The notes beneath the pieces were generated by a model, which searched no databases, had not been told where the DNA came from, and saw only the letters and a program-made list of their open reading frames with translations. Shown here one piece after another: positions 1 to 64,000 of a stretch of DNA of 64,000 bases. Positions within the stretch are counted from its first letter, which is position 1. Every line of letters starts with the position of its first letter. This DNA comes from Vicinamibacterales bacterium (GTDB taxonomy: Bacteria; Acidobacteriota; Vicinamibacteria; Vicinamibacterales; UBA8438). The translations under genes were made by a program, and so were the position numbers. The DNA lies in assembly GCA_965202695.1 (NCBI GenBank), contig OZ241843.1:4352701-4416700 (forward strand), read 5' to 3'.

Positions 1-1
1 T

Positions 2-2251
2 GAGCGCGGCCAGGGTGTCGCACTTCACGCGCTGGTCCGCCTCTTGCAGTAACTGGGCGTATTGTTTCCGTTCCGGCGCGCGTTCGGTGGCCGACACGAA
101 CACGAACGGGTCCAGGTGGACGAGGTGATTTCCGCCGAGGCGCGACGATTGCTCCAGGCGTTCGATCAGCGCCTGCTCCGACGATGACTCCGTGCACACG
201 CAAGGCGGCGGATGGAACAGACGGAACGCGGGCTCGTCGAACACTCGCGTCAACGTATCCGTGACGCCGCCGTCGCAGTCCATGAGCTCGAGGGACTTCC
301 GTGGAACGTCACGAAGCGCGAAAGCGTGGAGCACGGCCGAAGCCGCGTAGGGACGCTCGCCGGCTTTCATGCCGTCCACCGATCCGAGTCCGTCCGGCGC
401 GCACGCGAACGCCCGCTCCTGCGCGGCGCACAGCTTCGACCGCCGCATGGCCGGGTCGTTTGCCGCCGCAGCGTATTCCCTCGCCGCCGGGATCGCGTAG
501 ACGCCCTTGCCGGCATGCGTCTCCAGGACGTGCAGTTGCTTGCGCCACCGTTCGTGCCTGCGGAGCTCGTCGAGCACCGCCAGATAAACGGAGTGCTTGA
601 TGACGTCGCCGCCGTTGCCGGCGTTCTCGTTCTGCTCCGACGCACTCTGGAGGTCCCGCCGGTGCAATCCCATCGTCGTCGTATCCGGTTGCCGCCGTGC
701 TTCCTCTTCGATTCGTTGCCGAACGAAGTCGTCAAGGTATCCCAGGTTCGTGAGATGCCACAGCGTCGACTCGAAGCCGATGCGCAGCCGGTTCGCCACC
801 TGCCCCACCGCATCCGCGGTTTCCAGCGCCTCGGTCAGGGCCGCGACGGCACGTTGCACGAGCGGATTGGGCATCAGGACCATCGCCGCGAAGGCGTTGG
901 CCCGCCGCTCGACGTCGCGCGGGGCCCAGGGGCCGCTGGCCATCGCAAGCCGCGCGCCGGCATCCCTGTCGAACAGCAAGTGGCACAGCTCGTGAGCCAG
1001 GGTGAAGCGGCGGCCGAAGGAATGCTCGTTGACGCTGTTGCCTGAATTGACGACTATCCCCGGCCGATGGCGCTCGCCGTCGAAGGCGACTCCCCTGACG
1101 GTTTCGTCGGACAGGCCGCGATCGACGACTTCGACGCCCAGGGTCTCCAGAATGCGGTCCACGTCCACGAATGCGTTTCCGACGAACGTCCCGTCGAAGT
1201 GATCGTGAAAATGCTCGGCCAGTTCGTACCCCTGACGCCACGAGGGATCCCCGGAGTCCTCGATCGGCGCCGCGCCGCGAATCGATTCGAACGGTCGCGA
1301 AGCGCTTCCGGGGTCGTGGAGGGCAACCATGACGTCGGCAAGCGTCAGCACGTCCGCCTTCCCGACGTTCGGCGCAAGCGAACCGAACATCAGCGCCGCC
1401 TGACACGAACCGGTCACCACGAGCGGCGACGCCGAGGCTTCCAGCATGGCGCGGCGCGGGAGCTCGGCGCACGTCGACAGGTAGCGTTTCGCCCGCTGCC
1501 ATCCGGCGTGAACCGTACGTTCATTCGTTCCCAGTCCGGCCAGCCACATGAGCCGCCGTTCCCGGTGGCGTTCCGCCGCGCGCAGGGCCGCGACGCGCTT
1601 GCGCAGCTTCCGGAAGCGCTCCGATGCCGGCGCGTGTGACAGCAGGTAGTCGCTCGCGCCGGCGAGCGCCTCGTGCAGCGGATCGGCGACCGCCGCCGGC
1701 GGCAGCCGGCTGAAGCCGGAAGCGGACTCCGCGAAGTCGACGTGCTCCGGCATGCCGGCGGTACGCGTCGGCCCCCAGGAGATTTCCACGAAGTCCCGCA
1801 GGCGTCTCACCACGACGTCCGGGAACAACCCGCCGTCGCTCGCCGCGCGCAGCGCATGGCGCATCCACCACGTCTGCCAGTCGTCCTCCCAGCGGGCTTG
1901 CCGCTCGCTGCTCTCGTCCATCGCCGGCGGCGGGAACCGGGTCGCCCGCAGCGACTCCCAGGCGGTGTCGCCGAGGTTCCGCGCCGGCAGGCGTTCCTCG
2001 TGAAGCAGGGGATTCCAGTGCGCCACGAACCACTCGATCAGCGGGAGCAGGTACCAGTGCACGGATTCGATGCGCTCGCCCGCTTCCCGATGCGCGCACA
2101 GGTTCCGGCCTTCGACCCAGAGCTGGAAACTGCCCCAGGAGAGAGAGACGTCGGGATCGGCGGCCTGTCCGCCGTCGGGGTCCTGGCCGAACGCCAGTGT
2201 CAGCGCGAAGGCGCCGGTGTCCCCGGCGAGCCGCTCCCAGCGGGTACTCAT
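2..2251 (-). CDS. Large multidomain protein, C-terminus beyond the left window edge (at least 750 aa). It has an unknown N-terminal region, an ImmA/IrrE-type (COG2856, peptidase M78-like) HEXXH zinc-peptidase core, and an RlmJ/YhiR-like (former DUF519) methyltransferase-fold domain.
   Basis: Absent from the ORF track because it has no stop inside the window. Hand translation of the minus strand from ATG 2251-2249 stays open down to position 2. Motifs seen: SFGRRFTLAHELCH (HEXXH codons at 980-994), NAGNGGDVIKH (593-625), LETHAGKGVY (THAGKG codons 503-520) and HLDPFVF (DPF codons 104-112). These are in the same order and similar spacing as the E. coli RlmJ motifs HAGNHADVLKH / LDTHAGAGRY / IDPPYE. 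Plus-strand ORFs 212..1045, 1067..1639 and 1673..2962 are antisense shadows. Confidence 0.8.
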   Translation of the reverse strand, partial: MSTRWERLAGDTGAFALTLAFGQDPDGGQAADPDVSLSWGSFQLWVEGRNLCAHREAGERIESVHWYLLPLIEWFVAHWNPLLHEERLPARNLGDTAWESLRATRFPPPAMDESSERQARWEDDWQTWWMRHALRAASDGGLFPDVVVRRLRDFVEISWGPTRTAGMPEHVDFAESASGFSRLPPAAVADPLHEALAGASDYLLSHAPASERFRKLRKRVAALRAAERHRERRLMWLAGLGTNERTVHAGWQRAKRYLSTCAELPRRAMLEASASPLVVTGSCQAALMFGSLAPNVGKADVLTLADVMVALHDPGSASRPFESIRGAAPIEDSGDPSWRQGYELAEHFHDHFDGTFVGNAFVDVDRILETLGVEVVDRGLSDETVRGVAFDGERHRPGIVVNSGNSVNEHSFGRRFTLAHELCHLLFDRDAGARLAMASGPWAPRDVERRANAFAAMVLMPNPLVQRAVAALTEALETADAVGQVANRLRIGFESTLWHLTNLGYLDDFVRQRIEEEARRQPDTTTMGLHRRDLQSASEQNENAGNGGDVIKHSVYLAVLDELRRHERWRKQLHVLETHAGKGVYAIPAAREYAAAANDPAMRRSKLCAAQERAFACAPDGLGSVDGMKAGERPYAASAVLHAFALRDVPRKSLELMDCDGGVTDTLTRVFDEPAFRLFHPPPCVCTESSSEQALIERLEQSSRLGGNHLVHLDPFVFVSATERAPERKQYAQLLQEADQRVKCDTLAAL

Positions 2252-2263
2252 AAAGTCACCAAC

Positions 2264-2599
2264 TCAGTCCCAATGTTTCCGAACGTCGCTCCGGCGGACA
2301 CGGCCTTCTTCGATCCATCTGCGCCGGAGGGATTGCGGAACCTGGACCCAGCCGACAGGGTACCCGTGCCAGACGCCCGGGCCGTGCCGCCGCGCGCAGT
2401 ACGCACGGCTCTCGTGAACGGCGTACCGTGCGCCATCGACCGGCACACTGTCGTCGAGCAGGCATTGAGCGGTGCGCCGGTCCACGTCTTCCGGGCAGAT
2501 CGCCCCCCGGCGTCCCCGCTGCCACGGCTCCTTGTGCTTGACGCTTCCCTCGTAGCGCATGGGTGCGGTCGGCTGGTCCCGACCGGAACGGCGGCTCAA
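2264..2599 (-). CDS. Small basic hypothetical protein (111 aa, or 98 aa from the internal Met at 2560) with three Cys and a WHGYPVGW motif. Family not recognised.
   Basis: The ORF translation has non-shadow composition (MRYEGSVKHKEPWQRGRRGAICPEDVD...AYCARRHGPGVWHGYPVGWVQVP). Its stop at 2261-2263 lies 9 nt before the ATG of the downstream large ORF on the same strand. Confidence 0.65.
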   Translation of the reverse strand: MSRRSGRDQPTAPMRYEGSVKHKEPWQRGRRGAICPEDVDRRTAQCLLDDSVPVDGARYAVHESRAYCARRHGPGVWHGYPVGWVQVPQSLRRRWIEEGRVRRSDVRKHWD

Positions 2600-2826
2600 T
2601 CAGGTCGGCGTCAGCGCCGGATGCGCTCCGACACGTCGAACGACGCCGTTCCTCCGGGCCCGCGCCCTCGACGGCCGCTCCAGCGGCGTCAGGGTGTGGA
2701 ACGTGAAGACGCTGGATACGTCCCGCTATCCGTCCGGCGTGCGCATCGGCGTCGGAACTTCCGCATTCCAGACAGCTTACGTCAGGCGCACGCAGCCACG
2801 GCGAGGAAGCCGGGGGAACGCGCCGG

Positions 2827-4350
2827 TCAAGGAAGCCCACGGGCCGGGGGCGCCTGCCCGCCGCCCCGTATCGGCTGCCCGGGGAAGACGCCCTCGACGA
2901 GCTCGCCGTCCCGGACCACGAAGGTCCCGCCGGCGAGGACGTGGCGGATGCCCTCCGAATAGCGGTCGGGCGCCTCGTAAGTGGCCCGGTCGATGACCGT
3001 GTCGGGGTCGAACAGCGTGAGGTCGGCGTCGGCGCCGACCTGGACGCGGCCCTTGGCGGCCATCCGCGGAGCCACGGCCTCGAGCCGTCGGGCGGGCAGC
3101 AGGGTCATCTTGCGCAGGGCGTCCATCAGCGGCAGGGCGCCCCGCTCGCGCACGTAGCGGCCGAGGATGCGGGCGAACGTGCCGGCGCCGCGGGGATGGG
3201 AGCGGCCCGCGCTGAAGGGGATGCCGTCGCTGGCCGCGATGACGTCGGGCTGGGCGACGATCCACTCGTTGGTCGCCTCGGACCGGCCGTGGGTGATGAC
3301 CCAGCCGCCCTGCTCGCGACGGCGGCGGAAGGTCTCTTCGGTCAGCCGCTCGCCGCTGTCGACCCATTGCAGGCGGGCGTAGTCTTCCGGCGGACGCCCC
3401 TCCCAGCCGTCGAACAGGGCCGACTCGATGCGGCTGGCGCTGGCCGTGTAGGGGTAGGCCTCGGTGGTCACGTCCACGCCGCGCGACCGCGCCCCGCGGA
3501 TCAGCTCGAGGGCGGCCGGGGCGGATTCGCCGGCGCTGCTGTTCAGGTGCACGACGTGCAGGGCGGCGCCGGTGGCGGCGGCGTTGGCGACGGCCTCCTG
3601 GAAGGGGGCGATCGCCTCGCGGCTGGCGAACGCGCGGGTCGACCGCAGGTGGATGAACACCGGGACGCGCCGGCCGGCGGCGGCCGCGAAGAGCCGCCAT
3701 ATCTCCTCGTGACCGGCCCCCGGGGTATAGGTGACGCCGAACCCGAACCCGAGGGCGCCCTGGTCGAGCCCCGCCTCCATCACGCGGGCGATGCGGCGCA
3801 TCTCTTCCTCGGAGGCCGCCTCGTAGAGATAGGCGCCGCCGCGCCCCAGCGTGAACGTCCCCTCGTCGTTCCGGCGGGTCTGCACGGCGCCGAACGCCTC
3901 GCGGCGCGCCCCCTGGTGGCTGACCGACGCCCCGTAGTGGATCAGGGACCGCCCCTCGCGCTCCGCGTACCAGGCGTCGACGGGATGGACCCCGATCTCC
4001 AGCTCCAGCGCCGTCGTCACCCCGTCGCGGGCCTGGTACCGCTGGCTGACGGGGTCCTGGCCGTGGGCGTGGAGGTCCACGAACCCCGGCGCGACGACGA
4101 GGCCGGCGGCGTCGAGCACCTCCCGCGCCTCGGGCCGGCCGCCGCCGACCGCGACGACGACCCCGCCGCGCACGGCCACGTCGGCGACCGCGTCGAAACC
4201 GGTCTCGGGGTCCATGACCCGCCCCCCGGTGACGAGCAGGTCCACCGGTCCGACCCCGGCGCCGCCGCCGCACGCGACGGCCAGGCACCACGCGGCGGCC
4301 GGCGCGGCCCACCCTCCGACGCGCCGCCGGGACGCGCATCCGGTCGTCAT
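2827..4350 (-). CDS. N-acyl-D-amino-acid deacylase (D-aminoacylase) family amidohydrolase, probable lipoprotein.
   Basis: Motifs [21 protein letters not shown] and a C-terminal [15 protein letters not shown] are typical of the D-aminoacylase / amidohydrolase 3 family. Start re-picked at MTTGCASRR (ATG 4350). A lipobox-like LAVAC follows. Confidence 0.8.
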
Positions 4351-4471
4351 GCGGTTCCCTCCCTCCACGACGTCGCCGGCGTCGACCGGGCTCTCCGCCG
4401 GAACGCGCATCCGGTCATGACGCGGTCCCCTTCCCCCCGGCCTGCCGCCGCCGCGCCCCGCCGCGCGCCGC

Positions 4472-5914
4472 TCACCACAACCCGAGGACCTTCCACCAGA
4501 CCAGGCCGACCGGGATCCAGATCGCGAGGTTGGCGACCGAGGCCTGGAAGCCGACCCGCCACCAGTCCGCGAGGCTGACGTAGCCCTCGACGAAGATGAT
4601 CGGCGACGTGGTCGTCCCGTAGTGGGTCAGCCCGGCGGTCAGGTTGTTGATGAACACGAGGCTGTAGACCACGACCGGGGCCGGCGCCCCGATACCCACC
4701 AGCAGGGCCAGGAAGGGAGGGTACAGGGCGAGGGCGTGGACGGTGGTGCTCGCGAAGAAGTAATGCGCGTAGAAATAGATGACGAGGGTCGCGACGAAGA
4801 CCGCGGCCCACGGCGCCCCGGTGAACCACGAGCCGAACCACTCGGCGAAGACGGTCGCGACCCCGGTGTCGTTCAGCACCCCCCCCATCATCAGGAGGCC
4901 GCCGTACCACACGAAGATGTCCCACGCCGACCGCTCGCCGAGGGCGCTGTCCCAGGTCAGGGCCTGCGTCGTGAACAGCACCGCGATGCCGAGCAGGGCG
5001 ACCAGCGTCGGCGAGAGCCAGCTCACGTAGGACGACGCGACCCAGAAGCCGATCAGCCCGACGAACACCACTCCCACCACCGCCTCGCGGCCCCGGATGG
5101 GACCGAGCGCGGCCAACTGCCCGTCGGCGAACTCGGAGGCGGCCGGCGTCCGCTTCAGCGACGGCGGGACCGCCCGGTACACCAGCCACGGCACCACGAC
5201 GCTGGACACGAGCCCCGGCAGGAGGCCGGCCGTGAACCAGCTCGCCCAGGTGACGCGCACCCCCGCGTACTCCGCGGCCAGTTCGCCCAGCAGCAGGTTG
5301 GCGGCGCTGCTGTAGTAGAACATGGCCGACGAGATGACGCTCCCCTGGTACATGCAGGTCATCAGGAAGGTCGCAAGGACCGCCGACGACGGGCCCGGAT
5401 GCGATTTGTAAAGGCCGGCGACGCCGCGCGCGATGGGGAAGACGATGCTCGCCGACCGCGCGGTGATCGAGGGCACCCCGGTGGCGAGGGTGAGGTCGGT
5501 CAGGTGCATGGCGTAGCCGAGCCCGAGCGACGTGCGGCCGATGGCCCGGATGAACCAGAGGGCGATGCGGCGGGCCAGCCCCGAGTCGCGCAACGCGCGC
5601 GACATGAGCATCGCCGTCAGCACCATCCACACGGACGGGGCCGAGTAGCCGCTCAGCGCCCGATCCATCGGCAGACCGCCGAGCACGATCATGGCGGTGA
5701 TGCCGACGAGCACGATCTGCGACCCCGGCATCGGCTGCAGCATGAGCCCCGCGATGGTCGTGAAGAAGACGGCGACCCGGCGCCAGTCCTGGGCGGCGAC
5801 CCCTTCGGGCGGGGGCAGCAGGTGGGCGATGGCGAGATAGATGCCGGCCAGCGCGAGGAGCCGGCCGGGCCGGACGCGGGACGAGGAGGATGCGCCGGCG
5901 GGTTCGTCAGCCAT
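4472..5914 (-). CDS. DASS/SLC13-family anion (di/tricarboxylate) permease.
   Basis: Polytopic membrane protein. The [14 protein letters not shown]..., [14 protein letters not shown] and [12 protein letters not shown] segments resemble 2-oxoglutarate/malate translocator-type DASS transporters. Confidence 0.75.
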
Positions 5915-5944
5915 GACCGGGGCGCCGCTCAGGCGTCTGCCGGG

Positions 5945-7150
5945 CTACGACACCCGCTCCAGCACGGCCGCGAGCCCCTGACCGACGCCGATGCAGAGGG
6001 TCACGAGGGCATACCGCCCCCGGCAGCGCCCGAGTTGCCGGGCCGCGGTCAGCGCCAGCCGTGCGCCCGACGCGCCCAGGGGGTGGCCGACGGCGATCGC
6101 GCCGCCGTTCGGATTGACGCGGCTGTCGTCCTGGTCGATCTCCAGCAGCTTCAGGCACCCCAGCACCTGGGCCGCGAACGCCTCGTTGATCTCGATGACG
6201 TCCAGGTCCGCGACCGACAGCCCCGCCCGCGCCAGGGCCTTCCGGCTCGCGGGCACCGGCCCCAGGCCCATGACCCGCGGCTCGACCCCGGCCGCCGCGG
6301 CCGAAACCACCCGCGCCAGCGGCGCCGCGCCCGCCCGCTCGCCGGCGGCGCGGCTTCCGACGAGCAGGGCGGCGGCGCCGTCGTTGATGCCCGAGGCGTT
6401 GCCGGCGGTCACCACCCCGCCTTCGAAGAGCGGCGGCAACGCGGCCAGCTTGTCCAGCGAGGTGCCGGGCCGGGGATGCTCGTCGTCGGCGACCGTCGTC
6501 CGCTCGCCGCGCTTCCGTCCCGGCACCGTCACCGGATCGAGCTCGTCCCGGAAGAAGCACGCGGCCTTGGCGCGGGCGAACCGCTGCTGCGACGCGAGGG
6601 CGAAGCGGTCGGCGTCGGCGCGGGTGACGTCCAGGTCGGCGGCGACGTTGTCGGCGGTCTCGGGCATCGCGTGGTCGCCGTACCGCGCGGTGGTCCGGGG
6701 GTTGGAGAACCGCGACCCCAGGGTGCTGTCGTGCACCGCGCACTGCCGCCCGAACGCCCGCTCCGACTTCGCCATCACGAACGGGGCGCGGCTCATGCTC
6801 TCGACCCCGCCGGCGACGAACAGCTCGCCCTGGCCGCACGCGACGGCCCGCGCGGCGTCCACCACCGCCGCGAGCCCGCTCGCGCACAGCCGGTTGACGG
6901 TGATCCCGGCGACCTCCACCGGCAGCCCGGCCAGCAGCCCCGCCCGCCGCGCCACGTTGCGGCAGTCCTCGCCGGCCTGGTTGGTGCAGCCGACGACGAC
7001 GTCCTCCACGTCTTCGGCCCGGAACGGGCTGCACGCCATCAGGGCCGCGATCGGGCCGGCCAGCAGGTCGTCCGGGCGCACCGGGGCGAGGGCCCCGGCG
7101 TGGCGGCCGAACGGGGTGCGGATTCCGTCGTAGATGAAGGCGTCGGTCAT
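5945..7150 (-). CDS. Acetyl-CoA C-acyltransferase / 3-oxoadipyl-CoA thiolase (thiolase I family).
   Basis: Has IYDGIRTPFGR, the active-site segment VNRLCASGL, NEAFAAQ, a C-terminal GGAIAVGHPLGASG and CIGVGQG. Start re-picked at MTDAFIYDG (ATG 7150). Confidence 0.9.
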   Translation of the reverse strand: MTDAFIYDGIRTPFGRHAGALAPVRPDDLLAGPIAALMACSPFRAEDVEDVVVGCTNQAGEDCRNVARRAGLLAGLPVEVAGITVNRLCASGLAAVVDAARAVACGQGELFVAGGVESMSRAPFVMAKSERAFGRQCAVHDSTLGSRFSNPRTTARYGDHAMPETADNVAADLDVTRADADRFALASQQRFARAKAACFFRDELDPVTVPGRKRGERTTVADDEHPRPGTSLDKLAALPPLFEGGVVTAGNASGINDGAAALLVGSRAAGERAGAAPLARVVSAAAAGVEPRVMGLGPVPASRKALARAGLSVADLDVIEINEAFAAQVLGCLKLLEIDQDDSRVNPNGGAIAVGHPLGASGARLALTAARQLGRCRGRYALVTLCIGVGQGLAAVLERVS

Positions 7151-7262
7151 GGTCGCGGGCCCGGTTCCATTCCGAAAGGCCCTCATTATACGTGGGCGGC
7201 CCGGCGGCGGGGCGGCGCCGGGCCCACGGTCCCGCCGCCTGCCGTCCCCGCGTCCGCCGCGC

Positions 7263-9491
7263 TCACAGGCCGTCGATTATCGCGTTGAGGGTCGGGCTGG
7301 GCCGCATGGCCCGCTCGACCCGGGCGTCGTCGGGACGATAGTAGCCGCCGACGTCCACCGGCCGCCCCTGCGCGGCCAGCAGCTCGCCGGTTATGGCCGC
7401 CTCGTTCTCGGCCAGCCGGGCCGCCGCGTCCGCGAAGCGGGCCTGCAGCGCGCGGTCCTCGTCCTGCGCCGCGAGGGCCTGCGCCCAGTAGAGCGCGAGA
7501 TGGAAGGTGCTGCCCCGGTTGTCGATCTCGCCCGCCTTCCGCGACGGATAGCGGGCGTTCTCGAGGTAGGCCTCGATGGCCCGGTCCAGCGTCTTCGCCA
7601 GCAGCGCCGCCCGGGCGTTGCCGGTCCGGGCCGCCGCCAGCTCGAGCGACGGCACGAGCGCGCAGTACTCGCCCAGCGAGTCCCAGCGCAGGTGCCCTTC
7701 CTCCAGCATCTGCTCGACGTGCCTGGGGGCGGAACCGCCGGCCCCGGTCTCGAAGAGCCCGCCCCCGGCGAGCAGGGGGACGATCGACAGCATGCGGGCG
7801 CTCGTGCCCAGCTCGAGGATGGGGAAGAGATCCGTGAGGTAGTCCCGCAGGACGTTGCCGGTCACCGCGATGGTGTCCTCGCCGCGCCGCACGCGGGCCA
7901 GCGTGAAGCGCATGGCGTCGACCGGCTTCAGGATGCGGACGTCCAGCCCGGAGGTGTCGTGCCCGGGCAGGCAGGCGCGCACCCTGGCGATGATCTCCGC
8001 GTCGTGCGCGCGCGCCTCGTCCAGCCAGAACACCGCCGGCGCGCCCGACGCGCGCGCCCGGCTCACCGCGAGCCGCACCCAGTCGCGGATCGGCTCGTCG
8101 CGGGTCCGGCACATGCGGAAGATGTCGCCGGTGCTCACCGGCTGCTCGAGCAGGACGCCGCCGCCGGCCGCGACGACGCGGATCGTCCCCGGGCCGGGCC
8201 CCGTGAACGTCTTGTCGTGCGAGCCGTACTCCTCCGCCCGGCGCGCCATCAGCCCGACGTTGGACACGTTGCCCATCGTGGCCGGATCGAACTGTCCGTG
8301 CCGCTGGCAGTCCTCGACGATCGCCTGGTACATGGTGGCGTAGGAACGGTCGGGCACCATCGCCACCGTGTCCTGGAGTTCGCCCGCCGCGTTCCACATG
8401 CGGCCGCCGTCGCGCACGACGTTGGGCATCGACGCGTCGATGATGACGTCGTTCGGCACGTGCAGGTTGGTGACGCCCTTGCGCGAGTCGACCATTGCGA
8501 GGGGCGGCCGCATCGCGTACACCGCTTCGAGGTCGGCCTCGATGGCCGCGCGCTGCGCCGCCGGCAGCGCCTCGATCTTCTCCAGCACCCCGGCGAGGCC
8601 GTGGTCGACGTTGGCGCCGGCCGCGCGCAGGGTGTCGGCGTGCTTCCGCAGGGCCGGCTCGTAGTACACCGACACGCAGTGGCCGAACATGATGGGGTCG
8701 GAGACCTTCATCATCGTCGCCTTGAGGTGGAGCGACAGCAGGACCCCGTCGGCGCGGGCCTCGTCGATGGTCCGTCTGAAGAAGGCGCGCAGCGCCGCCG
8801 CGCCCATGACCGCCGCGTCGACGACGTCGCCGGCCTCGATCGGCGTCTTCTCCTTGAGGACGGTGACCGCCCCGCCGGCGTCGACGAACTCGATGCGCGC
8901 GTCGCACGGCCGATCGACGGTGACGGAGCGCTCGCTGCCGAAGAAGTCGTTCTCCTGCATGTGGGCGACCCGGGTCTTCGACCCCGAGGCCGGCCAGGGC
9001 TTCATCATCCGGTGCGGATGCTTCTGCGCGAACCGCTTCACCGCGGCGGCGGGCCGGCGGTCGGAGTTCCCCTCGCGCAGCACCGGGTTCACCGCCGACC
9101 CCAGCACCGCCGCGTAGCGGGCGCGTACCGCCTCTTCGACCTCCCCCGCCGGTTCCTCCGGGTAGTCGGGGACGTCGAAGCCCTGGCCCTGCAGCTCGGC
9201 GACGGCCGCCTTCAACTGCGGAACGGTGGCGCTGATGTTGGGCAGCTTCACGATGTTGGCGTCCGGCGTCCGGGCCAGCGCGCCCAGGGCCGCGAGGTGG
9301 TCGGGCACCCGCTGGTCGCCGCGCAGGCGGTCGGGGAACGCGGCGAGAATGCGCCCCGCGAGGGAGATGTCGCGGGTCTCCAGTTCGACCCCGGTCCCCC
9401 GCGTGAACGCCCGCACGATCGGCAGCAGGGCCCCGGTGGCCAGCGCCGGAGCTTCGTCGATCTTCGTCCAGATGATGGTGGCAGATGACAT
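7263..9491 (-). CDS. icd: Monomeric NADP-dependent isocitrate dehydrogenase (about 740-aa type).
   Basis: Opens with [26 protein letters not shown] and has the length (742 aa) of monomeric IDH. Start re-picked (ATG 9491). Confidence 0.9.
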
Positions 9492-9785
9492 GGTGTCCCC
9501 GAGTACGGCGCAGAGCGGCCCGCGCCGGAGGCCGCGCGGGCGTACCGACGGGGCGGTCACCCCGGCGGGAGCGGATCCCCCGATCGTACCCGATCCGGGC
9601 GGCCGGCACACGCCGGGCGCGCCCCGGGAGTGCGCGTCGAAAAAGCGAGACGCCGCCGGGGGCCTCCGGCGCGGCTGGTTCTCGCGGCCTCGGTGCTCGT
9701 TCCGAGGACCTGGAAGCCGGGAACGACACCGTAATCGACGACCGCGACGGCGCCGACGAGCACTCGTCTCACCCGCCCGGGCCGA

Positions 9786-11096
9786 CTACGAAGCCCGGGG
9801 TTCGCAGACGTCCTGATGCTCCCGCAGCCACTCGAGCAGCGCTTCGGCGGCCCACCGGTGGCCGGTGGGGGTCCAGTGGGTGTCGTGAGGCCAGCTCGCG
9901 TCTTCGACCCGGCCGCCCTGGCGGATGACGTAGTCGTGCTGGCTGACGACGGGAAAGCCCCGCGCCGCGGCCATGGCGTTCAGTCCATCGAAATCGTCCG
10001 TCCCCGGGGATCCCAGATCCGACGGCGCCAGGACGACCACCGTAGCGCCGTCGCGGTCCGCGCGCGCCTTGAATTGATCGAGGGCGAAGCCCGTCGTTTC
10101 CAGGGCGTCCCGGGACCAGGGCGGCAAACCCACCGCTCTGACCGCCTTCGGGTCGTCCGGGGTTCCCTCCAGCCGGCCCAGTCTCCAGTTCACCCAGAGT
10201 GATGACCGGGGCCTCCGGACCCTCCACCCGTCCAGCAGGCGCGCGTAGCGGGGGCGCCGCCTGAACGACTCCGCCCGCGCGCGCTGCCTCAGCATACGCT
10301 CGCGGCGGCGGGTCGAGAGCCCCCCCCTCCACTCCCTGGCGTACAACCAGTCCACGAGGAAGGACCCGGACGCGGTGCGATGCGCCATTATGTACGCCAT
10401 GTACGCCCGTACGTCCGGGTGGGGAGGATGCAGTCCGATCTTCCCGTCCTCGTTTCTCGACGCGGAGGCGTAAGGTATCCGATCGGGGTCCCACCATCCG
10501 CGGTCGAGCGCGCTCAGGATCGCGGAGTTGTCCCGGACGTCGTTGAGATAGGCGACGAGCACGAGGAGCCGGGGATGCAGATGCCGCGCGTACTCGTCGT
10601 AGAACGGCAGTTGGGCGACCTGCCCCGTACCGCGCATCCCGAAGGCGGACGTGGTGACGTCCAGGTGGGGCAGTTCCCGGGCCGCGAGGGCTTCCAGCCG
10701 GACGTGGAACTTGTCGGCGACGGCGACCTCCCTCGCCTCGACGAAGGAATCGCCGATCACCGCGACGTGGCAGCTCGCGGCGGCGCGTTCGGGGGCGGGG
10801 GGTTCGCGGTCGAGGAAGCCCAGGCTGCTGGTCTGCGAGACGGTCCAGAAATCGAGGTGGTTCGTCCAGCGCACTTCCGTGTCGGGTTCCCAGACGACCC
10901 CCACGCCGGGGACGAATCGCCGGGGGAAGTCCCGCTCGAAGAACGGCGTCGTGAGCCGAAGCCAGGCTTCGCCGGCGAGCCCGATCAGCGCGAGCCCCGC
11001 CGCGAGCAACGACACGTTCCAGCCGACCAGGCGCAACGCCCGGCGGAGGTGACGAAGGGATGACGCCCGCGTGGTCGGTAGCAGCGTTTTCGCCAC
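9786..11096 (-). CDS. Membrane-anchored SGNH-like / AlgX-AlgJ-type (DHHW-like) putative O-acetyltransferase or esterase.
   Basis: N-terminal TM segment, a GDS block (VAVIGDSF), AYLNDVRDN, and C-terminal DTHWTPTGH resembling the AlgJ/AlgX DxHW signature. GTG start at 11096. Confidence 0.65.
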   Translation of the reverse strand: MAKTLLPTTRASSLRHLRRALRLVGWNVSLLAAGLALIGLAGEAWLRLTTPFFERDFPRRFVPGVGVVWEPDTEVRWTNHLDFWTVSQTSSLGFLDREPPAPERAAASCHVAVIGDSFVEAREVAVADKFHVRLEALAARELPHLDVTTSAFGMRGTGQVAQLPFYDEYARHLHPRLLVLVAYLNDVRDNSAILSALDRGWWDPDRIPYASASRNEDGKIGLHPPHPDVRAYMAYIMAHRTASGSFLVDWLYAREWRGGLSTRRRERMLRQRARAESFRRRPRYARLLDGWRVRRPRSSLWVNWRLGRLEGTPDDPKAVRAVGLPPWSRDALETTGFALDQFKARADRDGATVVVLAPSDLGSPGTDDFDGLNAMAAARGFPVVSQHDYVIRQGGRVEDASWPHDTHWTPTGHRWAAEALLEWLREHQDVCEPRAS

Positions 11097-11338
11097 GGTG
11101 TCTCTGCCGGTCCGGTCACGCTGACCTGCGTCCCGGCCCGCACGGCGGTCTCGGTGACGGACGCGCCGGCCGTCACGCTGCCCCGGACGTTCCGCGGTTG
11201 CCGCCGCCGTGCGATCCGGTCGGCCGCCCGTCGTCGGAACGCCGCACGCCCGCGCTGTCCGCCGGAGCCGCTTTTCTCGTCATGCCGTGATTCTATCCGC
11301 GAAAGTGGGAGAAGCGCGGCAGGGCCGGCGGCGCGCCG

Positions 11339-12538
11339 ATGACGCGATATAATGCCCTGCCTGCGATGCCGCCGTTGCACGGGCTGCGTGTCGTCGACCT
11401 GACCCGGGTGCTGGCCGGGCCCTATTGCGCCATGATGCTGGGCGACATGGGGGCCGACGTCGTCAAGGTCGAGGAGCCCGCGCACGGGGACGACACCCGG
11501 GCGTGGGCGCCGTTCGCCGGCGGGGTGAGCACGTTCTTCCTGGGGCTGAACCGCAGCAAGCGCAGCGTCGCCCTCGATCTCAAGACCCCGGCCGGGGCCG
11601 ACGCATTGCGGGCCCTGCTCGCCGACGCCGACGTCCTGATCGAGAACTTCCGGCCGGGCAGCCTGAAGAAGCTGGGGTTCGACTACGCGTCGGTCCGCGG
11701 CGCCTTCCCCCAGCTCGTCTACTGCTCCATCACCGGCTACGGCCAGCAGGGCCCCCGGCGCGCCCTCCCCGGCTACGACGCGGTCATCCAGGGCGAGTCG
11801 GGGGTCATGCACGTCACCGGCGCCCGCGACGGCCCCCCGACCCGCATCGGCGTCGCGATGACCGACTTCCTCGCCGGGCTCTACGCGATGAACGGCATCC
11901 TGCTCGCGTTGCGCGACCGCGACGAGACGGGGCTGGGGCAGCACGTCGACATCGCCCTCCTCGACTCGATGACCTCGACGCTGGCCCTTCCCGCCAACGT
12001 CCTCTTCGCCACCGGCGAGGAACTGGGCCGCGAAGGCAACGACCACCACGCCCTGACGCCGTACGAGGCGCTGGAGGTCAGCGACGGGCTGGTCATGATC
12101 GCGGTCGGCAACCAGCGGCTCTGGCGCCAGTTCTGCCGGGCCGTCGACGCGCCGGCGCTCGAGACGGACCCGCGCTTCGCGACCAACACCGAACGCATGC
12201 GGCATCGCGGCGCGCTCAAGGCCCGCCTCGGCGCCCTGCTCGGGGCCTGGACCCGCGACGCCCTGATCGAGCGCCTGCGGGCGCACGCGGTCCCCTGCGG
12301 ACACGTGCGCTCGCTCGCCGAGGCCCTGGCCGACCCGCAGCTCGCGGCGCGCGGCATGGTGGTCGAACTGGAGCATCCGCGACTCGGCCCGATCCGCGCG
12401 CTGGGGAATCCCGTCAAGCTGTCGCGCACGCCGGCCGTCGTCGACCGGCCGCCGCCCGCGCTCGGCGAGCACACCGAGGAAATCCTGGCGGCGCTGCGGA
12501 CGGAAACGGCCGCGGCCGCCGCCGACGCCGGGGAGTGA
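11339..12538 (+). CDS. Family III CoA-transferase (CaiB/BaiF/Frc family).
   Basis: Has LHGLRVVDLTRVLAGPYCAMMLGDMGADVVKVE and ENFRPG, characteristic of family III CoA-transferases. Confidence 0.9.
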   Translation: MTRYNALPAMPPLHGLRVVDLTRVLAGPYCAMMLGDMGADVVKVEEPAHGDDTRAWAPFAGGVSTFFLGLNRSKRSVALDLKTPAGADALRALLADADVLIENFRPGSLKKLGFDYASVRGAFPQLVYCSITGYGQQGPRRALPGYDAVIQGESGVMHVTGARDGPPTRIGVAMTDFLAGLYAMNGILLALRDRDETGLGQHVDIALLDSMTSTLALPANVLFATGEELGREGNDHHALTPYEALEVSDGLVMIAVGNQRLWRQFCRAVDAPALETDPRFATNTERMRHRGALKARLGALLGAWTRDALIERLRAHAVPCGHVRSLAEALADPQLAARGMVVELEHPRLGPIRALGNPVKLSRTPAVVDRPPPALGEHTEEILAALRTETAAAAADAGE

Positions 12539-12541
12539 CGG

Positions 12542-13381
12542 ATGAACCCTCGCAGCACGACGACTCGCGGCGCGCCCGGACGGGGACGGCGGCGGCGCGG
12601 GAGCGGCGCCGGGAACTTCGCGGCCCGGCTCGTCTGCCTCGGGGCGCTGTTCGCGGCCGGGCCCGCCGCCCACGCGCAGGACGGCGTCCGTTTCGGCGGC
12701 CGGCTCTCCATCCTGCCCGTCGATTTCGCGACCCGGCCGACCCTTTCGGGCTCGGGCGACGTCGAGGCGGTGCTCGACGGCCGCGTCCTGAAGGTCGCCG
12801 GGACCTTCGAGGGCCTGAGCTCGCCCGCCGCCGCCGCCCACCTTCACCGGGCTCCCCGCGCCCGACGCGGCCCCGCGGTGTTCGTGCTCGGGGTCACCGA
12901 GGCCGCCTCGGGCCGGATCGCGGGCGAGGTGGAGCTCGACGCCGCGCAGACACGGACGCTGCGCCGGGGCGGGTACTACGTCCAGGTCGGGACCCGCGAC
13001 AACCCCGACGGCGAGATCCGGGGGTGGCTGCTGCCCCGCGCCGAGGCGCCGGCCGCGGCCCCGGCGCCGGCCAGCTTCCTGGCCGGCCAGGCCCGGAACG
13101 GCGCCGCCGCCTACCGCAACGTCTGCGCCACCTGCCACCAGGGCGACCTGAGCGGGGGACTCGACGCCCCCGCGCTCGCGGGACCGGCGTTCCGCGGCGC
13201 GTGGGGCGGCCGTCCGGTACGCGAACTCCTCGCCTACGTCCGGGCCGCGATGCCGCCGGCGGGCCGCCGGCCCGACGACGACACCCTCGCCGCCATCGTC
13301 GCCTACGTCCTGCAACGGAACGGCGCGCGCGCGGGGACGGCGGCGCTGTCGGCGGCGTCCGAGGGCGCGATCGCCCGGTGA
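12542..13381 (+). CDS. Secreted CHRD-domain protein fused to a C-terminal mono-haem cytochrome c domain.
   Basis: Signal-like N-terminus. CHRD-like segments (AHLHRAP...GGYYVQVGTRDNPDGEIRGWL) are followed by the haem-binding motif CATCH (CxxCH). Confidence 0.7.
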   Translation: MNPRSTTTRGAPGRGRRRRGSGAGNFAARLVCLGALFAAGPAAHAQDGVRFGGRLSILPVDFATRPTLSGSGDVEAVLDGRVLKVAGTFEGLSSPAAAAHLHRAPRARRGPAVFVLGVTEAASGRIAGEVELDAAQTRTLRRGGYYVQVGTRDNPDGEIRGWLLPRAEAPAAAPAPASFLAGQARNGAAAYRNVCATCHQGDLSGGLDAPALAGPAFRGAWGGRPVRELLAYVRAAMPPAGRRPDDDTLAAIVAYVLQRNGARAGTAALSAASEGAIAR

Positions 13382-13502
13382 CCGCCCGCGGAGGGGGACC
13401 CCGCGACGAACGCCGCGGGAGCCTGTCGCCACGGGCTGCTGCTATGATGGCTGGAAGGCGCAAGCCTGCGGCCGCCGTCTTTCACGGATCGGGGTCTCGT
13501 CC

Positions 13503-14303
13503 ATGGCGGTACGTCCGAACCGGCCCACCGGACCGTTCGTAGGCGTCGTCGCGCTGGCGATAGTCGCCGGCGTCGCCTCGTACGACTTCTTCGTCGCCGA
13601 CCCGCCCGCCGAGGAGCCGGCCGCCGGCGGCGAGGTTCCGACCCCGGCCCCGCCGGTGCGGGACGACGGCGACGGCGCACCCGCGCCGGCGCCCCTCGAC
13701 GGGAGCGACGGCATGGTGCGGGACCTCGTCGCGACGCTGTCGCCGCATCCCGGCCTCGCGGCGTGGCTGATTCCCGACGATCTGGTTCGCATCTTCGTGG
13801 TCGTGGTCGACAACGTGGCCGACGGCCACACGCCGGCCGAACACCTGCCGCCGTGGCGGCCGACCCGGCGCTTCCAGGCCGCCGGCGCCTCTTCCGCCCT
13901 CCGCGTCGCCCCGCTCAGCCACGCGCGCTACGACACCCACGCGGAGATCGTGGCGGCCATCGACCCGGCGGTGGCGGCCGAGCTCTGGCACACCTTGCAG
14001 CCGCTGTTCGCAACCGCCTACGCCGAGCTGGGGCGCGCCGGCGGCGAGTTCGACGCCACGGTGCTGCGCGCCCTGCGGAACCTCCTCGAGACGCCGGTCG
14101 TGGAGCGCGACGTCCGGCTCGTTCACCGGGCGCCGTTCTTCGAGTTCGCGGACCCCGCGCTCGAAGACCTCCTGCCGGTCCAGAAGCAGTTCCTGGGCAT
14201 GGGCCCCCGCAACGTGCGGGCGGTGCAGGCCAGCCTGCTGGAGATCGCCGAGGCGATCGGGTTCGACACCACCGGCCTGCCCGCGCCCCGGGTGCTGCGC
14301 TGA
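13503..14303 (+). CDS. DUF3014-like membrane-anchored protein.
   Basis: N-terminal TM segment, then VVVVDNVADG...ARYD...LYxxLxPLFxxAYxELG...FADPALEDL...QKQFLGMGPRNV, as I recall it from DUF3014. The family name is from memory. Confidence 0.6.
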   Translation: MAVRPNRPTGPFVGVVALAIVAGVASYDFFVADPPAEEPAAGGEVPTPAPPVRDDGDGAPAPAPLDGSDGMVRDLVATLSPHPGLAAWLIPDDLVRIFVVVVDNVADGHTPAEHLPPWRPTRRFQAAGASSALRVAPLSHARYDTHAEIVAAIDPAVAAELWHTLQPLFATAYAELGRAGGEFDATVLRALRNLLETPVVERDVRLVHRAPFFEFADPALEDLLPVQKQFLGMGPRNVRAVQASLLEIAEAIGFDTTGLPAPRVLR

Positions 14304-14344
14304 CCGCGCCAGCCGGAGCCGCCAGGCCCGCAACGCCACTCCCC

Positions 14345-14773
14345 ATGCGGCTCCTCGTCAAGCGTCTCGACAAGGCGGGCGCCCGTCTTCCCGCGCGCGC
14401 GCACCCCGGCGACGCCGGCCTCGATCTGTTCGCGGCGGCCGACGTCGACGTCCCGGCCGGCGAGACCCGGCGCGTCGGCACCGGCCTCGCCGTTGCGCTG
14501 CCCCCCGGCACCGAGGGCCAGATACGGCCGCGCAGCGGCATCGCCCTGCGCCACGGCGTCACCGTGCTGAACGCACCCGGCGCCGTCGACGCCGGCTATC
14601 GCGGAGAGGTCGGCATCCTCCTCGTCAACCACGGCCGGCGGACCTTCCGCGTACGGCGCGGCATGAAGGTGGCGCAGCTCGTGGTGACCCCGGTGGTCGA
14701 GGTCGAGGTGGTCGAGGCGGAGGCCCTCTCCGAGACCGCCCGGTCGGACGGCGGCTTCGGCTCGACGGGGTGA
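14345..14773 (+). CDS. dut: dUTP diphosphatase (dUTPase).
   Basis: Has AGLDL, RPRSG, GVTVLNAPGAVDAGYRGEVGILLVN and C-terminal GGFGSTG. Real start MRLLVKRL at 14345, inside listed ORF 13763..14773. Confidence 0.9.
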   Translation: MRLLVKRLDKAGARLPARAHPGDAGLDLFAAADVDVPAGETRRVGTGLAVALPPGTEGQIRPRSGIALRHGVTVLNAPGAVDAGYRGEVGILLVNHGRRTFRVRRGMKVAQLVVTPVVEVEVVEAEALSETARSDGGFGSTG

Positions 14774-14790
14774 TATCGTGAAGCGGCGCC

Positions 14791-16680
14791 ATGCCGACCG
14801 AGCCGAACCGGACCGCGGCCGGCGCCACCCTGCGGGTGGCCCTGTGCCAGTGCAACCTGCCCGTCGGCGACCTCGACGGCAACCTCGACCGCATCGGCGG
14901 CCTGATCGCCCGCGCCTCGGCCCGCGGCGCGGACCTGACCGTCTTCCCGGAACTGTCGGTCACCGGATACCCGCCCGAAGACCTGCTCCTGAACCCGCGG
15001 TTCACCGAAACCGCGGCGGACGGGGTCGGCCGTCTCGCGGCGTCGGTCACCGGCACGGTCGCGGTGGTCGGGCTGCCGGCCCTGGACGGCGACCTGCACA
15101 ACGCCGCCGCGGTCCTCGCCGGCGGCAAGGTCGCCGGCGTCTACCGGAAGCACTTCCTGCCGAACTACGCGGTCTTCGACGAGCAGCGGTACTTCGCCCG
15201 GGGCGACGCGGCGCTGACCCTCGACTTCGGGGGCGTCCGCGCCGGCGTCACCATCTGCGAGGACCTCTGGTACCCGGGGGGACCGGGCCGGTGGGCGGCG
15301 GTCGACGGCGGCGCGGTGGTTCTGGTCAACCTCTCCGGCTCGCCGTATCACCGGGGGAAGGGCGTCGAGCGGGAACGGATGCTGGCGCAGCGGGCGGCCG
15401 ACTACGGCTGCTTCGTGGCCTTCTGCAACGCCGTCGGGGGCCAGGACGAGCTGGTCTTCGACGGCCACAGCCTCGTCATCGACCCCGGCGGGCGGGTCCT
15501 CGCCCGCGGCGCGCAGTTCGAAGAAGACTTCCTGGTGGTCGACCTCGACACCGTCTCCGCCACCCGGCGGCGCCTCCACGACCCGCGGTGGCGGCAGGCC
15601 GGCGCCGACCGCGACCGCGTGCGTTCGGTCGCCGTCGGGACGGCGCCGCGGCCGCGGCGGCCGGAGCCGCCTCCCCGGGTCGCGGCGCTGCTGGAGCCCG
15701 AGGCCGAGGTCTACCGCGCGCTGACCCTGGGCACCGCCGACTATTTCCGCAAGAACCGGTTCCGGCACGGCGTGCTGGGCCTGTCCGGGGGCATCGACTC
15801 GGCCCTCGCCCTCACCGTGGCCGCCGACGCCCTCGGCCCCGACGCGGTGACCGCGGTCTCGATGCCCTCCCGGTTCACCGCCGCCGCGAACCGGGAGGAC
15901 GCCCGGGAGCTGGCGGCCCGCCTGGGGGTCGAGCTGCTCGAGATGCCGATCGCCGACCTCGCGGGCGCCTACGACCGGGCCCTCGCCGCCGCGTTCGCGG
16001 ACACCGCCCCGGACGTGGCGGAAGAGAACCTGCAGGCGCGCATCCGCGGCAACCTGCTGATGGCCCTCTCCAACAAGTTCGGATGGCTCGTGCTGACGAC
16101 CGGGAACAAGAGCGAGATGAGCGTGGGCTACGCCACCCTCTACGGCGACATGGCGGGCGGCTTCGCGGTGCTGAAGGACGTGCTGAAGGGCTGGGTGTAC
16201 CGCCTCGCGCGGTGGCGCAACCGCGGCGGCGAAGTGATTCCGGCCCGCGTCCTCGAGAAGCCGCCGACGGCCGAGCTGCGGGAGAACCAGCTCGACACCG
16301 ACAGCCTGCCCCCCTACGACACCCTCGACGCGGTGCTCGAAGCGTACGTGGAAGAGGACCGCGGCCCCGACGACGTCGCCGAGGCCGGACACGACCCGGC
16401 CCTCGTCGACCGCATCGTGACGCTGGTCGATCTCGCCGAGTACAAGCGCCGGCAGGCGCCTCCGGGGGTGCGCGTCTCCGCCCGCGCGTTCGGGCGCGAC
16501 CGCCGGCTGCCCATCACCAACCGCTATCGGCCCGCGGTGGAACCCCCGCGTCGCACCGCGCCCGGAGGGCGCCAGCGAACGCCGAGGGCGCCGGCGGACA
16601 GAGAACGTCCGGCGGACAGAGAACGTCCGGCGGACAAAGAACGTCCGGCGGACGGAGAACGTCCGGCGGACAAGGCGTGA
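14791..16680 (+). CDS. nadE: Glutamine-dependent NAD+ synthetase with a repeat-derived C-terminal extension.
   Basis: N-terminal nitrilase/CN-hydrolase domain (LTVFPELSVTGYPPEDL, ICEDLW) plus a synthetase domain (LGLSGGIDSA, TGNKSEMSVGYATLYGD). The last roughly 50 aa (…PADRERPADRERPADKERPADGERPADKA) are encoded by an interspersed repeat copy carrying an 18-bp tandem array. Confidence 0.9.
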   Translation: MPTEPNRTAAGATLRVALCQCNLPVGDLDGNLDRIGGLIARASARGADLTVFPELSVTGYPPEDLLLNPRFTETAADGVGRLAASVTGTVAVVGLPALDGDLHNAAAVLAGGKVAGVYRKHFLPNYAVFDEQRYFARGDAALTLDFGGVRAGVTICEDLWYPGGPGRWAAVDGGAVVLVNLSGSPYHRGKGVERERMLAQRAADYGCFVAFCNAVGGQDELVFDGHSLVIDPGGRVLARGAQFEEDFLVVDLDTVSATRRRLHDPRWRQAGADRDRVRSVAVGTAPRPRRPEPPPRVAALLEPEAEVYRALTLGTADYFRKNRFRHGVLGLSGGIDSALALTVAADALGPDAVTAVSMPSRFTAAANREDARELAARLGVELLEMPIADLAGAYDRALAAAFADTAPDVAEENLQARIRGNLLMALSNKFGWLVLTTGNKSEMSVGYATLYGDMAGGFAVLKDVLKGWVYRLARWRNRGGEVIPARVLEKPPTAELRENQLDTDSLPPYDTLDAVLEAYVEEDRGPDDVAEAGHDPALVDRIVTLVDLAEYKRRQAPPGVRVSARAFGRDRRLPITNRYRPAVEPPRRTAPGGRQRTPRAPADRERPADRERPADKERPADGERPADKA

Positions 16681-16692
16681 GAAAGGACGGGA
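16530..16692 (+). repeat. Interspersed repeat family, copy A. Left half plus an internal 18-bp tandem expansion; overlaps the nadE 3' end.
   Basis: GCCCGCGGTGGAACCCCCGCGTCGCACC ... CGAACGCCGAGGGCGCCGGCGGACAGAGAACG ... GACAAGGCGTGAGAAAGG aligns by eye with copies at 29533, 32141, 43376 and (inverted) 38061. Boundaries are approximate. Confidence 0.75.
16591..16680 (+). repeat. 18-bp tandem repeat, about 4.5 units (CCGGCGGACAGAGAACGT).
   Basis: Units at 16591, 16609, 16627 and 16645, plus a partial unit at 16663. Units 1 and 2 are identical; units 3 and 4 differ at 1-2 positions. In frame with nadE, the array encodes PADRER-type hexapeptides and supplies the stop codon. Confidence 0.9.
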
Positions 16693-16720
16693 CCCGGCGG
16701 CGGGTACCGTCCGCTCGCCG

Positions 16721-17056
16721 TCATCCGGCGGCGTCCGGCTCCCCCAGCGTCAGCATCCGGCCCTTCAGCATCCGGCGCACGAACCGGGCCAGGCGCTCTT
16801 CGGCCGGCTCGACCCGCGCCCCGAACGCCGACCGCATCGACCGCGCGATCTCCGCCAGCGAGGTCCGCCCGTCGCACGCCTTCCACACGAGGGTGCCGAC
16901 CTCGTCCAGCCGGATCCGGTAGTGCGGATCGCCCGCGAGACCGGCCAGCCACCGCCCCGGCCGGCTCGCGCCCAGGCGCGGACGCAGGAGGACGCAGCGT
17001 CCGTCCTCCTCGCGCCACTCGAGCCGCCGCCGCGGCCGGGCGTCGAAGGAGATCAC
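16721..17056 (-). CDS. PqqD-family (RiPP-recognition-element-like) small protein.
   Basis: The C-terminal part of listed ORF 16721..19078 reads MISFDARPRRRLEWREEDGRCVLL...IRLDEVGTLVWKACDGRTSLAEIARSMRSAFG...ERLARFVRRMLKGRML, the typical PqqD pattern. The GTG start at 17056-17054 overlaps the upstream OPT stop codon (GTGA). Confidence 0.7.
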   Translation of the reverse strand: MISFDARPRRRLEWREEDGRCVLLRPRLGASRPGRWLAGLAGDPHYRIRLDEVGTLVWKACDGRTSLAEIARSMRSAFGARVEPAEERLARFVRRMLKGRMLTLGEPDAAG

Positions 17057-19053
17057 GACGACGCCCCCGGCCCCGCGCGGTCCCCGCCCGCGGCCAGGGG
17101 CGCCCTGACCAGCAGGTGATGGAGCAGGACGAACACCAGCGCGCCGAGCCAGGCGCTGTCGGAGAAGAACGGCAGGACCCGATCGACCCCCGCCGCCGTC
17201 CCCCCCGCGACCACCAGCGCCAGCAGCACGGCCATCAGCGCCTCGCCCGCGATGAACCCCGACGACAGCAGCACGCCGGTGTTGTTCGCCCTCGTCACCG
17301 CCGCCGCGCCGGCGTCCCGGGCCGCGAGCGAGCGCGACAGCCGCCAGGCCAGGAGCCCGCCGACGAAGATCGCGGCCGTCGACGAGAACGGCAGGTACAT
17401 GCCGACCGCGATCAGCATCGGCGAGGGCGCGTTGACGAGGATGAGCCCGAGGGCGAGGAACGTCCCGGCGACGACCAGCGGCCACGCCATCTCCCCGCCG
17501 ACGATCCCCTCCGCCATCAGCGCCATCAGCCCCGCCTGCGGCGCGGGCAGCACGTCGCTGCCGATGACGTAGACCTCGTGCATCAGCATCATCGGCAGGA
17601 TGAGGACGACGGCGGCGACGATCACGCCGACGATCTCGGCGAGCTCCATCTTCCAGGGGGTCCCGCCGAGGATGTGGCCCACCTTCAGGTCCTGCAGCAT
17701 GTCGCCGGCGATGCCCGCCGCGCAGCAGGCCACGCCCGCCACCCCGAGCACGCCGAGGATGCCGGCGGGGCCGGTCACCCCGATCCCGACCATCAGGATC
17801 GCCGCGATCAGCAGCGTGCTGAGGGTGAGGCCGCTGATCGGGTTGTTGGAGCTGCCGAGCAGCCCCACCAGATAGCCCGCGACCGCCGCGAACAGGAATC
17901 CCAGAACGATCATGACCACGGTGAGCAGGAGCGCGCCGGGGATGCTGCCGCTGAAGAACCAGTAGAGCGCGAACAGGGGCGCGGCCAGGGCGGCGATCGC
18001 CGCGCCGACCCGGGTGAAGTCCAGGTCGAGGTTCCGGCGGGTGACGTCCCCCGCCCCCGTCCGCGCCCGCCGGACGTCGGCGAGCGCGCGGCCGATCCCC
18101 GCGAACAGCGCCGTCCGCAGATTGAAGAGCGCGTGGAAGGCGGCCACGATCATCGTGCCCACCGCCAGCGGCCGGATCTGCCTCAGCCATATCTCTTCGC
18201 CGAGGGCCGCGAGCGCCGCCGCGTCGGCCGCCCCCTCCTCCGGATACGCGGCCGCCGCCTCCGGATTCAGGAACAGCGCCAGGGGCACCAGCAGGAGCCA
18301 GCCCAGCACCGCCCCCGCGAACAGGGTCGAAGCGATGGACGGGCCGACGATGAACCCGACGCCGACGAGGGCCGGCGAGGCCGCCGGCGATTGCAGGATG
18401 AACCCGCCGGCGTGACGCACCGGCTCGCCGAACATCTCGACCGTCGAGCGCCCGAAGTCGACGAACCTCGTGGCCGAGCTCGACACGATCTGGATGCCGT
18501 TGGCGTTCTTGACGAGTTCCCACGCGCCGGCGACGCCCATCGCCTGGAAGACGTGCCGGGCGCCGGTCTGTCCGCCCTGCCCCGCCTTGACCAGCTCCGC
18601 CGCGGCCACGCTCTCGGGGAACGGCAGGTCCGCCTCGACGACCAGGGTGCGGCGCAGGACGATGATGAACAGGACCCCGAGCAGCCCGCCCGTCAGCATG
18701 ATGGCGGTGCTCTCCCAGTAGCGCAGCTCGTCCCAGACCCCGCTGATGACGAAGGCCGGTATCGTGAAGATCGCTCCGGCCACGAGGGCTTCGCCGACCG
18801 AGGCGGTGGTGCGGGAGACGTTTTCCTCGAGCACCGACCCCCCGAGGCCGCGCAGAGCGGCCATCGCCACCACCGCGGCCGGGAACGTCGCCGCCACCGT
18901 CAGGCCGGCCATCATGCCCACGTAGGCGTTGGCGGCCCCGAGCACGATGGCCATGCCCACGCCGACGACCACCGCCCGGACCGTCAGTTCCGGCAGATCG
19001 GTTTCGTCGGGCACGAACGGCGTGAAACGCGGCGGCGGGTCGTCGGTGCTCAT
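17053..19053 (-). CDS. OPT-family oligopeptide transporter.
   Basis: 666-aa polytopic protein. ELTVRAVVVGVGMAIVLGAANAYVGMMAGLTVAATFPAAV, PFPESVAAAE and GDMLQDLKVGHILGGTPWKM are typical of bacterial OPT-superfamily transporters. Start re-picked at MSTDDPPP (ATG 19053). Confidence 0.85.
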   Translation of the reverse strand: MSTDDPPPRFTPFVPDETDLPELTVRAVVVGVGMAIVLGAANAYVGMMAGLTVAATFPAAVVAMAALRGLGGSVLEENVSRTTASVGEALVAGAIFTIPAFVISGVWDELRYWESTAIMLTGGLLGVLFIIVLRRTLVVEADLPFPESVAAAELVKAGQGGQTGARHVFQAMGVAGAWELVKNANGIQIVSSSATRFVDFGRSTVEMFGEPVRHAGGFILQSPAASPALVGVGFIVGPSIASTLFAGAVLGWLLLVPLALFLNPEAAAAYPEEGAADAAALAALGEEIWLRQIRPLAVGTMIVAAFHALFNLRTALFAGIGRALADVRRARTGAGDVTRRNLDLDFTRVGAAIAALAAPLFALYWFFSGSIPGALLLTVVMIVLGFLFAAVAGYLVGLLGSSNNPISGLTLSTLLIAAILMVGIGVTGPAGILGVLGVAGVACCAAGIAGDMLQDLKVGHILGGTPWKMELAEIVGVIVAAVVLILPMMLMHEVYVIGSDVLPAPQAGLMALMAEGIVGGEMAWPLVVAGTFLALGLILVNAPSPMLIAVGMYLPFSSTAAIFVGGLLAWRLSRSLAARDAGAAAVTRANNTGVLLSSGFIAGEALMAVLLALVVAGGTAAGVDRVLPFFSDSAWLGALVFVLLHHLLVRAPLAAGGDRAGPGASS

Positions 19054-19257
19054 GGCTGTCTGTCCTCCCCGGGCGCATCTCCGGCCGCCCGAACCGCGCG
19101 GGCGCTTCACGCCGCCTCCCGGCGGGGCGGCGCCGCCCGCGCTTCGACGCCGCGGGCCGTTATACGGGCAACCGGCGCGGGGCGCAACCGCCCGCCGCCT
19201 TGTCAGGCCGCGAAGCCGGGTGGTACCGTCTCGCAGCGACAAGTCCGAGTGGCCCGC

Positions 19258-20217
19258 ATGACGTCAACGACAGACACGCCGTCCGACCGGGAGCCGGCGC
19301 GCGCGGACGCCGCCCCGCCGGCCGCCGAACTCGTGCGCGACATCTACGCCGACGCGCAACGGGCCGACCGGCCCGTCGTCTCGATCGAGCTCTTCCCGCC
19401 CCGCACCCCCGAAGGGCAGGCCGCGCTGTTCGAGCGGACCCTGCCGGCGATGCAGGCGCTCCGGCCGCACTTCTACTCGGTCACCTACGGCGCCGGCGGC
19501 AGCACGCGCGGCCGGACCCTCGAGGTCGCCGACCGCATCCAGCGCGAGCACGGGGCCACGGCCATGGCCCACCTGACGTGCATCAGCACCCCGCGCCCCG
19601 CCATCGAGCGGTATCTGCGGGAGGCGCGGGCGCGCGGCATCCGGAACGTCCTCGCCCTCCGGGGAGACCCGCCGCAGAACGCCGACGAGCTGGCCGAGAT
19701 GGAGAGCGGCTTCGAGTACTCGTACCAGCTCGTCACGTTCATCCGGCGGCTCGGCGGCTTCTCCATCGCCACCGCCGGCTTCCCCGAGAGCCACGTCGCG
19801 TGCGCCGAGGGCAAGCACGTCGACTGGCGGCGGCTGAAGGCGAAGATCGACGCCGGGGCCGATCTCGTGCTCACGCAGCTCTTCTTCGACAACGACGACT
19901 ACTTCACGTTCCGCGACTACCTGACCGGCGCCCTCGGGGTGCGGGTGCCGCTGACGCCGGGCGTGCTGCCGATCCTGAACCCGCGGCAGATCAGGCGGTT
20001 CGCCGCGATCTGCGGGGCGAAGCTGCCGGCCGCGCTGATCGAGAAGCTGGAAGGGTTCGGCGACGACGACGAGGCGGCCGCCGACTTCGGCATCGAGTTC
20101 GCCACCCGCCAGTGCGAGGCCCTGTTGGCCGGGGGGGCCCCCGGCCTCCACGTGTACTCCCTGAACCGGGCCCGCGCGGTCACGCGCATCGTCGGCGATC
20201 TCGGGCTGCGCGGCTGA
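19258..20217 (+). CDS. metF: 5,10-methylenetetrahydrofolate reductase.
   Basis: Has SIELFPPRT, YSVTYGAGGSTR, MAHLTC, LALRGDPP and TQLFFDND. Real start MTSTTDTP at 19258, inside listed ORF 17116..20217. Confidence 0.9.
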   Translation: MTSTTDTPSDREPARADAAPPAAELVRDIYADAQRADRPVVSIELFPPRTPEGQAALFERTLPAMQALRPHFYSVTYGAGGSTRGRTLEVADRIQREHGATAMAHLTCISTPRPAIERYLREARARGIRNVLALRGDPPQNADELAEMESGFEYSYQLVTFIRRLGGFSIATAGFPESHVACAEGKHVDWRRLKAKIDAGADLVLTQLFFDNDDYFTFRDYLTGALGVRVPLTPGVLPILNPRQIRRFAAICGAKLPAALIEKLEGFGDDDEAAADFGIEFATRQCEALLAGGAPGLHVYSLNRARAVTRIVGDLGLRG

Positions 20218-20250
20218 CCGGGGGCGGCGCGCCCGGCCCCCGAGGGGTCG

Positions 20251-20332
20251 GCAGCCCGCGGCGGAACACCGCCACGCCGAATGCAGCGCCGCTCGCAATG
20301 CCGCGGGGCGTTTCGCCGCGGGCGGTCAGGAC
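20251..20332 (+). repeat. Interspersed repeat family, copy B (short, internally deleted variant).
   Basis: CAGCCCGCGGCGGAACACCGCC...GAATGCAGCGCCGCTCGCAATGCCGCGGGGCGTTTCGCCGCGGGCGGTCAGG matches the two ends of the full-length copies. Boundaries are approximate. Confidence 0.6.
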
Positions 20333-20517
20333 CGTTCGATCCACTCGACGAACTTCGACCCCGCGGAGGCGTCGACGATCATCACCCGGGTCACCCGCGC
20401 GTTCTCGTGGATCAGCGCCTTGGTGGCGTCGCGGGCCTCCTCGATGCTGGCGTAGCGGTCGAACAGGAGCGGCGAATTGGCGGCGCCGCCGCGCACGGTG
20501 GGGATCAGCTTGAACAT
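20326..20517 (-). CDS. Small hypothetical protein (63 aa from MFKLIPTV; the listed ORF extends to 20571).
   Basis: Non-shadow composition (MFKLIPTVRGGAANSPLLFDRYASIEEARDATKALIHENARVTRVMIVDASAGSKFVEWIERS). No family recognised. Confidence 0.5.
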   Translation of the reverse strand: MFKLIPTVRGGAANSPLLFDRYASIEEARDATKALIHENARVTRVMIVDASAGSKFVEWIERS

Positions 20518-20764
20518 GGCGGGGAGATCATACCGCGTCGCCCGCACCGGCGGGCAGTCGCGCCGCGTCATGGGTTCGACGGACAGCGGTACCCGCGACC
20601 GGCCGGCAGTCGCCCGTCAAGAGCCGTCGCCGTCGCTGCGAGAAAGCGGTCTGCGGGATCACGGGAACACGCCGCCGGCGAAGCCGTCCACGTGTCCATC
20701 GGGGGGCGGTCGTGTTCGGCCACCAGCACCGCAACCAGTACAGGACTGCCGCGGCCCACCCGCG

Positions 20765-21886
20765 TCACTCCCGCGGGGGTCGCTCCGCGGCGGGGGCCGG
20801 CCACCGCCGGCGTCCGAGGTCGGTGCCCACGGCGAGCTGCACGACCTCGCCGTAGCTCCGCACGCCGCCGTCCACCCGGTTCGCCCGCAGCCAGGCGTCG
20901 TTGAGACCCTGCGCGGTCCGGCGGACGACGGGCGCCGCCCGGCGGGTCCGCGCGCGCACCGCCGCGTAGTCGGCGCGGGGACCGGGGCCGAGCCGCGCGC
21001 CGAGGGCGGCCCGCGACGACTCGTCCACGGCGCCCAGGAGCCGCCCCACCAGATACAGCCATCCACTGTACTGCATGCGCTCGTCCCCCTCCAGGCAGGT
21101 CAGCCACGCCACGAAATTGGCCTCCGCCTCGTGCGCGAAACCGGCCGCGTGGGCCCACTCGTGCGCGGTGACGAACGGGCGCTCGAACGGCAGCACGGTG
21201 TCGTTGACCAGCACCTGGAGCGAGAACGGGTCGAACATCCCGTCGATGCCGGCGCGGCGGAAGTACGGCGTCAGCAGCGAGCGCCGGGGCACGACGGCGG
21301 CGGCGGGGCGGACCACGCCCAGCTCGCGCTGCACGCGCTCGAACGCGGGACCGAGTTCGGCCGGCAGTTCCTCGAGCCGCGGCCACGACCGCGTCTCGAC
21401 GGCCTCGAACAACCGGTCGAGCTGCGCCACCCCGGCCGCCGCCAGCGCGTCGAGGACCGGCGCGGTGACCGCGTCGGCGCGGTAGCCGAGCCGGGCGGTC
21501 AACGGCTCGCGGCGGTAGTTCAGACCCCAGGTGAAGAGGAACACGAGGTAGACGACGGCGGCGGCGACCGCGAGCCGGGCCGCGACGGCCCCCAGCGCGC
21601 GGAGCCGGCCCGGCCGCCCCGGCCGCGCCAGGCGCCAGGCGCACCAGCCGAGGACTCCCGCCGCGCCGCCGAGCAGCAGCCAGTCGAAGAGCACCAGGGG
21701 CGTCCGGCTCGTCGCCGCCGTCACCACCTGCCGCACCACCGGGTACACCCCGCGCGAGTACACGGACTCGACGACGGGGCGCGAGAGCGGCAGCGCCGCC
21801 AGCGCGAGCGCGGCCCCGACGAGCGCCGCGCCCCGCCAGCCCGGCCCGCCGCCGGTGGTCCCCGCCCGGGTCCGCCTCCGCGCCAT
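20765..21886 (-). CDS. DUF3810-like membrane protein with a putative zinc-metalloprotease motif.
   Basis: N-terminal TM segments and VTAHEWAHAAGFAHEAEANFVAWL (HExxH plus EANF), as I recall it from DUF3810. Confidence 0.65.
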   Translation of the reverse strand: MARRRTRAGTTGGGPGWRGAALVGAALALAALPLSRPVVESVYSRGVYPVVRQVVTAATSRTPLVLFDWLLLGGAAGVLGWCAWRLARPGRPGRLRALGAVAARLAVAAAVVYLVFLFTWGLNYRREPLTARLGYRADAVTAPVLDALAAAGVAQLDRLFEAVETRSWPRLEELPAELGPAFERVQRELGVVRPAAAVVPRRSLLTPYFRRAGIDGMFDPFSLQVLVNDTVLPFERPFVTAHEWAHAAGFAHEAEANFVAWLTCLEGDERMQYSGWLYLVGRLLGAVDESSRAALGARLGPGPRADYAAVRARTRRAAPVVRRTAQGLNDAWLRANRVDGGVRSYGEVVQLAVGTDLGRRRWPAPAAERPPRE

Positions 21887-22173
21887 GCGCGTACCCTACA
21901 CCAGAGTCACGGCGCGGATACGGCGTGGTTCCCGGCCTCCAGGCCCCCCGAACGGGTACGGACGCCGCGAGAACCAGCCGCGCCGGATGGGCGTCCCCCT
22001 TCTTGACGCGCACCCATTCCTGGAGGGTCGGCCGGGCGCCGGGCGGAGCCGCAAGCCGGCGATCGGCGGGCCCGCCGCAACGGCGCCCGCGCGGGGCGCC
22101 GCGGCCGTTCCGGGACCACCGGTTCCGGCCGCCGGCCCCCCGCACTCCGGCCGGACCGGTGATACACTGGGCC

Positions 22174-24273
22174 ATGCCCAAAGCCGACGACGAGACGACC
22201 TGGGGCCGGTCGACGGTCCACACCGTGTGCCCCCTCGACTGCCCGGACACCTGCAGCCTCGAGGTCGCGGTCGAACGGGGCGCCATCGTGTCCATCGGCG
22301 GGTCGCGCCGGCACCCGGTCACCGACGGCTACATCTGCGGCAAGGTCCGCCGCTTCGGCGAGCGGGTGTACGGCGACGCCCGCGTCCCCCATCCCCTGGT
22401 CCGCGAGGGCCGCCGCGGCGGCGGCGAGTTCAGGCGGACCACCTGGGACGAGGCCCTCCGGACCATCGCGGACCGGATGGCCGAGGTCCGCGGCGCGTGG
22501 GGGGCCGAGGCCGTGCTTCCTTTCTCCTACGGCGGGTCGAACGGCCTGCTGACCCAGGACACCGTCGACGCCCGGCTGTTCCGGGAGTTCGGCGCGTCGC
22601 GGCTCGCCCGCACCGTCTGCGCCGTGCCGACGAGCACCGCCAACCAGGCGCTCTACGGCAAGATGCCGAGCGTGACCTGCCCCGACTACCGCCACGCCCG
22701 GCTCATCGTGGTGTGGGGCGCCAACCCGTCGAGCTCCGGCATCCACGCGGTACCGCACGTCCAGGCCGCGCAGGACGCGGGCGCGGCCCTCGTGGTCATC
22801 GATCCGCGCCGGACGAACCTGGCCCGCCGCGCCGACGTCCACCTCGCTCCGAGACCGGGAACCGACGTCGCCGTCGCCCTCGCCGTGCACCGGTACCTGT
22901 TCGAGCACGGCCGGGCCGACGAGCCGTTCCTGGCCGCCCACGCCGAGGGGGCGGACCGGCTGCGGGAACGCTGCGCCGAATGGACCTTCGACCGGGCGGC
23001 CGAGGTCGCCGGGCTCGACCCCGAGCTGATCGAGAACTTCGCCGAGATGTACGCCGACCTCTCGCCCGCGATCATCCGTTGCGGGTGGGGGCTCGAACGC
23101 AACCGCAACGGCGGCAGCGCGGCGCTGGCGGTGCTCGCCCTGCCCGCCGTCGCCGGCAAGTTCGGCGTCCGCGGCGGCGGCTACTCGATGAGCAACACCG
23201 CCGCCTGGAACCTCTCGGCCGAGTCGTGGATCGGCCGCCCCGAGCCGGACACGCGGGTCGTCAACATGAACCGGCTGGGCCGGGCGCTGCTCGAGATGCG
23301 GGACCCGCCCATCAAGATGCTGTTCGTGTACAACTGCAACCCGGTGGTGACGATGCCCGACCAGAACCGGGTCATCGAAGGACTCTCGCGGGAGGATCTC
23401 TTCACCGTGGTGTTCGATCAGGTGATGACCGACACCGCCCGGTTCGCCGACGTCGTCCTGCCCGCCACCACGTTCCTCGAGTCGTACGACGTGGCCCAGA
23501 GCTACGGGTCGACCAACCTGCAGCTCGCCCGCCCCGTGATCGAGCCGGTGGGAGAGGCCCGACCCAACGTGGAGGTGTTCGCGGAGCTGGCGGGCCGCCT
23601 GGGTCTCGACGCGGGAGCCGGGTACGAGAGCGACGCCCAGGCCCTTCTGCAGCTCGCCGCGGCCCTGCCCGAGGAGGCGCGCGGCCCGCTCCTGGAGGAG
23701 GGCATCGCGGTCGGCGTGGCGGAGGGGGCGCCGGTGCAGTTCGTCGACGTCCATCCCCGGACCCCGAACCGCAAGGTGCGGCTGTTCCCCGAGGAGCTCG
23801 AACGCGAGAGTCCCGGAGGCATCTACCGTTTCCGGCCCGACCCTGCGACCCCCGACTATCCCCTGGCCCTGATCTCCCCGTCCACCGGGAAGACCGTCAA
23901 CTCCACCCTCGGCGAGCTGCGCGCGCGCGTGGCCAGCCTGCGGATGCATCCCGACGACGCCGAGCCGCGCGGCCTCGCCGCCGGCGACACCGCCCGCGTC
24001 TTCAACGCCCTCGGCGAGGTGCACTGCCCGGTGGAGCTCGACGCGGGCATGCGGCGGGGCACGGTCGGCCTTCCCAAGGGGCTGTGGCGCATGAGCACCC
24101 TCAACGGCGCGACCGCCAACGCCCTCGTCCCCGACGATCTGACGGACGTAGGCGGCGGCGCCGTCTTCAACGACGCGCGGGTGCAGGTGGCCCGCGTCGT
24201 CACCGCCACCCTGCGGCTCGACGGGGCGGCGCCGCCGGCCCCGGACGCGGCCGGCGGCGCCTCGGTGCACTAG
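22174..24273 (+). CDS. Molybdopterin (bis-MGD) oxidoreductase family protein, cytoplasmic type, substrate unknown.
   Basis: N-terminal 4Fe-4S motif CPLDCPDTCSL, then VWGANP, VVIDPRRT and a C-terminal beta-barrel region (RMHPDDA...GD.ARVFN..GEV). No twin-arginine signal seen. Start re-picked at MPKADDE (ATG 22174). Confidence 0.85.
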   Translation: MPKADDETTWGRSTVHTVCPLDCPDTCSLEVAVERGAIVSIGGSRRHPVTDGYICGKVRRFGERVYGDARVPHPLVREGRRGGGEFRRTTWDEALRTIADRMAEVRGAWGAEAVLPFSYGGSNGLLTQDTVDARLFREFGASRLARTVCAVPTSTANQALYGKMPSVTCPDYRHARLIVVWGANPSSSGIHAVPHVQAAQDAGAALVVIDPRRTNLARRADVHLAPRPGTDVAVALAVHRYLFEHGRADEPFLAAHAEGADRLRERCAEWTFDRAAEVAGLDPELIENFAEMYADLSPAIIRCGWGLERNRNGGSAALAVLALPAVAGKFGVRGGGYSMSNTAAWNLSAESWIGRPEPDTRVVNMNRLGRALLEMRDPPIKMLFVYNCNPVVTMPDQNRVIEGLSREDLFTVVFDQVMTDTARFADVVLPATTFLESYDVAQSYGSTNLQLARPVIEPVGEARPNVEVFAELAGRLGLDAGAGYESDAQALLQLAAALPEEARGPLLEEGIAVGVAEGAPVQFVDVHPRTPNRKVRLFPEELERESPGGIYRFRPDPATPDYPLALISPSTGKTVNSTLGELRARVASLRMHPDDAEPRGLAAGDTARVFNALGEVHCPVELDAGMRRGTVGLPKGLWRMSTLNGATANALVPDDLTDVGGGAVFNDARVQVARVVTATLRLDGAAPPAPDAAGGASVH

Positions 24274-25706
24274 ATCCGGCGCGCCGGGGTCGGGGCCGCG
24301 TGGTCGGGGTGCGCCAGATCGGCGACCCGGCCGCCGGGCATCCGCAGGGCCGCGAGCACCGCGAGTCCGGTGACGGCGGCGGTGAGCCCGAAGACCCGGC
24401 GGACGGCCTCCAGCATCCGCGCCGGCCCGGGCTCCGCGCCGCCGGCGAGGGTGGCCGCGATCACCGCCCCGAAGAGGGCGACGCCCACCGCCCCGCCGAC
24501 GCTGCGGGCGAACTGGCCGAAGGACGTGGCGACCCCCAGGTGGCGCCGCGCGACCGCGCCCTGCATGGCGAGCACGAGCGACAGCATCACCACCCCCATC
24601 CCCATGCCCATCAGGACGAGGTCCGCCCGCAGCACCCAGCCGGGCGTATCCGCGGTGACGGCGGCGAGCCCGATGAACGCGAGGGTGACCACGCCGAGGC
24701 CGCCGATCACCATCGGCCGGTAGCCGATCCGGTGCGCCAACCGCCCCGCGACCACCGAGAACGCGACCCACCCGAGCACCAGCGGGGTCAGCGCCCGGCC
24801 CGCTTCGACGGCCGTGCCGCCCAGCCCCTCCTGCACCAGGAGCGGGACGTACGAGATCGCGCTGAACATGGCCGCGCCGAGGAGCAGCCCGATGCCCGCG
24901 ACGGACGCCACCATCCGGTCCGCCAGCAGATCGACGGGAACCATCGGCTCGGCCGCCCGCCGCTCGACCCGCACCAGCCACCACCCGAATCCAGCCGCGG
25001 CCCCGCCGGCGAGGGCCGCCCACCCGCCGCGGCCGGCCACCGCGGTCTGGCCGACGGCGAGCAGCAGCAGGGTGACCGACAGCGCCAGCAGGGCCGCCCC
25101 GGCGTAGTCGACGGGCCGCCGGACCCCCGGCGCGGGGTCGCGCAGGGCCGCGCCCACGGCGACGGCGGCCGCGATGCCGAACGGGACGTTGAGGTAGAAC
25201 ACCCAGCGCCACGAAAGCAGCGCGGTGACGTAGCCCCCGGCGAGCGGACCCGCGACCGAGGCCACCCCCCACACCGCGCTCAGCAGCCCCTGCGTCCGGC
25301 CGCGCTCTTCCAGCGTGTAGTGGTCGGCGATGATGCTCATGCCCAGGGGCATGAGACCGCCGGCGCCGAATCCTTGCAGCGTGCGGAACAGGATGAGCTC
25401 GGGCATGGAGCGGGCCGCTCCGGAGAGGGCCGAGCCGAGCAGGAAGATGCCGATGCACGCGAGATAGAAGCGCCGGCGTCCGTACAGGTCGGAGAGCTTG
25501 CCCCACAACGGGATCGAGACCGTCACCGCCAGCAGGTAGGCGGAGAAGACCCAACTGTACCAGGCGAGCCCGCCGAGCTGGGCGGCGACCGTGGGCATGG
25601 CCGCCGCCACGACGGTCATCTCGATGGCCGCCAGGAACGTGCCCCCCAGCACCCCGGCCGTGGCCACCGCCCGCCGGGCGCCTCCGATGCGTTCCTGCTC
25701 GGTCAT
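24270..25706 (-). CDS. MFS transporter, DHA2 (EmrB/QacA)-like drug:H+ antiporter.
   Basis: Has LWGKLSDLYGRRRFYL, LFRTLQGFGAGG and about 14 hydrophobic segments. Confidence 0.85.
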   Translation of the reverse strand: MTEQERIGGARRAVATAGVLGGTFLAAIEMTVVAAAMPTVAAQLGGLAWYSWVFSAYLLAVTVSIPLWGKLSDLYGRRRFYLACIGIFLLGSALSGAARSMPELILFRTLQGFGAGGLMPLGMSIIADHYTLEERGRTQGLLSAVWGVASVAGPLAGGYVTALLSWRWVFYLNVPFGIAAAVAVGAALRDPAPGVRRPVDYAGAALLALSVTLLLLAVGQTAVAGRGGWAALAGGAAAGFGWWLVRVERRAAEPMVPVDLLADRMVASVAGIGLLLGAAMFSAISYVPLLVQEGLGGTAVEAGRALTPLVLGWVAFSVVAGRLAHRIGYRPMVIGGLGVVTLAFIGLAAVTADTPGWVLRADLVLMGMGMGVVMLSLVLAMQGAVARRHLGVATSFGQFARSVGGAVGVALFGAVIAATLAGGAEPGPARMLEAVRRVFGLTAAVTGLAVLAALRMPGGRVADLAHPDHAAPTPARRI

Positions 25707-25848
25707 CCGCCGTCGGCCCGCTCCGGGCCGGCGCGGGCCGCGCCGCGGACTCCCGGTCCCCCGTGCGTCCGCGCCCGCCGCCGCTCCAACCCTCCCATGT
25801 TACGATCTCCGCGACCGGCGCCGCCAGCGGGACCGCCGTCATGCCGCC

Positions 25849-26139
25849 ATGCCTGATTCCGACACTCCCGTCCGCATCGTCCGGTGCGCGAAGCTCCGAA
25901 AGGAGCTGCCCGGACTCGACGAACCTCCCTGGCCCGGCGAGCTGGGCCGGCGCATCTACGAGCAGGTCTCCGCCGACGCCTGGAAGCTGTGGGAGGAACG
26001 GATGACCATGATCCTCAACGAGTACCGCCTCATGCCCTGGCAGAAGGAAGCCCAGGACCTGGTGGCGAAGTACATGGAGGACTTCTTCTTCGGCGAAGAG
26101 TCGGCGCTTCCCCCCGACTACGTGCCGCGGCCGAAGTGA
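25849..26139 (+). CDS. yggX: Fe(2+)-trafficking protein YggX family.
   Basis: VRIVRCAKLRKELPGLDEPPWPGELGRRIYEQVSADAWKLWEERMTMILNEYRL closely parallels E. coli YggX. Start ATG 25849, inside listed ORF 25591..26139. Confidence 0.85.
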   Translation: MPDSDTPVRIVRCAKLRKELPGLDEPPWPGELGRRIYEQVSADAWKLWEERMTMILNEYRLMPWQKEAQDLVAKYMEDFFFGEESALPPDYVPRPK

Positions 26140-26152
26140 CGCGCCGCGGGGT

Positions 26153-27568
26153 TCACGGCGCCGCCGGGCCGCCGGGGACCGCCGCCCGGTCCGTCCGCGG
26201 CGGCGTCGCGAGGCTCACCACGACCAGCGTCCCGATCGACAGGGCGAGGGCCGGGTACGCGGTCTCCAGGCCGAGGGGATAGGCGCCGCGGGCGAACCCG
26301 GCGATCTCCCACGCCAGCGTCGTGCTCATGCCCGCGAGGATCGACGCCACGCCTCCCGCCGGGGTCGCGCGCGGCCAGAGCAGGGCGCCGAGGAGGGCGG
26401 GGGTGATGCCCGCGCCGTACATGGTGTACGCCCACAGGGCCATCGCGAGAATCGTCGGGAAGAAACTCCCGGCCACATAGCCGGACACGCCGAGCGCCAC
26501 GACCACGACCCGCGTGAGGACCACGACCCGCGTCCCGCCGATGGACGGATCGACGAAGCGCTGATACACGTCCCGGATCAGGCTGGTCGCCGGCGTCAGC
26601 AGGAAGCTGTTGGCGGTGGAGACGACGATCGCGGCCGCCCCGCACACGAGGACGATCCCCAGCGCCTCCGGCAGCACGTCCGTCGCGACGCGGATCACGA
26701 CTTCTTCCGACTGCGTCTCGGTGAGCCCCGGCACGAGCGTGCTGGCGAACACCCCGGTCGAGTCGATCAGGGTCTCGACCACGATCGTCCCCACGATCCA
26801 CCCGCCGACGGCGAGCCGCGCCGCCCGCTCGTCGCGGGCCGAGAAGAACTTCTGGTACATGTTCGCTTCGCCGAGCAGCAGGAACATCGTCGGCAGGAAC
26901 AGCGCGAGGGACGCCTGCGGCCCGAGAGAGCCGAACAGCGACACCTGGTCGGGCCGGAGCGCCCCCAGCGCGGGGCCGGGGCCGCCGGCGTCCCCGACCA
27001 GGAACACGACGGCCAGCATCACCCCGAAGGTCATCAGCAGACCGTTGCCGACGTCCAGGTAGGCGATGGAGAGCATGCCCGCGAGCGCGGTGAACACGAC
27101 GCAGAACAGCATCGTGATCAACGCGCCGGTATCGGGATCGACCCCCGCGATCGCCGCGAGGAGACGGCCGCCGCCCCGGAACTGGTACGCGGCGATCGTC
27201 GTGTAGGCGAGCACCGTGGTCACCGTGCCCAGCACCCGCGCGGCCGGCCCGTAGCGCAGTTCGAGGATGTCGGGCACGGTGTACTGGGCGATGCGGCGCA
27301 CCCGCGGCGCGATGAAGTAGACGAGGGCGATGCCCGCCCACGCCCCCGCCGACTGCCACAGGGCCGCGAAGCCCGCCCGGTAGCCGAGCCCGGCCCCCGC
27401 GAACAGGCTGCCCGACCCGATCCAGGTGGCGAGCAGCGTGAACACCAGCACCCGCGCCGGCAGCGCGCGGCCCGCCACGAGGAAGTCGTCGCCGGTCCGC
27501 ACGCGCCGGCTGCGGTACGCGCCGACGAGGACGAGGACGGAGAGATACAGCAGTACGGCCGTCAGCAT
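26153..27568 (-). CDS. Sodium:solute symporter (SSS) family transporter.
   Basis: Has DDFLVAGRALP, ATWIGSGSLFAGAGLGY and YTVPDILELRYG. Start re-picked at MLTAVLLY (ATG 27568). Confidence 0.85.
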   Translation of the reverse strand: MLTAVLLYLSVLVLVGAYRSRRVRTGDDFLVAGRALPARVLVFTLLATWIGSGSLFAGAGLGYRAGFAALWQSAGAWAGIALVYFIAPRVRRIAQYTVPDILELRYGPAARVLGTVTTVLAYTTIAAYQFRGGGRLLAAIAGVDPDTGALITMLFCVVFTALAGMLSIAYLDVGNGLLMTFGVMLAVVFLVGDAGGPGPALGALRPDQVSLFGSLGPQASLALFLPTMFLLLGEANMYQKFFSARDERAARLAVGGWIVGTIVVETLIDSTGVFASTLVPGLTETQSEEVVIRVATDVLPEALGIVLVCGAAAIVVSTANSFLLTPATSLIRDVYQRFVDPSIGGTRVVVLTRVVVVALGVSGYVAGSFFPTILAMALWAYTMYGAGITPALLGALLWPRATPAGGVASILAGMSTTLAWEIAGFARGAYPLGLETAYPALALSIGTLVVVSLATPPRTDRAAVPGGPAAP

Positions 27569-27656
27569 GGGCGTGTCTCCGCCCGCATTATGCACCGGCC
27601 CGCGGGTCGGCCCCCCGGCCGCCGCGCGGGTCGGCCCTGGCTGGTATCCTCGCACC

Positions 27657-28373
27657 ATGCCTCTCGACGAGTACCGGCGCAAGCGCGACTTCTCGAAGAC
27701 CCCCGAGCCGCGCGGGGACCGCAAGCCGCGCCGGCCGCGGGCGGGCCGGGGCGGCCGGCCGCGGCCGCTGCGCTTCTGCGTGCAGAAGCATCTCGCGACC
27801 CGGCTGCACTACGACCTGCGGCTCGAGCACGACGGCGTCCTGCTGTCGTGGGCGGTGCCCAGGGGACCGTCCCTCGATCCCCGGGACCGGCACCTCGCGG
27901 TGCGGACCGAGGACCATCCCCGCGACTACGGCGACTTCGAAGGCGTCATCCCGGAAGGCTACGGCCGGGGCGTCGTCATGCTGTGGGACCACGGCGCGTG
28001 GCGGCCCGAGGTCGACGACGTCGACGCGGCTCTGGACGCCGGCGACCTGAAGTTCACCCTCGACGGCTACAAGCTCAAGGGCTCGTGGGCGCTCGTGCGC
28101 ACCCGCGACCGCCCCGACACCCCCCGGCCGCGGCGCGGCCGGAACTGGCTGCTCGTCAAGCACCGCGACTTCTGGTCCGGCCCCCTCGACGTCACCGCGT
28201 TCGCGCCCCTCAGCGTGAAGAGCGAGGGCGACTTCGACGACATCCTCGCCGCGGACCTGCCGGACGTCTGGGTGACGGGGCGGGCCGCGGCGCGGGGAGG
28301 CCCGGCCGGAAAGGCGCTGCGGGAGATCATCGAGAAGGCCGCGGCCAGGAAACTCGCGCGCGGCGGGGCCTGA
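27657..28373 (+). CDS. Stand-alone DNA ligase D 3'-phosphoesterase (LigD PE) domain protein.
   Basis: LDEYRRKRDFSKTPEP...FCVQKHLATRLHYDLRLEHDGVLLSWAVPRGPS...VRTEDHPRDYGDFEGVIPEGYG matches the LigD phosphoesterase signature. No ligase or polymerase domain is attached. Confidence 0.85.
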   Translation: MPLDEYRRKRDFSKTPEPRGDRKPRRPRAGRGGRPRPLRFCVQKHLATRLHYDLRLEHDGVLLSWAVPRGPSLDPRDRHLAVRTEDHPRDYGDFEGVIPEGYGRGVVMLWDHGAWRPEVDDVDAALDAGDLKFTLDGYKLKGSWALVRTRDRPDTPRPRRGRNWLLVKHRDFWSGPLDVTAFAPLSVKSEGDFDDILAADLPDVWVTGRAAARGGPAGKALREIIEKAAARKLARGGA

Positions 28374-28382
28374 CGCCGCCCG

Positions 28383-29420
28383 TCACGCCGCCCCGGACCG
28401 GCCCCCCGCCAGCGCCGGCGCGCGGCGGGGGGCCGCGGCCGGCCGGCCGCGGTCGTCGGTCAGGAGGCGCCGGGAGAGGAGGCCCCATACCGCGTAGGCC
28501 AGGCGCCGCCGCGCGTGCCGGGCGAAGGTCCCGTGCCAGAACTCGCCGGCGACGACCTCGCAGCCGTCCGGGATCCGCCCCATCGGCAGCGGCCGCTTGT
28601 GCTCGGCCGCGTAACGGGCGACGGTCTCGTCGTCGGGGCGCCCGGTGTTGACGATGACCGCATCGACGCGGCGGCCGGTCACCTCGCCGATGCGCGCCAC
28701 CGCCGCCCCGGCCGTGAAGCCCTCCATGCCGCGCCCCTCGGTCAGCAGGTTGGCGACCAGCACGATCGGGCCGTCGACGGCGGCCACCGCGGCGCGCACG
28801 CCCTCGGGGAGGAAGGTCGGCACGAGGCTCGTGTGGAAGCTGCCCGGGCCGACGATGACCGCGTCGAAGCGGGGAATGGCGGCGGCCGCGGCGGGATGGA
28901 TGACGACCCGCGGGTCCAGCCAGACGCGGCGCACGCGGCGCCCCTGGCCCTGCCCGGCATCGACCTCGACCTCGCCGCGCGAGGTCGAACCGTCCTCGTA
29001 CTCGGCGCAGACCGTCGCCTGCTCGACGCTGACCGGCCACACCAGCCCGACGCAGTCGAGCAGCGTGCGCAGTCCGTCGACGGCGGCGAGAAAATCGCCG
29101 GTGTACTGCTCCATCATCGACAGCAGCAGGTTGCCGCCGGTGTGGCCGCCGAGCCGGTCGTGCTCGAAGCCGGACAGCCGGGTCAGCAGAATGCGCCGCG
29201 CCTCGGCCTCGTTGCGGGCCAGGGCCAGCGCGCAGCGGAGGACGTCGCCCGGCGGCAGCACGCCGAGCTGATCCCGCAGCACCCCGGAGCTGCCGCCGCT
29301 GTCGAACATGGTGACCACCGCGTTGACGCGCAGCCAGGGGTTCTGCTTGAGGCCGCCGATGAGGCTCGACAACCCCGTGCCCCCGCCGAAACAGCCGACG
29401 TTGAGACGTCGAAGCCGCAT
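28383..29420 (-). CDS. YvcK/CofD-family (UPF0052, gluconeogenesis factor-like) protein.
   Basis: Has GGGTGLSSLIGGLK, VTMFDSGGSSG and IVGPGSFHTSL. Start re-picked at MRLRRLNV (ATG 29420). Confidence 0.8.
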   Translation of the reverse strand: MRLRRLNVGCFGGGTGLSSLIGGLKQNPWLRVNAVVTMFDSGGSSGVLRDQLGVLPPGDVLRCALALARNEAEARRILLTRLSGFEHDRLGGHTGGNLLLSMMEQYTGDFLAAVDGLRTLLDCVGLVWPVSVEQATVCAEYEDGSTSRGEVEVDAGQGQGRRVRRVWLDPRVVIHPAAAAAIPRFDAVIVGPGSFHTSLVPTFLPEGVRAAVAAVDGPIVLVANLLTEGRGMEGFTAGAAVARIGEVTGRRVDAVIVNTGRPDDETVARYAAEHKRPLPMGRIPDGCEVVAGEFWHGTFARHARRRLAYAVWGLLSRRLLTDDRGRPAAAPRRAPALAGGRSGAA

Positions 29421-29532
29421 GCGCGTATTGTCCCGCATTCCCGGGAGGCCGGTCCAGACGGCCCCGGCCGGAATCCGCCGGAGCGGATCGCGGGTACAAT
29501 CGGCGCGTCCCTGCCGGGTCATGCCGCTCATG

Positions 29533-29722
29533 GCCGCCGTGGTGGAACCCCGCGCCGCACTGCACCCGAAGGGCGCCGGCAGGGAGCGCCCGCCCGACAA
29601 GGCGCGGGGAGGGCGCATCCTGGACATGCGGCAACCGCGGACGGCAAGCAGTCCGGCGAACGACGCGGTCGGGCGGGATGCATCGCCGCTCGAATGCGGC
29701 GGGGACCTTCGCCACCGGCTGC
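29533..29722 (+). repeat. Interspersed repeat family, copy C (full length).
   Basis: GCCGCCGTGGTGGAACCCCGCGCCGCAC...GACAAGGCGCGGGGAGGGCGCAT...GGGATGCATCGCCGCTCGAATGCGGCGGGGACCTTCGCCACCGGCTGCTGGAC is collinear with copy F (43376-43541) and with the reverse complement of copy E. Confidence 0.75.
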
Positions 29723-29727
29723 TGGAC

Positions 29728-30246
29728 ATGCTGCTGCCGCAGTTCGACCGGGAGCTGGGAATCACCCGGCGTCTCTTCGCAGCGGCGCCGGAGGCGGACC
29801 TGACGTGGACGCCGGGCGGGAACGACCGGACCACGGCCGAGCTGATGACCCACCTCGCGGACATTCCGGCCTGGACCCGCGGGATCGTCGAAGCGGACGG
29901 CCGCGACCTGGCCGAGGTCCGGGACCCGGCCACGGTCACGTCGGCCGCCGCCGGCCTCGAGCGGTTCGACGCCGCCGCGGCCGCCGGCCGCCGCGCCGTG
30001 GCGGGCTGCCCCGACGGCGAATTGACCGCGGACTGGACCCTGCGGCGCCGGGGCCGGGTGCTGTTCTCGCTGCCCCGGATAGCCGCGCTGCAGACGCTGG
30101 TGCTGAACCACGTGATCCATCACCGCGGTCAACTCAGCGTCCATCTGCGGATGCGGGGCGTCCGGGTCCCCCCGATCTACAGGCTCGCGGCCGGGGCCGG
30201 GGCCGCGGCCGACGACCGGGCGCCCGCGGCGCGGCGCCGGCGATGA
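29728..30246 (+). CDS. DinB-family (DinB_2-like) metal-dependent protein.
   Basis: MLLPQFDRELGITRRLFAAAPEADLTWTP...TTAELMTHL...LNHVIHHRGQLSVHLR is the typical DinB/YfiT four-helix pattern. The start is uncertain because the upstream in-frame sequence is repeat copy C. Confidence 0.65.
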   Translation: MLLPQFDRELGITRRLFAAAPEADLTWTPGGNDRTTAELMTHLADIPAWTRGIVEADGRDLAEVRDPATVTSAAAGLERFDAAAAAGRRAVAGCPDGELTADWTLRRRGRVLFSLPRIAALQTLVLNHVIHHRGQLSVHLRMRGVRVPPIYRLAAGAGAAADDRAPAARRRR

Positions 30247-31268
30247 CGAAGCCCCTCGCCGGCGGCGGCTCCGCCGCCCGCTACGTTCCCCATCCGCGTC
30301 TCGAGGGCGGACACCGGATGACCCTGTTCACGTGGGGCCGCATCCGGCGCTTCCCGCGCCTGCCGCCGCCCGCGCCCCGCTACTTCGACGTCGCCCCCGA
30401 CGCGCGCGTGCTCGCCCACTGCCACTGGCAGCCCGAGCCGCGCCGGCGCCCCACGCTGATCGCCCTCCACGGCCTCGAAGGCTCCAGCCGGGCGCACTAC
30501 ATGCGCGGCCTCGCCGACAAGGCCCTCGCCGCGGGCATGAACGCGGTGCTGCTGAACCAGCGCAACTGCGGAGGCACCGAGGCCCTTTCCGCCGGCCTGT
30601 ACCACTCGGGGCTCTCCGCCGACCCGCGGGCGGTCATCGACGAACTGATCACGCTCGACCGGCTGCCGGCCATCGCCGTCGCCGGCTACTCGCTCGGGGG
30701 CAACGTCGCCGTACGCCTCGCCGGAGACTACGGCCGGGACGCGCCGCCCCAGCTTCGCGCCGTCGTCGCGGTCTCGCCCACCCTGCACCTGGGCATGTGC
30801 GTCGAGGCCCTCGAACGCCGATCGAACCGCCTGTACCAGTGGAACTTCGTGCGCAACCTGAAGCGCCGCATGAAGCGGAAGGCGCGGGCGTGGCCGGGCC
30901 GCTTCGACCTGAGCCGGCTCGGTTCGGTGCGCACGGTGCGCGACTTCGACGAGCGCTTCACGGCCCCCCACCACGGATTCCGGGACGCCGCCGACTACTA
31001 CCATCGGGCCAGCAGCCTCCGGGTCGTCGACCGCGTGCGGGTACCGACCCTCGTGGTGAGCGCCGCCGACGATCCGTTCGTCCCCCCGGAACAGTTCGGC
31101 CACCCGGCACTGGCCGCGAACCCGCGCATCACCGTGCAGATCACGCCCCGCGGCGGCCACTGCGGGTTCTATGCGCGCGCCGCGGCCGACTTCGACGGCT
31201 ACTGGGCCGAACGGCGGGTCGTCGACGCCGTACGGGAACACGCGGCGGCCGGCGCGCCGGCCGCGTAG
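30243..31268 (+). CDS. Alpha/beta hydrolase, YheT/ABHD1-3-like.
   Basis: Has LIALHGLEGSS, nucleophile elbow GYSLGGN, and FDERFTAPHHGF..A.DYY. The ATG at 30243 overlaps the dinB-like stop (ATGA). An alternative start is at 30318. Confidence 0.8.
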   Translation: MTKPLAGGGSAARYVPHPRLEGGHRMTLFTWGRIRRFPRLPPPAPRYFDVAPDARVLAHCHWQPEPRRRPTLIALHGLEGSSRAHYMRGLADKALAAGMNAVLLNQRNCGGTEALSAGLYHSGLSADPRAVIDELITLDRLPAIAVAGYSLGGNVAVRLAGDYGRDAPPQLRAVVAVSPTLHLGMCVEALERRSNRLYQWNFVRNLKRRMKRKARAWPGRFDLSRLGSVRTVRDFDERFTAPHHGFRDAADYYHRASSLRVVDRVRVPTLVVSAADDPFVPPEQFGHPALAANPRITVQITPRGGHCGFYARAAADFDGYWAERRVVDAVREHAAAGAPAA

Positions 31269-31303
31269 CGGCGGCGGACCGGGACGGACGCCGCCGCCGC
31301 CGG

Positions 31304-32062
31304 TCACCCCGCGGCGGGCAGGGCTTCGATGAACCGGCGGGCGAACTCGGGGCCCTTCCCCTCGTCCTCGTGCTTGAAGTAGACGAACACCTCGCGGCAA
31401 CCGCGGGCGCCCGCGGCGATGGTCTGCGCCCACCGGGCGACGTCCTCGGGCCGATAGCCCTCGTCCCGCAGCCGGAAGTAGCCGTAGTCGGCGGTCATCT
31501 CCATCGGCGTCGTCATCCGCGGGCTGTCGGCGACGCACAGCGCCAGGCGGCGCGCCCGCAGCCGTTCGAACACCGACGGGTCGTGCCACGACGCATGACG
31601 GAACTCGAAAGCGGCGCGGACGCCGGGCGGCAGCACCGCCAGGAAGTCGTCGAAGACCGCCAGGTCCTTCCTGAACGACGGCGGCAACTGGAACAGCAGG
31701 ACCCCGAGCTTCGGCCCCAGCGCCTGCGCCGCCCCGCAGAACGCCCCGGCGGCGTCCCCGCAGCCGCGCAGCCGGGCCTCGTGGGTGATGCGCCGCGGCG
31801 CCTTGAGGGTGAAACGGAAATGCCCGGGGGTCAGGTCCGACCACCCGGCCAGCAACCGTTCGGTCGGCATGCGGTAGAAGGTGTAGTTGATCTCGACGGT
31901 GGGCAACCGCTCCGCATAGAAGGGCAGCATCTTCCGCGGCGGCAGCTTGTCCGGATAGAAGCTGCCCCTCCATTCCGCGTAGTTGTACCCGGACGTGCCG
32001 ACGAGGATTCGCGGCGCCCCGGCCCGGTCTGCGCCGTCCGGTTGCGGCGGCGGTGTTCGCAT
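31304..32062 (-). CDS. DUF72 (YecE-like) family protein.
   Basis: ILVGTSGYNYAEWRGSFYP, FYAERLPTVEINYTFYRMP, LFQLPPSF and EFRHASW are classic DUF72 blocks. Confidence 0.85.
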   Translation of the reverse strand: MRTPPPQPDGADRAGAPRILVGTSGYNYAEWRGSFYPDKLPPRKMLPFYAERLPTVEINYTFYRMPTERLLAGWSDLTPGHFRFTLKAPRRITHEARLRGCGDAAGAFCGAAQALGPKLGVLLFQLPPSFRKDLAVFDDFLAVLPPGVRAAFEFRHASWHDPSVFERLRARRLALCVADSPRMTTPMEMTADYGYFRLRDEGYRPEDVARWAQTIAAGARGCREVFVYFKHEDEGKGPEFARRFIEALPAAG

Positions 32063-32140
32063 CGGCGGCAGTGTACCCGACGGGCCGGTCCGCTCGTCAC
32101 GCCAGGGCGTGGTCTCCGGCCGCGGCGGCGCCCGTCTTCA

Positions 32141-32240
32141 GGCCCGTGGTGGAACCCGCGCCGCGCCCGAAGGGCGCCGGCGAACGCCGAGGGCGCCGGC
32201 GGGCAGAGAACGCGCCGGGCGGGAGAAGCCGCGGGAAGAC
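32141..32240 (+). repeat. Interspersed repeat family, copy D (left half only).
   Basis: GGCCCGTGGTGGAACCCGCGCCGCGCCCGAAGGGCGCCGGCGAACGCCGAGGGCGCCGGCGGGCAGAGAACG aligns with the 5' parts of copies A and C. Boundaries are approximate. Confidence 0.6.
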
Positions 32241-32286
32241 CGCGCGGCGGGGCGGGTCCCGGACACGCCGGCGGGCGGGGCGGGTC

Positions 32287-32592
32287 TCAGTCGAGATCGA
32301 AGTCGCGGGAGGGCCGCGTGACCGGTTCGTGGCGCGCCCGTTCGAGCGCCTCGTCGAAACGCTTCGACAGGACGTCGCCGCGGTTCCGCTCGTCGCTCAC
32401 CGACTGCGCGAACCGGGCCTCGCGGCGGGCCGCCTGCTCGGCCAGGATGCGCCGGGCCTGATCCAGCTCGGGCTTGTCCTCGGGATCGGGATCGCGATGG
32501 GCGACCACGCGCTTCAGCCGGGAATCGACGGTCTGCACCGCGCCACAGCAGGGACAGACGACATCGAACTCCGACGACAGCAGCGTGGTCAT
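32287..32592 (-). CDS. Small hypothetical protein with an N-terminal CPCC motif and a charged helical tail.
   Basis: MTTLLSSEFDVVCPCCGAVQTVDSRLKRVV... followed by Arg/Glu/Asp-rich sequence. Non-shadow composition. Confidence 0.55.
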   Translation of the reverse strand: MTTLLSSEFDVVCPCCGAVQTVDSRLKRVVAHRDPDPEDKPELDQARRILAEQAARREARFAQSVSDERNRGDVLSKRFDEALERARHEPVTRPSRDFDLD

Positions 32593-32610
32593 GGGACGAT
32601 GCCCCGCCCG

Positions 32611-32841
32611 TCACCCTTCCTCTTCGTAGCCCTCTTCCTCCATCGGACTGATGCGGGTCGAAGGCCTCAGCGCCTCCCGATAGTCGTAGATCGGAAACCC
32701 CTGCACGTGGAGCGAAAGGGCGCAGCCGGGCGCCTTCCGGTCGACGACGACGGTGACCGGGCTACCCTGCACCCCCTCGCGAAACGCGAGGCGGCATCCG
32801 CAGGGCAGCTTGGCGTGTACGAACCCTTTCAGCATCGACAA
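32611..32841 (-). CDS. Small hypothetical protein with CGC and GC Cys motifs and an acidic C-terminus.
   Basis: MSMLKGFVHAKLPCGCRLAFREGVQGSPVTVVVDRKAPGCALSLHVQGFPIYDY...EEEGYEEEG. It lies 18 nt upstream of the next small ORF and 54 nt downstream of the TlpA-like gene, same strand. Confidence 0.5.
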   Translation of the reverse strand: MSMLKGFVHAKLPCGCRLAFREGVQGSPVTVVVDRKAPGCALSLHVQGFPIYDYREALRPSTRISPMEEEGYEEEG

Positions 32842-32895
32842 CCCTCGTCCCGATCATACACCAGCCGCCCGCGCGCGTCCCGTCGGGCCGGTCCG

Positions 32896-33459
32896 CTACA
32901 GCAGGTCCTCGATGTCCTTCTCGAACTCGTCCCGGGTCGCGATGCCGGCGTGGGTGCGGCACACCGTACCCTCGCGGTCGATGAAGAACGTCATCGGCAC
33001 GCCCCAGATCGGTCCGTAGGCCTCCTGGAAGTCCTCGCGCCCCAGCCCCACGAGCATCGGGTAGTTCACGTCGTACTCGTCGGCGAACTCCCGGATCCTG
33101 TCGACCGTGTCGTCCACCGACAGGCCGAGCACCACCAGCCCGTCGCCGCCGTACCGCTCGGCGAACTCGACGAACCAGGGTACTTCGATCTTGCAGGGGC
33201 CGCACCACGTGGCCCAGAAGTTCAGCAGCACGACCTTGCCGCGCAGCGACTCGAAGTCGACGTCCCGCCCGTCGTGGTCCTGCAGCACGAAATCGTAGTT
33301 CGCGGGCCTGGCCCCGGCATCGCACGCCGCGCCGACCTCGCCGCCGCCCGCCGCGCCGCTCGCGTGCGGGTGCGCATGGGACGGCAGAACGCCGGCCGGG
33401 AGCGTGGACAGCGCCAACGCCAGGGCGGCCGCGCCCGCCACCATCCAACGCAACGTCAT
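32896..33459 (-). CDS. TlpA/ResA-family periplasmic thiol:disulfide oxidoreductase (thioredoxin fold).
   Basis: Signal-like N-terminus, LRGKVVLLNFWATWCGPCKIEVP (WCGPC active site) and YPMLVG. This is only the last 188 codons of listed ORF 32896..38037; start ATG 33459. Confidence 0.85.
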   Translation of the reverse strand: MTLRWMVAGAAALALALSTLPAGVLPSHAHPHASGAAGGGEVGAACDAGARPANYDFVLQDHDGRDVDFESLRGKVVLLNFWATWCGPCKIEVPWFVEFAERYGGDGLVVLGLSVDDTVDRIREFADEYDVNYPMLVGLGREDFQEAYGPIWGVPMTFFIDREGTVCRTHAGIATRDEFEKDIEDLL

Positions 33460-33676
33460 GATGACCTGCTCCTCTCGTCGGGCGGCGCGCCGGAGCCCGG
33501 CCGGCCGCGCGCCCTCGCGCATATAGCGTCGCATACCCCGAGCGGGCTTGTCCACGCCCCGCGCCGCGGCCGCCCTCCCCGGGGGACACCGCGGGGCGGG
33601 CGGCAAGCCCGCCGGCCCGCGCGCCACCCGGCGGCGTGCATTCGATCGGACGGCCTGCCGCGACCCCGCCAATTTG

Positions 33677-33692
33677 TGGCATGTTTTTTGCT
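33677..33692 (+). promoter_or_regulatory. Candidate sigma-54 (RpoN) -24/-12 promoter.
   Basis: TGGCATgttttTTGCT matches the consensus TGGCAC-N5-TTGCW with exact GG-to-GC spacing (G at 33678 to G at 33690 is 12 nt). It is 133 nt upstream of the ATG at 33826, in an unusually A/T-containing patch of the 365-bp divergent intergenic region. Confidence 0.5.
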
Positions 33693-33765
33693 TGAACATG
33701 AGCGGCTGCCGGGCGCGGGGCGGGAACCCGCGGCGCCGGACCGCGGGGCGGCCCTGCCCCCGGCG

Positions 33766-33795
33766 TTGCGACCGCCCTTCGGCTGCGGGTAGAAT
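33766..33795 (+). promoter_or_regulatory. Candidate sigma-70-type promoter (TTGCGA-N18-TAGAAT).
   Basis: -35-like TTGCGA at 33766-33771 and -10-like TAGAAT at 33790-33795. A GAGGTG Shine-Dalgarno at 33814-33819 lies 6 nt before ATG 33826. Confidence 0.35.
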
Positions 33796-33825
33796 GGAAC
33801 GAGATTGGCCCTCACGAGGTGAAAC

Positions 33826-36800
33826 ATGAGCCGCAGCACTTGCGGGCGCGCCATCCGGAACCGCGTGGTCCGCGCCGTCCTGATCGGCGCGCTGGCCCTC
33901 GGCTGGACCGTCGATGCGATGGCCCAGGCCGCGACCCCGTTCTTCCCGTACTACGGCAAGAACCGGGTCAAGTACGACGACTTCCAGTGGCACATCTACA
34001 CCACCGACCACTTCGAGATCTTTTACTATCCCGAAGTGGAAGAGCACCTGGAGCGCGTCGCGAGCTACGCGGAGAGCGCGTATGCCCAGATCAGCGCCGA
34101 CCTGACGCACGACCTCGCGAACCTCGTGCCCCTCGTGATCTTCAAGACGCACAGCGAGTTCGAGCAGCAGAACATCATTCCCGGCGCGGTGTCCGACGGC
34201 GTCGGCGCCTTCGCCGAGCCGTTCCGGCAGCGGATCGTGCTCCCCATCGACGAGCCGCCCGACCAGCTCTACCGGCTGATCGCCCACGAGCTGACCCACC
34301 AGTTCGCGTTCGACATCATCCCGCGCTCGGTCATCCGGCGCGGCATCCCGTTGTGGGTGGACGAAGGACTGGCCGACTACCTGGGCGGCGTGTGGCGGCC
34401 CCTCGACCTGATGACGGTGCGCGACGCCGCCCTCTCGGACACCCTGCCGGAAATGAGCAACTTCGAGGGCGGGGGCATCAACGCGAGCCCCCGGCTCGTC
34501 TACAACCTGGGACACGCCGCCTTCGAGTTCATCGAGGATCGCTGGGGCATGGCCGGCGTCCGGGAGTTCCTGTTCTCGTTGCGGAAGTCGGTGATCGGCG
34601 GCGAGAGCGACATCTACGAGGACGCGTTCAACATCCCCGCCGAGGAGTTCGACGTCGAGTTCGAGTCCTGGATCCGGCGGCGGTTCCAGGCCTTCCGGGA
34701 CAAGGAGCGGCCCGACGACTACGGCCGCGACCTGGCCCCCGACCCGTCCGAGACGCCGTACCTGGCGGTCTATTCCATCGAGCCGTCGCCGTCCGGCGAC
34801 CTCCTCGCCGCCTACGCGATCAACCGCAAGGAGCGGGAGATCGACGTCATCCTGCTGTCGACCGAGGACGGCGAAGTCGTGGGCAACCTGACCGCCGGCT
34901 TCAACCAGGATCTCGGGTACGAGTCGATTCAGCTCCCGGGCGCCCGGTGGAACGCGGTGCCGTGGATGTCGTGGTCGGGGGTCGACGACCGCCTGGCGTA
35001 CTTCGTCCGCAAGGGGAAGTACCGGTCGCTGATGCTGCAGAACGTGGTGACCCGGGACGCCGAACGGATGATCGACCTCCCGATGGTCGACGCCCCCGAA
35101 TCGCCGGACTTCTCGCCGGACGGACGCCACGTCGTCTTCTCGGCGCTGCAGAACGCGGTGGGCGACATCTACCTCCTGGACCTCGAGACCGAGGAGGTGA
35201 CGAACCTGACCGAGGACGAGTTCGCCGACTATGCGCCGACGTTCTCGCCCGACGGCTCCTATCTCGTCTACGTGGCGCGGATCAGCGGCAACAACAAGCT
35301 GTTCAAGCTCGACCTCGCCACGCGGGAAAAGACGCAGCTCACGTTCGGGACGTTCAGCGAGGCGGGCGCCCAGTTCCTCGACGACGACACCCTGGTCTTC
35401 TCGTCGACGGCCACCGACCCGCTGGCCCCGGTCGACCCGGAAGTGGCCGCCAACGGCGACATCTACAACGTGTGGACGCTCGATCTGAACACCGGCGAGT
35501 TCCGCCAGTACACCGACACCGTCACCGGCAACGTCTCGACCGTCGTCCTGCCCGGCGACCCCGAGCCGCGCATCGCCTTCGTCACCTATTTCAAGGGCGA
35601 GTACGGGATCCACACCATCGAGAGGGACGAGCCGCTGTACACCGCGTTCACGTCGGACTTCGGCGCCCCCGGCCCCAACATCGACTTCCAGGCGCCGTTG
35701 ACCCACACCCTCGTGACCGCCAACAACCGGCGCAAGGGACGGTTCGAGAAGATGTTCCTCGACGGGACGCCGCCCCTCAACGTCGGGTTCACCAACAGCG
35801 GCGACATTCTCGGCGGCACCGTCGTCTCGTTCTCCGACGTCCTCGGCGACCAGAGCTTCAACCTCTTCGCCTATTCCATCGCCCAGTACCGGACCTTCTC
35901 GGGTTCGTACGTCAACATGAGCGGCCGCTTCCAGTTCGCCTTGCAGGGGTTCTCGCAGGAGATGTTCTTCTACGGCGCGGCCGGCTTCTACGCGCCGTCG
36001 CTCGCCTTCCTCAGCCGTGACGAGGCGCTCGCGGTGCAGACGGTGCGGGGCGGAAGCGCCTTCGGCATCTACCCGCTCGACCGCTACCGCCGCCTCGAGC
36101 TGACCGGCGGGATGTTCCACTTCAACGAGCGGTTCAACGACCCGTTCCTGCAGCAGCAGTCCGACACGTACCAGCAGCAGCGGTTCGGCACCCGGCTGTT
36201 CCGCAGCGGCACCCAGCTGCCCGTCGGGGTCTCGTTCATCCAGGAGACCACCGTCTTCCGCGAGTTCGGGCCGGTGTCGGGCAACACGATGCGCCTCGCC
36301 TTCCAGTACGCGCCGACCGTGGGCGACACGTTTCTGGGCAAGCAGACCCTCGACGCCGACGCCCGCTACTATCTGCGGCTCGGCGAGACCGGCGTGCTCG
36401 CCCTGCGCGGCCGCGCCCTCAAGAGCTTCGGGGATTTCCCGGACTTTCTCTACTTCGGCGGAAACTCGGAGATGCGCGGCTACGAATATCTGGAGTTCAT
36501 CGGGCACAACGCCATGTTCTTCAACGCCGAGTTGCGCTTCCCGCTCATCGAGGCGATGCTGACGCCGATCGGCCTGATGGGAGGCGTCCGCGGGACGTTC
36601 TTCTTCAACATGGGCGGAGCGAGCCTGAACGACCAGCCGTTCCAGTGGCTCGCCACGGGCGCCGAAACCGTGACGCCGACCATCGGCTTCGGCCGGAACC
36701 CCGTGACCGGCGGCTACTTCGAAGTGTTCGGCGACCCGGCGCAGGTCTCGGGGTTCCGGCTCGTGGACGGCCGGGCGTCCTACGGCATCGGCCTGATGAC

Positions 36801-36948
36801 GTCGGTCATCGGCATCCCGCTGCACTTCGACTGGTCCTGGCGCACGCTGTTCAACGAGGATTGGGAGAACATCGTCTTCGCGACCCGAGGGGGCAGCGCC
36901 GTCTTCCGCGACCCGCGCTTCGACTTCTGGATCGGCTACGACTTCTGA
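33826..36948 (+). CDS. 1040-aa outer-membrane fusion protein: N-terminal HExxH peptidase-like domain, TolB-like PD40 beta-propeller repeats, and a C-terminal Omp85/BamA-like beta-barrel.
   Basis: Signal peptide (…TVDAMAQAA), LIAHELTHQF (HELTH codons 34285-34299) and WVDEGLADY. PD40-type repeats (FSPDGRHVVFSA, FSPDGSYLVYVA, YNVWTLDL). The C-terminal region has GGNSEMRGYEY, FNAELRFPL and the terminal ...FWIGYDF (aromatic last residue). Confidence 0.85.
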   Translation: MSRSTCGRAIRNRVVRAVLIGALALGWTVDAMAQAATPFFPYYGKNRVKYDDFQWHIYTTDHFEIFYYPEVEEHLERVASYAESAYAQISADLTHDLANLVPLVIFKTHSEFEQQNIIPGAVSDGVGAFAEPFRQRIVLPIDEPPDQLYRLIAHELTHQFAFDIIPRSVIRRGIPLWVDEGLADYLGGVWRPLDLMTVRDAALSDTLPEMSNFEGGGINASPRLVYNLGHAAFEFIEDRWGMAGVREFLFSLRKSVIGGESDIYEDAFNIPAEEFDVEFESWIRRRFQAFRDKERPDDYGRDLAPDPSETPYLAVYSIEPSPSGDLLAAYAINRKEREIDVILLSTEDGEVVGNLTAGFNQDLGYESIQLPGARWNAVPWMSWSGVDDRLAYFVRKGKYRSLMLQNVVTRDAERMIDLPMVDAPESPDFSPDGRHVVFSALQNAVGDIYLLDLETEEVTNLTEDEFADYAPTFSPDGSYLVYVARISGNNKLFKLDLATREKTQLTFGTFSEAGAQFLDDDTLVFSSTATDPLAPVDPEVAANGDIYNVWTLDLNTGEFRQYTDTVTGNVSTVVLPGDPEPRIAFVTYFKGEYGIHTIERDEPLYTAFTSDFGAPGPNIDFQAPLTHTLVTANNRRKGRFEKMFLDGTPPLNVGFTNSGDILGGTVVSFSDVLGDQSFNLFAYSIAQYRTFSGSYVNMSGRFQFALQGFSQEMFFYGAAGFYAPSLAFLSRDEALAVQTVRGGSAFGIYPLDRYRRLELTGGMFHFNERFNDPFLQQQSDTYQQQRFGTRLFRSGTQLPVGVSFIQETTVFREFGPVSGNTMRLAFQYAPTVGDTFLGKQTLDADARYYLRLGETGVLALRGRALKSFGDFPDFLYFGGNSEMRGYEYLEFIGHNAMFFNAELRFPLIEAMLTPIGLMGGVRGTFFFNMGGASLNDQPFQWLATGAETVTPTIGFGRNPVTGGYFEVFGDPAQVSGFRLVDGRASYGIGLMTSVIGIPLHFDWSWRTLFNEDWENIVFATRGGSAVFRDPRFDFWIGYDF

Positions 36949-37095
36949 CCGCCCGAGGCGCGAGAGCGAGAGGACGCGCGCCGGCACGGCGGTGGATCTC
37001 GCCGCTTGCAAGCGGTCGTGAGCACGTGTTACCGTAGGGTTCCCTTTCGTCGTTCCGCCATTGACGACCCCCCTGCGAGATCCCATCCAACCATA

Positions 37096-38064
37096 ATGAA
37101 GGTCGTCGTCGCGGGCAGCGGAGGATTCATCGGTGGGCACCTCGCCAGGGCGTTGCTGGCGGACGGCCACCGCGTCCGTTGCGTGGACTGCCGACCGCTG
37201 AAGGAGTGGCAACAGGTCCACGACGACGCCCAGAACGTCGTCGCCGACCTCCGGCGCCGCGACGCCTGCATGGCCGCCTGCGAGGGAATGAACGCCTGTT
37301 ATCAACTGGCCGCCGACATGGGGGGGATCGGCTTCATCGAGCTCAACAAGGCGCTGTGCATGCTCTCGGTCCTGATCAACACCCACATGCTTCTGGCGGC
37401 CAGGGACCACGGGGTCGAGTCGTTCTTCTACGCTTCGTCCGCCTGCGTCTACAACGAAGACAAGCAGAGCCGCGCGGACGCGGCTCCCCTCCGGGAAGCG
37501 GACGCCTACCCCGCCATGCCCGAGGACGGCTACGGCTGGGAGAAGCTGTTTTCCGAACGGATGTGCCGCCACTTCCGCGAGGACTTCGGGCTGCGCACAC
37601 GCGTGGCCCGCTATCACAACGTCTACGGTCCGTTCGGCACGTGGGAGGGCGGCCGGGAGAAGGCGCCGGCCGCGATCTGCCGCAAGGTGATCCACGCCAA
37701 GCGCACCGGCGACCTCGACGTCGAGATATGGGGCAGCGGCGCGCAAACCCGGTCCTTCATGTACATCGACGACTGCCTGAAGGGCACCCGCGACATCATG
37801 GCCAGCGACATCCTCGACCCCGTCAACCTCGGCTCGAGCGAGCTGGCGACCGTCGATGGACTCGTGGACCTGGTCGAGGACATCGCCGGCGTGACGTTGA
37901 AGCGCCGCTACCGGCCCGACGCGCCCAAGGGCGTGAACGGCCGCAACAGCGACAACTCGATGATCCGGCAGGCTCTCGGGTGGGAGCCGTCGACCCGGCT
38001 GCGGGACGGCATGGAACGCACCTACCGCTGGATACACGACGAGTACGTGAAGAAGTACGGCTGA
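37096..38064 (+). CDS. gme: GDP-mannose 3,5-epimerase-like NAD-dependent epimerase (SDR superfamily).
   Basis: GSGGFIGGHL, YASSACVY, PEDGYGWEKL, and especially RYHNVYGPFGTWEGGREKAPAAICRK closely parallel plant GME (…FHNIYGPFGTWKGGREKAPAAFCRK) as I remember it. Start ATG 37096. Confidence 0.8.
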   Translation: MKVVVAGSGGFIGGHLARALLADGHRVRCVDCRPLKEWQQVHDDAQNVVADLRRRDACMAACEGMNACYQLAADMGGIGFIELNKALCMLSVLINTHMLLAARDHGVESFFYASSACVYNEDKQSRADAAPLREADAYPAMPEDGYGWEKLFSERMCRHFREDFGLRTRVARYHNVYGPFGTWEGGREKAPAAICRKVIHAKRTGDLDVEIWGSGAQTRSFMYIDDCLKGTRDIMASDILDPVNLGSSELATVDGLVDLVEDIAGVTLKRRYRPDAPKGVNGRNSDNSMIRQALGWEPSTRLRDGMERTYRWIHDEYVKKYG

Positions 38065-38239
38065 ACAGCCCGCGGCGAAACGCCCGGCCGCATTGCGAGC
38101 GGCGATGCGTCATCCCGTCCGACCGCGTCGTCCGGCGGTTGAACATGCTTGACGTCGATATGCGCCTTCATCGCGCTTCGTCCGCCGGGCGATCTCTGTC
38201 CGCCGACGCCCTCGGTGTTCGCCGTCGCCCCCCCGGCGC
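38061..38239 (-). repeat. Interspersed repeat family, copy E (full length, inverted), directly abutting the G22 tract.
   Basis: CTGAACAGCCCGCGGCGAAACGCCCGGCCGCATTGCGAGCGGCGATGCG...GGCGGTTGAACATG...ATATGCGCC...GTCCGCCGACGCCCTCGGTGTTCGCC aligns along its whole length with the reverse complement of copy F. Confidence 0.8.
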
Positions 38240-38261
38240 GGGGGGGGGGGGGGGGGGGGGG
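38240..38261 (+). repeat. Homopolymer G22.
   Basis: 22 consecutive G, counted directly. It ends 103 nt upstream of ATG 38365. Confidence 0.95.
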
Positions 38262-38364
38262 ACAGGCAGTGAAACGATCGCACGCCGACCGGCCCGCAAG
38301 GCGCCGTCCGACGGCTCGACGGGCCGGCCCGGACGACCCCGCCGGACACGCCCGGCCGCACGCC

Positions 38365-40716
38365 ATGCCCCGACGCCTGCCTCCCGGTGACGCGTCCGGT
38401 TCCGACGCGCGTCCCCGCGCGCCGGGGGTCTCGATCATCATCCCGGCCCGGAACGAGGAAGACAACCTGCCGGCGGCCCTCGACGCGGTTCTGGCCCAGG
38501 ACTACGCCGGATCCGTGGAGGTCGTCGTCGCCGACGGTTCCGACACCGCGGCCACGGCGGAGATGCTGCGGCGGCGTTATCCGACGGTGCGGCGGGTGCC
38601 CAATCCGGCCCGGACCATCCCCGCGGGCCTCAACTGCGCGTTGCAGGCGGCGACCGGCGAGATCGTCGTGCGTTGCGACGCCCGTACGGTGCTGTCGCCC
38701 GGGCACGTGCGGCGGGCCGTCGCCACGCTGGTTCGCACGGGCGCAGCCAGCGTCGGAGGACGACAGAACGTGGTCGGCGCCACGCTGGCCGGACGGGCGT
38801 TCGCGCTGGCCGTCCGTACGGTGATGGGTTCCGGCAGCTCGCGTTACCGCATGGGAAAGAGCGAGGGTCCCACCGACAGCGTCTATCTGGGCGCCTGGTT
38901 CCGGACGACGTTGAACGCGATTGGAAGATTCGACGTCGCGCTTCTCAAGAATCAGGACTACGAGCTCAACTGGCGGCTGCGGCGCCGCGGCGGCGTCGTG
39001 TGGTTCGATCCGGGCTTGTCGGCCGAGTACCGGCCGCGCGCCACGCTGCAGGCGCTGGCGCGGCAGTATTTCGACTACGGCTGGTGGAAGGCGGTGATGC
39101 TGAGGACGCACCCCGGGTCCATCAAGCCCAGACAGGTGGCCGCGCCGCTGCTGGTGCTGGGGCTGGCGGTTTCCGGGGCGCTGGCCCTGACCGGCGCACC
39201 GGGCGGGACGATGCTGCCGATCGGCTATCTGACCCTGTTGGCGGTCGGGTTTCTGGAGACGCTCCGGCACCGCCGCGACCCTCTCGCCACCGCCCTCGCG
39301 CCCGCCGTGCTGGCCACGATGCACCTGGCCTGGGGCGTCGGCTTCTGGTCGTCGATGGCGCAGAACCTGCAACCGCGCCGGACCGGGAGGCCCCGGAGTC
39401 TGCCGCGTGGAGCGCGGGGTCCCGGAGAGTCGGCCGGACGGGAAGCAGAGCCTTCAGGCGACGATTTCCGAGTCAGGTGCCGCATCCTGATTCTGAGCTC
39501 CACCTACGTACCGGACCCGTCGAGCACCGGCCAGCACTTTCATGACGCGGCCGCGGCGCTGGCCGACCGCGGCCACCGCGTGTCCGTGGTGACCGCCAAT
39601 CGGGGCTACGACGACCCGACCCGGAAGTACCCCTCGTGGGAAATGCGGGACGGGGTCGTCATCCGGCGCATTCCCCTGAGCTCGCTGGGCAAGGACAGCC
39701 TGGTCGCCCGCGCCGCCGGCTGGCTCTCCTTCGTGGCGCAGGCCGCCGGCCGCGGGCTCCTGTCGCCGCGGCCGGACGTGGTCCTGGTGAGCACGGCGCC
39801 TCCGATCGGGGCCGTCGCGGCCCTCGTCCTTTCGCGGCTGCGCCGCGTCCCCCTCCTCTACTGGATTCACGACCTGCACCCGAACCTGGCCATCGCGCTG
39901 GGAGTGCTGACGGACGACAGCCTCTGGGCGCGTCTGCTGGATCGGCTGAACCGCGGAATCCTCGGCCACGCCACGCGCATCGTGTGCCTCGACCGCTTCA
40001 TGGCCGCGCAGGTGTCGCGCAAGGCGGACGTGACGCCGAAGTCCACCATCCTGCCGCCGTGGCCGCACAACGACGACGGCGAGTGGATCGACCACGCCGA
40101 AAACCCCTGGCGCCGGAAACACGTCGGGGAGGGGCGCCGCGTCGTGATGTACAGCGGCAACCACAGTCCCGCCCATCCGCTCGACACGTTGCTGCAAGCC
40201 GCGCTGGAGCTTCGGGATGAAGAAGGGCTCGCGTTCCTCTTCGTCGGCGGCGGCACCGGCAAGCAGCAGATCGAGGCGACGATCGAGCGCGAGGGTCCCC
40301 GGAACATCCGCTCCCTGCCGTACCAGCCGCTGGAAACTCTGCGCTATTCCCTGGCGGCGGCCGACGTGCACGTCGTGTCCGTCGGCGACCGGACCGTCGG
40401 AGCCGCGCATCCGTGTAAAATCTATGGGGCGCTGGCGGCGGGGCGTCCGGTCCTGCTGTTCAGTCCGCGCGTCTGCCATGCGACCGACATCATCGGACCG
40501 CACGACGTGGGCTGGCGCGTGTCCCACGGGGACGTGCGCGGGGCCGTGGAGGCGTTGCGGAGTATCCGGCGCGCCCCCCCCGAACGTCTCGAGACGATGG
40601 GCCGAACCGCACAGGAACTGGTCCGGCGCCGCTACTCGCGCGACGCGCTCTGTCACCGGTTCCGGGACGAGGTCGAGGCGCTTCTCCCGGCTCGGCCTCG
40701 TGAACAGGAACGGTAG
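38365..40716 (+). CDS. In-frame fusion of a family-2 glycosyltransferase (with TM segments) and a GT4/WcaI-like (GT-B) glycosyltransferase, 783 aa.
   Basis: The GT2 part has VSIIIPARNEEDNL, VVVADGSDT, CDARTV and NQDYELNWR, then hydrophobic segments. The GT-B part starts about residue 370 (RILILSSTYVPDPSSTGQHFHD...VVTAN...). The later GGG.GKQQIE, LPYQP and HPCKIYGALAAGRPVL fit the GT4 C-terminal half. No stop codon separates the two halves. The upstream in-frame extension to 38149 runs through the repeat and G22 and was rejected. Confidence 0.8.
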   Translation: MPRRLPPGDASGSDARPRAPGVSIIIPARNEEDNLPAALDAVLAQDYAGSVEVVVADGSDTAATAEMLRRRYPTVRRVPNPARTIPAGLNCALQAATGEIVVRCDARTVLSPGHVRRAVATLVRTGAASVGGRQNVVGATLAGRAFALAVRTVMGSGSSRYRMGKSEGPTDSVYLGAWFRTTLNAIGRFDVALLKNQDYELNWRLRRRGGVVWFDPGLSAEYRPRATLQALARQYFDYGWWKAVMLRTHPGSIKPRQVAAPLLVLGLAVSGALALTGAPGGTMLPIGYLTLLAVGFLETLRHRRDPLATALAPAVLATMHLAWGVGFWSSMAQNLQPRRTGRPRSLPRGARGPGESAGREAEPSGDDFRVRCRILILSSTYVPDPSSTGQHFHDAAAALADRGHRVSVVTANRGYDDPTRKYPSWEMRDGVVIRRIPLSSLGKDSLVARAAGWLSFVAQAAGRGLLSPRPDVVLVSTAPPIGAVAALVLSRLRRVPLLYWIHDLHPNLAIALGVLTDDSLWARLLDRLNRGILGHATRIVCLDRFMAAQVSRKADVTPKSTILPPWPHNDDGEWIDHAENPWRRKHVGEGRRVVMYSGNHSPAHPLDTLLQAALELRDEEGLAFLFVGGGTGKQQIEATIEREGPRNIRSLPYQPLETLRYSLAAADVHVVSVGDRTVGAAHPCKIYGALAAGRPVLLFSPRVCHATDIIGPHDVGWRVSHGDVRGAVEALRSIRRAPPERLETMGRTAQELVRRRYSRDALCHRFRDEVEALLPARPREQER

Positions 40717-40843
40717 ATCGGATCGGCATGTCGACGTCACGATGCCGGACCGAACCGAACCGAATCATCGACTACGAGGCGACGATTCGAGTATCCGGTG
40801 GCGCTGACTGAACGATCCACGGAACTTCCACACGGAACCCGCC

Positions 40844-41635
40844 ATGCCCTCCATGCCCATATTCCTGGACAAGCTCCTGACCCTGTTCGCCATGCCGCTC
40901 GGGATCGCCGTCTTGGCGGGGCTGCTCGGTCTGGTGGCGCTTGCGGTCGGGCGCCGCGGCGCCGCGGCGCCGCTGTACCTGTTCGCCTTCGTCTGGCTCT
41001 GGGGCTGGTCGACGTCGCCCGTTGCCTTCTCCGTCAACCATGCGCTGACCGACCGCTACCCGTTCCAGCCCGCGGAGGCGCTGCCGGCTGCCGACGCGAT
41101 CGTAGTGCTCGACAACACCTACCCGAATCCGACCCATCCGACCCATCCCGATCTGTCGACCGCCTCGGATCGGGCCTGGCACGCCGCGCGGTTGTATCTG
41201 GCCGGCAAGGCGCCGCTCGTCATCATCTCCGCCGGCAGCGTGTGGGGGCATCCGAACGCGGCTTCCCCGGCGAGCGCGACCCGCACCTTGCTCGAAGCGT
41301 TAGGGGTGCCGAGCGACGCCATCGTGATCGAGGACCGCAGCCGCAACACCCGGCAGAATGCCTTGTACACGGCCAAGCTCGCCGCCGACCGGGGCATCAC
41401 GAAGGTGCTGCTGTCCACCTCCGCGTTTCACATGACACGCGCCGAAGGGGCTTTCCGGCAGGTGGGGTTCGAGGTGATCCCGGCCGCGACCGACTACGTC
41501 CCCCGCCGCCCGGGCTCGCCCCTCACGCCCTTGATACTGCGCCTCCTTCCCGACGTCGGCGCGCTGGAGCGCAGCACCATGGCATACAAGGAACACGTCG
41601 GCCTCCTGGTGTATCGCCTCCGCGGCTGGGCGTGA
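40844..41635 (+). CDS. YdcF/ElyC (DUF218) family membrane protein.
   Basis: N-terminal TM segments, AIVVLD, the typical DUF218 block GVPSDAIVIEDRSRNTRQNA, and LLSTSAFHMTRA. Confidence 0.8.
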   Translation: MPSMPIFLDKLLTLFAMPLGIAVLAGLLGLVALAVGRRGAAAPLYLFAFVWLWGWSTSPVAFSVNHALTDRYPFQPAEALPAADAIVVLDNTYPNPTHPTHPDLSTASDRAWHAARLYLAGKAPLVIISAGSVWGHPNAASPASATRTLLEALGVPSDAIVIEDRSRNTRQNALYTAKLAADRGITKVLLSTSAFHMTRAEGAFRQVGFEVIPAATDYVPRRPGSPLTPLILRLLPDVGALERSTMAYKEHVGLLVYRLRGWA

Positions 41636-41665
41636 CGCGGCGTCCACGCGCAGACGAAGAAGAAC

Positions 41666-43225
41666 ATGACTGGAGGCCATGCTTTCGTCGAATGCCTGAA
41701 AGCGCAAGGCGTCGAGGTAATCTTCGGATTGCCGGGAAACCACCTCGACCCCGTTTACGAAGCGCTGTATCACAACCAGGACAGCATCCGGCACTACGTC
41801 ACGCGGCACGAAGGCGGCGCCGCGTTCATGGCGAACGGCTACGCTCGCGCCACCGGAGGCGTCGGTGTGGGCATGAGCATTCCCGGGCCCGGCGCCGCGA
41901 ACGCATCCACCGGCATCTGCGAGGCGTACACGGCCTGCTCGCCGGTGCTGTGGATTACCGGGCAGAATCCATCCCATCTGGCCCGAAAGGACCCGCGGAA
42001 GAAGTTTCACGGCCTGGATCAGCGCACCGTCTTCGCGTCGATGACCAAGCACGTCGAAATCGTGCATGGCGTCGAGCAGATTCCCGACGCCGTCAACCGC
42101 GCCTTCGGCGCGTTGCGATCGGGCCGACCCGGGCCGGTGTTGATCGAATTGGCGATTGACGCCCTGCAAGCGGAAGCGGACCTGTCCATTCCGCCGCGAA
42201 ACGACGGTACCCGCGTGGCGGGAAGCGAGGCCGACATCGAAGCGGCGGTGAGGCTCATTTGCGCGGCGGAACGGCCGTTCATTCTTTCCGGCAGCGGAGT
42301 CGGCCACTCGCACGCGACCGACGAACTGCTCGAACTCGCGCGCACCCTCAACGCGCCGATAGCGATGACCAGCCTGGGCAAGGGCTCGATTCCCGAAGAC
42401 TCGCCCTGCTGCATCGGCATCTTTCGGGAAAGCGTCGCCCAGGCGGCCCTGAAAGCTTCCGATCTGGTGATTGCCGTCGGCGCCCGATTCACCTATCGAG
42501 ATACCGGCAACTGGACGCTGAAAATCGACAAGCCCCTGCTGCACATCGAGGCCGACGTCGACGAGATTCACGACGAGTACCCGGCGACGGTCGGCATCGG
42601 CGCGGATGCGAAGCTCGTCCTGAAACAGGTGAACGCCGCAATGCGGGACGAAAAACGGACGGACGGTTGGGGTGAAGGGGTCCGGCGGCTGCGGAGCCGG
42701 CTCACGTCAATCGCACCGCCGCAACTGCTGCGGGAAATGCGCGAAGTGATGCCGCGCGACGCCATCCTGTCGGTGGACGTCAACCTCACCGGCTACGCCG
42801 CGCTGCCGCATTTCCCGGTCTACTCGGCCGGAAGTTTCATCTTCTCCGGCATTTCGGTCGCCATGGGGATCGGGCTGACGGGCGCCATCGGTGCGCAGGT
42901 AGCGTATCCCGGCCGGAAGGTCGTCGCCCTCAACGGCGACGGCGGCTTCCTCATGACGAGCCCCGACTTCGCGACGGCGGTGATGTACGACCTCCCCGTC
43001 GTCACCCTGGTGATCAACGACAACCGGTATGCCTCCATCGAGCGGGAACAGTTGCGCCGTTTCGGCCAGCGCATCGGCGTCGATCTGGTGAACCCGGACT
43101 TCGTGCGGTTCGCCGAATCGTTCGGCGCCGTCGGGCTGCGCGTCGAAGACCCGGACGATTTTCGGCCGACGTTCGAGAAGGCGATCGCTCTGGACAAACC
43201 GGTCGTCGTCGAAATCGTCAAGTGA
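41666..43225 (+). CDS. Thiamine-diphosphate-dependent enzyme of the acetolactate synthase / benzoylformate decarboxylase superfamily, function unknown.
   Basis: N-terminal PYR domain (GVEVIFGLPGNHLDPVYEAL, RHEGGAAFMANGYAR, PGPGAANASTG) and a C-terminal ThDP-binding motif (LNGDGGFLMTSPDFATAV...PVVTLVINDNRYASI, i.e. GDG...N). No small regulatory subunit gene is adjacent. Confidence 0.85.
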   Translation: MTGGHAFVECLKAQGVEVIFGLPGNHLDPVYEALYHNQDSIRHYVTRHEGGAAFMANGYARATGGVGVGMSIPGPGAANASTGICEAYTACSPVLWITGQNPSHLARKDPRKKFHGLDQRTVFASMTKHVEIVHGVEQIPDAVNRAFGALRSGRPGPVLIELAIDALQAEADLSIPPRNDGTRVAGSEADIEAAVRLICAAERPFILSGSGVGHSHATDELLELARTLNAPIAMTSLGKGSIPEDSPCCIGIFRESVAQAALKASDLVIAVGARFTYRDTGNWTLKIDKPLLHIEADVDEIHDEYPATVGIGADAKLVLKQVNAAMRDEKRTDGWGEGVRRLRSRLTSIAPPQLLREMREVMPRDAILSVDVNLTGYAALPHFPVYSAGSFIFSGISVAMGIGLTGAIGAQVAYPGRKVVALNGDGGFLMTSPDFATAVMYDLPVVTLVINDNRYASIEREQLRRFGQRIGVDLVNPDFVRFAESFGAVGLRVEDPDDFRPTFEKAIALDKPVVVEIVK

Positions 43226-43375
43226 ACGACCCGTGGCGAAGCTCCCGCTGCATTCAGTCGATCTGCCGGCCGCGAGCCGGCGCGAGACCGTGCTCGCCGA
43301 TGCCGTCTGCGCTGCCGCGCGTCCGCGGGTCGGTCACCAGCGAATCCTGCCCGACAGCCCGGGAACACTCTTCAC

Positions 43376-43541
43376 AGCCCGTGGTGGAACCCCCGCGTCG
43401 CACCGAGAGCGGCGATGCGCCCGCCTGACAAGGCGTGAGAAGGGCGCATATTGGGCATATTCAACCGCCGAACAACGCAGTCAGGCGGGATGCAGCGCCG
43501 CTCGAATGCAGCGGGGCGTTTCACCACGGGCTGTTCAGCCC
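43376..43541 (+). repeat. Interspersed repeat family, copy F (full length).
   Basis: CAGCCCGTGGTGGAACCCCCGCGTCGCACC...CTGACAAGGCGTGAGAAGGGCGCATATTGGGCATATTCAACCGCC...GGGATGCAGCGCCGCTCGAATGCAGCGGGGCGTTTCACCACGGGCTGTTCAGCC. Its 3' end overlaps the last codons of the epimerase gene on the other strand. Confidence 0.8.
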
Positions 43542-44575
43542 AGGGGTCCCATGACAGACCCTCGCGAACGTGAATCCGCCGTGCGCCGGCGCCTGGCGAC
43601 TCTGCCGGCCCGGACCGATCCCGGTTCGGCGAAGGGCGCGCCCGGCGCGGTCCGGCCGCGGAAGTACGCCACCGTACGCGCGATCCCGTCGGCCAGCGAG
43701 AATTCCGGAAGCCAACCGAGCACACGCCCGGCGCGCGACACGTCCAGGCAGTAGTCGCGCAGTTCGCCGGGCCGCGCCGGCGCCGAGAACGGCTCGATGC
43801 TCGTGCCGCACGCCGCCTGCACGGCGCGGAACAACTCGCCGGTGCGCACCGGCGTCCCCCCGGCGATGTTGAAGGGTCCCGCCGCGTCGCTGTCGATGGC
43901 GCGCAGGTTGGCCCGCACCACGTCCTCGACGTACACGTAGTCGCGGCCCATCCCCGCCGGCTGATCGGGATACGAGAAGATGGTCGGCCGCTCCCCGCGC
44001 AGCAGCTTCTGCGCGAAAATGGCGACCACGCCGGCTTCTCCGTGCGGATTCTGCCGCGGTCCGTAGACGTTGCCGTAGCGCAGCGTGATCGACGCCAGTC
44101 CATGTTCCCGCCGATAGAACTCCAGGTAGTGCTCACCGGCGAGTTTGTGGATGCCGTACGGAGACACCGGCCGCGGCGGCGTCTCCTCCGAAGCCGGGCG
44201 CCCGACGTCGCCATAGATGGTCCCGCCGCTGGAGATCAGGACGAAGCGCCCGACGCCGTGCCTGACGCAGCTCTGGAGCACGTTGAGGAGTCCGATGCAG
44301 TTGATGCGGGCGTCCAGCACCGGATCGCGCGCCGAAACGGTGACGCTTATCTGGGCGGCGTGGTGGTTCACGACGTCCGGGCGTTCCCTTTCCACGAGAA
44401 GATCGAAATCGGGCGCGGCGACGTCCACCTGCTGGAGCCGGGCTTCGCGGGGAACGTGGTCCGCGTTCCCGCTCGACAGGTCGTCTGCGACCACCACGTC
44501 GTGGCCGGCGGCGACGCAGGCGTCCGCAACGTGGGAGCCGATGAAACCGGCGCCGCCGGTCACCAGGATCTTCAT
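43535..44575 (-). CDS. NAD-dependent sugar epimerase/dehydratase (UDP-glucose 4-epimerase-like SDR).
   Basis: Has MKILVTGGAGFIGSH, SSGGTIYG, YGIHKLAGEHY (YxxxK) and RYGNVYGPRQ. Confidence 0.85.
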   Translation of the reverse strand: MKILVTGGAGFIGSHVADACVAAGHDVVVADDLSSGNADHVPREARLQQVDVAAPDFDLLVERERPDVVNHHAAQISVTVSARDPVLDARINCIGLLNVLQSCVRHGVGRFVLISSGGTIYGDVGRPASEETPPRPVSPYGIHKLAGEHYLEFYRREHGLASITLRYGNVYGPRQNPHGEAGVVAIFAQKLLRGERPTIFSYPDQPAGMGRDYVYVEDVVRANLRAIDSDAAGPFNIAGGTPVRTGELFRAVQAACGTSIEPFSAPARPGELRDYCLDVSRAGRVLGWLPEFSLADGIARTVAYFRGRTAPGAPFAEPGSVRAGRVARRRRTADSRSRGSVMGPLG

Positions 44576-44588
44576 GGGCGCGCAGATC

Positions 44589-46103
44589 TCAACGTCCCCC
44601 GAAGGCGACGACCGTCCAGAAGGTGCGCAACGCGATCAGGAGATCGAACAGCAGGTTCTGGTGCTTGACGTAGTACAGGTCGTACTCCAGCTTCACGTGC
44701 GCGTCCTCCACGGAACCGCCGTACGAGTGGTTGACCTGCGCCCAGCCCGATACTCCCGGGCGGACCGCGAGGCGCTCGCGGTAGAACGGAATCTCGCGTT
44801 CGAGCTGCTCGACGAACTCCGGCCGTTCCGGCCGCGGCCCGATCAGACTCATGTCTCCGCGCAACATGTTCCAGAACTGCGGGGTCTCGTCGATCCGGCT
44901 GAGCCGGAGGAATCGGCCGACCGGAGTGGCCCGCGGATCGTTCGTGCGCGCCCACTGCGGCCCGTTGCGCTCCGCGCCGGGACGCATCGTCCTGAACTTC
45001 ACGATCTCGAACTCCCGGCCGGCGCGTCCGACCCGGCGCTGCCGGTACAGGATCGGCCGTCCGACGCCGAGCCGGACGAGCGGGCCGAGCACCGGCAGGA
45101 ACAGCAGAAGCGCGGCGCATCCGGCGCATCCAATCGCGACGTCGAACGCGCGTTTCGCCATCCGGTTCAGGTTGCGGAAGAACGCCGACGCGACGGGAGC
45201 CGCGAAGACCTGATCGGTTTCCAGGTAGCGAACCGGCGTGCGCAGCAACATCTGCTCGTATACCGCCTGCATCGTCATCATGTCGACGTCGCGGTACTGC
45301 GCGTACACGATGGCCCGGATCTGGTCGGTGCCGAGCGGCGCGGTCGGCGCCAGGACGATCTCCTCCACCCGCCGCTCCACCACCAGCCGACGCAGGCCGG
45401 CGGCGTCGACGCAGTCGGCCACGTCCCGTCTCCGGATATCCGCATCGCGCTCGCCGACGAAGGCGACCACGGTCCGGTCCGGCGACGTCGTCTTCAAGAC
45501 CCGCGCTATCTCGCGCGCCGCCGCGCCGGTGCCGACGACGGCCACCGGACGCCGGCGCGACGCGTGCGTGACGAAGCGCAGGTAGACCATGCGCCACGCC
45601 ATCGTCATCGGAAACACGAGGCCGAAGCCGACCAGCACGCCGAACCGCGGCAGCAGATCGCGCGGCGCCAGGAAGTACGCCGCCGTGTAGACCGCGGCGC
45701 CGATCGCGACGGCCTGCAGGACGACCACCGCGGTCGCGCGCCCGGACATGGCGATACCCGGACGACGCGCCGGCAAAAGCAGGAACAGCCACGGAACGAT
45801 CAGGCTGAACCATGCCGCGCGCCCGATCACCCAGGCCAGGTCGAAGGGTTGGGCGGCGGCGGAACTCCAGGCCCAGAGTCCGCCCAGGGCGGCGCACACG
45901 AACGCGAGGCCATCCCCCAGTACCAGCAGGAACCCATCCGCGGTCCCGCGGCGTTTCCCCTGCGCGGCCGGGAACGGCAGCGCGGTCGGCCCGGACGCCG
46001 GCCCGGGAACCGCCACCGCAACGGACCGGCGGCTGCCCGCCCACCCCGACGACCCACGACGGCGGTCGGCGGGCGGTCCGATCGACCGTTCAGTACGGTG
46101 CAT
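44589..46103 (-). CDS. Polyprenyl-phosphate sugar phosphotransferase (WbaP/EpsB-type priming glycosyltransferase for exopolysaccharide synthesis).
   Basis: N-terminal TM segments, a central Rossmann-like region (VAVVGTGAAAREIA), and a C-terminal catalytic domain (KRAFDVAIG, ILYRQRRVGR.GREFEIVKFRTM, RIDETPQFWNMLRGDMSLIGPRPERP, PGVSGWAQV). Confidence 0.9.
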   Translation of the reverse strand: MHRTERSIGPPADRRRGSSGWAGSRRSVAVAVPGPASGPTALPFPAAQGKRRGTADGFLLVLGDGLAFVCAALGGLWAWSSAAAQPFDLAWVIGRAAWFSLIVPWLFLLLPARRPGIAMSGRATAVVVLQAVAIGAAVYTAAYFLAPRDLLPRFGVLVGFGLVFPMTMAWRMVYLRFVTHASRRRPVAVVGTGAAAREIARVLKTTSPDRTVVAFVGERDADIRRRDVADCVDAAGLRRLVVERRVEEIVLAPTAPLGTDQIRAIVYAQYRDVDMMTMQAVYEQMLLRTPVRYLETDQVFAAPVASAFFRNLNRMAKRAFDVAIGCAGCAALLLFLPVLGPLVRLGVGRPILYRQRRVGRAGREFEIVKFRTMRPGAERNGPQWARTNDPRATPVGRFLRLSRIDETPQFWNMLRGDMSLIGPRPERPEFVEQLEREIPFYRERLAVRPGVSGWAQVNHSYGGSVEDAHVKLEYDLYYVKHQNLLFDLLIALRTFWTVVAFGGR

Positions 46104-46276
46104 ACGCCTTCGGCAACGGAAGTCCGTCGAACACGATCAGGCGCGCCGCGGCTTCGACGACCGGCGCGTCCGCAAGGCAGCCGAGCCCGCCGAGCGGCGC
46201 GGACGGCAGGAATACGGTTTCGCCCCCCGGGTAAGGGAACGGCGCGCACGGCGGGGGCGGTTCAGGGCCTCGGGGT

Positions 46277-46303
46277 CCCCCCCCCCCCCCCCCCCCCCCC
46301 CCC
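46277..46303 (+). repeat. Homopolymer C27 (G27 on the minus strand).
   Basis: 27 consecutive C, counted directly. It begins 173 nt upstream (in minus-strand sense) of ATG 46103 of the priming transferase. Confidence 0.95.
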
Positions 46304-46400
46304 GGACAAAGGGGAGGGCGTACGCAGCGTTCTTGCCCCCGGCGCGGATTTCTGGTCGGCCCGCGGCGAACAGCCCGCCCGCATTCGCGAGCGGCGGTCC
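46304..46400. repeat. Interspersed repeat family, copy G (degenerate or rearranged fragment), directly abutting the C27 tract.
   Basis: GGACAAAGGGGAGGGCG resembles the GACAAGGCGTGAGAAGGGCG block in plus orientation. CCCGCGGCGAACAGCCCGCCCGCATTCGCGAGCGGCGG (46359-46397) matches the CGCGGCGAAACGCCCGGCCGCATTGCGAGCGGCG block as it reads in copy E. Confidence 0.5.
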
Positions 46401-46431
46401 CGGCGCGGGGTTCCTATTCACCAAGCGGTCC

Positions 46432-47934
46432 CTACAGGCGCGTGAGCCGCATTTCACTGCGGCCGAGATCGAGCGCCACGCGATAGTCGCGGAGGAAGTG
46501 GTGGCCGATGGTGCCGCCGATGTGGAATCCCAGGAGGGCGCTCGGACGGTGCAGGTTCAGCACCACCACCGAGTAGTTGGGATACAGCAATTGATCGAAG
46601 GCGAGCGAAGTGCCCGGACGCAGATAGGCCTGCTCGTCCCAGCCGGACGTCCCGTACACGTTGACCGGCACCTGCCGCACTTCGAGCGGCGGCAGCAGAT
46701 TCGCGGTCCCGCGGCTGATCGAGATGACCTCGCCGCCGGTGTCGACCACGAAGCTGCGGGGAATCCGGTCGTCGACGACCCCGCGCACGACCGCAAGCCG
46801 ATGCTGCCGCAGGGGCATCGAGACGTCGAACGGTTCGTCCGGAAGCTCCTCGCCGATGACGATCTCCCGGCGCGCATAGTCGACGATCATCGACAACCCG
46901 ACCGCGAGCGGCGAGAACGCTTCCGCCTCCGGCGTCGGCAGACCGCCGAGCGGAGGGCTCTTGATCAACGCCGGCAGGTTCCGGATGCCGAGGGAGCCGA
47001 ACTCGATCGACTCGAGGCGGCCGGCCTGCAGGCCGCGGAAGCCGACCTCGCCGACGCCGGCGCTCAGCGTCGTGCTGATCGGGCGTACGCCGAGCTGCCG
47101 GGCGACGCGCTGGGACAGCACCGTCTGCTCGGCGCCGGTGTCCATGACGAAATCCACGACGTCACGGCCGTTGACCCGGCCCTGGACGATGACCTTGTCG
47201 CCTGCCAGCCTGAACGGAATCGTGTGGAGGCGGCCGGGCGACGACATCTCGACGGCCGGCCGGTCGCCGAACGACCGCAGGAACTGCACTTCCGCACGCG
47301 CCCACTCGGCCTTCTCGGTCTCGATTCCCGGGGGGAGCAGATCCACGTAGCGCTCGTAGGCGTCCGCGGCGGCGGCGAACCGGCGCGTGCGCCGGTGGAT
47401 GTACCCCAGGGTGTGGTACGCGGCGGCCGAATCGGGAGTCGCCTCGAGGGCCGCCCGGGCCCAGTGGAGCGCCTCGTCGTACCGCTGCCGCGTCGTGAGG
47501 CTTCGGGCCACGCCGTGGCGGGCGGCGCCGGAACCCGGGTCCATGGCGAGCGCGTCACGGTACAGTTGCTCCGCCTCGTCGAACAATCCGCCGCCCCACA
47601 GGGCGTCGCCGACGAGGGCGGCGATCTCGGGGTCGCCCGGGGCGATCTCGCGCAGGGCCTGCGCCTCCATCTGGGCGCGGGTGAACTCGGCGACCGGCAG
47701 CAGCGCCCGCAACATGCCGGCGGTGGACCGCACCCGCTGCTCGCCGGCGGCCTCCTCCTGCGCCTCCTCGAAAACGCGAATGGCCTCCCAGTACCGCAGA
47801 TCGCCGAGCAGCAGATTGCCCAACTGGATGCGGGTCTCGACGCGCGCCGCCGTCGGCGTCGACTGCGCGCCGAGGACGACCGACAGGACCGTCAGCCCGG
47901 CCGCGGCTATCAGGGCGCGTGACGCGAATCTCAT
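46432..47934 (-). CDS. Secreted TPR-repeat protein with two tandem retropepsin-like aspartic protease domains.
   Basis: Signal-like N-terminus and TPR-like helical repeats (…ALAMDPGSGAARHGVARSL..., AYHTLGYIHRR). Two D-T-G active-site motifs are present (DFVMDTGAEQTVLS and SFVVDTGGEVISIS), each in a retropepsin-like context. Confidence 0.75.
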   Translation of the reverse strand: MRFASRALIAAAGLTVLSVVLGAQSTPTAARVETRIQLGNLLLGDLRYWEAIRVFEEAQEEAAGEQRVRSTAGMLRALLPVAEFTRAQMEAQALREIAPGDPEIAALVGDALWGGGLFDEAEQLYRDALAMDPGSGAARHGVARSLTTRQRYDEALHWARAALEATPDSAAAYHTLGYIHRRTRRFAAAADAYERYVDLLPPGIETEKAEWARAEVQFLRSFGDRPAVEMSSPGRLHTIPFRLAGDKVIVQGRVNGRDVVDFVMDTGAEQTVLSQRVARQLGVRPISTTLSAGVGEVGFRGLQAGRLESIEFGSLGIRNLPALIKSPPLGGLPTPEAEAFSPLAVGLSMIVDYARREIVIGEELPDEPFDVSMPLRQHRLAVVRGVVDDRIPRSFVVDTGGEVISISRGTANLLPPLEVRQVPVNVYGTSGWDEQAYLRPGTSLAFDQLLYPNYSVVVLNLHRPSALLGFHIGGTIGHHFLRDYRVALDLGRSEMRLTRL

Positions 47935-47973
47935 CTCTCCTCCCCGGGCCGCCGCCGGGCGGCGTCCGGACCG

Positions 47974-48444
47974 TCAGCGCGTGTACCGTTCGATGGCGAC
48001 CCCGTCGTACATGTCGTCGACGCGAAGAATCTGTTTCTGGCGATCGTAGCTGCCGAGCTCGTAGTCTTCGCTCATGATCAGCGCCTTGACCGGCTTGGTC
48101 GGGCACACCTCGGAGCACAGACCGCAGAAGCTGCAACGCGAGAGATTGAAATCGAAATAGTCCAGCACCTTGATCTTGTGACCGGGCTCCCGGTGGCCGC
48201 CCAGGAAAATGAGCTCGTCGGGGCACACCTTGGCGCATTGATCGCACACGATGCAGGTCTGCGCCCCGGTCTCCGGCTCGACCTGCAGCCTGAGCACGCC
48301 CCGGAACCGGGGCGCGACGGGGCGCCGCTCCGCCGGATACTGAAAAGTGAAGGCGGGTTGAGGGGTGTACCTGAGGGTGACCAGCAGTCCCTTGATCAGA
48401 TCGACCAGGAACACCATCCGAAAGAGCTTCAACAACTGCTGCAC
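47974..48444 (-). CDS. nuoI: NADH-quinone oxidoreductase subunit I-like 2x[4Fe-4S] protein.
   Basis: Has GLLVTLRYTPQPAFTFQYP...RFRG and two CxxCxxCxxxCP motifs (CIVCDQCAKVCP, CSFCGLCSEVCP). GTG start at 48444. Confidence 0.85.
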   Translation of the reverse strand: MQQLLKLFRMVFLVDLIKGLLVTLRYTPQPAFTFQYPAERRPVAPRFRGVLRLQVEPETGAQTCIVCDQCAKVCPDELIFLGGHREPGHKIKVLDYFDFNLSRCSFCGLCSEVCPTKPVKALIMSEDYELGSYDRQKQILRVDDMYDGVAIERYTR

Positions 48445-48449
48445 GGCCG

Positions 48450-48986
<537 letters not shown>

Positions 48987-49002
48987 GAGAGGCTCGCCCG
49001 GT

Positions 49003-49266
49003 CTACTTGCCTTCGTACCAGTTGGCGTTGGTCTCGATGAAGTTCTCCCACTGCTCGGGCACTTCGTCGTTGGCGAATATCGCCTCGACCGGGCAGGCCG
49101 GCACGCAGGCGCCGCAATCGATGCACTCTTCCGGGTGGATGTAGAGCATCGTTTCGGCCTCGAACTCCTCCTCGTCCTGGCGCGGGTGGATGCAGTCCAC
49201 CGGACACACGTCCACGCAGGCGGTGTCCTTGGTCCCCACGCATGGTTCGCAAATGCTGTACGCCAT
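49003..49266 (-). CDS. 7Fe-type ([3Fe-4S][4Fe-4S]) ferredoxin.
   Basis: [28 protein letters not shown]...[18 protein letters not shown] strong GGAGGAG Shine-Dalgarno immediately precedes ATG 49266, so the listed upstream start at 49287 was rejected. Confidence 0.85.
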
Positions 49267-49596
49267 CGACTCCTCCGTGTCGTTCACCGGCCTCCGTAAC
49301 GTGGCTCGCGGACCGACAGGCCGACGTGAGTGCCGGTCCGGGCGGGCCGGCGCGCATCCCCGACCCGACGGTGTCCGCCGTCAACCGAAACTGCGCCGCC
49401 GCACCCCGCCCCGCGGCTTTCCGAAAACCGCCCCCCGGCGACGCCCGGGAGCGACAGGACCGTCCGCACCGGCGACTCGACGGCATCCGCGCGACGCCAG
49501 CGCAAGTTTACACGATCTTGGCCCGACCGGCGAATGCAACCGAAATGCCGCCCGGCGGACCGCCCCGCGTTGCGCGCGCCGCGGCGCCGCGCTACC

Positions 49597-50571
49597 ATGC
49601 GCGGCATGGCGCTCCCGGAAGACGGACACACGGCCCCCCGCGCCGTGCCCGCGACCTTCTTCCGGGGCCGCCGGGTCCGCCCCGAACCGGCGCCGGCCGG
49701 CCCCAAACCCCGATGGCTGCGGGTGCGCGCCCCCGGCAGCGCCGGCTATCGACGCCTCGAGCGGCTGGTTCGGGAACAGGGGCTGCGCACCGTCTGCGAG
49801 GAAGCCAACTGCCCCAACATCGGAGAGTGCTGGCATCACGGGACGGCGACGTTCATGATCCTGGGCGGGGTCTGCACGCGGGCCTGCGCCTATTGCAACG
49901 TGGAGCACGGCCGGCCCGGCCCGGTCGACCCGGCGGAACCGGCCCGCGTCGCGGAAGCGGTGCGCGCCCTCGGCCTCGACCACGCGGTCGTCACGTCGGT
50001 CGACCGGGACGATCTCGAGGACGGAGGCGCCGGGGTCTTCGCCGCCACCGTCACCGCGATCCGGTCGCGGTCGCCGGCCTGCCGCATCGAGACCCTGGTG
50101 CCCGATTTCGGCGGGAACACCGCCGCCCTCGACCTCGTGCTGGCGGCGGGTCCCGACGTCCTGAACCACAACCTGGAGACGGTCCGCGGGCAGTATCGCC
50201 GGGCGCGCCCCGGCGGCAGCTACGACCGCGCCCTCCGCATTCTGGAACACGCCGGGCGCCACCGTCCCGCCGTCGCGACGAAATCGGGGCTCATGGTGGG
50301 CCTGGGCGAGACCCGCGACGAACTCGCCGCGGCCCTGGCCGACCTGCGGCGGGCAGGATGCGACATCGTGACGATCGGCCAGTACCTGCGGCCGTCGCCC
50401 GCCCACCTGCCGGTCGCCCGCTACTACGACCCCGGCGAGTTCGCGGCCCTCGCGCAGGCGGCGGCCCGGCTCGGCTTCGGACACGTCGAATCCGGCCCGC
50501 TGGTGCGCAGCTCCTACCACGCCCACGAACAGGCGGACGCCATCGCCGCGGCGACCCGCGCGGCCGGATGA
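49597..50571 (+). CDS. lipA: Lipoyl synthase.
   Basis: Has TVCEEANCPNIGECW, the radical-SAM motif CTRACAYC, TSVDRDDL, NHNLETV, GLMVGLGET and GQYLRPS. Start MRGMAL at 49597 (alternative 49606), inside listed ORF 49330..50571. Confidence 0.9.
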   Translation: MRGMALPEDGHTAPRAVPATFFRGRRVRPEPAPAGPKPRWLRVRAPGSAGYRRLERLVREQGLRTVCEEANCPNIGECWHHGTATFMILGGVCTRACAYCNVEHGRPGPVDPAEPARVAEAVRALGLDHAVVTSVDRDDLEDGGAGVFAATVTAIRSRSPACRIETLVPDFGGNTAALDLVLAAGPDVLNHNLETVRGQYRRARPGGSYDRALRILEHAGRHRPAVATKSGLMVGLGETRDELAAALADLRRAGCDIVTIGQYLRPSPAHLPVARYYDPGEFAALAQAAARLGFGHVESGPLVRSSYHAHEQADAIAAATRAAG

Positions 50572-50580
50572 CGGCCCGAA

Positions 50581-51999
50581 CTAACGTCCCCGCTTCGGCC
50601 GGTAGACGTGGGTGCTCTGGCCGAAGAACACTTCCGCCGACTCCATCAGGGTCTCGGACAGCGTCGGATGCGGGTGGATGCACCGCCGCAGGTCCGACGC
50701 CGCGGCCCCCATCTCGATGGCCGCCACCCCTTCCGCGATCAGCTCGCCCGCCCCGCTTCCCGCGATGCCCACGCCCAGGATGCGTTCCGATTCGGGGTCG
50801 ATGACGAGCTTGGTCACCCCGGCCGGCCGATCGAGCGTGGCCGCCCGTCCCGAGGCGCCCCAGGGGAACTTCGCCACCTCCACCGTCCGGCCCTCCGCCC
50901 GGGCCCGGGTCTCGGTCAGGCCGCACCACGCGACTTCCGGGTCCGTGAACACCACGGCCGGGATGGCCGCCGGCTCGAACCGCGCCCGGCGCCCGGCGAT
51001 CGCTTCGACCGCGGTTCGCGCTTCGTGGCTCGCCTTGTGCGCGAGCATCGGCTCGCCGGCGACGTCTCCCACCGCGAAGATGGTCGGCTCGGCCGTCCGG
51101 CGCTGGCCGTCGACCGCCACGAACCCCCGCGGGCCGCAGCGCACCGCGGTCCGGTCCAGTCCGGGCACGTCCGAGTTCGGCGTCCGGCCCACGGCCACCA
51201 GCACCCGGTCGAACCGCCGCGTCGATTCGCGGTCCGCGTTCCGCAGGGTCACCGAGACGCCGTCCCCCTCCTCGGCCAGCTCCGTCACCGTGGTTTCCAG
51301 CAGCACCGCCTCGCACACCGAGGCGAGCCGGCGCGCCGCCACCGCCACGAGGTCGCGGTCGGCCCCCGGCAGGAGCCCGGGCGTCGTCTCTACCACCGTG
51401 ACCTTCGAGCCGAACGCCGCGTAGACCGACGCCATCTCGAGGCCGACGTAGCCGCCGCCGACCACGAGCAGGGACCCGGGCACCGACGGGATCTCCAGCG
51501 CCCGCGTCGAGTCCCAGACCCGGCCGCTGGCCAGGGACAGCGCGGCGGGCGCCGCCGGTCTCGACCCCGTGGCCAGAATCGCGTGCTCGAACTCCAGCGC
51601 GGTGACCCCGCCGTCCGGGGCCGTCACCCGCGCCGACGCTGGTCCGGAGAGCTCCGCCCGGCCCTGGAGCCAGGTCACGCCGCGCCGGGCCGAGAGCTGG
51701 CCCAGACCACCCGTCAGCCGCGCCACCACTTCGTCCTTCCAGCCGCGCAGCCGGTCGACGTCCAGCGCCGGCTCGCCGAAGTCGACGCCCCAGTTGCGGG
51801 CCTCGCGGGCCTCGGTCATCACCTTCGCCACGTGCAGCAGCGCCTTCGACGGCATGCACCCCCGGTACAGACACACGCCGCCGGGGTCGGGGGCCTCGTC
51901 GATCAGGGTCACCCGCATGCCCAGGTCCGCGGCGAGGAAGGCGGCGGCGTACCCGCCCGGCCCCCCGCCGATCACCGCCACCTGCGTCGAACTGCGCAT
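50581..51999 (-). CDS. lpdA: Dihydrolipoyl dehydrogenase (E3).
   Basis: Has VAVIGGGPGGYAAA, the redox-active GGVCLYRGCMPSK, VVGGGYVGLE, FAVGDVAG and C-terminal HPHPTLSE. Start re-picked at MRSSTQ (ATG 51999). Confidence 0.9.
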   Translation of the reverse strand: MRSSTQVAVIGGGPGGYAAAFLAADLGMRVTLIDEAPDPGGVCLYRGCMPSKALLHVAKVMTEAREARNWGVDFGEPALDVDRLRGWKDEVVARLTGGLGQLSARRGVTWLQGRAELSGPASARVTAPDGGVTALEFEHAILATGSRPAAPAALSLASGRVWDSTRALEIPSVPGSLLVVGGGYVGLEMASVYAAFGSKVTVVETTPGLLPGADRDLVAVAARRLASVCEAVLLETTVTELAEEGDGVSVTLRNADRESTRRFDRVLVAVGRTPNSDVPGLDRTAVRCGPRGFVAVDGQRRTAEPTIFAVGDVAGEPMLAHKASHEARTAVEAIAGRRARFEPAAIPAVVFTDPEVAWCGLTETRARAEGRTVEVAKFPWGASGRAATLDRPAGVTKLVIDPESERILGVGIAGSGAGELIAEGVAAIEMGAAASDLRRCIHPHPTLSETLMESAEVFFGQSTHVYRPKRGR

Positions 52000-52188
52000 G
52001 TCGATGCTCCTGCCCGCGGCGCGCTCCGGGCGCCCGTGGAGCACGGCCGGCGGACGCCGAACGGGCCGGGCGCCGAGCGGGTCGGACGGCCCTCCGCGGT
52101 TTCACAGTGTAGCAACCTCCTCGCCTTGCCTGCGCCCGGCCGACCGTTCCATGATGGTGGTGACGCCGGGGACACGGGAGGTGCGAGA

Positions 52189-53871
52189 ATGTCCAGGAGA
52201 CCGTTCGGCGGCGCCGGAACGCTCGTGCTGGCCGGCGCCTGCGCTCTCGCCGGGGCGGCGGCCGACGCCGCCGGCCAGGGAAGAACCACGATGACGCGGT
52301 TGTTCGCACCGGTCGACGTCGGAGCGGACGTGTCCGCGCTGCCCGATTCCGAGCACCGCGCGCTGCGCCGCGTCATCGACGCCGCCCGCGTGATGGACGC
52401 GCTGTTCCTGGAGCAGGTCTGGGCCGGCAACCCCGGGATGCTCATCACGCTGGCGAACGACGGGAGCGCGGCGGGACGGGCCGCGCTCGACTTCTTCCTC
52501 CTCAACAAGGGCCCGTGGTCCCGCGTGGAAGACGACCGGCCGTTCGTGGCCGGCGCACCCCCCAAACCCGGGGGCGCCAACTACTATCCGGCCGGCGCGT
52601 CGAGAGCGGAAGTCGCGGCCTGGCTGGACCGGCTCGAGGGCCCGGCCCGCGCCGCCGCCACCGGGTTCTTCACGACCATCCGCCGCGGCGCGGCCGGCGG
52701 GTTCGTCAGCGTGCCCTACAGCGTGGAGTACCAGGGGCCGCTGGCCATCGCGGCCGAGCACCTGCGCGCCGCCGCCCGCGAGACCGCCGAGCCCACGCTG
52801 CGGCGCTATCTGGAGAGCCGCGCGGCCGCGTTCGCGACCGACGACTACTACGAGAGCGACGTGGCGTGGATGGAGCTCGACTCGACGATCGAACCGACCA
52901 TCGGCCCCTACGAGGTCTACGAGGACGACTGGTTCAACTACAAGGCGGCGTTCGAGGCGTTCGTCACCATCCGCGACGCGGCGGAAACGGCCCGGCTCGA
53001 CCGCTTCGGCGCCCACCTCCAGGGCCTGGAGGACACCCTGCCCATCGACCCGCGTTTCCGGAACCCCGCCCTCGGAGCGCTCGCCCCGATTCGGGTCGTC
53101 AACGTCGTCTTCACCGCCGGCGACGCGAACGCCGGGGTCCAGACGGCGGCCTTCAACCTGCCCAACGACGAGCGGGTGGTCCGCGAGATGGGCTCCAAGC
53201 GGGTCATGCTGAAGAACGTGCAGGAAGCCAAGTTCCAGCGCGTCCTGACCCCGATCGCGCAGGTGGTGCTGCGGCCGGCCGAGCAGGCGGAAGTCTCGTT
53301 CGAGGCGTTCTTCACCCACATCCTGATGCACGAACTGATGCACGGGCTGGGCCCGGGCACGATCACCGTCGACGGCCGGCGGACCACCGTCCGGGGGGCG
53401 CTCCGGGAAACCCACGCCGCCGTCGAGGAAGCCAAGGCGGACGCGGCGGGCCTGTGGGCCCTGCGCGAGCTGATCGACCGGGGGGTCGTCGACCGGTCGC
53501 TGGAACGCGGCATGTACACCACGTTCCTCGCCTCGGCGTTCCGCTCGATCCGGTTCGGCGTCCACGAGGCGCACGGCCGCGGAGTGGCCGTTCAGCTCAA
53601 CGCGTTCCTCGACGCGGGGGCGGTGACCGTCGACGCCGACGGACGTTTCGGGATCGACCACGGCCGCGTGCGGGACGCCGTCACCGCCCTGACCCGCGAG
53701 ATCATGACGGTGCAGGCGACCGGCGACTACGACGCCGCCCGGCGGATGCTCGACACCCGGGGGGTCGTGGCCCCGGCCGTGCGGCGGGCGCTGGACCGGC
53801 TCGACCACGTCCCCATCGACATCCAGCCCCGCTTCGTCACCGCCGAGGCGCTGGCCGCGGACGCGCGGTGA
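52189..53871 (+). CDS. Secreted M49 (dipeptidyl-peptidase III)-like zinc metallopeptidase.
   Basis: Signal-like N-terminus, FTHILMHELMHGLGP (HExxH) followed by AVEEAKADAAGLWAL (second metal-ligand motif ExxxAD/E), similar to the DPP III / NUDT3-C-terminal arrangement. Real start MSRRPFGG at 52189, inside listed ORF 50608..53871. Confidence 0.65.
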   Translation: MSRRPFGGAGTLVLAGACALAGAAADAAGQGRTTMTRLFAPVDVGADVSALPDSEHRALRRVIDAARVMDALFLEQVWAGNPGMLITLANDGSAAGRAALDFFLLNKGPWSRVEDDRPFVAGAPPKPGGANYYPAGASRAEVAAWLDRLEGPARAAATGFFTTIRRGAAGGFVSVPYSVEYQGPLAIAAEHLRAAARETAEPTLRRYLESRAAAFATDDYYESDVAWMELDSTIEPTIGPYEVYEDDWFNYKAAFEAFVTIRDAAETARLDRFGAHLQGLEDTLPIDPRFRNPALGALAPIRVVNVVFTAGDANAGVQTAAFNLPNDERVVREMGSKRVMLKNVQEAKFQRVLTPIAQVVLRPAEQAEVSFEAFFTHILMHELMHGLGPGTITVDGRRTTVRGALRETHAAVEEAKADAAGLWALRELIDRGVVDRSLERGMYTTFLASAFRSIRFGVHEAHGRGVAVQLNAFLDAGAVTVDADGRFGIDHGRVRDAVTALTREIMTVQATGDYDAARRMLDTRGVVAPAVRRALDRLDHVPIDIQPRFVTAEALAADAR

Positions 53872-53931
53872 CCGGGACGGGCCTCGAAACCGTTCCCCGC
53901 CCCCACCCGCGGGACGCGGTATGATCGCGCG

Positions 53932-55437
53932 ATGCCGCTACCGCAACGTCTGGGAGACCTTCGCGAGGCCGTCGAAGCCGGCCGCATTCCGCACCGCGGC
54001 GTCCGGCTTGAAATGCGCGAGAACCTGGCGCGGCGGCTGCGCGCGGGAGAACCGCTGTTCCCCGGCATCGTCGGGTACGACGAGTCGGTGGTTCCGCAGA
54101 TCGCCAACGCGGTCCTCTCGCAGCACGACTTCGTGCTGCTGGGCCTGCGGGGGCAGGCCAAGACCCGGCTGCTGCGCGCCCTCGTGACCCTGCTCGACGA
54201 AGCGGTGGCGGTGGTGCCGGGATGCCAGATCAACGACGACCCGCTCGCCCCCCTGTGCCGCGCCTGCCGCACCCGGGTGTCGGAGGCCGGCGGCGACCTC
54301 CCGATCGCCTGGCTCCCGCGGGAGCGCCGGCTGGTGGAGAAGCTGGCCACGCCGGACGTGACGATCGCCGACATGATCGGCGACGTCGACCCCATCAAGG
54401 CGGCCCGGGCCGGACTCGAGCTGTCGGACGAGCTCACGATGCACTACGGGCTGCTTCCGCGGGCCCACCGGAGCATCTTCGCCGTCAACGAGCTGCCGGA
54501 CCTCGCCGGCAAGATCCAGGTCGGCCTGTTCAACATCCTGCAGGAAGGCGACGTCCAGATAAAGGGCTACCCCGTGCGGCTGCCGCTGGACGTGGTGATG
54601 ACGTTCACCGCGAATCCCGAGGACTACACCGCCCGCGGCAAGATCATCACGCCGTTGAAGGACCGCATCGGGTCCGAGATACGCACCCACTACCCGCGGA
54701 CGCGCCAGGCGGGCATGGCCATCACCAGCCAGGAAGCGTGGACGGCGCGGTTCGGCGGCGCCCGCCCCCCGCACGTCCCGCCGTACGTCGCCGAGATCGT
54801 CGAGGAGGCCGCGTTCGTGGCCCGCGGCCACTCGAAGATCGACAAGCGCTCCGGCGTCAGCCAGCGCATGCCGATCACCTGCCTGGAAAACGCGGTGTCG
54901 AACGCCGAGCGGCGCGGGCTGCTCAACGCCGAGCCCGCCGAGGCGGTCCGCGTCGCCGACGTCTACGCCGCCCTGCCCTCGGTCACCGGCAAGTTCGAGC
55001 TGGAGTACGAGGGCGAGCTGCGCGGCGCCGACGAGGTGGCCCGCGACGTGATACGCACGGCCGTCGCGCGGGTGTTCGAAGGCTGGTTCGGCACGGTGGA
55101 CACCGCCGCGGTCGTCGAGTGGTTCGACCTGGGGGGCGCGCTGGACCTCGGCGACGAGACCCCCGCCGCCGCCCTCCTCGAACAGACCGGCCAGATTCAC
55201 GGACTGCACGAGCTGGCCGGCCATCTCCGGGTCGACGCGGACGAGCCGGCGGCGCTCGCTTCCGCCGTCGAGTTCATCCTGGAAGGGCTGTACGCCCGGA
55301 AGAAGATCAGCCGGAACGACGCGTGGCGGTACAGCGCGGTCGAGACCAGGACTTCGCGCCGGGCCGCGATGACCCCGGAACGGATGCTGGAGACCGAGGT
55401 CCGCGTCCCGCCGGACAAGAAGAAGTACTACAACTAG
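53932..55437 (+). CDS. ChlI/MoxR-like AAA+ ATPase (Mg-chelatase subunit I-like, COG1239-type).
   Basis: Has FPGIVGYDESVVPQIANAVLSQHDFVLLGLRGQAKTRLLR (Walker A-like GxxGxAKT), IFAVNELPDL (Walker B position reads NE), and NILQEGDVQIKGYPVRLPLDVVMTFTANPED. No GAFTGA loop or C-terminal HTH, so it is not a sigma-54 activator. Confidence 0.75.
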   Translation: MPLPQRLGDLREAVEAGRIPHRGVRLEMRENLARRLRAGEPLFPGIVGYDESVVPQIANAVLSQHDFVLLGLRGQAKTRLLRALVTLLDEAVAVVPGCQINDDPLAPLCRACRTRVSEAGGDLPIAWLPRERRLVEKLATPDVTIADMIGDVDPIKAARAGLELSDELTMHYGLLPRAHRSIFAVNELPDLAGKIQVGLFNILQEGDVQIKGYPVRLPLDVVMTFTANPEDYTARGKIITPLKDRIGSEIRTHYPRTRQAGMAITSQEAWTARFGGARPPHVPPYVAEIVEEAAFVARGHSKIDKRSGVSQRMPITCLENAVSNAERRGLLNAEPAEAVRVADVYAALPSVTGKFELEYEGELRGADEVARDVIRTAVARVFEGWFGTVDTAAVVEWFDLGGALDLGDETPAAALLEQTGQIHGLHELAGHLRVDADEPAALASAVEFILEGLYARKKISRNDAWRYSAVETRTSRRAAMTPERMLETEVRVPPDKKKYYN

Positions 55438-55478
55438 CCAGGAGTCCGCGCCGCGGCGGTTCGCGCGCGCGGCCGGCC

Positions 55479-56747
55479 ATGAAGTATCGATACACCCGTT
55501 ACACCGGCGGCCCGCTCGACGGGATCGACGTCGAAGAGCTGGTGTCGAAGCTCTCGCGCCTGCTCCTCGACAGCGGCTTCGGCCGCGCCGCGGGCGACCC
55601 CGACGCGGACGCGGGCCGGCGTTCGGAGCAGGCGCTCCGCGACGCCGTCCTCGAAGCCCTGCTCAACGGGGGGATGCTCTCCGACGAGACGATCCTGGAT
55701 CTGCTGGGCGACGCCGCGGACGCGGACGGCGCCGGCGCATCGCGTCTCGAAGCGCTGCTCGACCGGCTCATCGACCAGATGGCGCAGCAGGGCTACGTCA
55801 CCCGCCACCCCGACCTCGACGCGGCGGCCCGGCACCGGGAAGGCGGCGGCGGCGAGGGGCAGGCGCCGCCCATGCGGTTCGAGGTGACCGACAAGAGCCT
55901 CGATTTCCTGGGATACCGTGCCCTGCGGGACCTGCTCGGCTCGGTCGGCCGCCGCAGCGTCGGCCGGCACGATACGCGCGACTACGCGGCCGGCGTGGAA
56001 GCCGGCGGCGCGCCCAAGCCCTACGAGTTCGGCGACACCCTGAACCTCGACGCCGCCGCGACCATCCTGAACGCGGTCAACCGGAGGGGGCCGGATGCGC
56101 TCGCCGGCGCCGGCATCGACGTCGAGCACGCCGATCTGATGGTCGCGCAGGGCGAGCACCAGAGCGCCTGCGCGACCGTCCTCATGCTCGACTGCAGCCA
56201 CAGCATGATCCTGTACGGCGAAGACCGCTTCACGCCGGCCAAGCAGGTCGCCCTGGCCCTGGCGAACCTCATCCGACGCCAGTACCCCGGCGACACCCTG
56301 CGGGTCGTCCTGTTCCACGACTCGGCGGAGGAGATTCCGCTGCGCCGGCTCGCGCGGGCGCGCGTCGGCCCCCACTACACGAACACCCGCGAGGGCCTCC
56401 GGCTCGCCCGCCGCCTGCTCGAACGGCAGGGCCGCGAGATGCGCCAGATCGTGATGATCACCGACGGCAAGCCGTCGGCGCTGACCCGTCCCGACGGCCG
56501 GATCTACCGCAACGCCTTCGGCCTCGACCCCTGGGTCATCTCGGAGACGTTCGCCGAGGTCGCCACGTGCCGCAAGGCCGGCATCATGATCAACACCTTC
56601 ATGCTCGCGCGCGACTACGAGCTGGTGAGCTTCGTCAAGCGGGTCACGGCGATCTGCCACGGCAAGGCGTACTTCACGAACCCGCGCACGCTGGGCCGCT
56701 ACGTCCTGATGGACTTCCTCGACAAGAAGACGCGGACCGTGCATTGA
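55479..56747 (+). CDS. von Willebrand factor A (vWA) domain protein, partner of the upstream AAA+ ATPase.
   Basis: MIDAS-type [10 protein letters not shown] (DxSxS), [10 protein letters not shown] and [11 protein letters not shown]. Real start [11 protein letters not shown] at 55479, inside listed ORF 54222..56747, 41 nt after the ATPase stop. Confidence 0.8.
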
Positions 56748-56863
56748 CCGCGCCCCGGCGTCACGCCCTCGACGTTCCCGATCTTTCCGTTCGCCGCGCC
56801 GGCGGGCGGCCCCCGGCCGCGGCGGACGGGGCAGGGACGGCGGCGCGCGGGCGGTTCCGGCCG

Positions 56864-57907
56864 CTACGCCGGGACGGCGTCGCCGGCCCGCGCCAGGCGC
56901 CGGGCAATCTCCCGGACCACCTGCTGGCCGTGAAAGCGGCCGTTCTCGATGAAGATCCGTCCGCTGTGGATGCCGGAGATGACCTGCCCGGCCAGGAAGA
57001 GGTTGGGGACGTTGGTCTCGTACGTCTCCGGATCGTGGGCGGGCACCATCGTGGCGGGGTCGACGTCGATGCCGAAGCTCCGCAGCATCGCGGTGTCGGG
57101 ATGATAGCCGGTCAGCAGGAAGACGGCTTCGGCCGGCAGCGCCCGCCGCCCCGCCGCCGACTCGACGACGACCTCCCGCCGCCGGATCTCGACGACGCGG
57201 GTCTCGAAGAGCGCGGGTATCGAACCTTCCGCGATGCGGTTCTCGATGTCCGGCCGGACCCAGTACTTGATGCCCTCGCCCAGCTCGGCGCGGCGGTGCA
57301 CGAGGGTGACGCGGGCGCCCGAGCGATGCAGGTCGAGGGCCGTCTCCGCCGCCGAGTTCCTGCCGCCGACCACCACCACCTGCTTCCGGTAGCAGGGGTG
57401 CGCCTCGGTGTAGTAGTGCGAGACGTGCGGCAGGTCCTCGCCGGGAATCCCCAGCCGGTTGGGACAATCGTAGGCCCCGACGGCCACCACGACGGTGCGG
57501 GCGAACCGCCGGAACGCGCCCTCGTCCGGATGGTCGACGTCGACGGCCAGGACCGGCGCCCCGGCCGGCCCGGACTGCCGGCGGACGGCGGTCACCCCGC
57601 AGCCGAGCCGGACCGCGAGATCGAACGCGTCCACGGCGCGCCGGTAATAGCGCAGGGCCTCGTCGCGCGTCGGCTTGGCATAGGGGGTGACGAAGGGCAG
57701 GTCCCCGATCTCGAGCAGCTCGGGGGTCGTGAAGAAGACCATGTTGGTCGGGAAATTGAGGATCGAGTTGACCAGCGCGCTCCGTTCGAACACCTCGCAC
57801 TCGAGCCGCGCGCGCTGCGCCGCGATGGCCGTGGCGAGCCCCGCCGGCCCCGCCCCGACGACGACGACGTCCCGTACGGAATCCTGATCGCTCTGTCGAT
57901 GCGCCAT
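56864..57907 (-). CDS. ypdA: YpdA-family FAD-dependent (putative bacillithiol-disulfide) reductase.
   Basis: Has VVVVGAGPAGLATAI, SALVNSILNFPTNMVFFTTPELLEIGDLPF..AKPTRDEALRYYRR and VVVVGGRNSAAE, very similar to the YpdA pattern as I recall it. Confidence 0.8.
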   Translation of the reverse strand: MAHRQSDQDSVRDVVVVGAGPAGLATAIAAQRARLECEVFERSALVNSILNFPTNMVFFTTPELLEIGDLPFVTPYAKPTRDEALRYYRRAVDAFDLAVRLGCGVTAVRRQSGPAGAPVLAVDVDHPDEGAFRRFARTVVVAVGAYDCPNRLGIPGEDLPHVSHYYTEAHPCYRKQVVVVGGRNSAAETALDLHRSGARVTLVHRRAELGEGIKYWVRPDIENRIAEGSIPALFETRVVEIRRREVVVESAAGRRALPAEAVFLLTGYHPDTAMLRSFGIDVDPATMVPAHDPETYETNVPNLFLAGQVISGIHSGRIFIENGRFHGQQVVREIARRLARAGDAVPA

Positions 57908-57942
57908 GGTCCAGCCCGTTCAATCCCCGCCGCGCGTCCCCG

Positions 57943-58566
57943 CTAGCGCGCGCGGTATTCCACGTGCACGTCGCTGACCAGCGCGATGGCGCGGCCCAGC
58001 GCGGTCTCCGTCTCCTCACCGTCGACGCGTCGAACCTCGAGATCGAGCCCGACGATGCTGACCTCGGTGACGTCGGACGGCACGACGACCCGGATGCCCT
58101 CCGCCCCCACCGGCGCGATCGCCTTGACGCCGCCCGGTCCGGCCCCGCCGCGCACCCGGTCCACGAGATCGGCGGCGCCGTGGAACTCGGCGAGGACCAC
58201 GGGCCGCGCCAGCACCTCGTCGGCGCTCGCCACCGCGGCGGTGGCGAGGTATCTGGCGTATCCCCGGCCCCGCACCACCGCGTCCTCCGAGTAGGTGTGC
58301 CGGCCGTGCAGGGTGAACGTCAACGTCGCCGGTCCGCGGTGCGGCGGGATGCGGACGACGATGCCGTCGGCGATCTCGTCGCCGATCTGCACGTCGCAGT
58401 ACGTGCGGTCGGTATCGACCCCGATCCCGAGCTCGGAGGGGCACTCGACGTCGGCGGGCTCGACGCGGCGCGACTGCGCGCCGGCCGAGACGACGGCCGC
58501 GGCCGCCAGGGCGCACGAGACCGCCGCCGTCCGCCGCCTCCGGCGCCGCTCAGCCCTGCCCGGCAT
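57943..58566 (-). CDS. Secreted hypothetical protein.
   Basis: Arg-rich N-terminus plus a hydrophobic signal-like segment, then non-shadow composition (…[51 protein letters not shown]…). No family recognised. Confidence 0.55.
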
Positions 58567-59209
58567 CCGTGGCGTGCTCCGAAGCGTTCCGGAGGGCGGC
58601 GGCGCCGCTCCCCAGCCGCAACAGGTTGAGGAACTCCATGCGCGTGCGGGCGTCGGTGCGGAACACGCCGTGCATGGCGCTGGTCAGCGCCACCGAGTTC
58701 TGCTTCTCCACGCCGCGCATGGCCATGCACAGATGGGTGGCCTCCATCACCACCGCGACCCCCAGGGGGCTCGCCTTGGCCGCGATGGTCTCGGCGATCT
58801 GGCTCGTCAGCCGCTCCTGCACCTGCAGCCGGCGGCTGAACACCTCCACCAGCCGGGGCAGCTTGCTCAGTCCGACGACCTTCCCGTCGGGCACGTAGGC
58901 GACGTGGCACCGGCCGAAGAAGGGCAGGAGATGGTGCTCGCACAGGCTGTAGAAGTCGATGTCCTTCACGATGACCATCTCGCTGTAGTCCACCGTGAAG
59001 AGGGCGTCGTTGACGACGTCGTCGACGTCCTGATCGTAGCCGCTGGTCAGGAACCGCAACGCCTTCGCCACCCGGTCGGGGGTCCTGACCAGCCCTTCGC
59101 GCGTCGGGTCCTCGCCGAGCCCGGCGAGCAGCACCCGCACCGCGGCGGCGACGCCGCCTTCGGGGGCGCGGACGGCGGCCGGCGGCGCCTCAGTACCGGA
59201 AGAAGCCAT
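58550..59209 (-). CDS. folE: GTP cyclohydrolase I (FolE type 1).
   Basis: Has [47 protein letters not shown] and RLQVQERLT. The 5' end overlaps the hbd 3' end by 20 nt and the 3' end overlaps the next ORF start by 17 nt. Confidence 0.9.
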
Positions 59210-60050
59210 GACCGGTCTTGCGCCCGAGCCGCCCCGCCAGGACCAGCCGCTTCAGCAGCGGCGGCGGGGCGTACGCCGGGTCGCGGAACTCCTCGAACAT
59301 GATGCCGGCGATGTAGTAGGTGGTGTCGAGGCCGATGAAGTCGGCCAGCGCGAACGGACCCATCGGGTGGCCGCACCCCCGGGTCATCGCGGCGTCGATG
59401 TCCTCCAGCGTACCGCATCCCTGCTCGTGGGCCCGCACGGCGCTGAGCAGATAGGGGATGAGCAGCCGGTTGACGATGAACCCGGGGCGGTCCGGCGCGG
59501 TCACCGGCTCCTTGCCGAGCGACTTCGCGAAGGCGGCGACCCGCGCGCAGGTGGCTTCGGTCGTCGACAAGCCGCGGATGACCTCGACCAGGGACATGCG
59601 CGGCACCGGACTGAAGAAGTGCAGCCCGATGAACTTGTCCGGCCGCGCGGTCGCGGCCGCCAGCTCGGTGATGCAGACCGACGACGTGTTCGAGCACAGC
59701 ACCGTCTCGGGACCCACCACCGGCTCGACCGCCGCGAACGCCGCCTTCTTGGCGGCGACGTTCTCGACGATCGCCTCGACGATCAGGTCGCTCTCGGCGA
59801 GGTCGTCGAAGCGGACGGTCCCGCCGAGGCGCCCGCGCGCCGCGTCGCGCGCCTCGCGCGACAGCTTGCCGCGGGCCGCCGCGGCGTCGAGAGACCGCTC
59901 GATACGGCCCAGCCCGGCGTCCAGGGCGGCCTGATCCACCTCCCGCACGACGGTCCGATACCCCGCCCGGGCGCAGACCTCGGCGATGCCGGAGCCCATC
60001 AGTCCGCAACCCAGCACGCCGACGACCTCTATCGTTCCGTTGTCCGTCAC
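59190..60050 (-). CDS. hbd: 3-hydroxybutyryl-CoA / 3-hydroxyacyl-CoA dehydrogenase.
   Basis: Has [53 protein letters not shown] and [14 protein letters not shown]. Confidence 0.9.
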
Positions 60051-60232
60051 CCTTGTTCCTGCAACGCATGGACGGGCGGCCGCCGGGGTCGAGGGCCTCG
60101 CCGCCCGAAGGCGAAACGCGCGGCGTCGCCCTGGCCCGCGGAGCGGCGACGCGCGCCCCGGCGGCCGCCGCTCACCGCCTGACCGACCCGGTCGCGCAAC
60201 GCAACGTCAGGCGACGCCGCGCAACGCCCGAC

Positions 60233-60264
60233 AAAAAAACGGGGCGGGCCAGTGAGCCCGCCCC
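60233..60264 (-). terminator. Rho-independent terminator (minus strand).
   Basis: A perfect 9-bp GC stem (GGGGCGGGC at 60241-60249 pairs with GCCCGCCCC at 60256-60264) with a 6-nt loop. On the minus strand it is followed by T7 (A7 on plus, 60233-60239). Confidence 0.8.
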
Positions 60265-60475
60265 GCCTTCGCCGCGGCCGGAGTCGCCTCAGTGCGGTCG
60301 AACGGGCAGACTGGCGCCCATGTGGCCCGGACCGGCCGCGACGTGAACCACCGGCGGAAGCGCCGCCGCCATCAGCGCATGGGTTCTCATCATGCAACGG
60401 GATGACCGCGACAGACTAGCACACCCTGTCAACCCTTCTTCAAGCGATGGGCGCACGTCAAGCAACGAAAGCCGT

Positions 60476-61471
60476 TCAGGAGGGGTCGGCCAGCGCCAGC
60501 AGCAGATCGAGCGCCTCGGCGGGCAGGTGGAAGGACAACGTCACCGCGGTCCCCGTCCCGCCGGTCTCCAGCGAGTCGAGGATCGCCTGCAGCTCCGGGA
60601 CGCCCAGCGACTGCAGCTGGGCCAGCGCCACGAAGCCGCGGACGACGTCGCGCAGGTTCTGCGCCGCCTCGTCGTCCCGGCCCTCGACGGTCAGCGAAAC
60701 GCCGAGTCCGCCGTCGAACCGGCCCTGCGCCGCGAACGCGGTCACCGGCGGGAGCCGCTCGGAGAGCGTCTCCGGCACCCACCCGAAGAGCCCCGCGTCC
60801 GCGAACCGCCCCACCGCCCAGGCGCTGCTGCGGGGGTCGATCCGGCCCAGAAGGCGCACCATCTCCGCGTTCGAGGCGACGTCCTCCTCGGCGGGGACAC
60901 GCGCCGCGGCGCGCCGAACCGCGGCCAGCTCCCCGACCGCCGCCAGTCCCGGCGCCAGGAACGCCATGGCCAGCGACCCGGCGTCGTCGACACCGGGGCC
61001 GACGATGCGGACGCCGTTCTCCTCGCGCAGCACCGCGCCGGCGGCGCGGGCCGCCGCCTCGACCCGCGCGGCGTCGAAGCGCCCGGAGAACAGGGCCAGC
61101 GCCGACGCGCCGCCCCCGTCCGCGGGGTCCGCCGGCGCGCCGGCCGGCGCCCAGAACGCCAGGACCCCGTCGATGTCCCGTTCGACGTCCAGGCCCAGGC
61201 GCCGTTCGAGCCGTTCGCGCCCGCCGCCGGCCGGCGCGGCCCGCCGCAGCCGCTCCCCGAACTCCGACGCCAGCACCGCGCGCACGTCGGCCCAGGCGAC
61301 GGCCGTCGCGTCCGCCGGCACGAACGCCAGCGCCGCGGGAGCGTCGGCCGCGACCCCGCGCGCGGCCCCGCGGTTCAGGTACGCGGCCAGCCCGCCGCAG
61401 AGCCCGGCCGCGAGCACGCCGCACGAGGCGAGCACGAAGTAGCGCGTCCGGCGCGAGAGGGTGGCGATCAT
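60476..61471 (-). CDS. Membrane-anchored hypothetical protein.
   Basis: N-terminal TM segment (YFVLASCGVLAAGLCGGLAAYL), then an Ala-rich but non-shadow sequence ending ...SLETGGTGTAVTLSFHLPAEALDLLLALADPS. Same strand as, and downstream of, the ABC-2 genes. Confidence 0.55.
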   Translation of the reverse strand: MIATLSRRTRYFVLASCGVLAAGLCGGLAAYLNRGAARGVAADAPAALAFVPADATAVAWADVRAVLASEFGERLRRAAPAGGGRERLERRLGLDVERDIDGVLAFWAPAGAPADPADGGGASALALFSGRFDAARVEAAARAAGAVLREENGVRIVGPGVDDAGSLAMAFLAPGLAAVGELAAVRRAAARVPAEEDVASNAEMVRLLGRIDPRSSAWAVGRFADAGLFGWVPETLSERLPPVTAFAAQGRFDGGLGVSLTVEGRDDEAAQNLRDVVRGFVALAQLQSLGVPELQAILDSLETGGTGTAVTLSFHLPAEALDLLLALADPS

Positions 61472-61578
61472 CGAATCTTCCGCGCCCCGCCAGCGTGGTC
61501 CGTTACGCCTCCATCATACCGCCGGAGCGTCCGCGGACACCCCGGCGGACGACGCCGCGGCGGCGCCCGCGGCCCGGC

Positions 61579-62466
61579 TCACTGCTCCAGCACGTACTCG
61601 CGGCGCCGGACGAGCCGGACCGCGAGTCCGAGTCCGCCGATTGCGATCGCCGCGAGCCCGGCGAGACTCACCGTCACCGACGGCAGGACGTCGTTCGCCT
61701 GCAGCGCCTGGAGGACGAGGCCGGTCACCGTGCCGTCCCGCGGCATGGCGTGGGGGACCAGCCCCTGCAGGTAGTAGGAGACCGTGAACCGCTTCATGTA
61801 GCCGGGCACGAAGACGACGATCGGCTCCCAGCCGAAGACGAACACGAGGCCGGTCAGGAGCGGACGCCTGAACACCACGCCGACGAGCGCGAAGAGGGCG
61901 CCGTAGACGGCCAGTCCCACGGCCAGCAGGGCGAGGTCCTTCAGCAGGTCGGGGAAGCCGGCGCCGATGCTCCCGCCCAGGAGCGGCGCCACGAGGAAGA
62001 ACACCAGCATCACCGAGGGCAGCACCAGCAGGCCGGTGCACACCAGATAGGCGAGATACTTGCCGACGAGGATCGCGCCCCGCGGCAGCGGACGGGTGAA
62101 GAGGTAGGTGATGGTCCTGTCCTCGACCTCGTCCGCGATCAGGGACGTCCCGTAGAACACGCCGAGCAACGGGACCGAGAAGCTGAGATAGAAGCCCCAG
62201 ATCATCAACCCGAAGATCACCGGACCGTCGGCGGTCACCGGCCGGCCGCCGACGACCCCGCTGGCCGTGAACAGGTCCATCGACACCAGCAGGCGCAGGA
62301 TGAGGGCCACGGCGACCGGCCCCCCCACCACCAGCGCCATGAACACCGTCCGGCGCGACCACAGCATCTGGCCGAACGACAGTTCGAAGATCCGCGCCAC
62401 CGACTCCGGGAAGGACGGTCCGGCCGGGGCCGGCTTCGGCGGCGGCGGCTCGCGGGAGCTGGACAT
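61579..62466 (-). CDS. ABC-2-type transporter permease.
   Basis: Six hydrophobic segments and the motif LIADEVEDRTITYLFTRPLPRGAILVGKYLA, typical of ABC-2 / NosY-GldF-like permeases. Confidence 0.8.
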   Translation of the reverse strand: MSSSREPPPPKPAPAGPSFPESVARIFELSFGQMLWSRRTVFMALVVGGPVAVALILRLLVSMDLFTASGVVGGRPVTADGPVIFGLMIWGFYLSFSVPLLGVFYGTSLIADEVEDRTITYLFTRPLPRGAILVGKYLAYLVCTGLLVLPSVMLVFFLVAPLLGGSIGAGFPDLLKDLALLAVGLAVYGALFALVGVVFRRPLLTGLVFVFGWEPIVVFVPGYMKRFTVSYYLQGLVPHAMPRDGTVTGLVLQALQANDVLPSVTVSLAGLAAIAIGGLGLAVRLVRRREYVLEQ

Positions 62467-62532
62467 GGCGGCGGGAACCTGTTCGAGAGACGGCCGGACA
62501 CCGCCCGCGGGCCGTCGGCCGGCGGCGGGAAA

Positions 62533-63456
62533 CTACTTCACGAGATAGTCGAACACCGCCTGCAGGTTGTCGTCGGGCGAACTGACCTCGAGGATCTCGC
62601 CCAGGGCGCCGGTCGCCGCCGCCTCCGTCAACCGCCCGTAGAAGGCGTCGGGCCGGCGGGTCTCCAGCACCACCGCGTCGTCCTCGAACTGCAGGCTCCT
62701 CACGTCGTCGTGGGCGATCAGGCCGCGCGCCAGCCCCCGCGGGTCGCCGGCGCGAATCCGCACCTTGTGCGGATGATCGTCGATCAGGCCGCGAATGGTG
62801 TGGACGTTGCCCTCGGCGAGGATCCGGCCGTTGTGCATGAGCAGGATCGTGGCGGTCATCGCCTCGATCTCGTGCAGGACGTGACTCGACACGAGGATGC
62901 TCCGGCCCCGCGCGGCCCGGTCCTTCACCAGCCGTATGACCCTGCGCCGCGCAATGGGGTCCATGCCCGCCAGCGGTTCGTCCAGCACCAGCAGCTCCGG
63001 GTCGTGCGCGATGGCCTGCGCCAGCTTGACCCGCTGGCGCATCCCCTTGCTGTAGGCCCCGATCCGGCGTCCGGCGGCGTCGAGCAGATCGACCTGATCG
63101 AGCGCGCTCCGGGCGGCCTCGGCGGCCTCGGCCTCGGACAGCCCGTTGAGCCGCACCAGCGCCGTCACCCACTCCATCCCCGTCATCCGCTCGTAGAAGG
63201 CGTCCTGCTCGGGGCAGAACCCCAGCCGGAAGTAGAGCGGCGGATTGTCCCAGACGGGCTCGCCCAGCACCGCCACGGTCCCCTTGCCGGGCTTGAGCTG
63301 GCCGGTGATCAACTTGAGGAAGGTGGACTTGCCGGCGCCGTTGGGCCCCAGCAGGCCGGTGACGCCGCCGCCGACCTCGACCGAGACGTCGTTGAGCCCG
63401 ATGACCTGCCCGTACCACTTCGACAGGTGCTCGGCCGCCACCACCGGGGCGCTCAC
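62533..63456 (-). CDS. ABC transporter ATP-binding protein.
   Basis: Has Walker A GLLGPNGAGKST, the signature YSKGMRQR and Walker B LLVLDEPLAGMD. The GTG start at 63456-63454 overlaps the upstream permease stop (GTGA), so the listed start at 63621 was rejected. Confidence 0.9.
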   Translation of the reverse strand: MSAPVVAAEHLSKWYGQVIGLNDVSVEVGGGVTGLLGPNGAGKSTFLKLITGQLKPGKGTVAVLGEPVWDNPPLYFRLGFCPEQDAFYERMTGMEWVTALVRLNGLSEAEAAEAARSALDQVDLLDAAGRRIGAYSKGMRQRVKLAQAIAHDPELLVLDEPLAGMDPIARRRVIRLVKDRAARGRSILVSSHVLHEIEAMTATILLMHNGRILAEGNVHTIRGLIDDHPHKVRIRAGDPRGLARGLIAHDDVRSLQFEDDAVVLETRRPDAFYGRLTEAAATGALGEILEVSSPDDNLQAVFDYLVK

Positions 63457-64000
63457 GTCACCACCTCCACCCCGCGCACCCGGCGTTCGAGCACCACGAT
63501 CGACAGGCCGATCAGCAGCACGACCACGAGCACCGACAGCAGCCAGGGCGACTCGAACCGCGGCGGGAGCCGGAAGACGACGTCGCCGATCTGATCGAGG
63601 TTGGCCCGTACCGACAGCCACGCCAGCATCGAACTGCGCGTGGCGCCGCGGAGGATCGCGAACACCGCGGCCGTGAAGAAGAGCGCGCCCGCGTAGAGCA
63701 CCGCCGCATAGCGGGCGCTGGTCGACAGCGACGACAGGGCCAGCATGGTGAAGGAGGCCAGCGCCACCTCCACCAGGGCGTACAACGTGACGGCCGGCAC
63801 CAGGAACGGATGCTCGCCCAGGAAGGCCAGGCTGGCCGAGAACATCACCTCCAGCAGCAGGAGCGCCAGGGCCGGCGCCAGGGTCACCAGCAGGAGGAAG
63901 AACCCCAGGATGCCCAGCTTGCCGGCCACGTACTCGGCGCGGCCGAGCGGCTTCGACAGGTATATCTGCAGGGCGTTCGAGCGCCGGTCGTTCGCGATCA
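63453..64000 (-). CDS. ABC-2-type transporter permease, N-terminus beyond the right window edge.
   Basis: Listed ORF 63453..63929 stays open in frame upstream to the window end (…IANDRRSNALQIYLSKPLGRAEYVAGKLGILG…), which is the typical ABC-2 permease loop motif. Confidence 0.75.
   Translation of the reverse strand, partial: IANDRRSNALQIYLSKPLGRAEYVAGKLGILGFFLLLVTLAPALALLLLEVMFSASLAFLGEHPFLVPAVTLYALVEVALASFTMLALSSLSTSARYAAVLYAGALFFTAAVFAILRGATRSSMLAWLSVRANLDQIGDVVFRLPPRFESPWLLSVLVVVLLIGLSIVVLERRVRGVEVVT

Follow-up and report, generated by a model that had tools for sequence, protein, structure and literature searches.

A probable toxin-antitoxin or defense-type cassette of a candidate BECR-fold RNase and an M78 protein, joined to an RlmJ-like gene by a recent deletion in Vicinamibacterales

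The genes at the left edge of the window (the whole 64,000-nucleotide stretch of DNA analyzed here) probably represent, with a likelihood of about 65%, a widespread two-gene cassette of the toxin-antitoxin or defense type, similar to the Rosmer systems, to which a passenger methyltransferase was fused by accident. The conserved core would be a stand-alone, 98-aa RNase-like candidate toxin with the BECR fold, together with an M78 protein of ~520 aa; in one Vicinamibacterales sub-lineage, the M78 gene is directly followed by a solo RlmJ-like gene. The initial annotation had placed the locus among toxin-antitoxin or defense modules, which our sequence comparisons support, and had taken the ImmA::RlmJ fusion as the heart of a candidate new module, protease-gated and targeting nucleic acids. 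The latter idea was not supported: the deletion that created the fusion was present only in the window and in genome L002, the genes are unfused in L001 and L091, and 79 loci carry no RlmJ-like gene.

Organization of the locus

The minus strand was open from the ATG at position 2251 to base 2, at the left edge of the window, with no stop in 750 codons, as had been annotated, and the start of the M78 ORF, MSTRWERLAGDT, agreed with the starts of its homologues. The edge cuts the RlmJ-like part, of which ~90 residues are missing; this C terminus was recovered from L002, another Vicinamibacterales genome, whose complete fused ORF encodes 840 aa, and from the 314-aa RlmJ-like gene of L001. The small protein annotated upstream proved real in its 98-aa form, which begins with MRYEG at 2560 and matches 48 homologues of ~98 aa each, but the gap to the M78 gene is 12 nt rather than 9. 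The M78 gene is tightly coupled to the small gene, at a spacing of 7 to 15 nt in most genome loci that have both. Scans for promoters, terminators, and inverted repeats 5' of the small gene returned nothing usable. The features are listed in Table 1.

Table 1. Coordinates of the features of the locus in the window
Feature	Position	Strand	Basis
Small gene, 98 aa	2267..2560	(-)	ORF/translation; stop codon 2264-2266
Spacer from small-gene stop to M78 ATG, 12 nt	2252..2263	(-)	Sequence
N-terminal domain of the M78 protein, ~355 aa	1187..2251	(-)	29 invariant columns across phyla
Peptidase_M78 (ImmA/IrrE) domain	764..1147	(-)	Pfam, PADLOC, Foldseek
Fusion junction	674..688	(-)	DNA alignments
RlmJ-like methyltransferase-fold part, residues 527-750	2..673	(-)	Stand-alone homologues, profile search, hhalign

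The M78 protein

The ImmA/IrrE-type HEXXH core reported by the initial annotation was confirmed by Pfam, in which PF06114 (Peptidase_M78) matched residues 369-496 (E = 3e-12; 46.8 bits versus a cut-off of 22), and by the catalytic residues H420, E421, H424, and E448, which were invariant among 59 homologues. HELCH is encoded at 980-994 (-); E448, which would provide the third zinc ligand, belongs to ERRANAFAAM at 881-910 (-). The PADLOC models CapP (1.6e-15) and RmrA (1.4e-9) also matched the M78 domain, and Foldseek paired it with CapP 7t5t, IrrE 3dte, and PprI 8slm (E of ~2e-4, probability 1.0). With its HEXXH...E site intact, the peptidase looks active, as judged from sequence and model. 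The other M78 orthologues span 507 to 553 aa, and none has an additional C-terminal domain; pseudogenized copies were seen in L039 and L041.

The N-terminal domain is Trp-rich. It matched no known family in Pfam, in sequence and profile searches of the PDB, or in Foldseek searches of the PDB and BFVD, in agreement with its annotation as unrecognized; a wHTH match (E = 0.12) was weak and was dismissed as noise, and neither Pfam nor profile searches detected an HTH or XRE domain. We infer that this domain is the toxin-binding or sensor part, and, by analogy with RmrA of the Rosmer systems, the M78 protein as a whole is a candidate antitoxin or sensor.

The small protein

The small protein is very basic. 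In the family alignment, K8, H9, W13, G19, C22, H65, G66, Y67, P68, G70, and P75 were invariant, and R17, R18, and R45 were nearly so. The WHGYPVGW motif maps to 2348-2371 (-). Among the three cysteines Cys22 alone is conserved, and a "3-Cys" label does not describe the family. Pfam found no HTH or XRE domain, in line with the initial annotation, which saw no obvious HTH protein in the partner.

The PADLOC HMM for the C terminus of NsnC (PDLC03898) matched the small protein (E = 4e-5) and 37 of 40 family members, with a best E of 2.3e-13. In Menshen, this C-terminal domain serves as the RNase effector; it is of the PB-BECR1 type and has an H-R-H triad (PMC12065111). Homology between the small protein and NsnC covers all of the former and the final ~80 residues of the latter, and the two share a core of one helix and four strands as well as conserved His/Arg/His candidates. 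However, the BECR domain stands alone here, with no inactive-PIN fusion, and NsnA (ParB-DUF262) and NsnB (ABC ATPase) are not adjacent; the neighbors are instead the M78 gene and housekeeping genes. An AF2 model (pLDDT 84.9) placed a helix at residues 28-36, followed by strands at 39-41, 44-49, 52-60, and 63-69, with the N-terminal KH motif in a low-confidence coil (pLDDT 60-74). The top Foldseek matches of this model were chains of 5t87 (probability 1.0, with a modest E of 4e-3), identified as the CdiA-CT toxin (PMC9111745), and ParE toxins appeared below significance. Altogether, sequence and model make the small protein a candidate RNase toxin with a BECR fold of the PB-BECR1-like kind, and it, rather than the methyltransferase-like domain, is likely the toxic component.

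Distribution and mobility

We scanned 81 loci from many phyla, comprising L001, L002, and 79 others. A small-gene match was found beside the M78 gene in 76 of them, and in 75 of the 81 the small gene immediately preceded the M78 gene in the same orientation, in most cases by 7 to 15 nt; L008 had only a partial match, on the opposite strand. The M78 partner measured ~520 aa across loci. Acidobacteriota, Pseudomonadota, Spirochaetia, Actinomycetota, Planctomycetota, and Myxococcota were among the phyla represented in these loci. The pair was present in at least 217 species-level genomes. Its bearers belong to many environmental phyla, and Streptomyces and Frankia are among them. By comparison, the RlmJ-like gene was absent from all 79 loci other than L001 and L002 and from a close relative, L092, and the block of small, M78, and RlmJ-like genes occurred together in four genomes (the window, L001, L002, and L091). 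Conservation as neighbors, which the initial annotation had proposed to check, was thus strong for the small gene with its M78 partner but did not extend to the RlmJ-like part.

The genes flanking the module varied by locus and were housekeeping genes at every locus with examined flanks, rather than the defense islands that the initial annotation had proposed to look for. Among the window, L001, and L002, a block of ~3.2 kb was 94-96% identical and the flanks were unrelated; a thiolase gene was only 69% identical. The cassette moved between unrelated chromosomal sites. Searches at the cassette boundary detected neither a tRNA nor an Rfam element, and plasmid and phage collections contained no full-length homologues, the plasmids yielding matches to the M78 domain only.

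These observations also bear on a reading of the module as a stress or regulatory switch instead of a toxin-antitoxin system, in which the small protein would be a nontoxic nucleic-acid-binding regulator, cleaved by the M78 peptidase upon a signal, and the module would control other genes. ImmA/ImmR, IrrE (PprI)/DdrO, and CapP/CapH would be the models. They have in common with the present pair the M78 fold and active site and a small protein encoded directly adjacent, and the M78 switches characterized so far are all known to cleave a small partner encoded beside them (PMC12828697; PMC10440598). The housekeeping surroundings and the strong basicity of the small protein also favor such a switch. 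However, the partner in those systems is an XRE/HTH repressor, whereas the small protein here has no HTH or, by Pfam, XRE domain, shows homology to an RNase effector domain, and has both invariant His residues; the protease, moreover, has a large extra N-terminal domain. Selfish toxin-antitoxin or defense cassettes typically show the patchy distribution over phyla and the changing insertion sites seen here. We regard a switch as unlikely.

The RlmJ-like part

The RlmJ signatures follow one another as initially annotated: AGNGGDVIKH (residues 544-553; 593-622 (-)) is followed after 24 aa by THAGKGVY (residues 578-585; 497-520 (-)) and then by LDPFVF (residues 713-718; 98-115 (-)). The order and the first gap stood, but the second gap is 127 aa, not ~135. 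The Pfam model of RlmJ (RsmJ/RlmJ, PF04378) did not match even at E <= 10, be it in the window part, the full-length homologues, or 26 family members, and an NCBIfam scan for RlmJ was likewise negative. Searches of the PDB with phmmer and hmmsearch gave only marginal RlmJ matches (E = 0.003-0.05), confined to the first ~50 residues. Nonetheless, the profile of the RlmJ-like family, searched against 1.84 billion representatives, retrieved bona fide PF04378 proteins, to which hhalign aligned the N-terminal half of the RlmJ-like part with 98.5% probability (E = 2.8e-15, 121 columns). The link to RlmJ rests on this search and on hhalign, direct matches being weak, and at the sequence level the annotated RlmJ-like nature of the domain is remote but securely supported homology.

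Compared to RlmJ, the 23S rRNA m6A2030 methyltransferase, the RlmJ-like part retains the D/K/H of motif X (DVIKH), the THAG of motif I, YxxS, an acidic residue after strand 2, D-P in motif IV, and a Trp at the position of RlmJ W195. K552 and D714 are present as the counterparts of the catalytic Lys (K18) and Asp (D164) of RlmJ. On the other hand, the RlmJ-like part falls below the Pfam threshold and is ~30 residues longer, and Y4 and H6, essential in RlmJ (PMC3814359), are absent from the family, their positions being held by Ser and an invariant Gln. Motif IV is DPPY in RlmJ, whereas the family has an invariant D-P-F-x-F, DPF(A/V/P)F, rather than (N/D)PP(Y/F/W); the degenerate motif first noted in the window is this noncanonical form, DPFVF. 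It was placed by order and spacing, since hhalign stopped short of that half. All invariant residues of the family are kept in the window copy.

The family is rare: only 146 of the 1.84 billion representatives searched belong to it. Stand-alone homologues numbered 33; away from the module, the gene encodes ~313 aa and lies in unrelated neighborhoods. Three of four unlinked copies examined sit among mobile-element, restriction, or defense genes, where the gene is not a conserved housekeeping gene, and no neighbor was shared across the four loci.

The fusion junction

In the window, P522 (686-688) is the last ancestral codon of the M78 gene, and the DTTT that follows it (674-685) is the translated former 5' leader of the RlmJ-like gene. 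DNA alignment of the window with L001 revealed 62 missing bp, which comprise the stop codon (TGA), a hairpin (CCGCAC-N3-GTGCGG), and the ribosome-binding site (GGGAGG); their loss by deletion put both genes in frame and gave rise to the 840-aa fusion. The same deletion and junction were found in L002, with its complete ORF, and nowhere else. The frame, whose integrity had been marked for verification, is thus intact, and an assembly artifact was ruled out as its source. In the close relatives L001 and L091, the M78 gene terminates with RRQP(A/G) and a stop, and a separate RlmJ-like gene for 314 to 327 aa follows after a spacer of 68 nt (L001) or 97 nt (L091). Six database relatives (P0001-P0006) have M78 proteins of 521 to 523 aa with the same end point and are therefore unfused. 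Residues 523-536 of the fused protein have a pLDDT of <50, consistent with a flexible linker. Altogether, the ImmA::RlmJ-like fusion is recent, lineage specific, and derived by a 62-bp deletion, and it is present in two independent genomes.

Among the three closest copies, dN/dS was high (0.4-1.4, from small counts), which fits either relaxed constraint or diversifying selection. Such values could be expected if the cassette were decaying; the deletion would then be a step of pseudogenization, and either the RlmJ-like part or the entire fused gene would be nonfunctional in the organism of the window. For the RlmJ-like part, dN/dS was 1.40 (window versus L001) and 0.74 (window versus L002), the RlmJ-like gene has lost its ribosome-binding site, and M78 pseudogenes occur elsewhere. 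We nonetheless consider decay doubtful: the dN/dS values come from small numbers of substitutions, 750 codons (840 in L002) are free of stops and frameshifts in a 70%-GC genome, the fused frame is open in two diverged genomes, and no invariant residue of the family has been lost from the window copy.

Discussion

Under the preferred reading of a Rosmer-like cassette with a passenger methyltransferase, the N-terminal domain of the large protein would keep the RNase inactive. Triggered by, for example, phage infection or stress, the peptidase would cut the neutralizing part, or would itself be inactivated, and the freed RNase would arrest translation. The RlmJ-like moiety would be a passenger and its fusion neutral or nearly so.

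ImmA-domain proteins are validated antitoxins in RosmerTA, in which the toxin gene comes first in 58% of pairs (PMC10440598). RosmerTA (RmrT/RmrA) and the "D25 ImmA" antitoxin hub of NetFlax resemble the present cassette in having two genes, a variable small toxin and an M78-domain antitoxin (here candidates), in their common toxin-first order, and in a patchy distribution consistent with horizontal transfer (PMC10440598). The RmrA HMMs match the M78 domain (E = 1.4e-9) but cover only profile positions ~145-275 of ~380, namely, the peptidase part and not the full length. RmrA has ~360 to 400 aa and usually a small N-terminal HTH, whereas the protein here carries a 355-aa domain of no known family, with no HTH detected. 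In addition, no RmrT model among the PADLOC HMMs matched the small protein or the family members scanned with it.

A functional link to the RlmJ-like gene may exist in the lineage of the window, given that all three genes travel as a block in four genomes. Under a further reading, which we regard as quite improbable, the widespread two-gene pair would be an undescribed toxin-antitoxin or defense family, in which a stand-alone PB-BECR1 RNase is released by an M78 protease under the control of the 355-aa domain, a new sensor, and the RlmJ-like enzyme, with its remodeled active site, would have been recruited as a third component in Vicinamibacterales and fused in two genomes. One possibility under this scheme is that the RlmJ-like enzyme methylates the RNA target of the RNase and shields the host, a restriction-modification logic at the RNA level. 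Least credible of all, and very unlikely, is the fusion as a functional unit, a protease-gated nucleic-acid-modifying effector or toxin with the small protein as partner or regulator: two independent genomes keep its fused ORF intact, all three genes move together, and the variant DPF-x-F and SAM-site residues kept by the family suggest a probably working protein, but the RlmJ-like gene is missing from 79 of 81 module loci and L092, is unfused in L001 and L091, and is found solo in unrelated contexts, no other M78 orthologue has the extra domain, the junction is a leftover leader read as DTTT, and a far stronger candidate for the toxin exists in the BECR-like small protein.

If the function proposed for the two-gene cassette is correct, M78 antitoxins reach beyond the HTH-protease design of Rosmer and also occur with a large N-terminal domain of no known family and a free-standing Menshen-type RNase domain, in a compact two-gene system that is directly testable for toxicity, neutralization, and phage defense. 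The locus also illustrates that what strikes the eye as a "giant fusion" may have arisen recently and by accident, here through a 62-bp deletion that joined two neighbors, and thus that domain fusions need to be checked against close relatives before functional coupling is inferred. The RlmJ-like family provides a small lead of its own, with an altered active site and a tendency to sit among restriction and mobile-element genes.

A small ORF paired with an M78-family ORF at the window edge

Our analysis confirmed the pair of ORFs and the domains described in the initial annotation. As reported there, the minus strand is free of stop codons over 750 codons, from the ATG at 2251 to base 2. Pfam recognized a single domain in this large ORF, Peptidase_M78 (residues 369-496, E = 3e-12), and the PADLOC CapP and RmrA models matched it over the same stretch. 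All three RlmJ-like motifs claimed for its C-terminal part were found, with the order and spacing as described (see the table). The small upstream ORF also proved real; its homologues match a 98-aa form starting at ATG 2560 (MRYEG...), whose stop codon (2264-2266) is separated from the large ORF by 12 nt.

Locations of features in the window and at loci of other genomes (L handles)
Feature	Location	Strand	Remark
AGNGGDVIKH	large-ORF residues 544-553		first of three RlmJ-like motifs
THAGKGVY	large-ORF residues 578-585		24 aa after AGNGGDVIKH
LDPFVF	large-ORF residues 713-718		127 aa after THAGKGVY
Three-gene block	window 1-2601; L001 9667-12853; L002 5673-8789; L091 4671-7608		
Amidohydrolase	window 2827-4410	minus	Pfam
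Na/sulfate-type symporter	window 4472-5914	minus	Pfam
Putative thiolase	window 5945-7186	minus	looks like one, by eye
Putative monomeric isocitrate dehydrogenase	window 7263-9611	minus	looks like one, by eye
RlmJ-like gene	L082		near Ku and LigD
RlmJ-like gene	L084/L085 (1-16939)		between SNF2-helicase, PLD, and N6-methyltransferase genes
RlmJ-like gene	L089		near HicA and a restriction-endonuclease-like gene
RlmJ-like gene	L090		near IS66 and GmrSD

Origin of the fusion

Among 5.8 billion proteins searched, 1441 proved to be related to the large ORF; the nearest of these (86-93% identity, 521-523 aa) terminate at ...EEARRQP(A/G/V), corresponding to residue 522 of the window ORF. At L001, a locus in another genome with 93% identity, the M78 gene terminates in TGA, and a separate 314-aa gene, beginning MGLHQRDLQSASEQNENAGNGGDVIKH... 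and preceded by a GGGAGG ribosome-binding site, starts 68 nt later. DNA alignment revealed that exactly 62 bp of this spacer are missing from the window, a stretch that contains the stop codon, a CCGCAC-N3-GTGCGG hairpin, and the greater part of the ribosome-binding site. Since 62 equals 2 modulo 3, the RlmJ-like gene was brought into frame, with RRQP-DTTT-MGLH at the junction. The identical deletion, with a complete 840-aa ORF, is present at L002 on a Vicinamibacterales MAG chromosome (OZ241898.1), which differs from the window at ~5% of positions. Thus, the fusion is inherited, and an assembly error was rejected as its source.

Two further relatives differ: the M78 and RlmJ-like genes are unfused at L091, with a spacer of 97 nt, and at L092 the RlmJ-like gene is absent and a DUF222/HNH gene stands there instead. 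Since the remaining M78 orthologues examined measure 507-553 aa, except for the stop-interrupted L039 and L041, none of them has an extra C-terminal domain. In an AF2 model of residues 1-536, pLDDT was <50 from residue 523 on, which fits a floppy linker derived from the former 5' leader. Altogether, these data show that the fusion arose recently by deletion, is derived and lineage-restricted, and joins the M78 gene in frame to a neighboring solo gene; the protease-gated RlmJ fusion proposed by the initial annotation is therefore unsupported as a general module.

In the unfused relatives, the spacer (L001 11573-11640; L091 6570-6666) retains the short GC-rich hairpin lost through the 62-bp deletion. 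The loop is 2 nt long in L091 (CCGCAC-GG-GTGCGG), and no T-run follows the hairpin in L001 or L091.

Conservation of the small gene and the M78 gene

With each of 185,579 species represented by a single genome, a scan yielded 217 loci encoding relatives, and the best 80 of these plus L001 were examined in detail. By tblastn, 76 of the 81 loci had a small-gene match adjoining the M78 gene; at L008, the match was merely partial and on the opposite strand. The conserved neighborhood that the initial annotation asked about held for the small gene, which lies directly upstream of the M78 gene on the same strand in 75/81 loci (gap mostly 7-15 nt), but not for the RlmJ-like gene, which was found at only two of the 81 loci, L001 and L002. 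Hosts of the module are spread over many phyla and include Acidobacteriota, Alpha- and Gammaproteobacteria, Binatia, Spirochaetia, Rhodothermales, Myxococcota, Planctomycetota, Chloroflexota, Cyanobacteria, and Actinomycetota (Streptomyces, Frankia, Sphaerisporangium, and Pseudonocardia), and its flanks are ordinary metabolic genes that differ at each locus whose flanks were examined. These results show that the conserved unit consists of the small gene and the M78 gene, tightly coupled and moving between genomes.

Though conserved, the small gene was missed by gene callers in several assemblies (L001 9686-9988, L086 6695-6985, and L088 6695-6988), and the family is thus under-annotated in public data. 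Two M78 orthologues, from Aphanocapsa feldmannii, a sponge symbiont, and one Pseudomonadales MAG, carry in-frame stop codons (L039 6001-7065 and L041 6001-7065). The small gene was not detectable in L039, and the module appears to have degenerated at both loci.

Predicted functions of the two proteins

The database held 48 relatives of the small protein, all of ~98 aa and none with a Pfam domain. Their invariant residues are K8, H9, W13, G19, C22, H65, G66, Y67, P68, G70, and P75; the window protein, earlier labeled a 3-Cys protein, does have three Cys, but only C22 is conserved in the family. PADLOC models of Menshen NsnC matched 37 of 40 family members across the models' last ~80 positions (best E = 2.3e-13; window protein E = 4e-5). 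[quoted passage not shown] With Foldseek, confident matches were limited to 5t87 (probability 1.0, E = 4e-3), whose matching chains of ~75 residues represent the CdiA-CT toxin from Cupriavidus taiwanensis (PMC9111745); ParE-type toxins came next, below significance. Together, the NsnC homology and the 5t87 fold match suggest that the small protein is a stand-alone BECR RNase-like toxin.

In the M78 protein, the HEXXH...E site is invariant, and the M78 part superposes on CapP, IrrE, and PprI (Foldseek, E ~2e-4, probability 1.0). Residues 1-355 are conserved and Trp-rich, with 29 invariant columns across phyla, and matched nothing in Pfam, PDB sequences, or Foldseek against PDB/BFVD. ImmA-domain proteins have been validated as an antitoxin hub, exemplified by RmrA of RosmerTA, that pairs with many unrelated toxins, the toxin gene often being first (PMC10440598). 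The architecture of the M78 module fits this toxin plus ImmA-antitoxin logic; however, the M78 protein lacks an HTH, its N-terminal domain is different from that of RmrA and much larger, and the RmrA models align to it over the peptidase part only.

The locus is credible as an undescribed variant of M78-antitoxin (Rosmer-like) TA/defense modules, with a PB-BECR1-type candidate toxin and, in the M78 antitoxin candidate, a novel N-terminal domain. We propose that the large protein would neutralize the RNase, most plausibly via its N-terminal domain. A trigger would then work through the M78 peptidase, by self-cleavage, cleavage of the neutralizing segment, or inactivation, and the freed RNase would stop translation, as in abortive infection or post-segregational killing.

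The RlmJ-like part

The RlmJ-like family is small: a word-indexed search gave 33 proteins, and when 1.84 billion representatives were searched exhaustively with a profile, 146 were recovered at E <= 1e-3. Near-full-length members are mostly stand-alone proteins of ~300-345 aa, none reaching the length of the 840-aa fusion. Genuine RlmJ proteins make up the tail of the profile search (of 56 scanned, 12 match PF04378, best 2e-59), and hhalign against the RlmJ alignment gave 98.5% probability (E = 2.8e-15) across 121 N-terminal columns. Relative to the RlmJ structure (PMC3814359), the family keeps the motif X D/K/H, the motif I His, the cofactor-binding Ser, the motif II acidic residue, and the motif IV Asp-Pro, and has Trp at the position of W195. 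In contrast, Y4 and H6, both essential in RlmJ (PMC3814359), are Ser and an invariant Gln, and the motif IV DPPY is DPF[A/V/P]F. Hence, its fold is RlmJ-like and SAM binding is probable, but it is not an RlmJ by the criteria tested.

Most simply, the RlmJ-like moiety is a passenger. A pure passenger role is countered by the joint travel of the RlmJ-like gene and the M78 module in four genomes and by the fused frame, which two diverged genomes keep open. For three close copies, dN/dS was 0.4-1.4, a range that, with few substitutions, does not discriminate relaxed from diversifying selection.

Away from the M78 module, the RlmJ-like gene has unrelated surroundings, and no neighbor is common to L082, L084/L085, L089, and L090. 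In the last three, solo genes of the DPF-x-F variant lie amid defense-type and mobile-element genes (including DUF6361, PLD, SNF2 helicase, N6_Mtase/Eco57I, GmrSD_N, IS66, HicA, and a restriction-endonuclease-like gene). The solo gene may be an uncharacterized methyltransferase-like component of defense islands.

Mobility of the cassette

The small, M78, and RlmJ-like genes form a ~3.2-kb block with 94-96% nucleotide identity across the window, L001, and L002; the L091 copy is 88.7% identical. The block begins 20-45 nt ahead of the small gene and ends ~270 nt beyond the RlmJ-like gene. Outside it, the window, L001, and L002 are unrelated in sequence, and a thiolase gene is only 69% identical. 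High identity within the block and unrelated flanks are the hallmark of a cassette that moves horizontally and suggest that it did so recently. No integrase, tRNA, or terminal repeats were found for the cassette, and plasmid and phage collections contained no full-length copy. On its readable side (window 2827-9611), the neighbors are ordinary metabolic genes, with no defense island.

A putative 74-aa gene is called within the block on the minus strand of L001 (12619-12843), downstream of the RlmJ-like gene; a stretch of L002 (8556-8800, minus), translated in a frame not aligned to that of the L001 gene, gives a quite different peptide, and the DNA alignment contains small indels in this region. 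Just upstream of the cassette, a segment of ~140-150 nt (window 2614-2750) matches neither Rfam nor tRNA models and occurs only once in the window. It aligns with L002 4028-4181 at 82% identity, and both copies are oriented alike with respect to the module, but the L002 copy is placed 1.5 kb farther upstream, beyond an FeS-assembly gene.

Follow-up and report, generated by a model that had tools for sequence, protein, structure and literature searches.

Long G:C homopolymers in spacers of a strain-variable surface-polysaccharide island of sponge-associated Vicinamibacterales: candidates for graded tuning of glycan genes

Homopolymer switches that have been characterised experimentally usually comprise 6-17 residues. 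In Treponema pallidum, poly-G lies upstream of tpr genes, and the Correia elements of Neisseria are MITEs that rewire neighbouring genes. Phase variation based on simple sequence repeats is described for LOS, capsule and glycosylation genes of Neisseria, Haemophilus and Campylobacter (PMC11868660; PMC5084427; PMC8355987), and homopolymeric tracts in B. pertussis are treated in PMC1891110. In Helicobacter pylori, a variable G-repeat in the leader of an LPS operon exerts gradual control, for which lengths of 6-16 G were tested (PMC8295292). A G-rich non-template strand blocks transcription in an orientation-dependent manner (PMC3561996) and also in a length-dependent manner (PMC5499740). The invertons at capsular polysaccharide loci of Bacteroides are short promoter segments that are flipped by dedicated recombinases (PMC10939037, PMC3090145).

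In the stretch of DNA analysed here (64 kb, referred to as the window), the only homopolymers longer than 8 are G22 and C27, both given on the same strand and termed tract A and tract B in the following. A recount confirmed the coordinates given by the original prediction. The genes and tracts of the region are as follows:

33826..36948, plus strand: tricorn-like/PD40 gene, the other border of the polysaccharide island
37096..38064, plus strand: epi1, NAD-dependent sugar epimerase/dehydratase, co-directional with and upstream of tract A
38240..38261, plus strand: tract A (G22), G on the sense strand of epi1 and GT2::GT4
38365..40716, plus strand: GT2::GT4 fusion glycosyltransferase (Pfam), first gene downstream of tract A
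40844-41635, plus strand: DUF218 protein (Pfam), plus-strand operon
41666-43225, plus strand: ThDP-dependent enzyme (Pfam), with DUF218 the rest of the plus-strand operon (40844..43225)
43535-44575, minus strand: epimerase (Pfam), minus-strand operon (43535..46103)
44589-46103, minus strand: Bac_transf priming sugar transferase (Pfam), same operon
46104..46276, minus strand: untranslated stretch of 173 nt between tract B and the Bac_transf ATG
46277..46303, minus strand: tract B (C27 on the plus strand), G27 on the sense strand of the TPR/Asp-protease gene and Bac_transf
46432..47934, minus strand: TPR + aspartyl-protease gene, co-directional with and upstream of tract B

Pfam backs the predicted gene identities (GT2::GT4 fusion, DUF218, ThDP enzyme, epimerase and Bac_transf) as well as the inward orientation of the outer genes, and the predicted distances are also correct: tract A is located 175 nt past the epi1 stop and 103 nt ahead of ATG 38365, tract B 128 nt past the stop of the TPR/Asp-protease gene and 173 nt ahead of ATG 46103. 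At both sites, the sense (non-template) strand carries the G run. The tracts had been assigned to non-coding leaders. They are indeed non-coding, but their sites are spacers between co-directional genes, namely epi1 and GT2::GT4 for tract A, and the TPR/Asp-protease gene and Bac_transf for tract B. Because these spacers measure only 88 nt (A site, L088) and 44 nt (B site, L117) in relatives, a separate promoter for the outer genes is unproven, and neither tract spacer contains a sigma-70 promoter or terminator consensus. In marine relatives, the TPR/Asp-protease gene directly adjoins the tricorn-like gene, and in the relative L121 this position is taken by a full Wzx/Wzy-type locus. The two convergent operons thus form a strain-variable surface-polysaccharide island that is inserted between the TPR/Asp-protease and tricorn-like genes. 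The apparent inverted G/C “pair” results from the convergence of the two operons.

G/C runs are otherwise rare in the window: five of length 7 are present versus 42 expected, and none of length 9-12 versus 8.7 expected (iid model). For a G/C run of at least 22, the first-order Markov expectation is 7e-7 per 64 kb, and a chance origin of the tracts is excluded. An artefact, either two-colour poly-G calls or chimeric joins at both points, had been named as what would undo the original prediction, and we consider it extremely unlikely. Six or more independent assemblies of sponge metagenomes have the tracts at identical sites with collinear flanks. These include the window (its source contig exceeds 1 Mb), the per-sample metaSPAdes-type scaffolds L001, L002, L003 and L006, and the Logan contig L114. 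Several contigs stop at or within the tracts, the tract edges are ragged from assembly to assembly, and the length of G22 is identical to the canonical 22 nt replaced in the repeat described below, all of which would suit an artefact. However, both flanks of each tract are joined alike in independent samples and by three assembly pipelines, the flanks of tract A are contiguous in the relative L088 except for a clean insertion with target duplication, and every sponge lineage shows one and the same gene order across tract B (TPR/Asp-protease then Bac_transf). Dark-cycle artefacts, moreover, would be expected to place G runs at read 3′ ends rather than inside reads with correct sequence resuming behind them. 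As judged from the assemblies, both tracts are genuine G:C homopolymers of an uncultured sponge-associated member of the Vicinamibacterales (Acidobacteriota).

Length heterogeneity, which the original prediction had proposed as a check, is seen at the assembly level among strains that are otherwise ∼99.7% identical. The assembled length ranges from 22 to 27 for tract A (22 in the window, 26 in L002, 27 in L001) and from 15 to 27 for tract B (27 in the window, 17 in L001, 23 in L002, 21 in L003, 15 in L006, at least 24 in L114); the L004 contig stops at tract B, and those of L005 and L007 30-105 nt before it. The window and L001 show 99.69% identity over 21.5 kb with only two indels, one of which is tract B. 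Four indels separate the window from L002, both tracts among them. As technical effects, short-read stutter or phasing may account for part of these differences, since the 27 residues of tract A in L001 represent 22 plus five neighbouring bases read as C and the edges of the tracts are not sharp.

Both tracts had been described as directly abutting copies of an interspersed repeat family. The relevant elements are:

38066..38269, plus strand: MITE-like insertion of 204 nt, which holds tract A 8 nt from its right end
43375..43533, plus strand: full-length repeat copy (nhmmer E = 3.5e-39) in the convergent spacer where both operons meet
46359..46396, plus strand: repeat-family fragment (TIR + hairpin region), 55 nt from tract B

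Rather than just adjoining a copy, tract A is part of one. The 204-nt insertion is bounded by TGAA at 38062-38065 and at 38270-38273 and matches positions 36-184 of the repeat model (nhmmer, E = 2.6e-15), and ACAGGCAG together with G22 stands in place of model positions 1-35. The family is marked by the TIR CAGCCCGTGGTG(G/A)AAC and a TGAA duplication; its full-length copy carries the TIRs CAGCCCGTGGTGGAAC and GTTTCACCACGGGCTG with TTCA on either side. For the proposed repeat at 46304-46400, only positions 46359-46396 are demonstrably repeat-derived (blastn, 89% identity over 38 nt to 38068-38104; nhmmer significance against the repeat model was not reached), but the 55 nt adjoining C27 are not. 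L088, a relative with 90-97% protein identity, shows an empty site for the insertion, with a single TGAA in the 88-nt spacer; apart from the ThDP gene, which is missing, L088 retains the genes of the locus, and the GT2::GT4 start codon is conserved there. Tract A thus appears dispensable for the locus. With MITEs that rewire their neighbours, such as the Correia elements, the insertion shares its small size, the lack of coding sequence, terminal inverted repeats, target duplication, a high copy number and the location between operon genes. It differs from known MITEs in its long hypermutable homopolymer, as no MITE with such a run in the subterminal region was described in the literature covered by our full-text search.

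Tract B is probably older than the insertion of tract A, because the contigs of relatives with 79-83% identical BacT stop at its position. A contig end at this point is seen for BacT identities of 99%, 83% and 79% alike; of the contigs from the two more divergent relatives, one stops in G-rich sequence. In the relatives with 79-83% BacT identity, the untranslated 173 nt between tract B and Bac_transf are conserved about as well as the coding sequence (82-90% versus 88-90% nucleotide identity). This stretch has no match in Rfam and shows no significant covariation among the three sequences available. The start codon ATG 46103 is conserved in five lineages.

These different histories do not support the coupled, symmetric pair of the original prediction: tract A came with a recent MITE-borne insertion that is missing in L088, tract B is apparently older than this insertion, and in sister lineages a single tract occurs elsewhere in the island. 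Comparison of the lineages shows the symmetry to be incidental and the tracts to have been acquired separately. The same holds against the suggested flipping of the cassette, in which recombination between G22 and C27 would invert 38262-46276 as a phase switch. The tracts do form an inverted repeat of 22-27 bp, which is about the minimal length for RecA-dependent exchange, and inverted repeats at polysaccharide loci of host-associated bacteria are reminiscent of the Bacteroides invertons. Here, however, the homopolymer arms are 8 kb apart, and no recombinase family is among the Pfam hits recorded for called genes between 36.4 and 57.9 kb of the window. Inversion would be recognisable by GGCGC-Gn-(T)ACCCCGAGG or CCTTTGTCC-Gn-ACAGGCAGTGAAACG at the junctions. 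All six assemblies spanning a tract junction (window, L001, L002, L003, L006 and L087) show the orientation of the window and none the inverted one. Moreover, both operons are apparently fed by co-directional upstream genes, so that a flip would merely swap the operons and switch nothing. Together with the lack of tract A in L088 and the single tracts of sister lineages, this makes inversion highly improbable.

Homopolymers beside glycan genes are the textbook case of classical phase variation, in which the operons would be fully ON or OFF through a tract in a promoter spacer, in an activator-promoter gap as in the Bordetella fim genes, or in an unrecognised ORF. The tracts share with such contingency loci the concentration of G/C homopolymers in surface-glycan genes, the different lengths in near-identical strains, and the occurrence at different genes of the same locus in different lineages. 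But contingency loci are mostly intragenic (frameshift) or located in promoter spacers, with 7-17 nt, whereas the tracts described here are intercistronic, non-coding, much longer and without evident ON/OFF logic. An ORF (38149-40716) does read in frame through G22 into GT2::GT4; it has no counterpart in L088, and the lengths of 26-27 in L001 and L002 break the frame. In L121, one extra G would create a TAA stop right after the tract, where the methyltransferase ORF ends. Against a switch of this kind stand the conserved start codons 103 and 173 nt from the tracts and the length of 22-27 nt, which exceeds a 16-18-nt promoter spacer; nor do promoter-like hexamers flank the tracts. We consider full ON/OFF control improbable. 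Frameshift ON/OFF switching is ruled out, both tracts lying outside ORFs. With the Bordetella fim poly-C and the T. pallidum tpr poly-G, the tracts have in common the non-coding position upstream of surface-structure genes and, presumably, a length that modulates the transcription level; in those systems, however, the tract lies within or beside a defined promoter or activator site.

Long G/C tracts also occur in sister lineages, at non-homologous sites of the same variable island: G14 in L117 and at least 17 in L118, both between methyltransferase and wzy genes; G12 in L121 and at least 11 in L122, both at the methyltransferase 3′ end; and C17 or more in L119. For runs of at least 14, the Markov model gives an expectation of 0.008 in the 70 kb from relatives, and in 1.2 Mb from other taxa, comprising 78 glycan-type loci, the longest run is 9 and no comparable tract occurs. 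All five tracts of at least 12 fall into the island part (P = 0.006, post hoc); leaving out the window, which was chosen for its tracts, the enrichment in the relatives is three of three and not significant (P = 0.16). The sense strand carries G in four of six tracts, or in four of five without L119, whose downstream gene is unknown, which is likewise not significant.

This distribution bears on the possibility that the tracts are neutral by-products, arising by runaway slippage or as debris at MITE ends or rearrangement junctions and tolerated, without regulatory role, in the non-coding spacers of an island that evolves fast and is shuffled horizontally, in a symbiont under relaxed selection. 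We regard this as possible, if rather unlikely. L088 does without tract A, which came with, or grew within, a selfish repeat; tracts coincide with breakpoints of sequence blocks (8 nt separate tract A from the insertion junction, and the homology between L117 and L121 stops exactly at the L121 tract); their positions vary between lineages; their lengths are above those of known functional tracts; and neither promoter nor ORF is affected. Yet the genome otherwise strongly avoids G/C runs, and still four to five lineages have long tracts in this island; the housekeeping flanks of these loci and the 1.2 Mb from other taxa have none. Tract B, moreover, has seemingly been kept across lineages whose BacT differs by up to 21%, and a non-template run of G22-27 within an operon would probably affect transcription (PMC3561996, PMC5499740).

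We infer a slipped-strand contingency function and give an about even chance to slippage-prone tracts that gradually tune the downstream glycan genes. The rheostat idea of the original prediction is reasonable in that the tracts precede glycan genes; its coupling of both tracts is unsupported. Replication slippage would alter the length of the G run and hence the transcript or protein output of GT2::GT4-DUF218-ThDP (tract A) or of the priming transferase and the epimerase (tract B). A graded route is the most likely one because the tracts lie outside ORFs and are not flanked by a promoter. The outcome would be surface-glycan heterogeneity within the population, plausibly an advantage when the cells face phages or phagocytosis by the host.

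Two routes, possibly acting together, could achieve this. The G run could change mRNA structure or sRNA pairing, as in the RepG/tlpB-hp0102 leader of H. pylori. The parallel with the H. pylori leader comprises a length-variable G run on the sense strand, in RNA that is untranslated and upstream of an operon (here presumably transcribed) with an LPS/O-chain glycosyltransferase gene, a position outside ORF and promoter spacer, and an outcome that is gradual rather than ON/OFF, as would apply to the Vicinamibacterales tracts. The differences are 6-16 G versus 15-27, the location between cistrons and for one tract in a mobile repeat, and the host, an uncultured sponge associate of the phylum Acidobacteriota. 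The lengths of 22-27 could represent runaway expansion. Alternatively or in addition, the G-rich non-template strand could block read-through transcription by an R-loop or G-quadruplex, depending on orientation and length, as expected for a pure G run by analogy to the published blockage (PMC3561996, PMC5499740); such blockage was shown in vitro, mainly with T7 RNA polymerase, and is not known as a regulatory device that bacteria use naturally. For both sense RNAs, quadruplexes of 4-6 layers, which lower the MFE by 31 and 47 kcal/mol, are predicted by ViennaRNA with G4 terms.

The two homopolymers, tract A (G22, 38240-38261) and tract B (C27, 46277-46303), lie exactly where the original prediction had placed them and are the sole homopolymers of more than 8 nt in the window. 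Its distances from the tracts to the next start codons are also exact (103 nt for tract A, 173 nt for tract B), and the identities of the enclosed genes are borne out by Pfam:

38365-40716, plus strand, GT2::GT4 fusion
40844-41635, plus strand, DUF218 protein
41666-43225, plus strand, ThDP-dependent enzyme
43535-44575, minus strand, epimerase
44589-46103, minus strand, Bac_transf priming transferase

Both tracts are associated with surface genes: tract A lies in front of the GT2::GT4 gene and tract B in front of the gene of the priming transferase, whose start ATG at 46103 is conserved in five lineages. Runs of G or C are under-represented in the window, which has a G+C content of 72%. Five runs of length 7 were found versus 42 expected (iid model), three of length 8 versus 15 and, besides the two tracts, none of 9 nt or longer versus 8.8 (lengths 9-12: 0 versus 8.7, iid). 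The first-order Markov expectation for runs of at least 22 nt is 7e-7 per 64 kb, and the observation of two such tracts is confirmed as far beyond chance.

Both tracts occur at identical sites in independent samples, and at least six assemblies, made from different samples with different pipelines, reproduce them. The TPR/Asp-protease protein encoded beside tract B was found on eight contigs of public assemblies. Sample names of the type PANK22-1_SAMN1229xxxx would fit the sponge metagenomes of Pankey et al. 2022 in the re-assembled form used for the reef microbiome resource, which cites that paper. Two window proteins, looked up as exact proteins, had no record. The strains are 99.6-99.7% identical outside the tracts, but the tracts themselves differ in length. 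According to short-read consensus values, which may be partly technical (stutter), tract A has 22 nt in the window, 26 in L002 and 27 in L001, and tract B has 27 nt in the window, 17 in L001, 23 in L002, 21 in L003, 15 in L006 and at least 24 in the Logan contig L114. Between the window and L001, one of only two indels in 21.5 kb is tract B, and both tracts are among the four indels that separate the window from L002. As expected of a contingency locus with a simple sequence repeat (SSR), the tracts are among the 2-4 indels found in 16-21 kb of ~99.7% identical strains.

The ragged tract edges and the value of 27 for tract A in L001 look partly technical. In L001 (19654-19680), these 27 nt consist of 22 plus five adjacent bases (GCGCC) that are read as C, a length-preserving "homogenisation" that may result from an Illumina phasing error. 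A poly-G artefact of two-colour chemistry or a chimeric contig, named at the outset as what could overturn the observation, was checked across the assemblies and is ruled out, since the tracts recur at the same sites in independent samples of 99.6-99.7% identical strains and their flanks are collinear with those of relatives. One further contig (L004) stops at tract B, and two others (L005 and L007) stop 30-105 nt short of it. Because the tracts break short-read assemblies exactly at these points, such glycan loci are systematically fragmented in metagenome-assembled genomes (MAGs).

Among named genomes, a Vicinamibacterales MAG with a 75% identical GT2::GT4 protein is the closest. In the free-living marine relatives (L092, L093 and L094), the TPR/Asp-protease gene, whose product is 66-71% identical, directly adjoins the tricorn-like gene. 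The sponge lineages carry a polysaccharide island of ~9-10 kb and variable content between these two border genes (36949-46431 in the window). In the sister sponge lineage L121, the island encodes Bac_transf, an epimerase, Wzx, a methyltransferase, Wzy, GT4, GT2 and an epimerase. In place of this Wzx/Wzy-type set, the window lineage carries GT2::GT4, DUF218 and the ThDP-dependent enzyme. The gene of the ThDP-dependent enzyme (41666-43225) is absent from the close relative L088, where DUF218 is followed immediately by a copy of an interspersed repeat and the convergent epimerase gene. An 11-nt indel between the window and L001 is located in the GT2::GT4-DUF218 spacer (40812-40832), at the imperfect direct repeat CCACGGAAC..CCACACGGAAC.

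The interspersed repeat is MITE-like. It is ~160-200 nt long, with TGAA/TTCA flanks and 16-bp terminal inverted repeats (TIRs) of the form CAGCCCGTGGTG(G/A)AAC; its TIRs (CAGCCCGTGGTGGAAC and GTTTCACCACGGGCTG), small size, lack of an ORF and multiple copies are those of a MITE. Six significant copies, 58-190 nt in length, are present in the 64-kb window, and most of them occupy spacers that follow a stop codon. The family has no match in Rfam. The following copies were located in the window and in L088:

43375-43533, full copy, TTCA on both sides
~29536-29724, full copy
16525-16691, variant copy
20272-20329, variant copy
32137-32290, variant copy
38066-38269, copy with tract A
7593-7773 of L088, copy in this relative

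Within one copy, an 18-nt unit (CCGGCGGACAGAGAACGT) is repeated four times in tandem (16591-16680). A candidate for the autonomous partner of the family, judged by its terminus, is an IS in the 75%-related long-read MAG L008, whose transposase gene (21002-22249, minus strand) encodes DUF772 and DDE_Tnp_1 domains. A 16-mer near the one visible IS end (CAGCCCGTGGCAGAAG, 20964-20979) equals the MITE TIR at 13 of 16 positions.

Tract A lies within such an element. In L088, whose tricorn-like, epi1 and GT2::GT4 proteins are 97%, 95% and 90% identical to those of the window, the spacer from the stop codon of epi1 to the ATG of GT2::GT4 measures 88 nt and contains neither repeat nor tract. Aligned with this empty site, the window shows a clean 204-nt insertion (38066-38269) with TGAA on both sides versus a single TGAA in L088, that is, a target-site duplication. 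An HMM built from five other copies aligns with the inserted copy at model positions 36-184 (E = 2.6e-15). In place of the first 35 model positions, which comprise the TIR and the subterminal part, this copy has ACAGGCAG plus G22, and one of its TIRs is degenerate. G22 stands for exactly 22 canonical repeat bases (GGTGCGACGCGGGGGTTCCACC), which themselves include a G5 run; this second instance of length-preserving "homogenisation", after that of L001, is one for which we have no explanation.

At tract B, demonstrably repeat-derived sequence is restricted to 46359-46396, and the 55 nt next to C27 have no second copy in the window. We considered these 55 nt as a degenerate element end based on a TTCA, a TIR-like 12-mer and a GACAA-GG motif, but the resemblance is weak and non-significant. 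A subterminal position within this MITE, which we had considered for each of the tracts, thus holds for tract A and is not claimed for tract B.

Tract B probably predates tract A, as judged from relatives whose contigs end at the tract B point and from the conserved 173 nt downstream of it. Contigs of two lineages with 83% and 79% identical Bac_transf proteins end exactly there: the last bases of L115 are a garbled, G-rich string, and L116 begins at about the first bases after the tract. In these lineages, the 173 nt between tract B and the ATG (46104-46276, minus strand) show 82-90% nucleotide identity, about the same as coding DNA, and might hold a promoter or leader element. Rfam gave no hit in 46104-46276, and the three available sequences of this stretch provided no meaningful covariation in a search for conserved RNA structure. 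In sponge lineages that are further removed, the spacer at this site is 44 nt long (L117) or measures 248-440 nt and contains no tract.

Further long tracts were found at non-homologous positions in the island of sister sponge lineages, and a shorter one in L008:

L117, 11262-11275, G14, 5 nt after the methyltransferase stop and 34 nt before the wzy ATG
L118, G run of at least 17 nt at the contig end, methyltransferase-wzy site as in L117
L121, 15006-15017, G12, methyltransferase codon 368
L122, G run of at least 11 nt, methyltransferase codon 368 site as in L121
L119, C run of at least 17 nt at the contig end, after a wzx-like gene
L008, G11, upstream of a sulfotransferase gene

In L121, a tract longer by one G would be followed immediately by a TAA. 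L008 has no tract upstream of its GT2::GT4 gene. The tracts are not generally MITE-borne, since the repeat model gave no hits in the tract-bearing lineages L117, L119, L121 and L008. By comparison, the longest G/C run in 78 glycan-type loci of other taxa (1.2 Mb) is 9 nt, and the Markov expectation for runs of at least 14 nt is 0.008 in the 70 kb of relatives' sequence. All five tracts of at least 12 nt fall within the island part of the sequence sampled (P = 0.006, a post hoc test); when the window is left out, since its tracts were the reason for choosing it, the count is three of three (P = 0.16). A G11 run outside the glycan cluster was seen in a more distant sponge lineage (L089, 5341-5351), within the G-rich stretch ggggaggggcG11agggggcg between convergent DUF169 and IF-2B-like genes.

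The homology between L117 and L121, whose methyltransferases are 90% identical at the protein level, is interrupted precisely at the L121 tract and picks up again where wzy starts. Together with the position of tract A inside an inserted repeat, this bears on a neutral origin, according to which the tracts are runaway expansions that arose at the ends of repeats and at junctions of rearrangements. We regard this as a serious rival, though the less likely account of the tracts.

The original prediction had treated the tracts as an inverted pair that might either couple the control of the initiating and elongating glycosyltransferases or let the enclosed cassette flip. Tract A lies between the co-directional genes epi1 and GT2::GT4, and tract B between the co-directional TPR/Asp-protease and Bac_transf genes. 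The sense (non-template) strand carries the G residues of either tract. The inverted arrangement thus follows from two convergent operons that each contain a sense-strand G run; tract A is absent in L088, and the paired architecture finds no support. Inverted junctions, which would read GGCGC-Gn-(T)ACCCCGAGG and CCTTTGTCC-Gn-ACAGGCAGTGAAACG, were sought in every spanning contig and none was found: all six junction-spanning assemblies have one orientation, in consensus sequences that hide minority orientations. No recombinase family appears in the recorded Pfam annotation of the genes called in window 36.4-57.9 kb (L001), a region in which one 474-aa product lacks any Pfam hit. An inverton or shufflon is not supported, given this single orientation and the lack of a recombinase on record for that region; moreover, flipped operons would still be located downstream of co-directional genes.

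The slipped-strand rheostat that was also proposed is plausible with respect to the variable tract lengths and the adjacent glycan genes; the location of the tracts outside any ORF or promoter spacer speaks against its classical forms. Frameshift switching is excluded because the tracts lie outside ORFs, 103 and 173 nt upstream of conserved ATGs. An in-frame ORF running through G22 lacks a counterpart in L088, and the tract lengths of L001 and L002 disrupt its frame, so that a coding role was discarded. Control by promoter spacing has no support, as the tracts exceed any promoter spacer and promoter-like hexamers are absent. Neither spacer contains a sigma-70-like or terminator-like consensus, and Rfam and tRNA scans of the window returned nothing. 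The compact spacers in relatives suggest that the genes on either side of each tract are co-transcribed.

The best-supported model from our analysis is therefore a graded one, in which slippage would alter the length of the sense-strand G run, and this length would tune read-through transcription and/or mRNA structure or pairing to give a graded output. In two studies, G-rich non-template strands block RNA polymerase via R-loops in an orientation-dependent (PMC3561996) and length-dependent (PMC5499740) manner. For the sense RNAs of both tracts, quadruplexes are predicted by ViennaRNA when G4 terms are included, with a minimum free energy lower by 31 and 47 kcal/mol, and every assembled tract length is at least 15, the approximate number of consecutive G residues needed for an intramolecular G4. 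The closest described system is the tlpB-hp0102 leader of H. pylori, in which the length of a 6-16 G repeat sets the level of an LPS glycosyltransferase gradually via the sRNA RepG (PMC8295292). Judged by sequence, the Vicinamibacterales tracts would resemble it in being G repeats of variable length on the sense strand. SSR contingency loci carry the repeat in an ORF or a promoter spacer, and tracts A and B are in neither; textbook switches act by frameshift or promoter spacing, whereas the tracts described here are intercistronic, on the sense strand and very long, and one is inside a mobile repeat, a position that would point to a graded mechanism at the level of transcription or RNA. We rate them as putative contingency elements of the homopolymer type, distinguished by their unusual length, their location between cistrons and, for one of them, a MITE as carrier; their host is an uncultured acidobacterium associated with sponges.

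In a broader and, in our judgement, unlikely reading, recurrent clade-specific G runs (12-27 nt), some of them MITE-delivered, would diversify surface polysaccharide expression within operons of sponge-associated Vicinamibacterales by length-dependent R-loop/G4 attenuation or by pairing of an sRNA with the intercistronic G run, and would act as a portable "dimmer". If true, Acidobacteriota and sponge symbionts would gain their first contingency-locus system, one that could be inserted between any two cistrons. To our knowledge, hypermutable repeats that randomise surface glycans come almost only from cultured animal pathogens and commensals. Evasion of host phagocytosis and phages in marine invertebrate symbioses is thought to depend on surface sugars, and hypermutable repeats in the O-antigen/EPS-type island of a sponge-associated acidobacterium would extend bet-hedging by localised hypermutation to these symbioses.

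Elsewhere in the window, two 43-nt direct repeats, 71 nt apart, were noted at 4324-4437. On the minus strand, each carries a Shine-Dalgarno-like GGAGGGAGGGAA followed by an ATG and similar first codons, and the two may represent duplicated starts of small genes.
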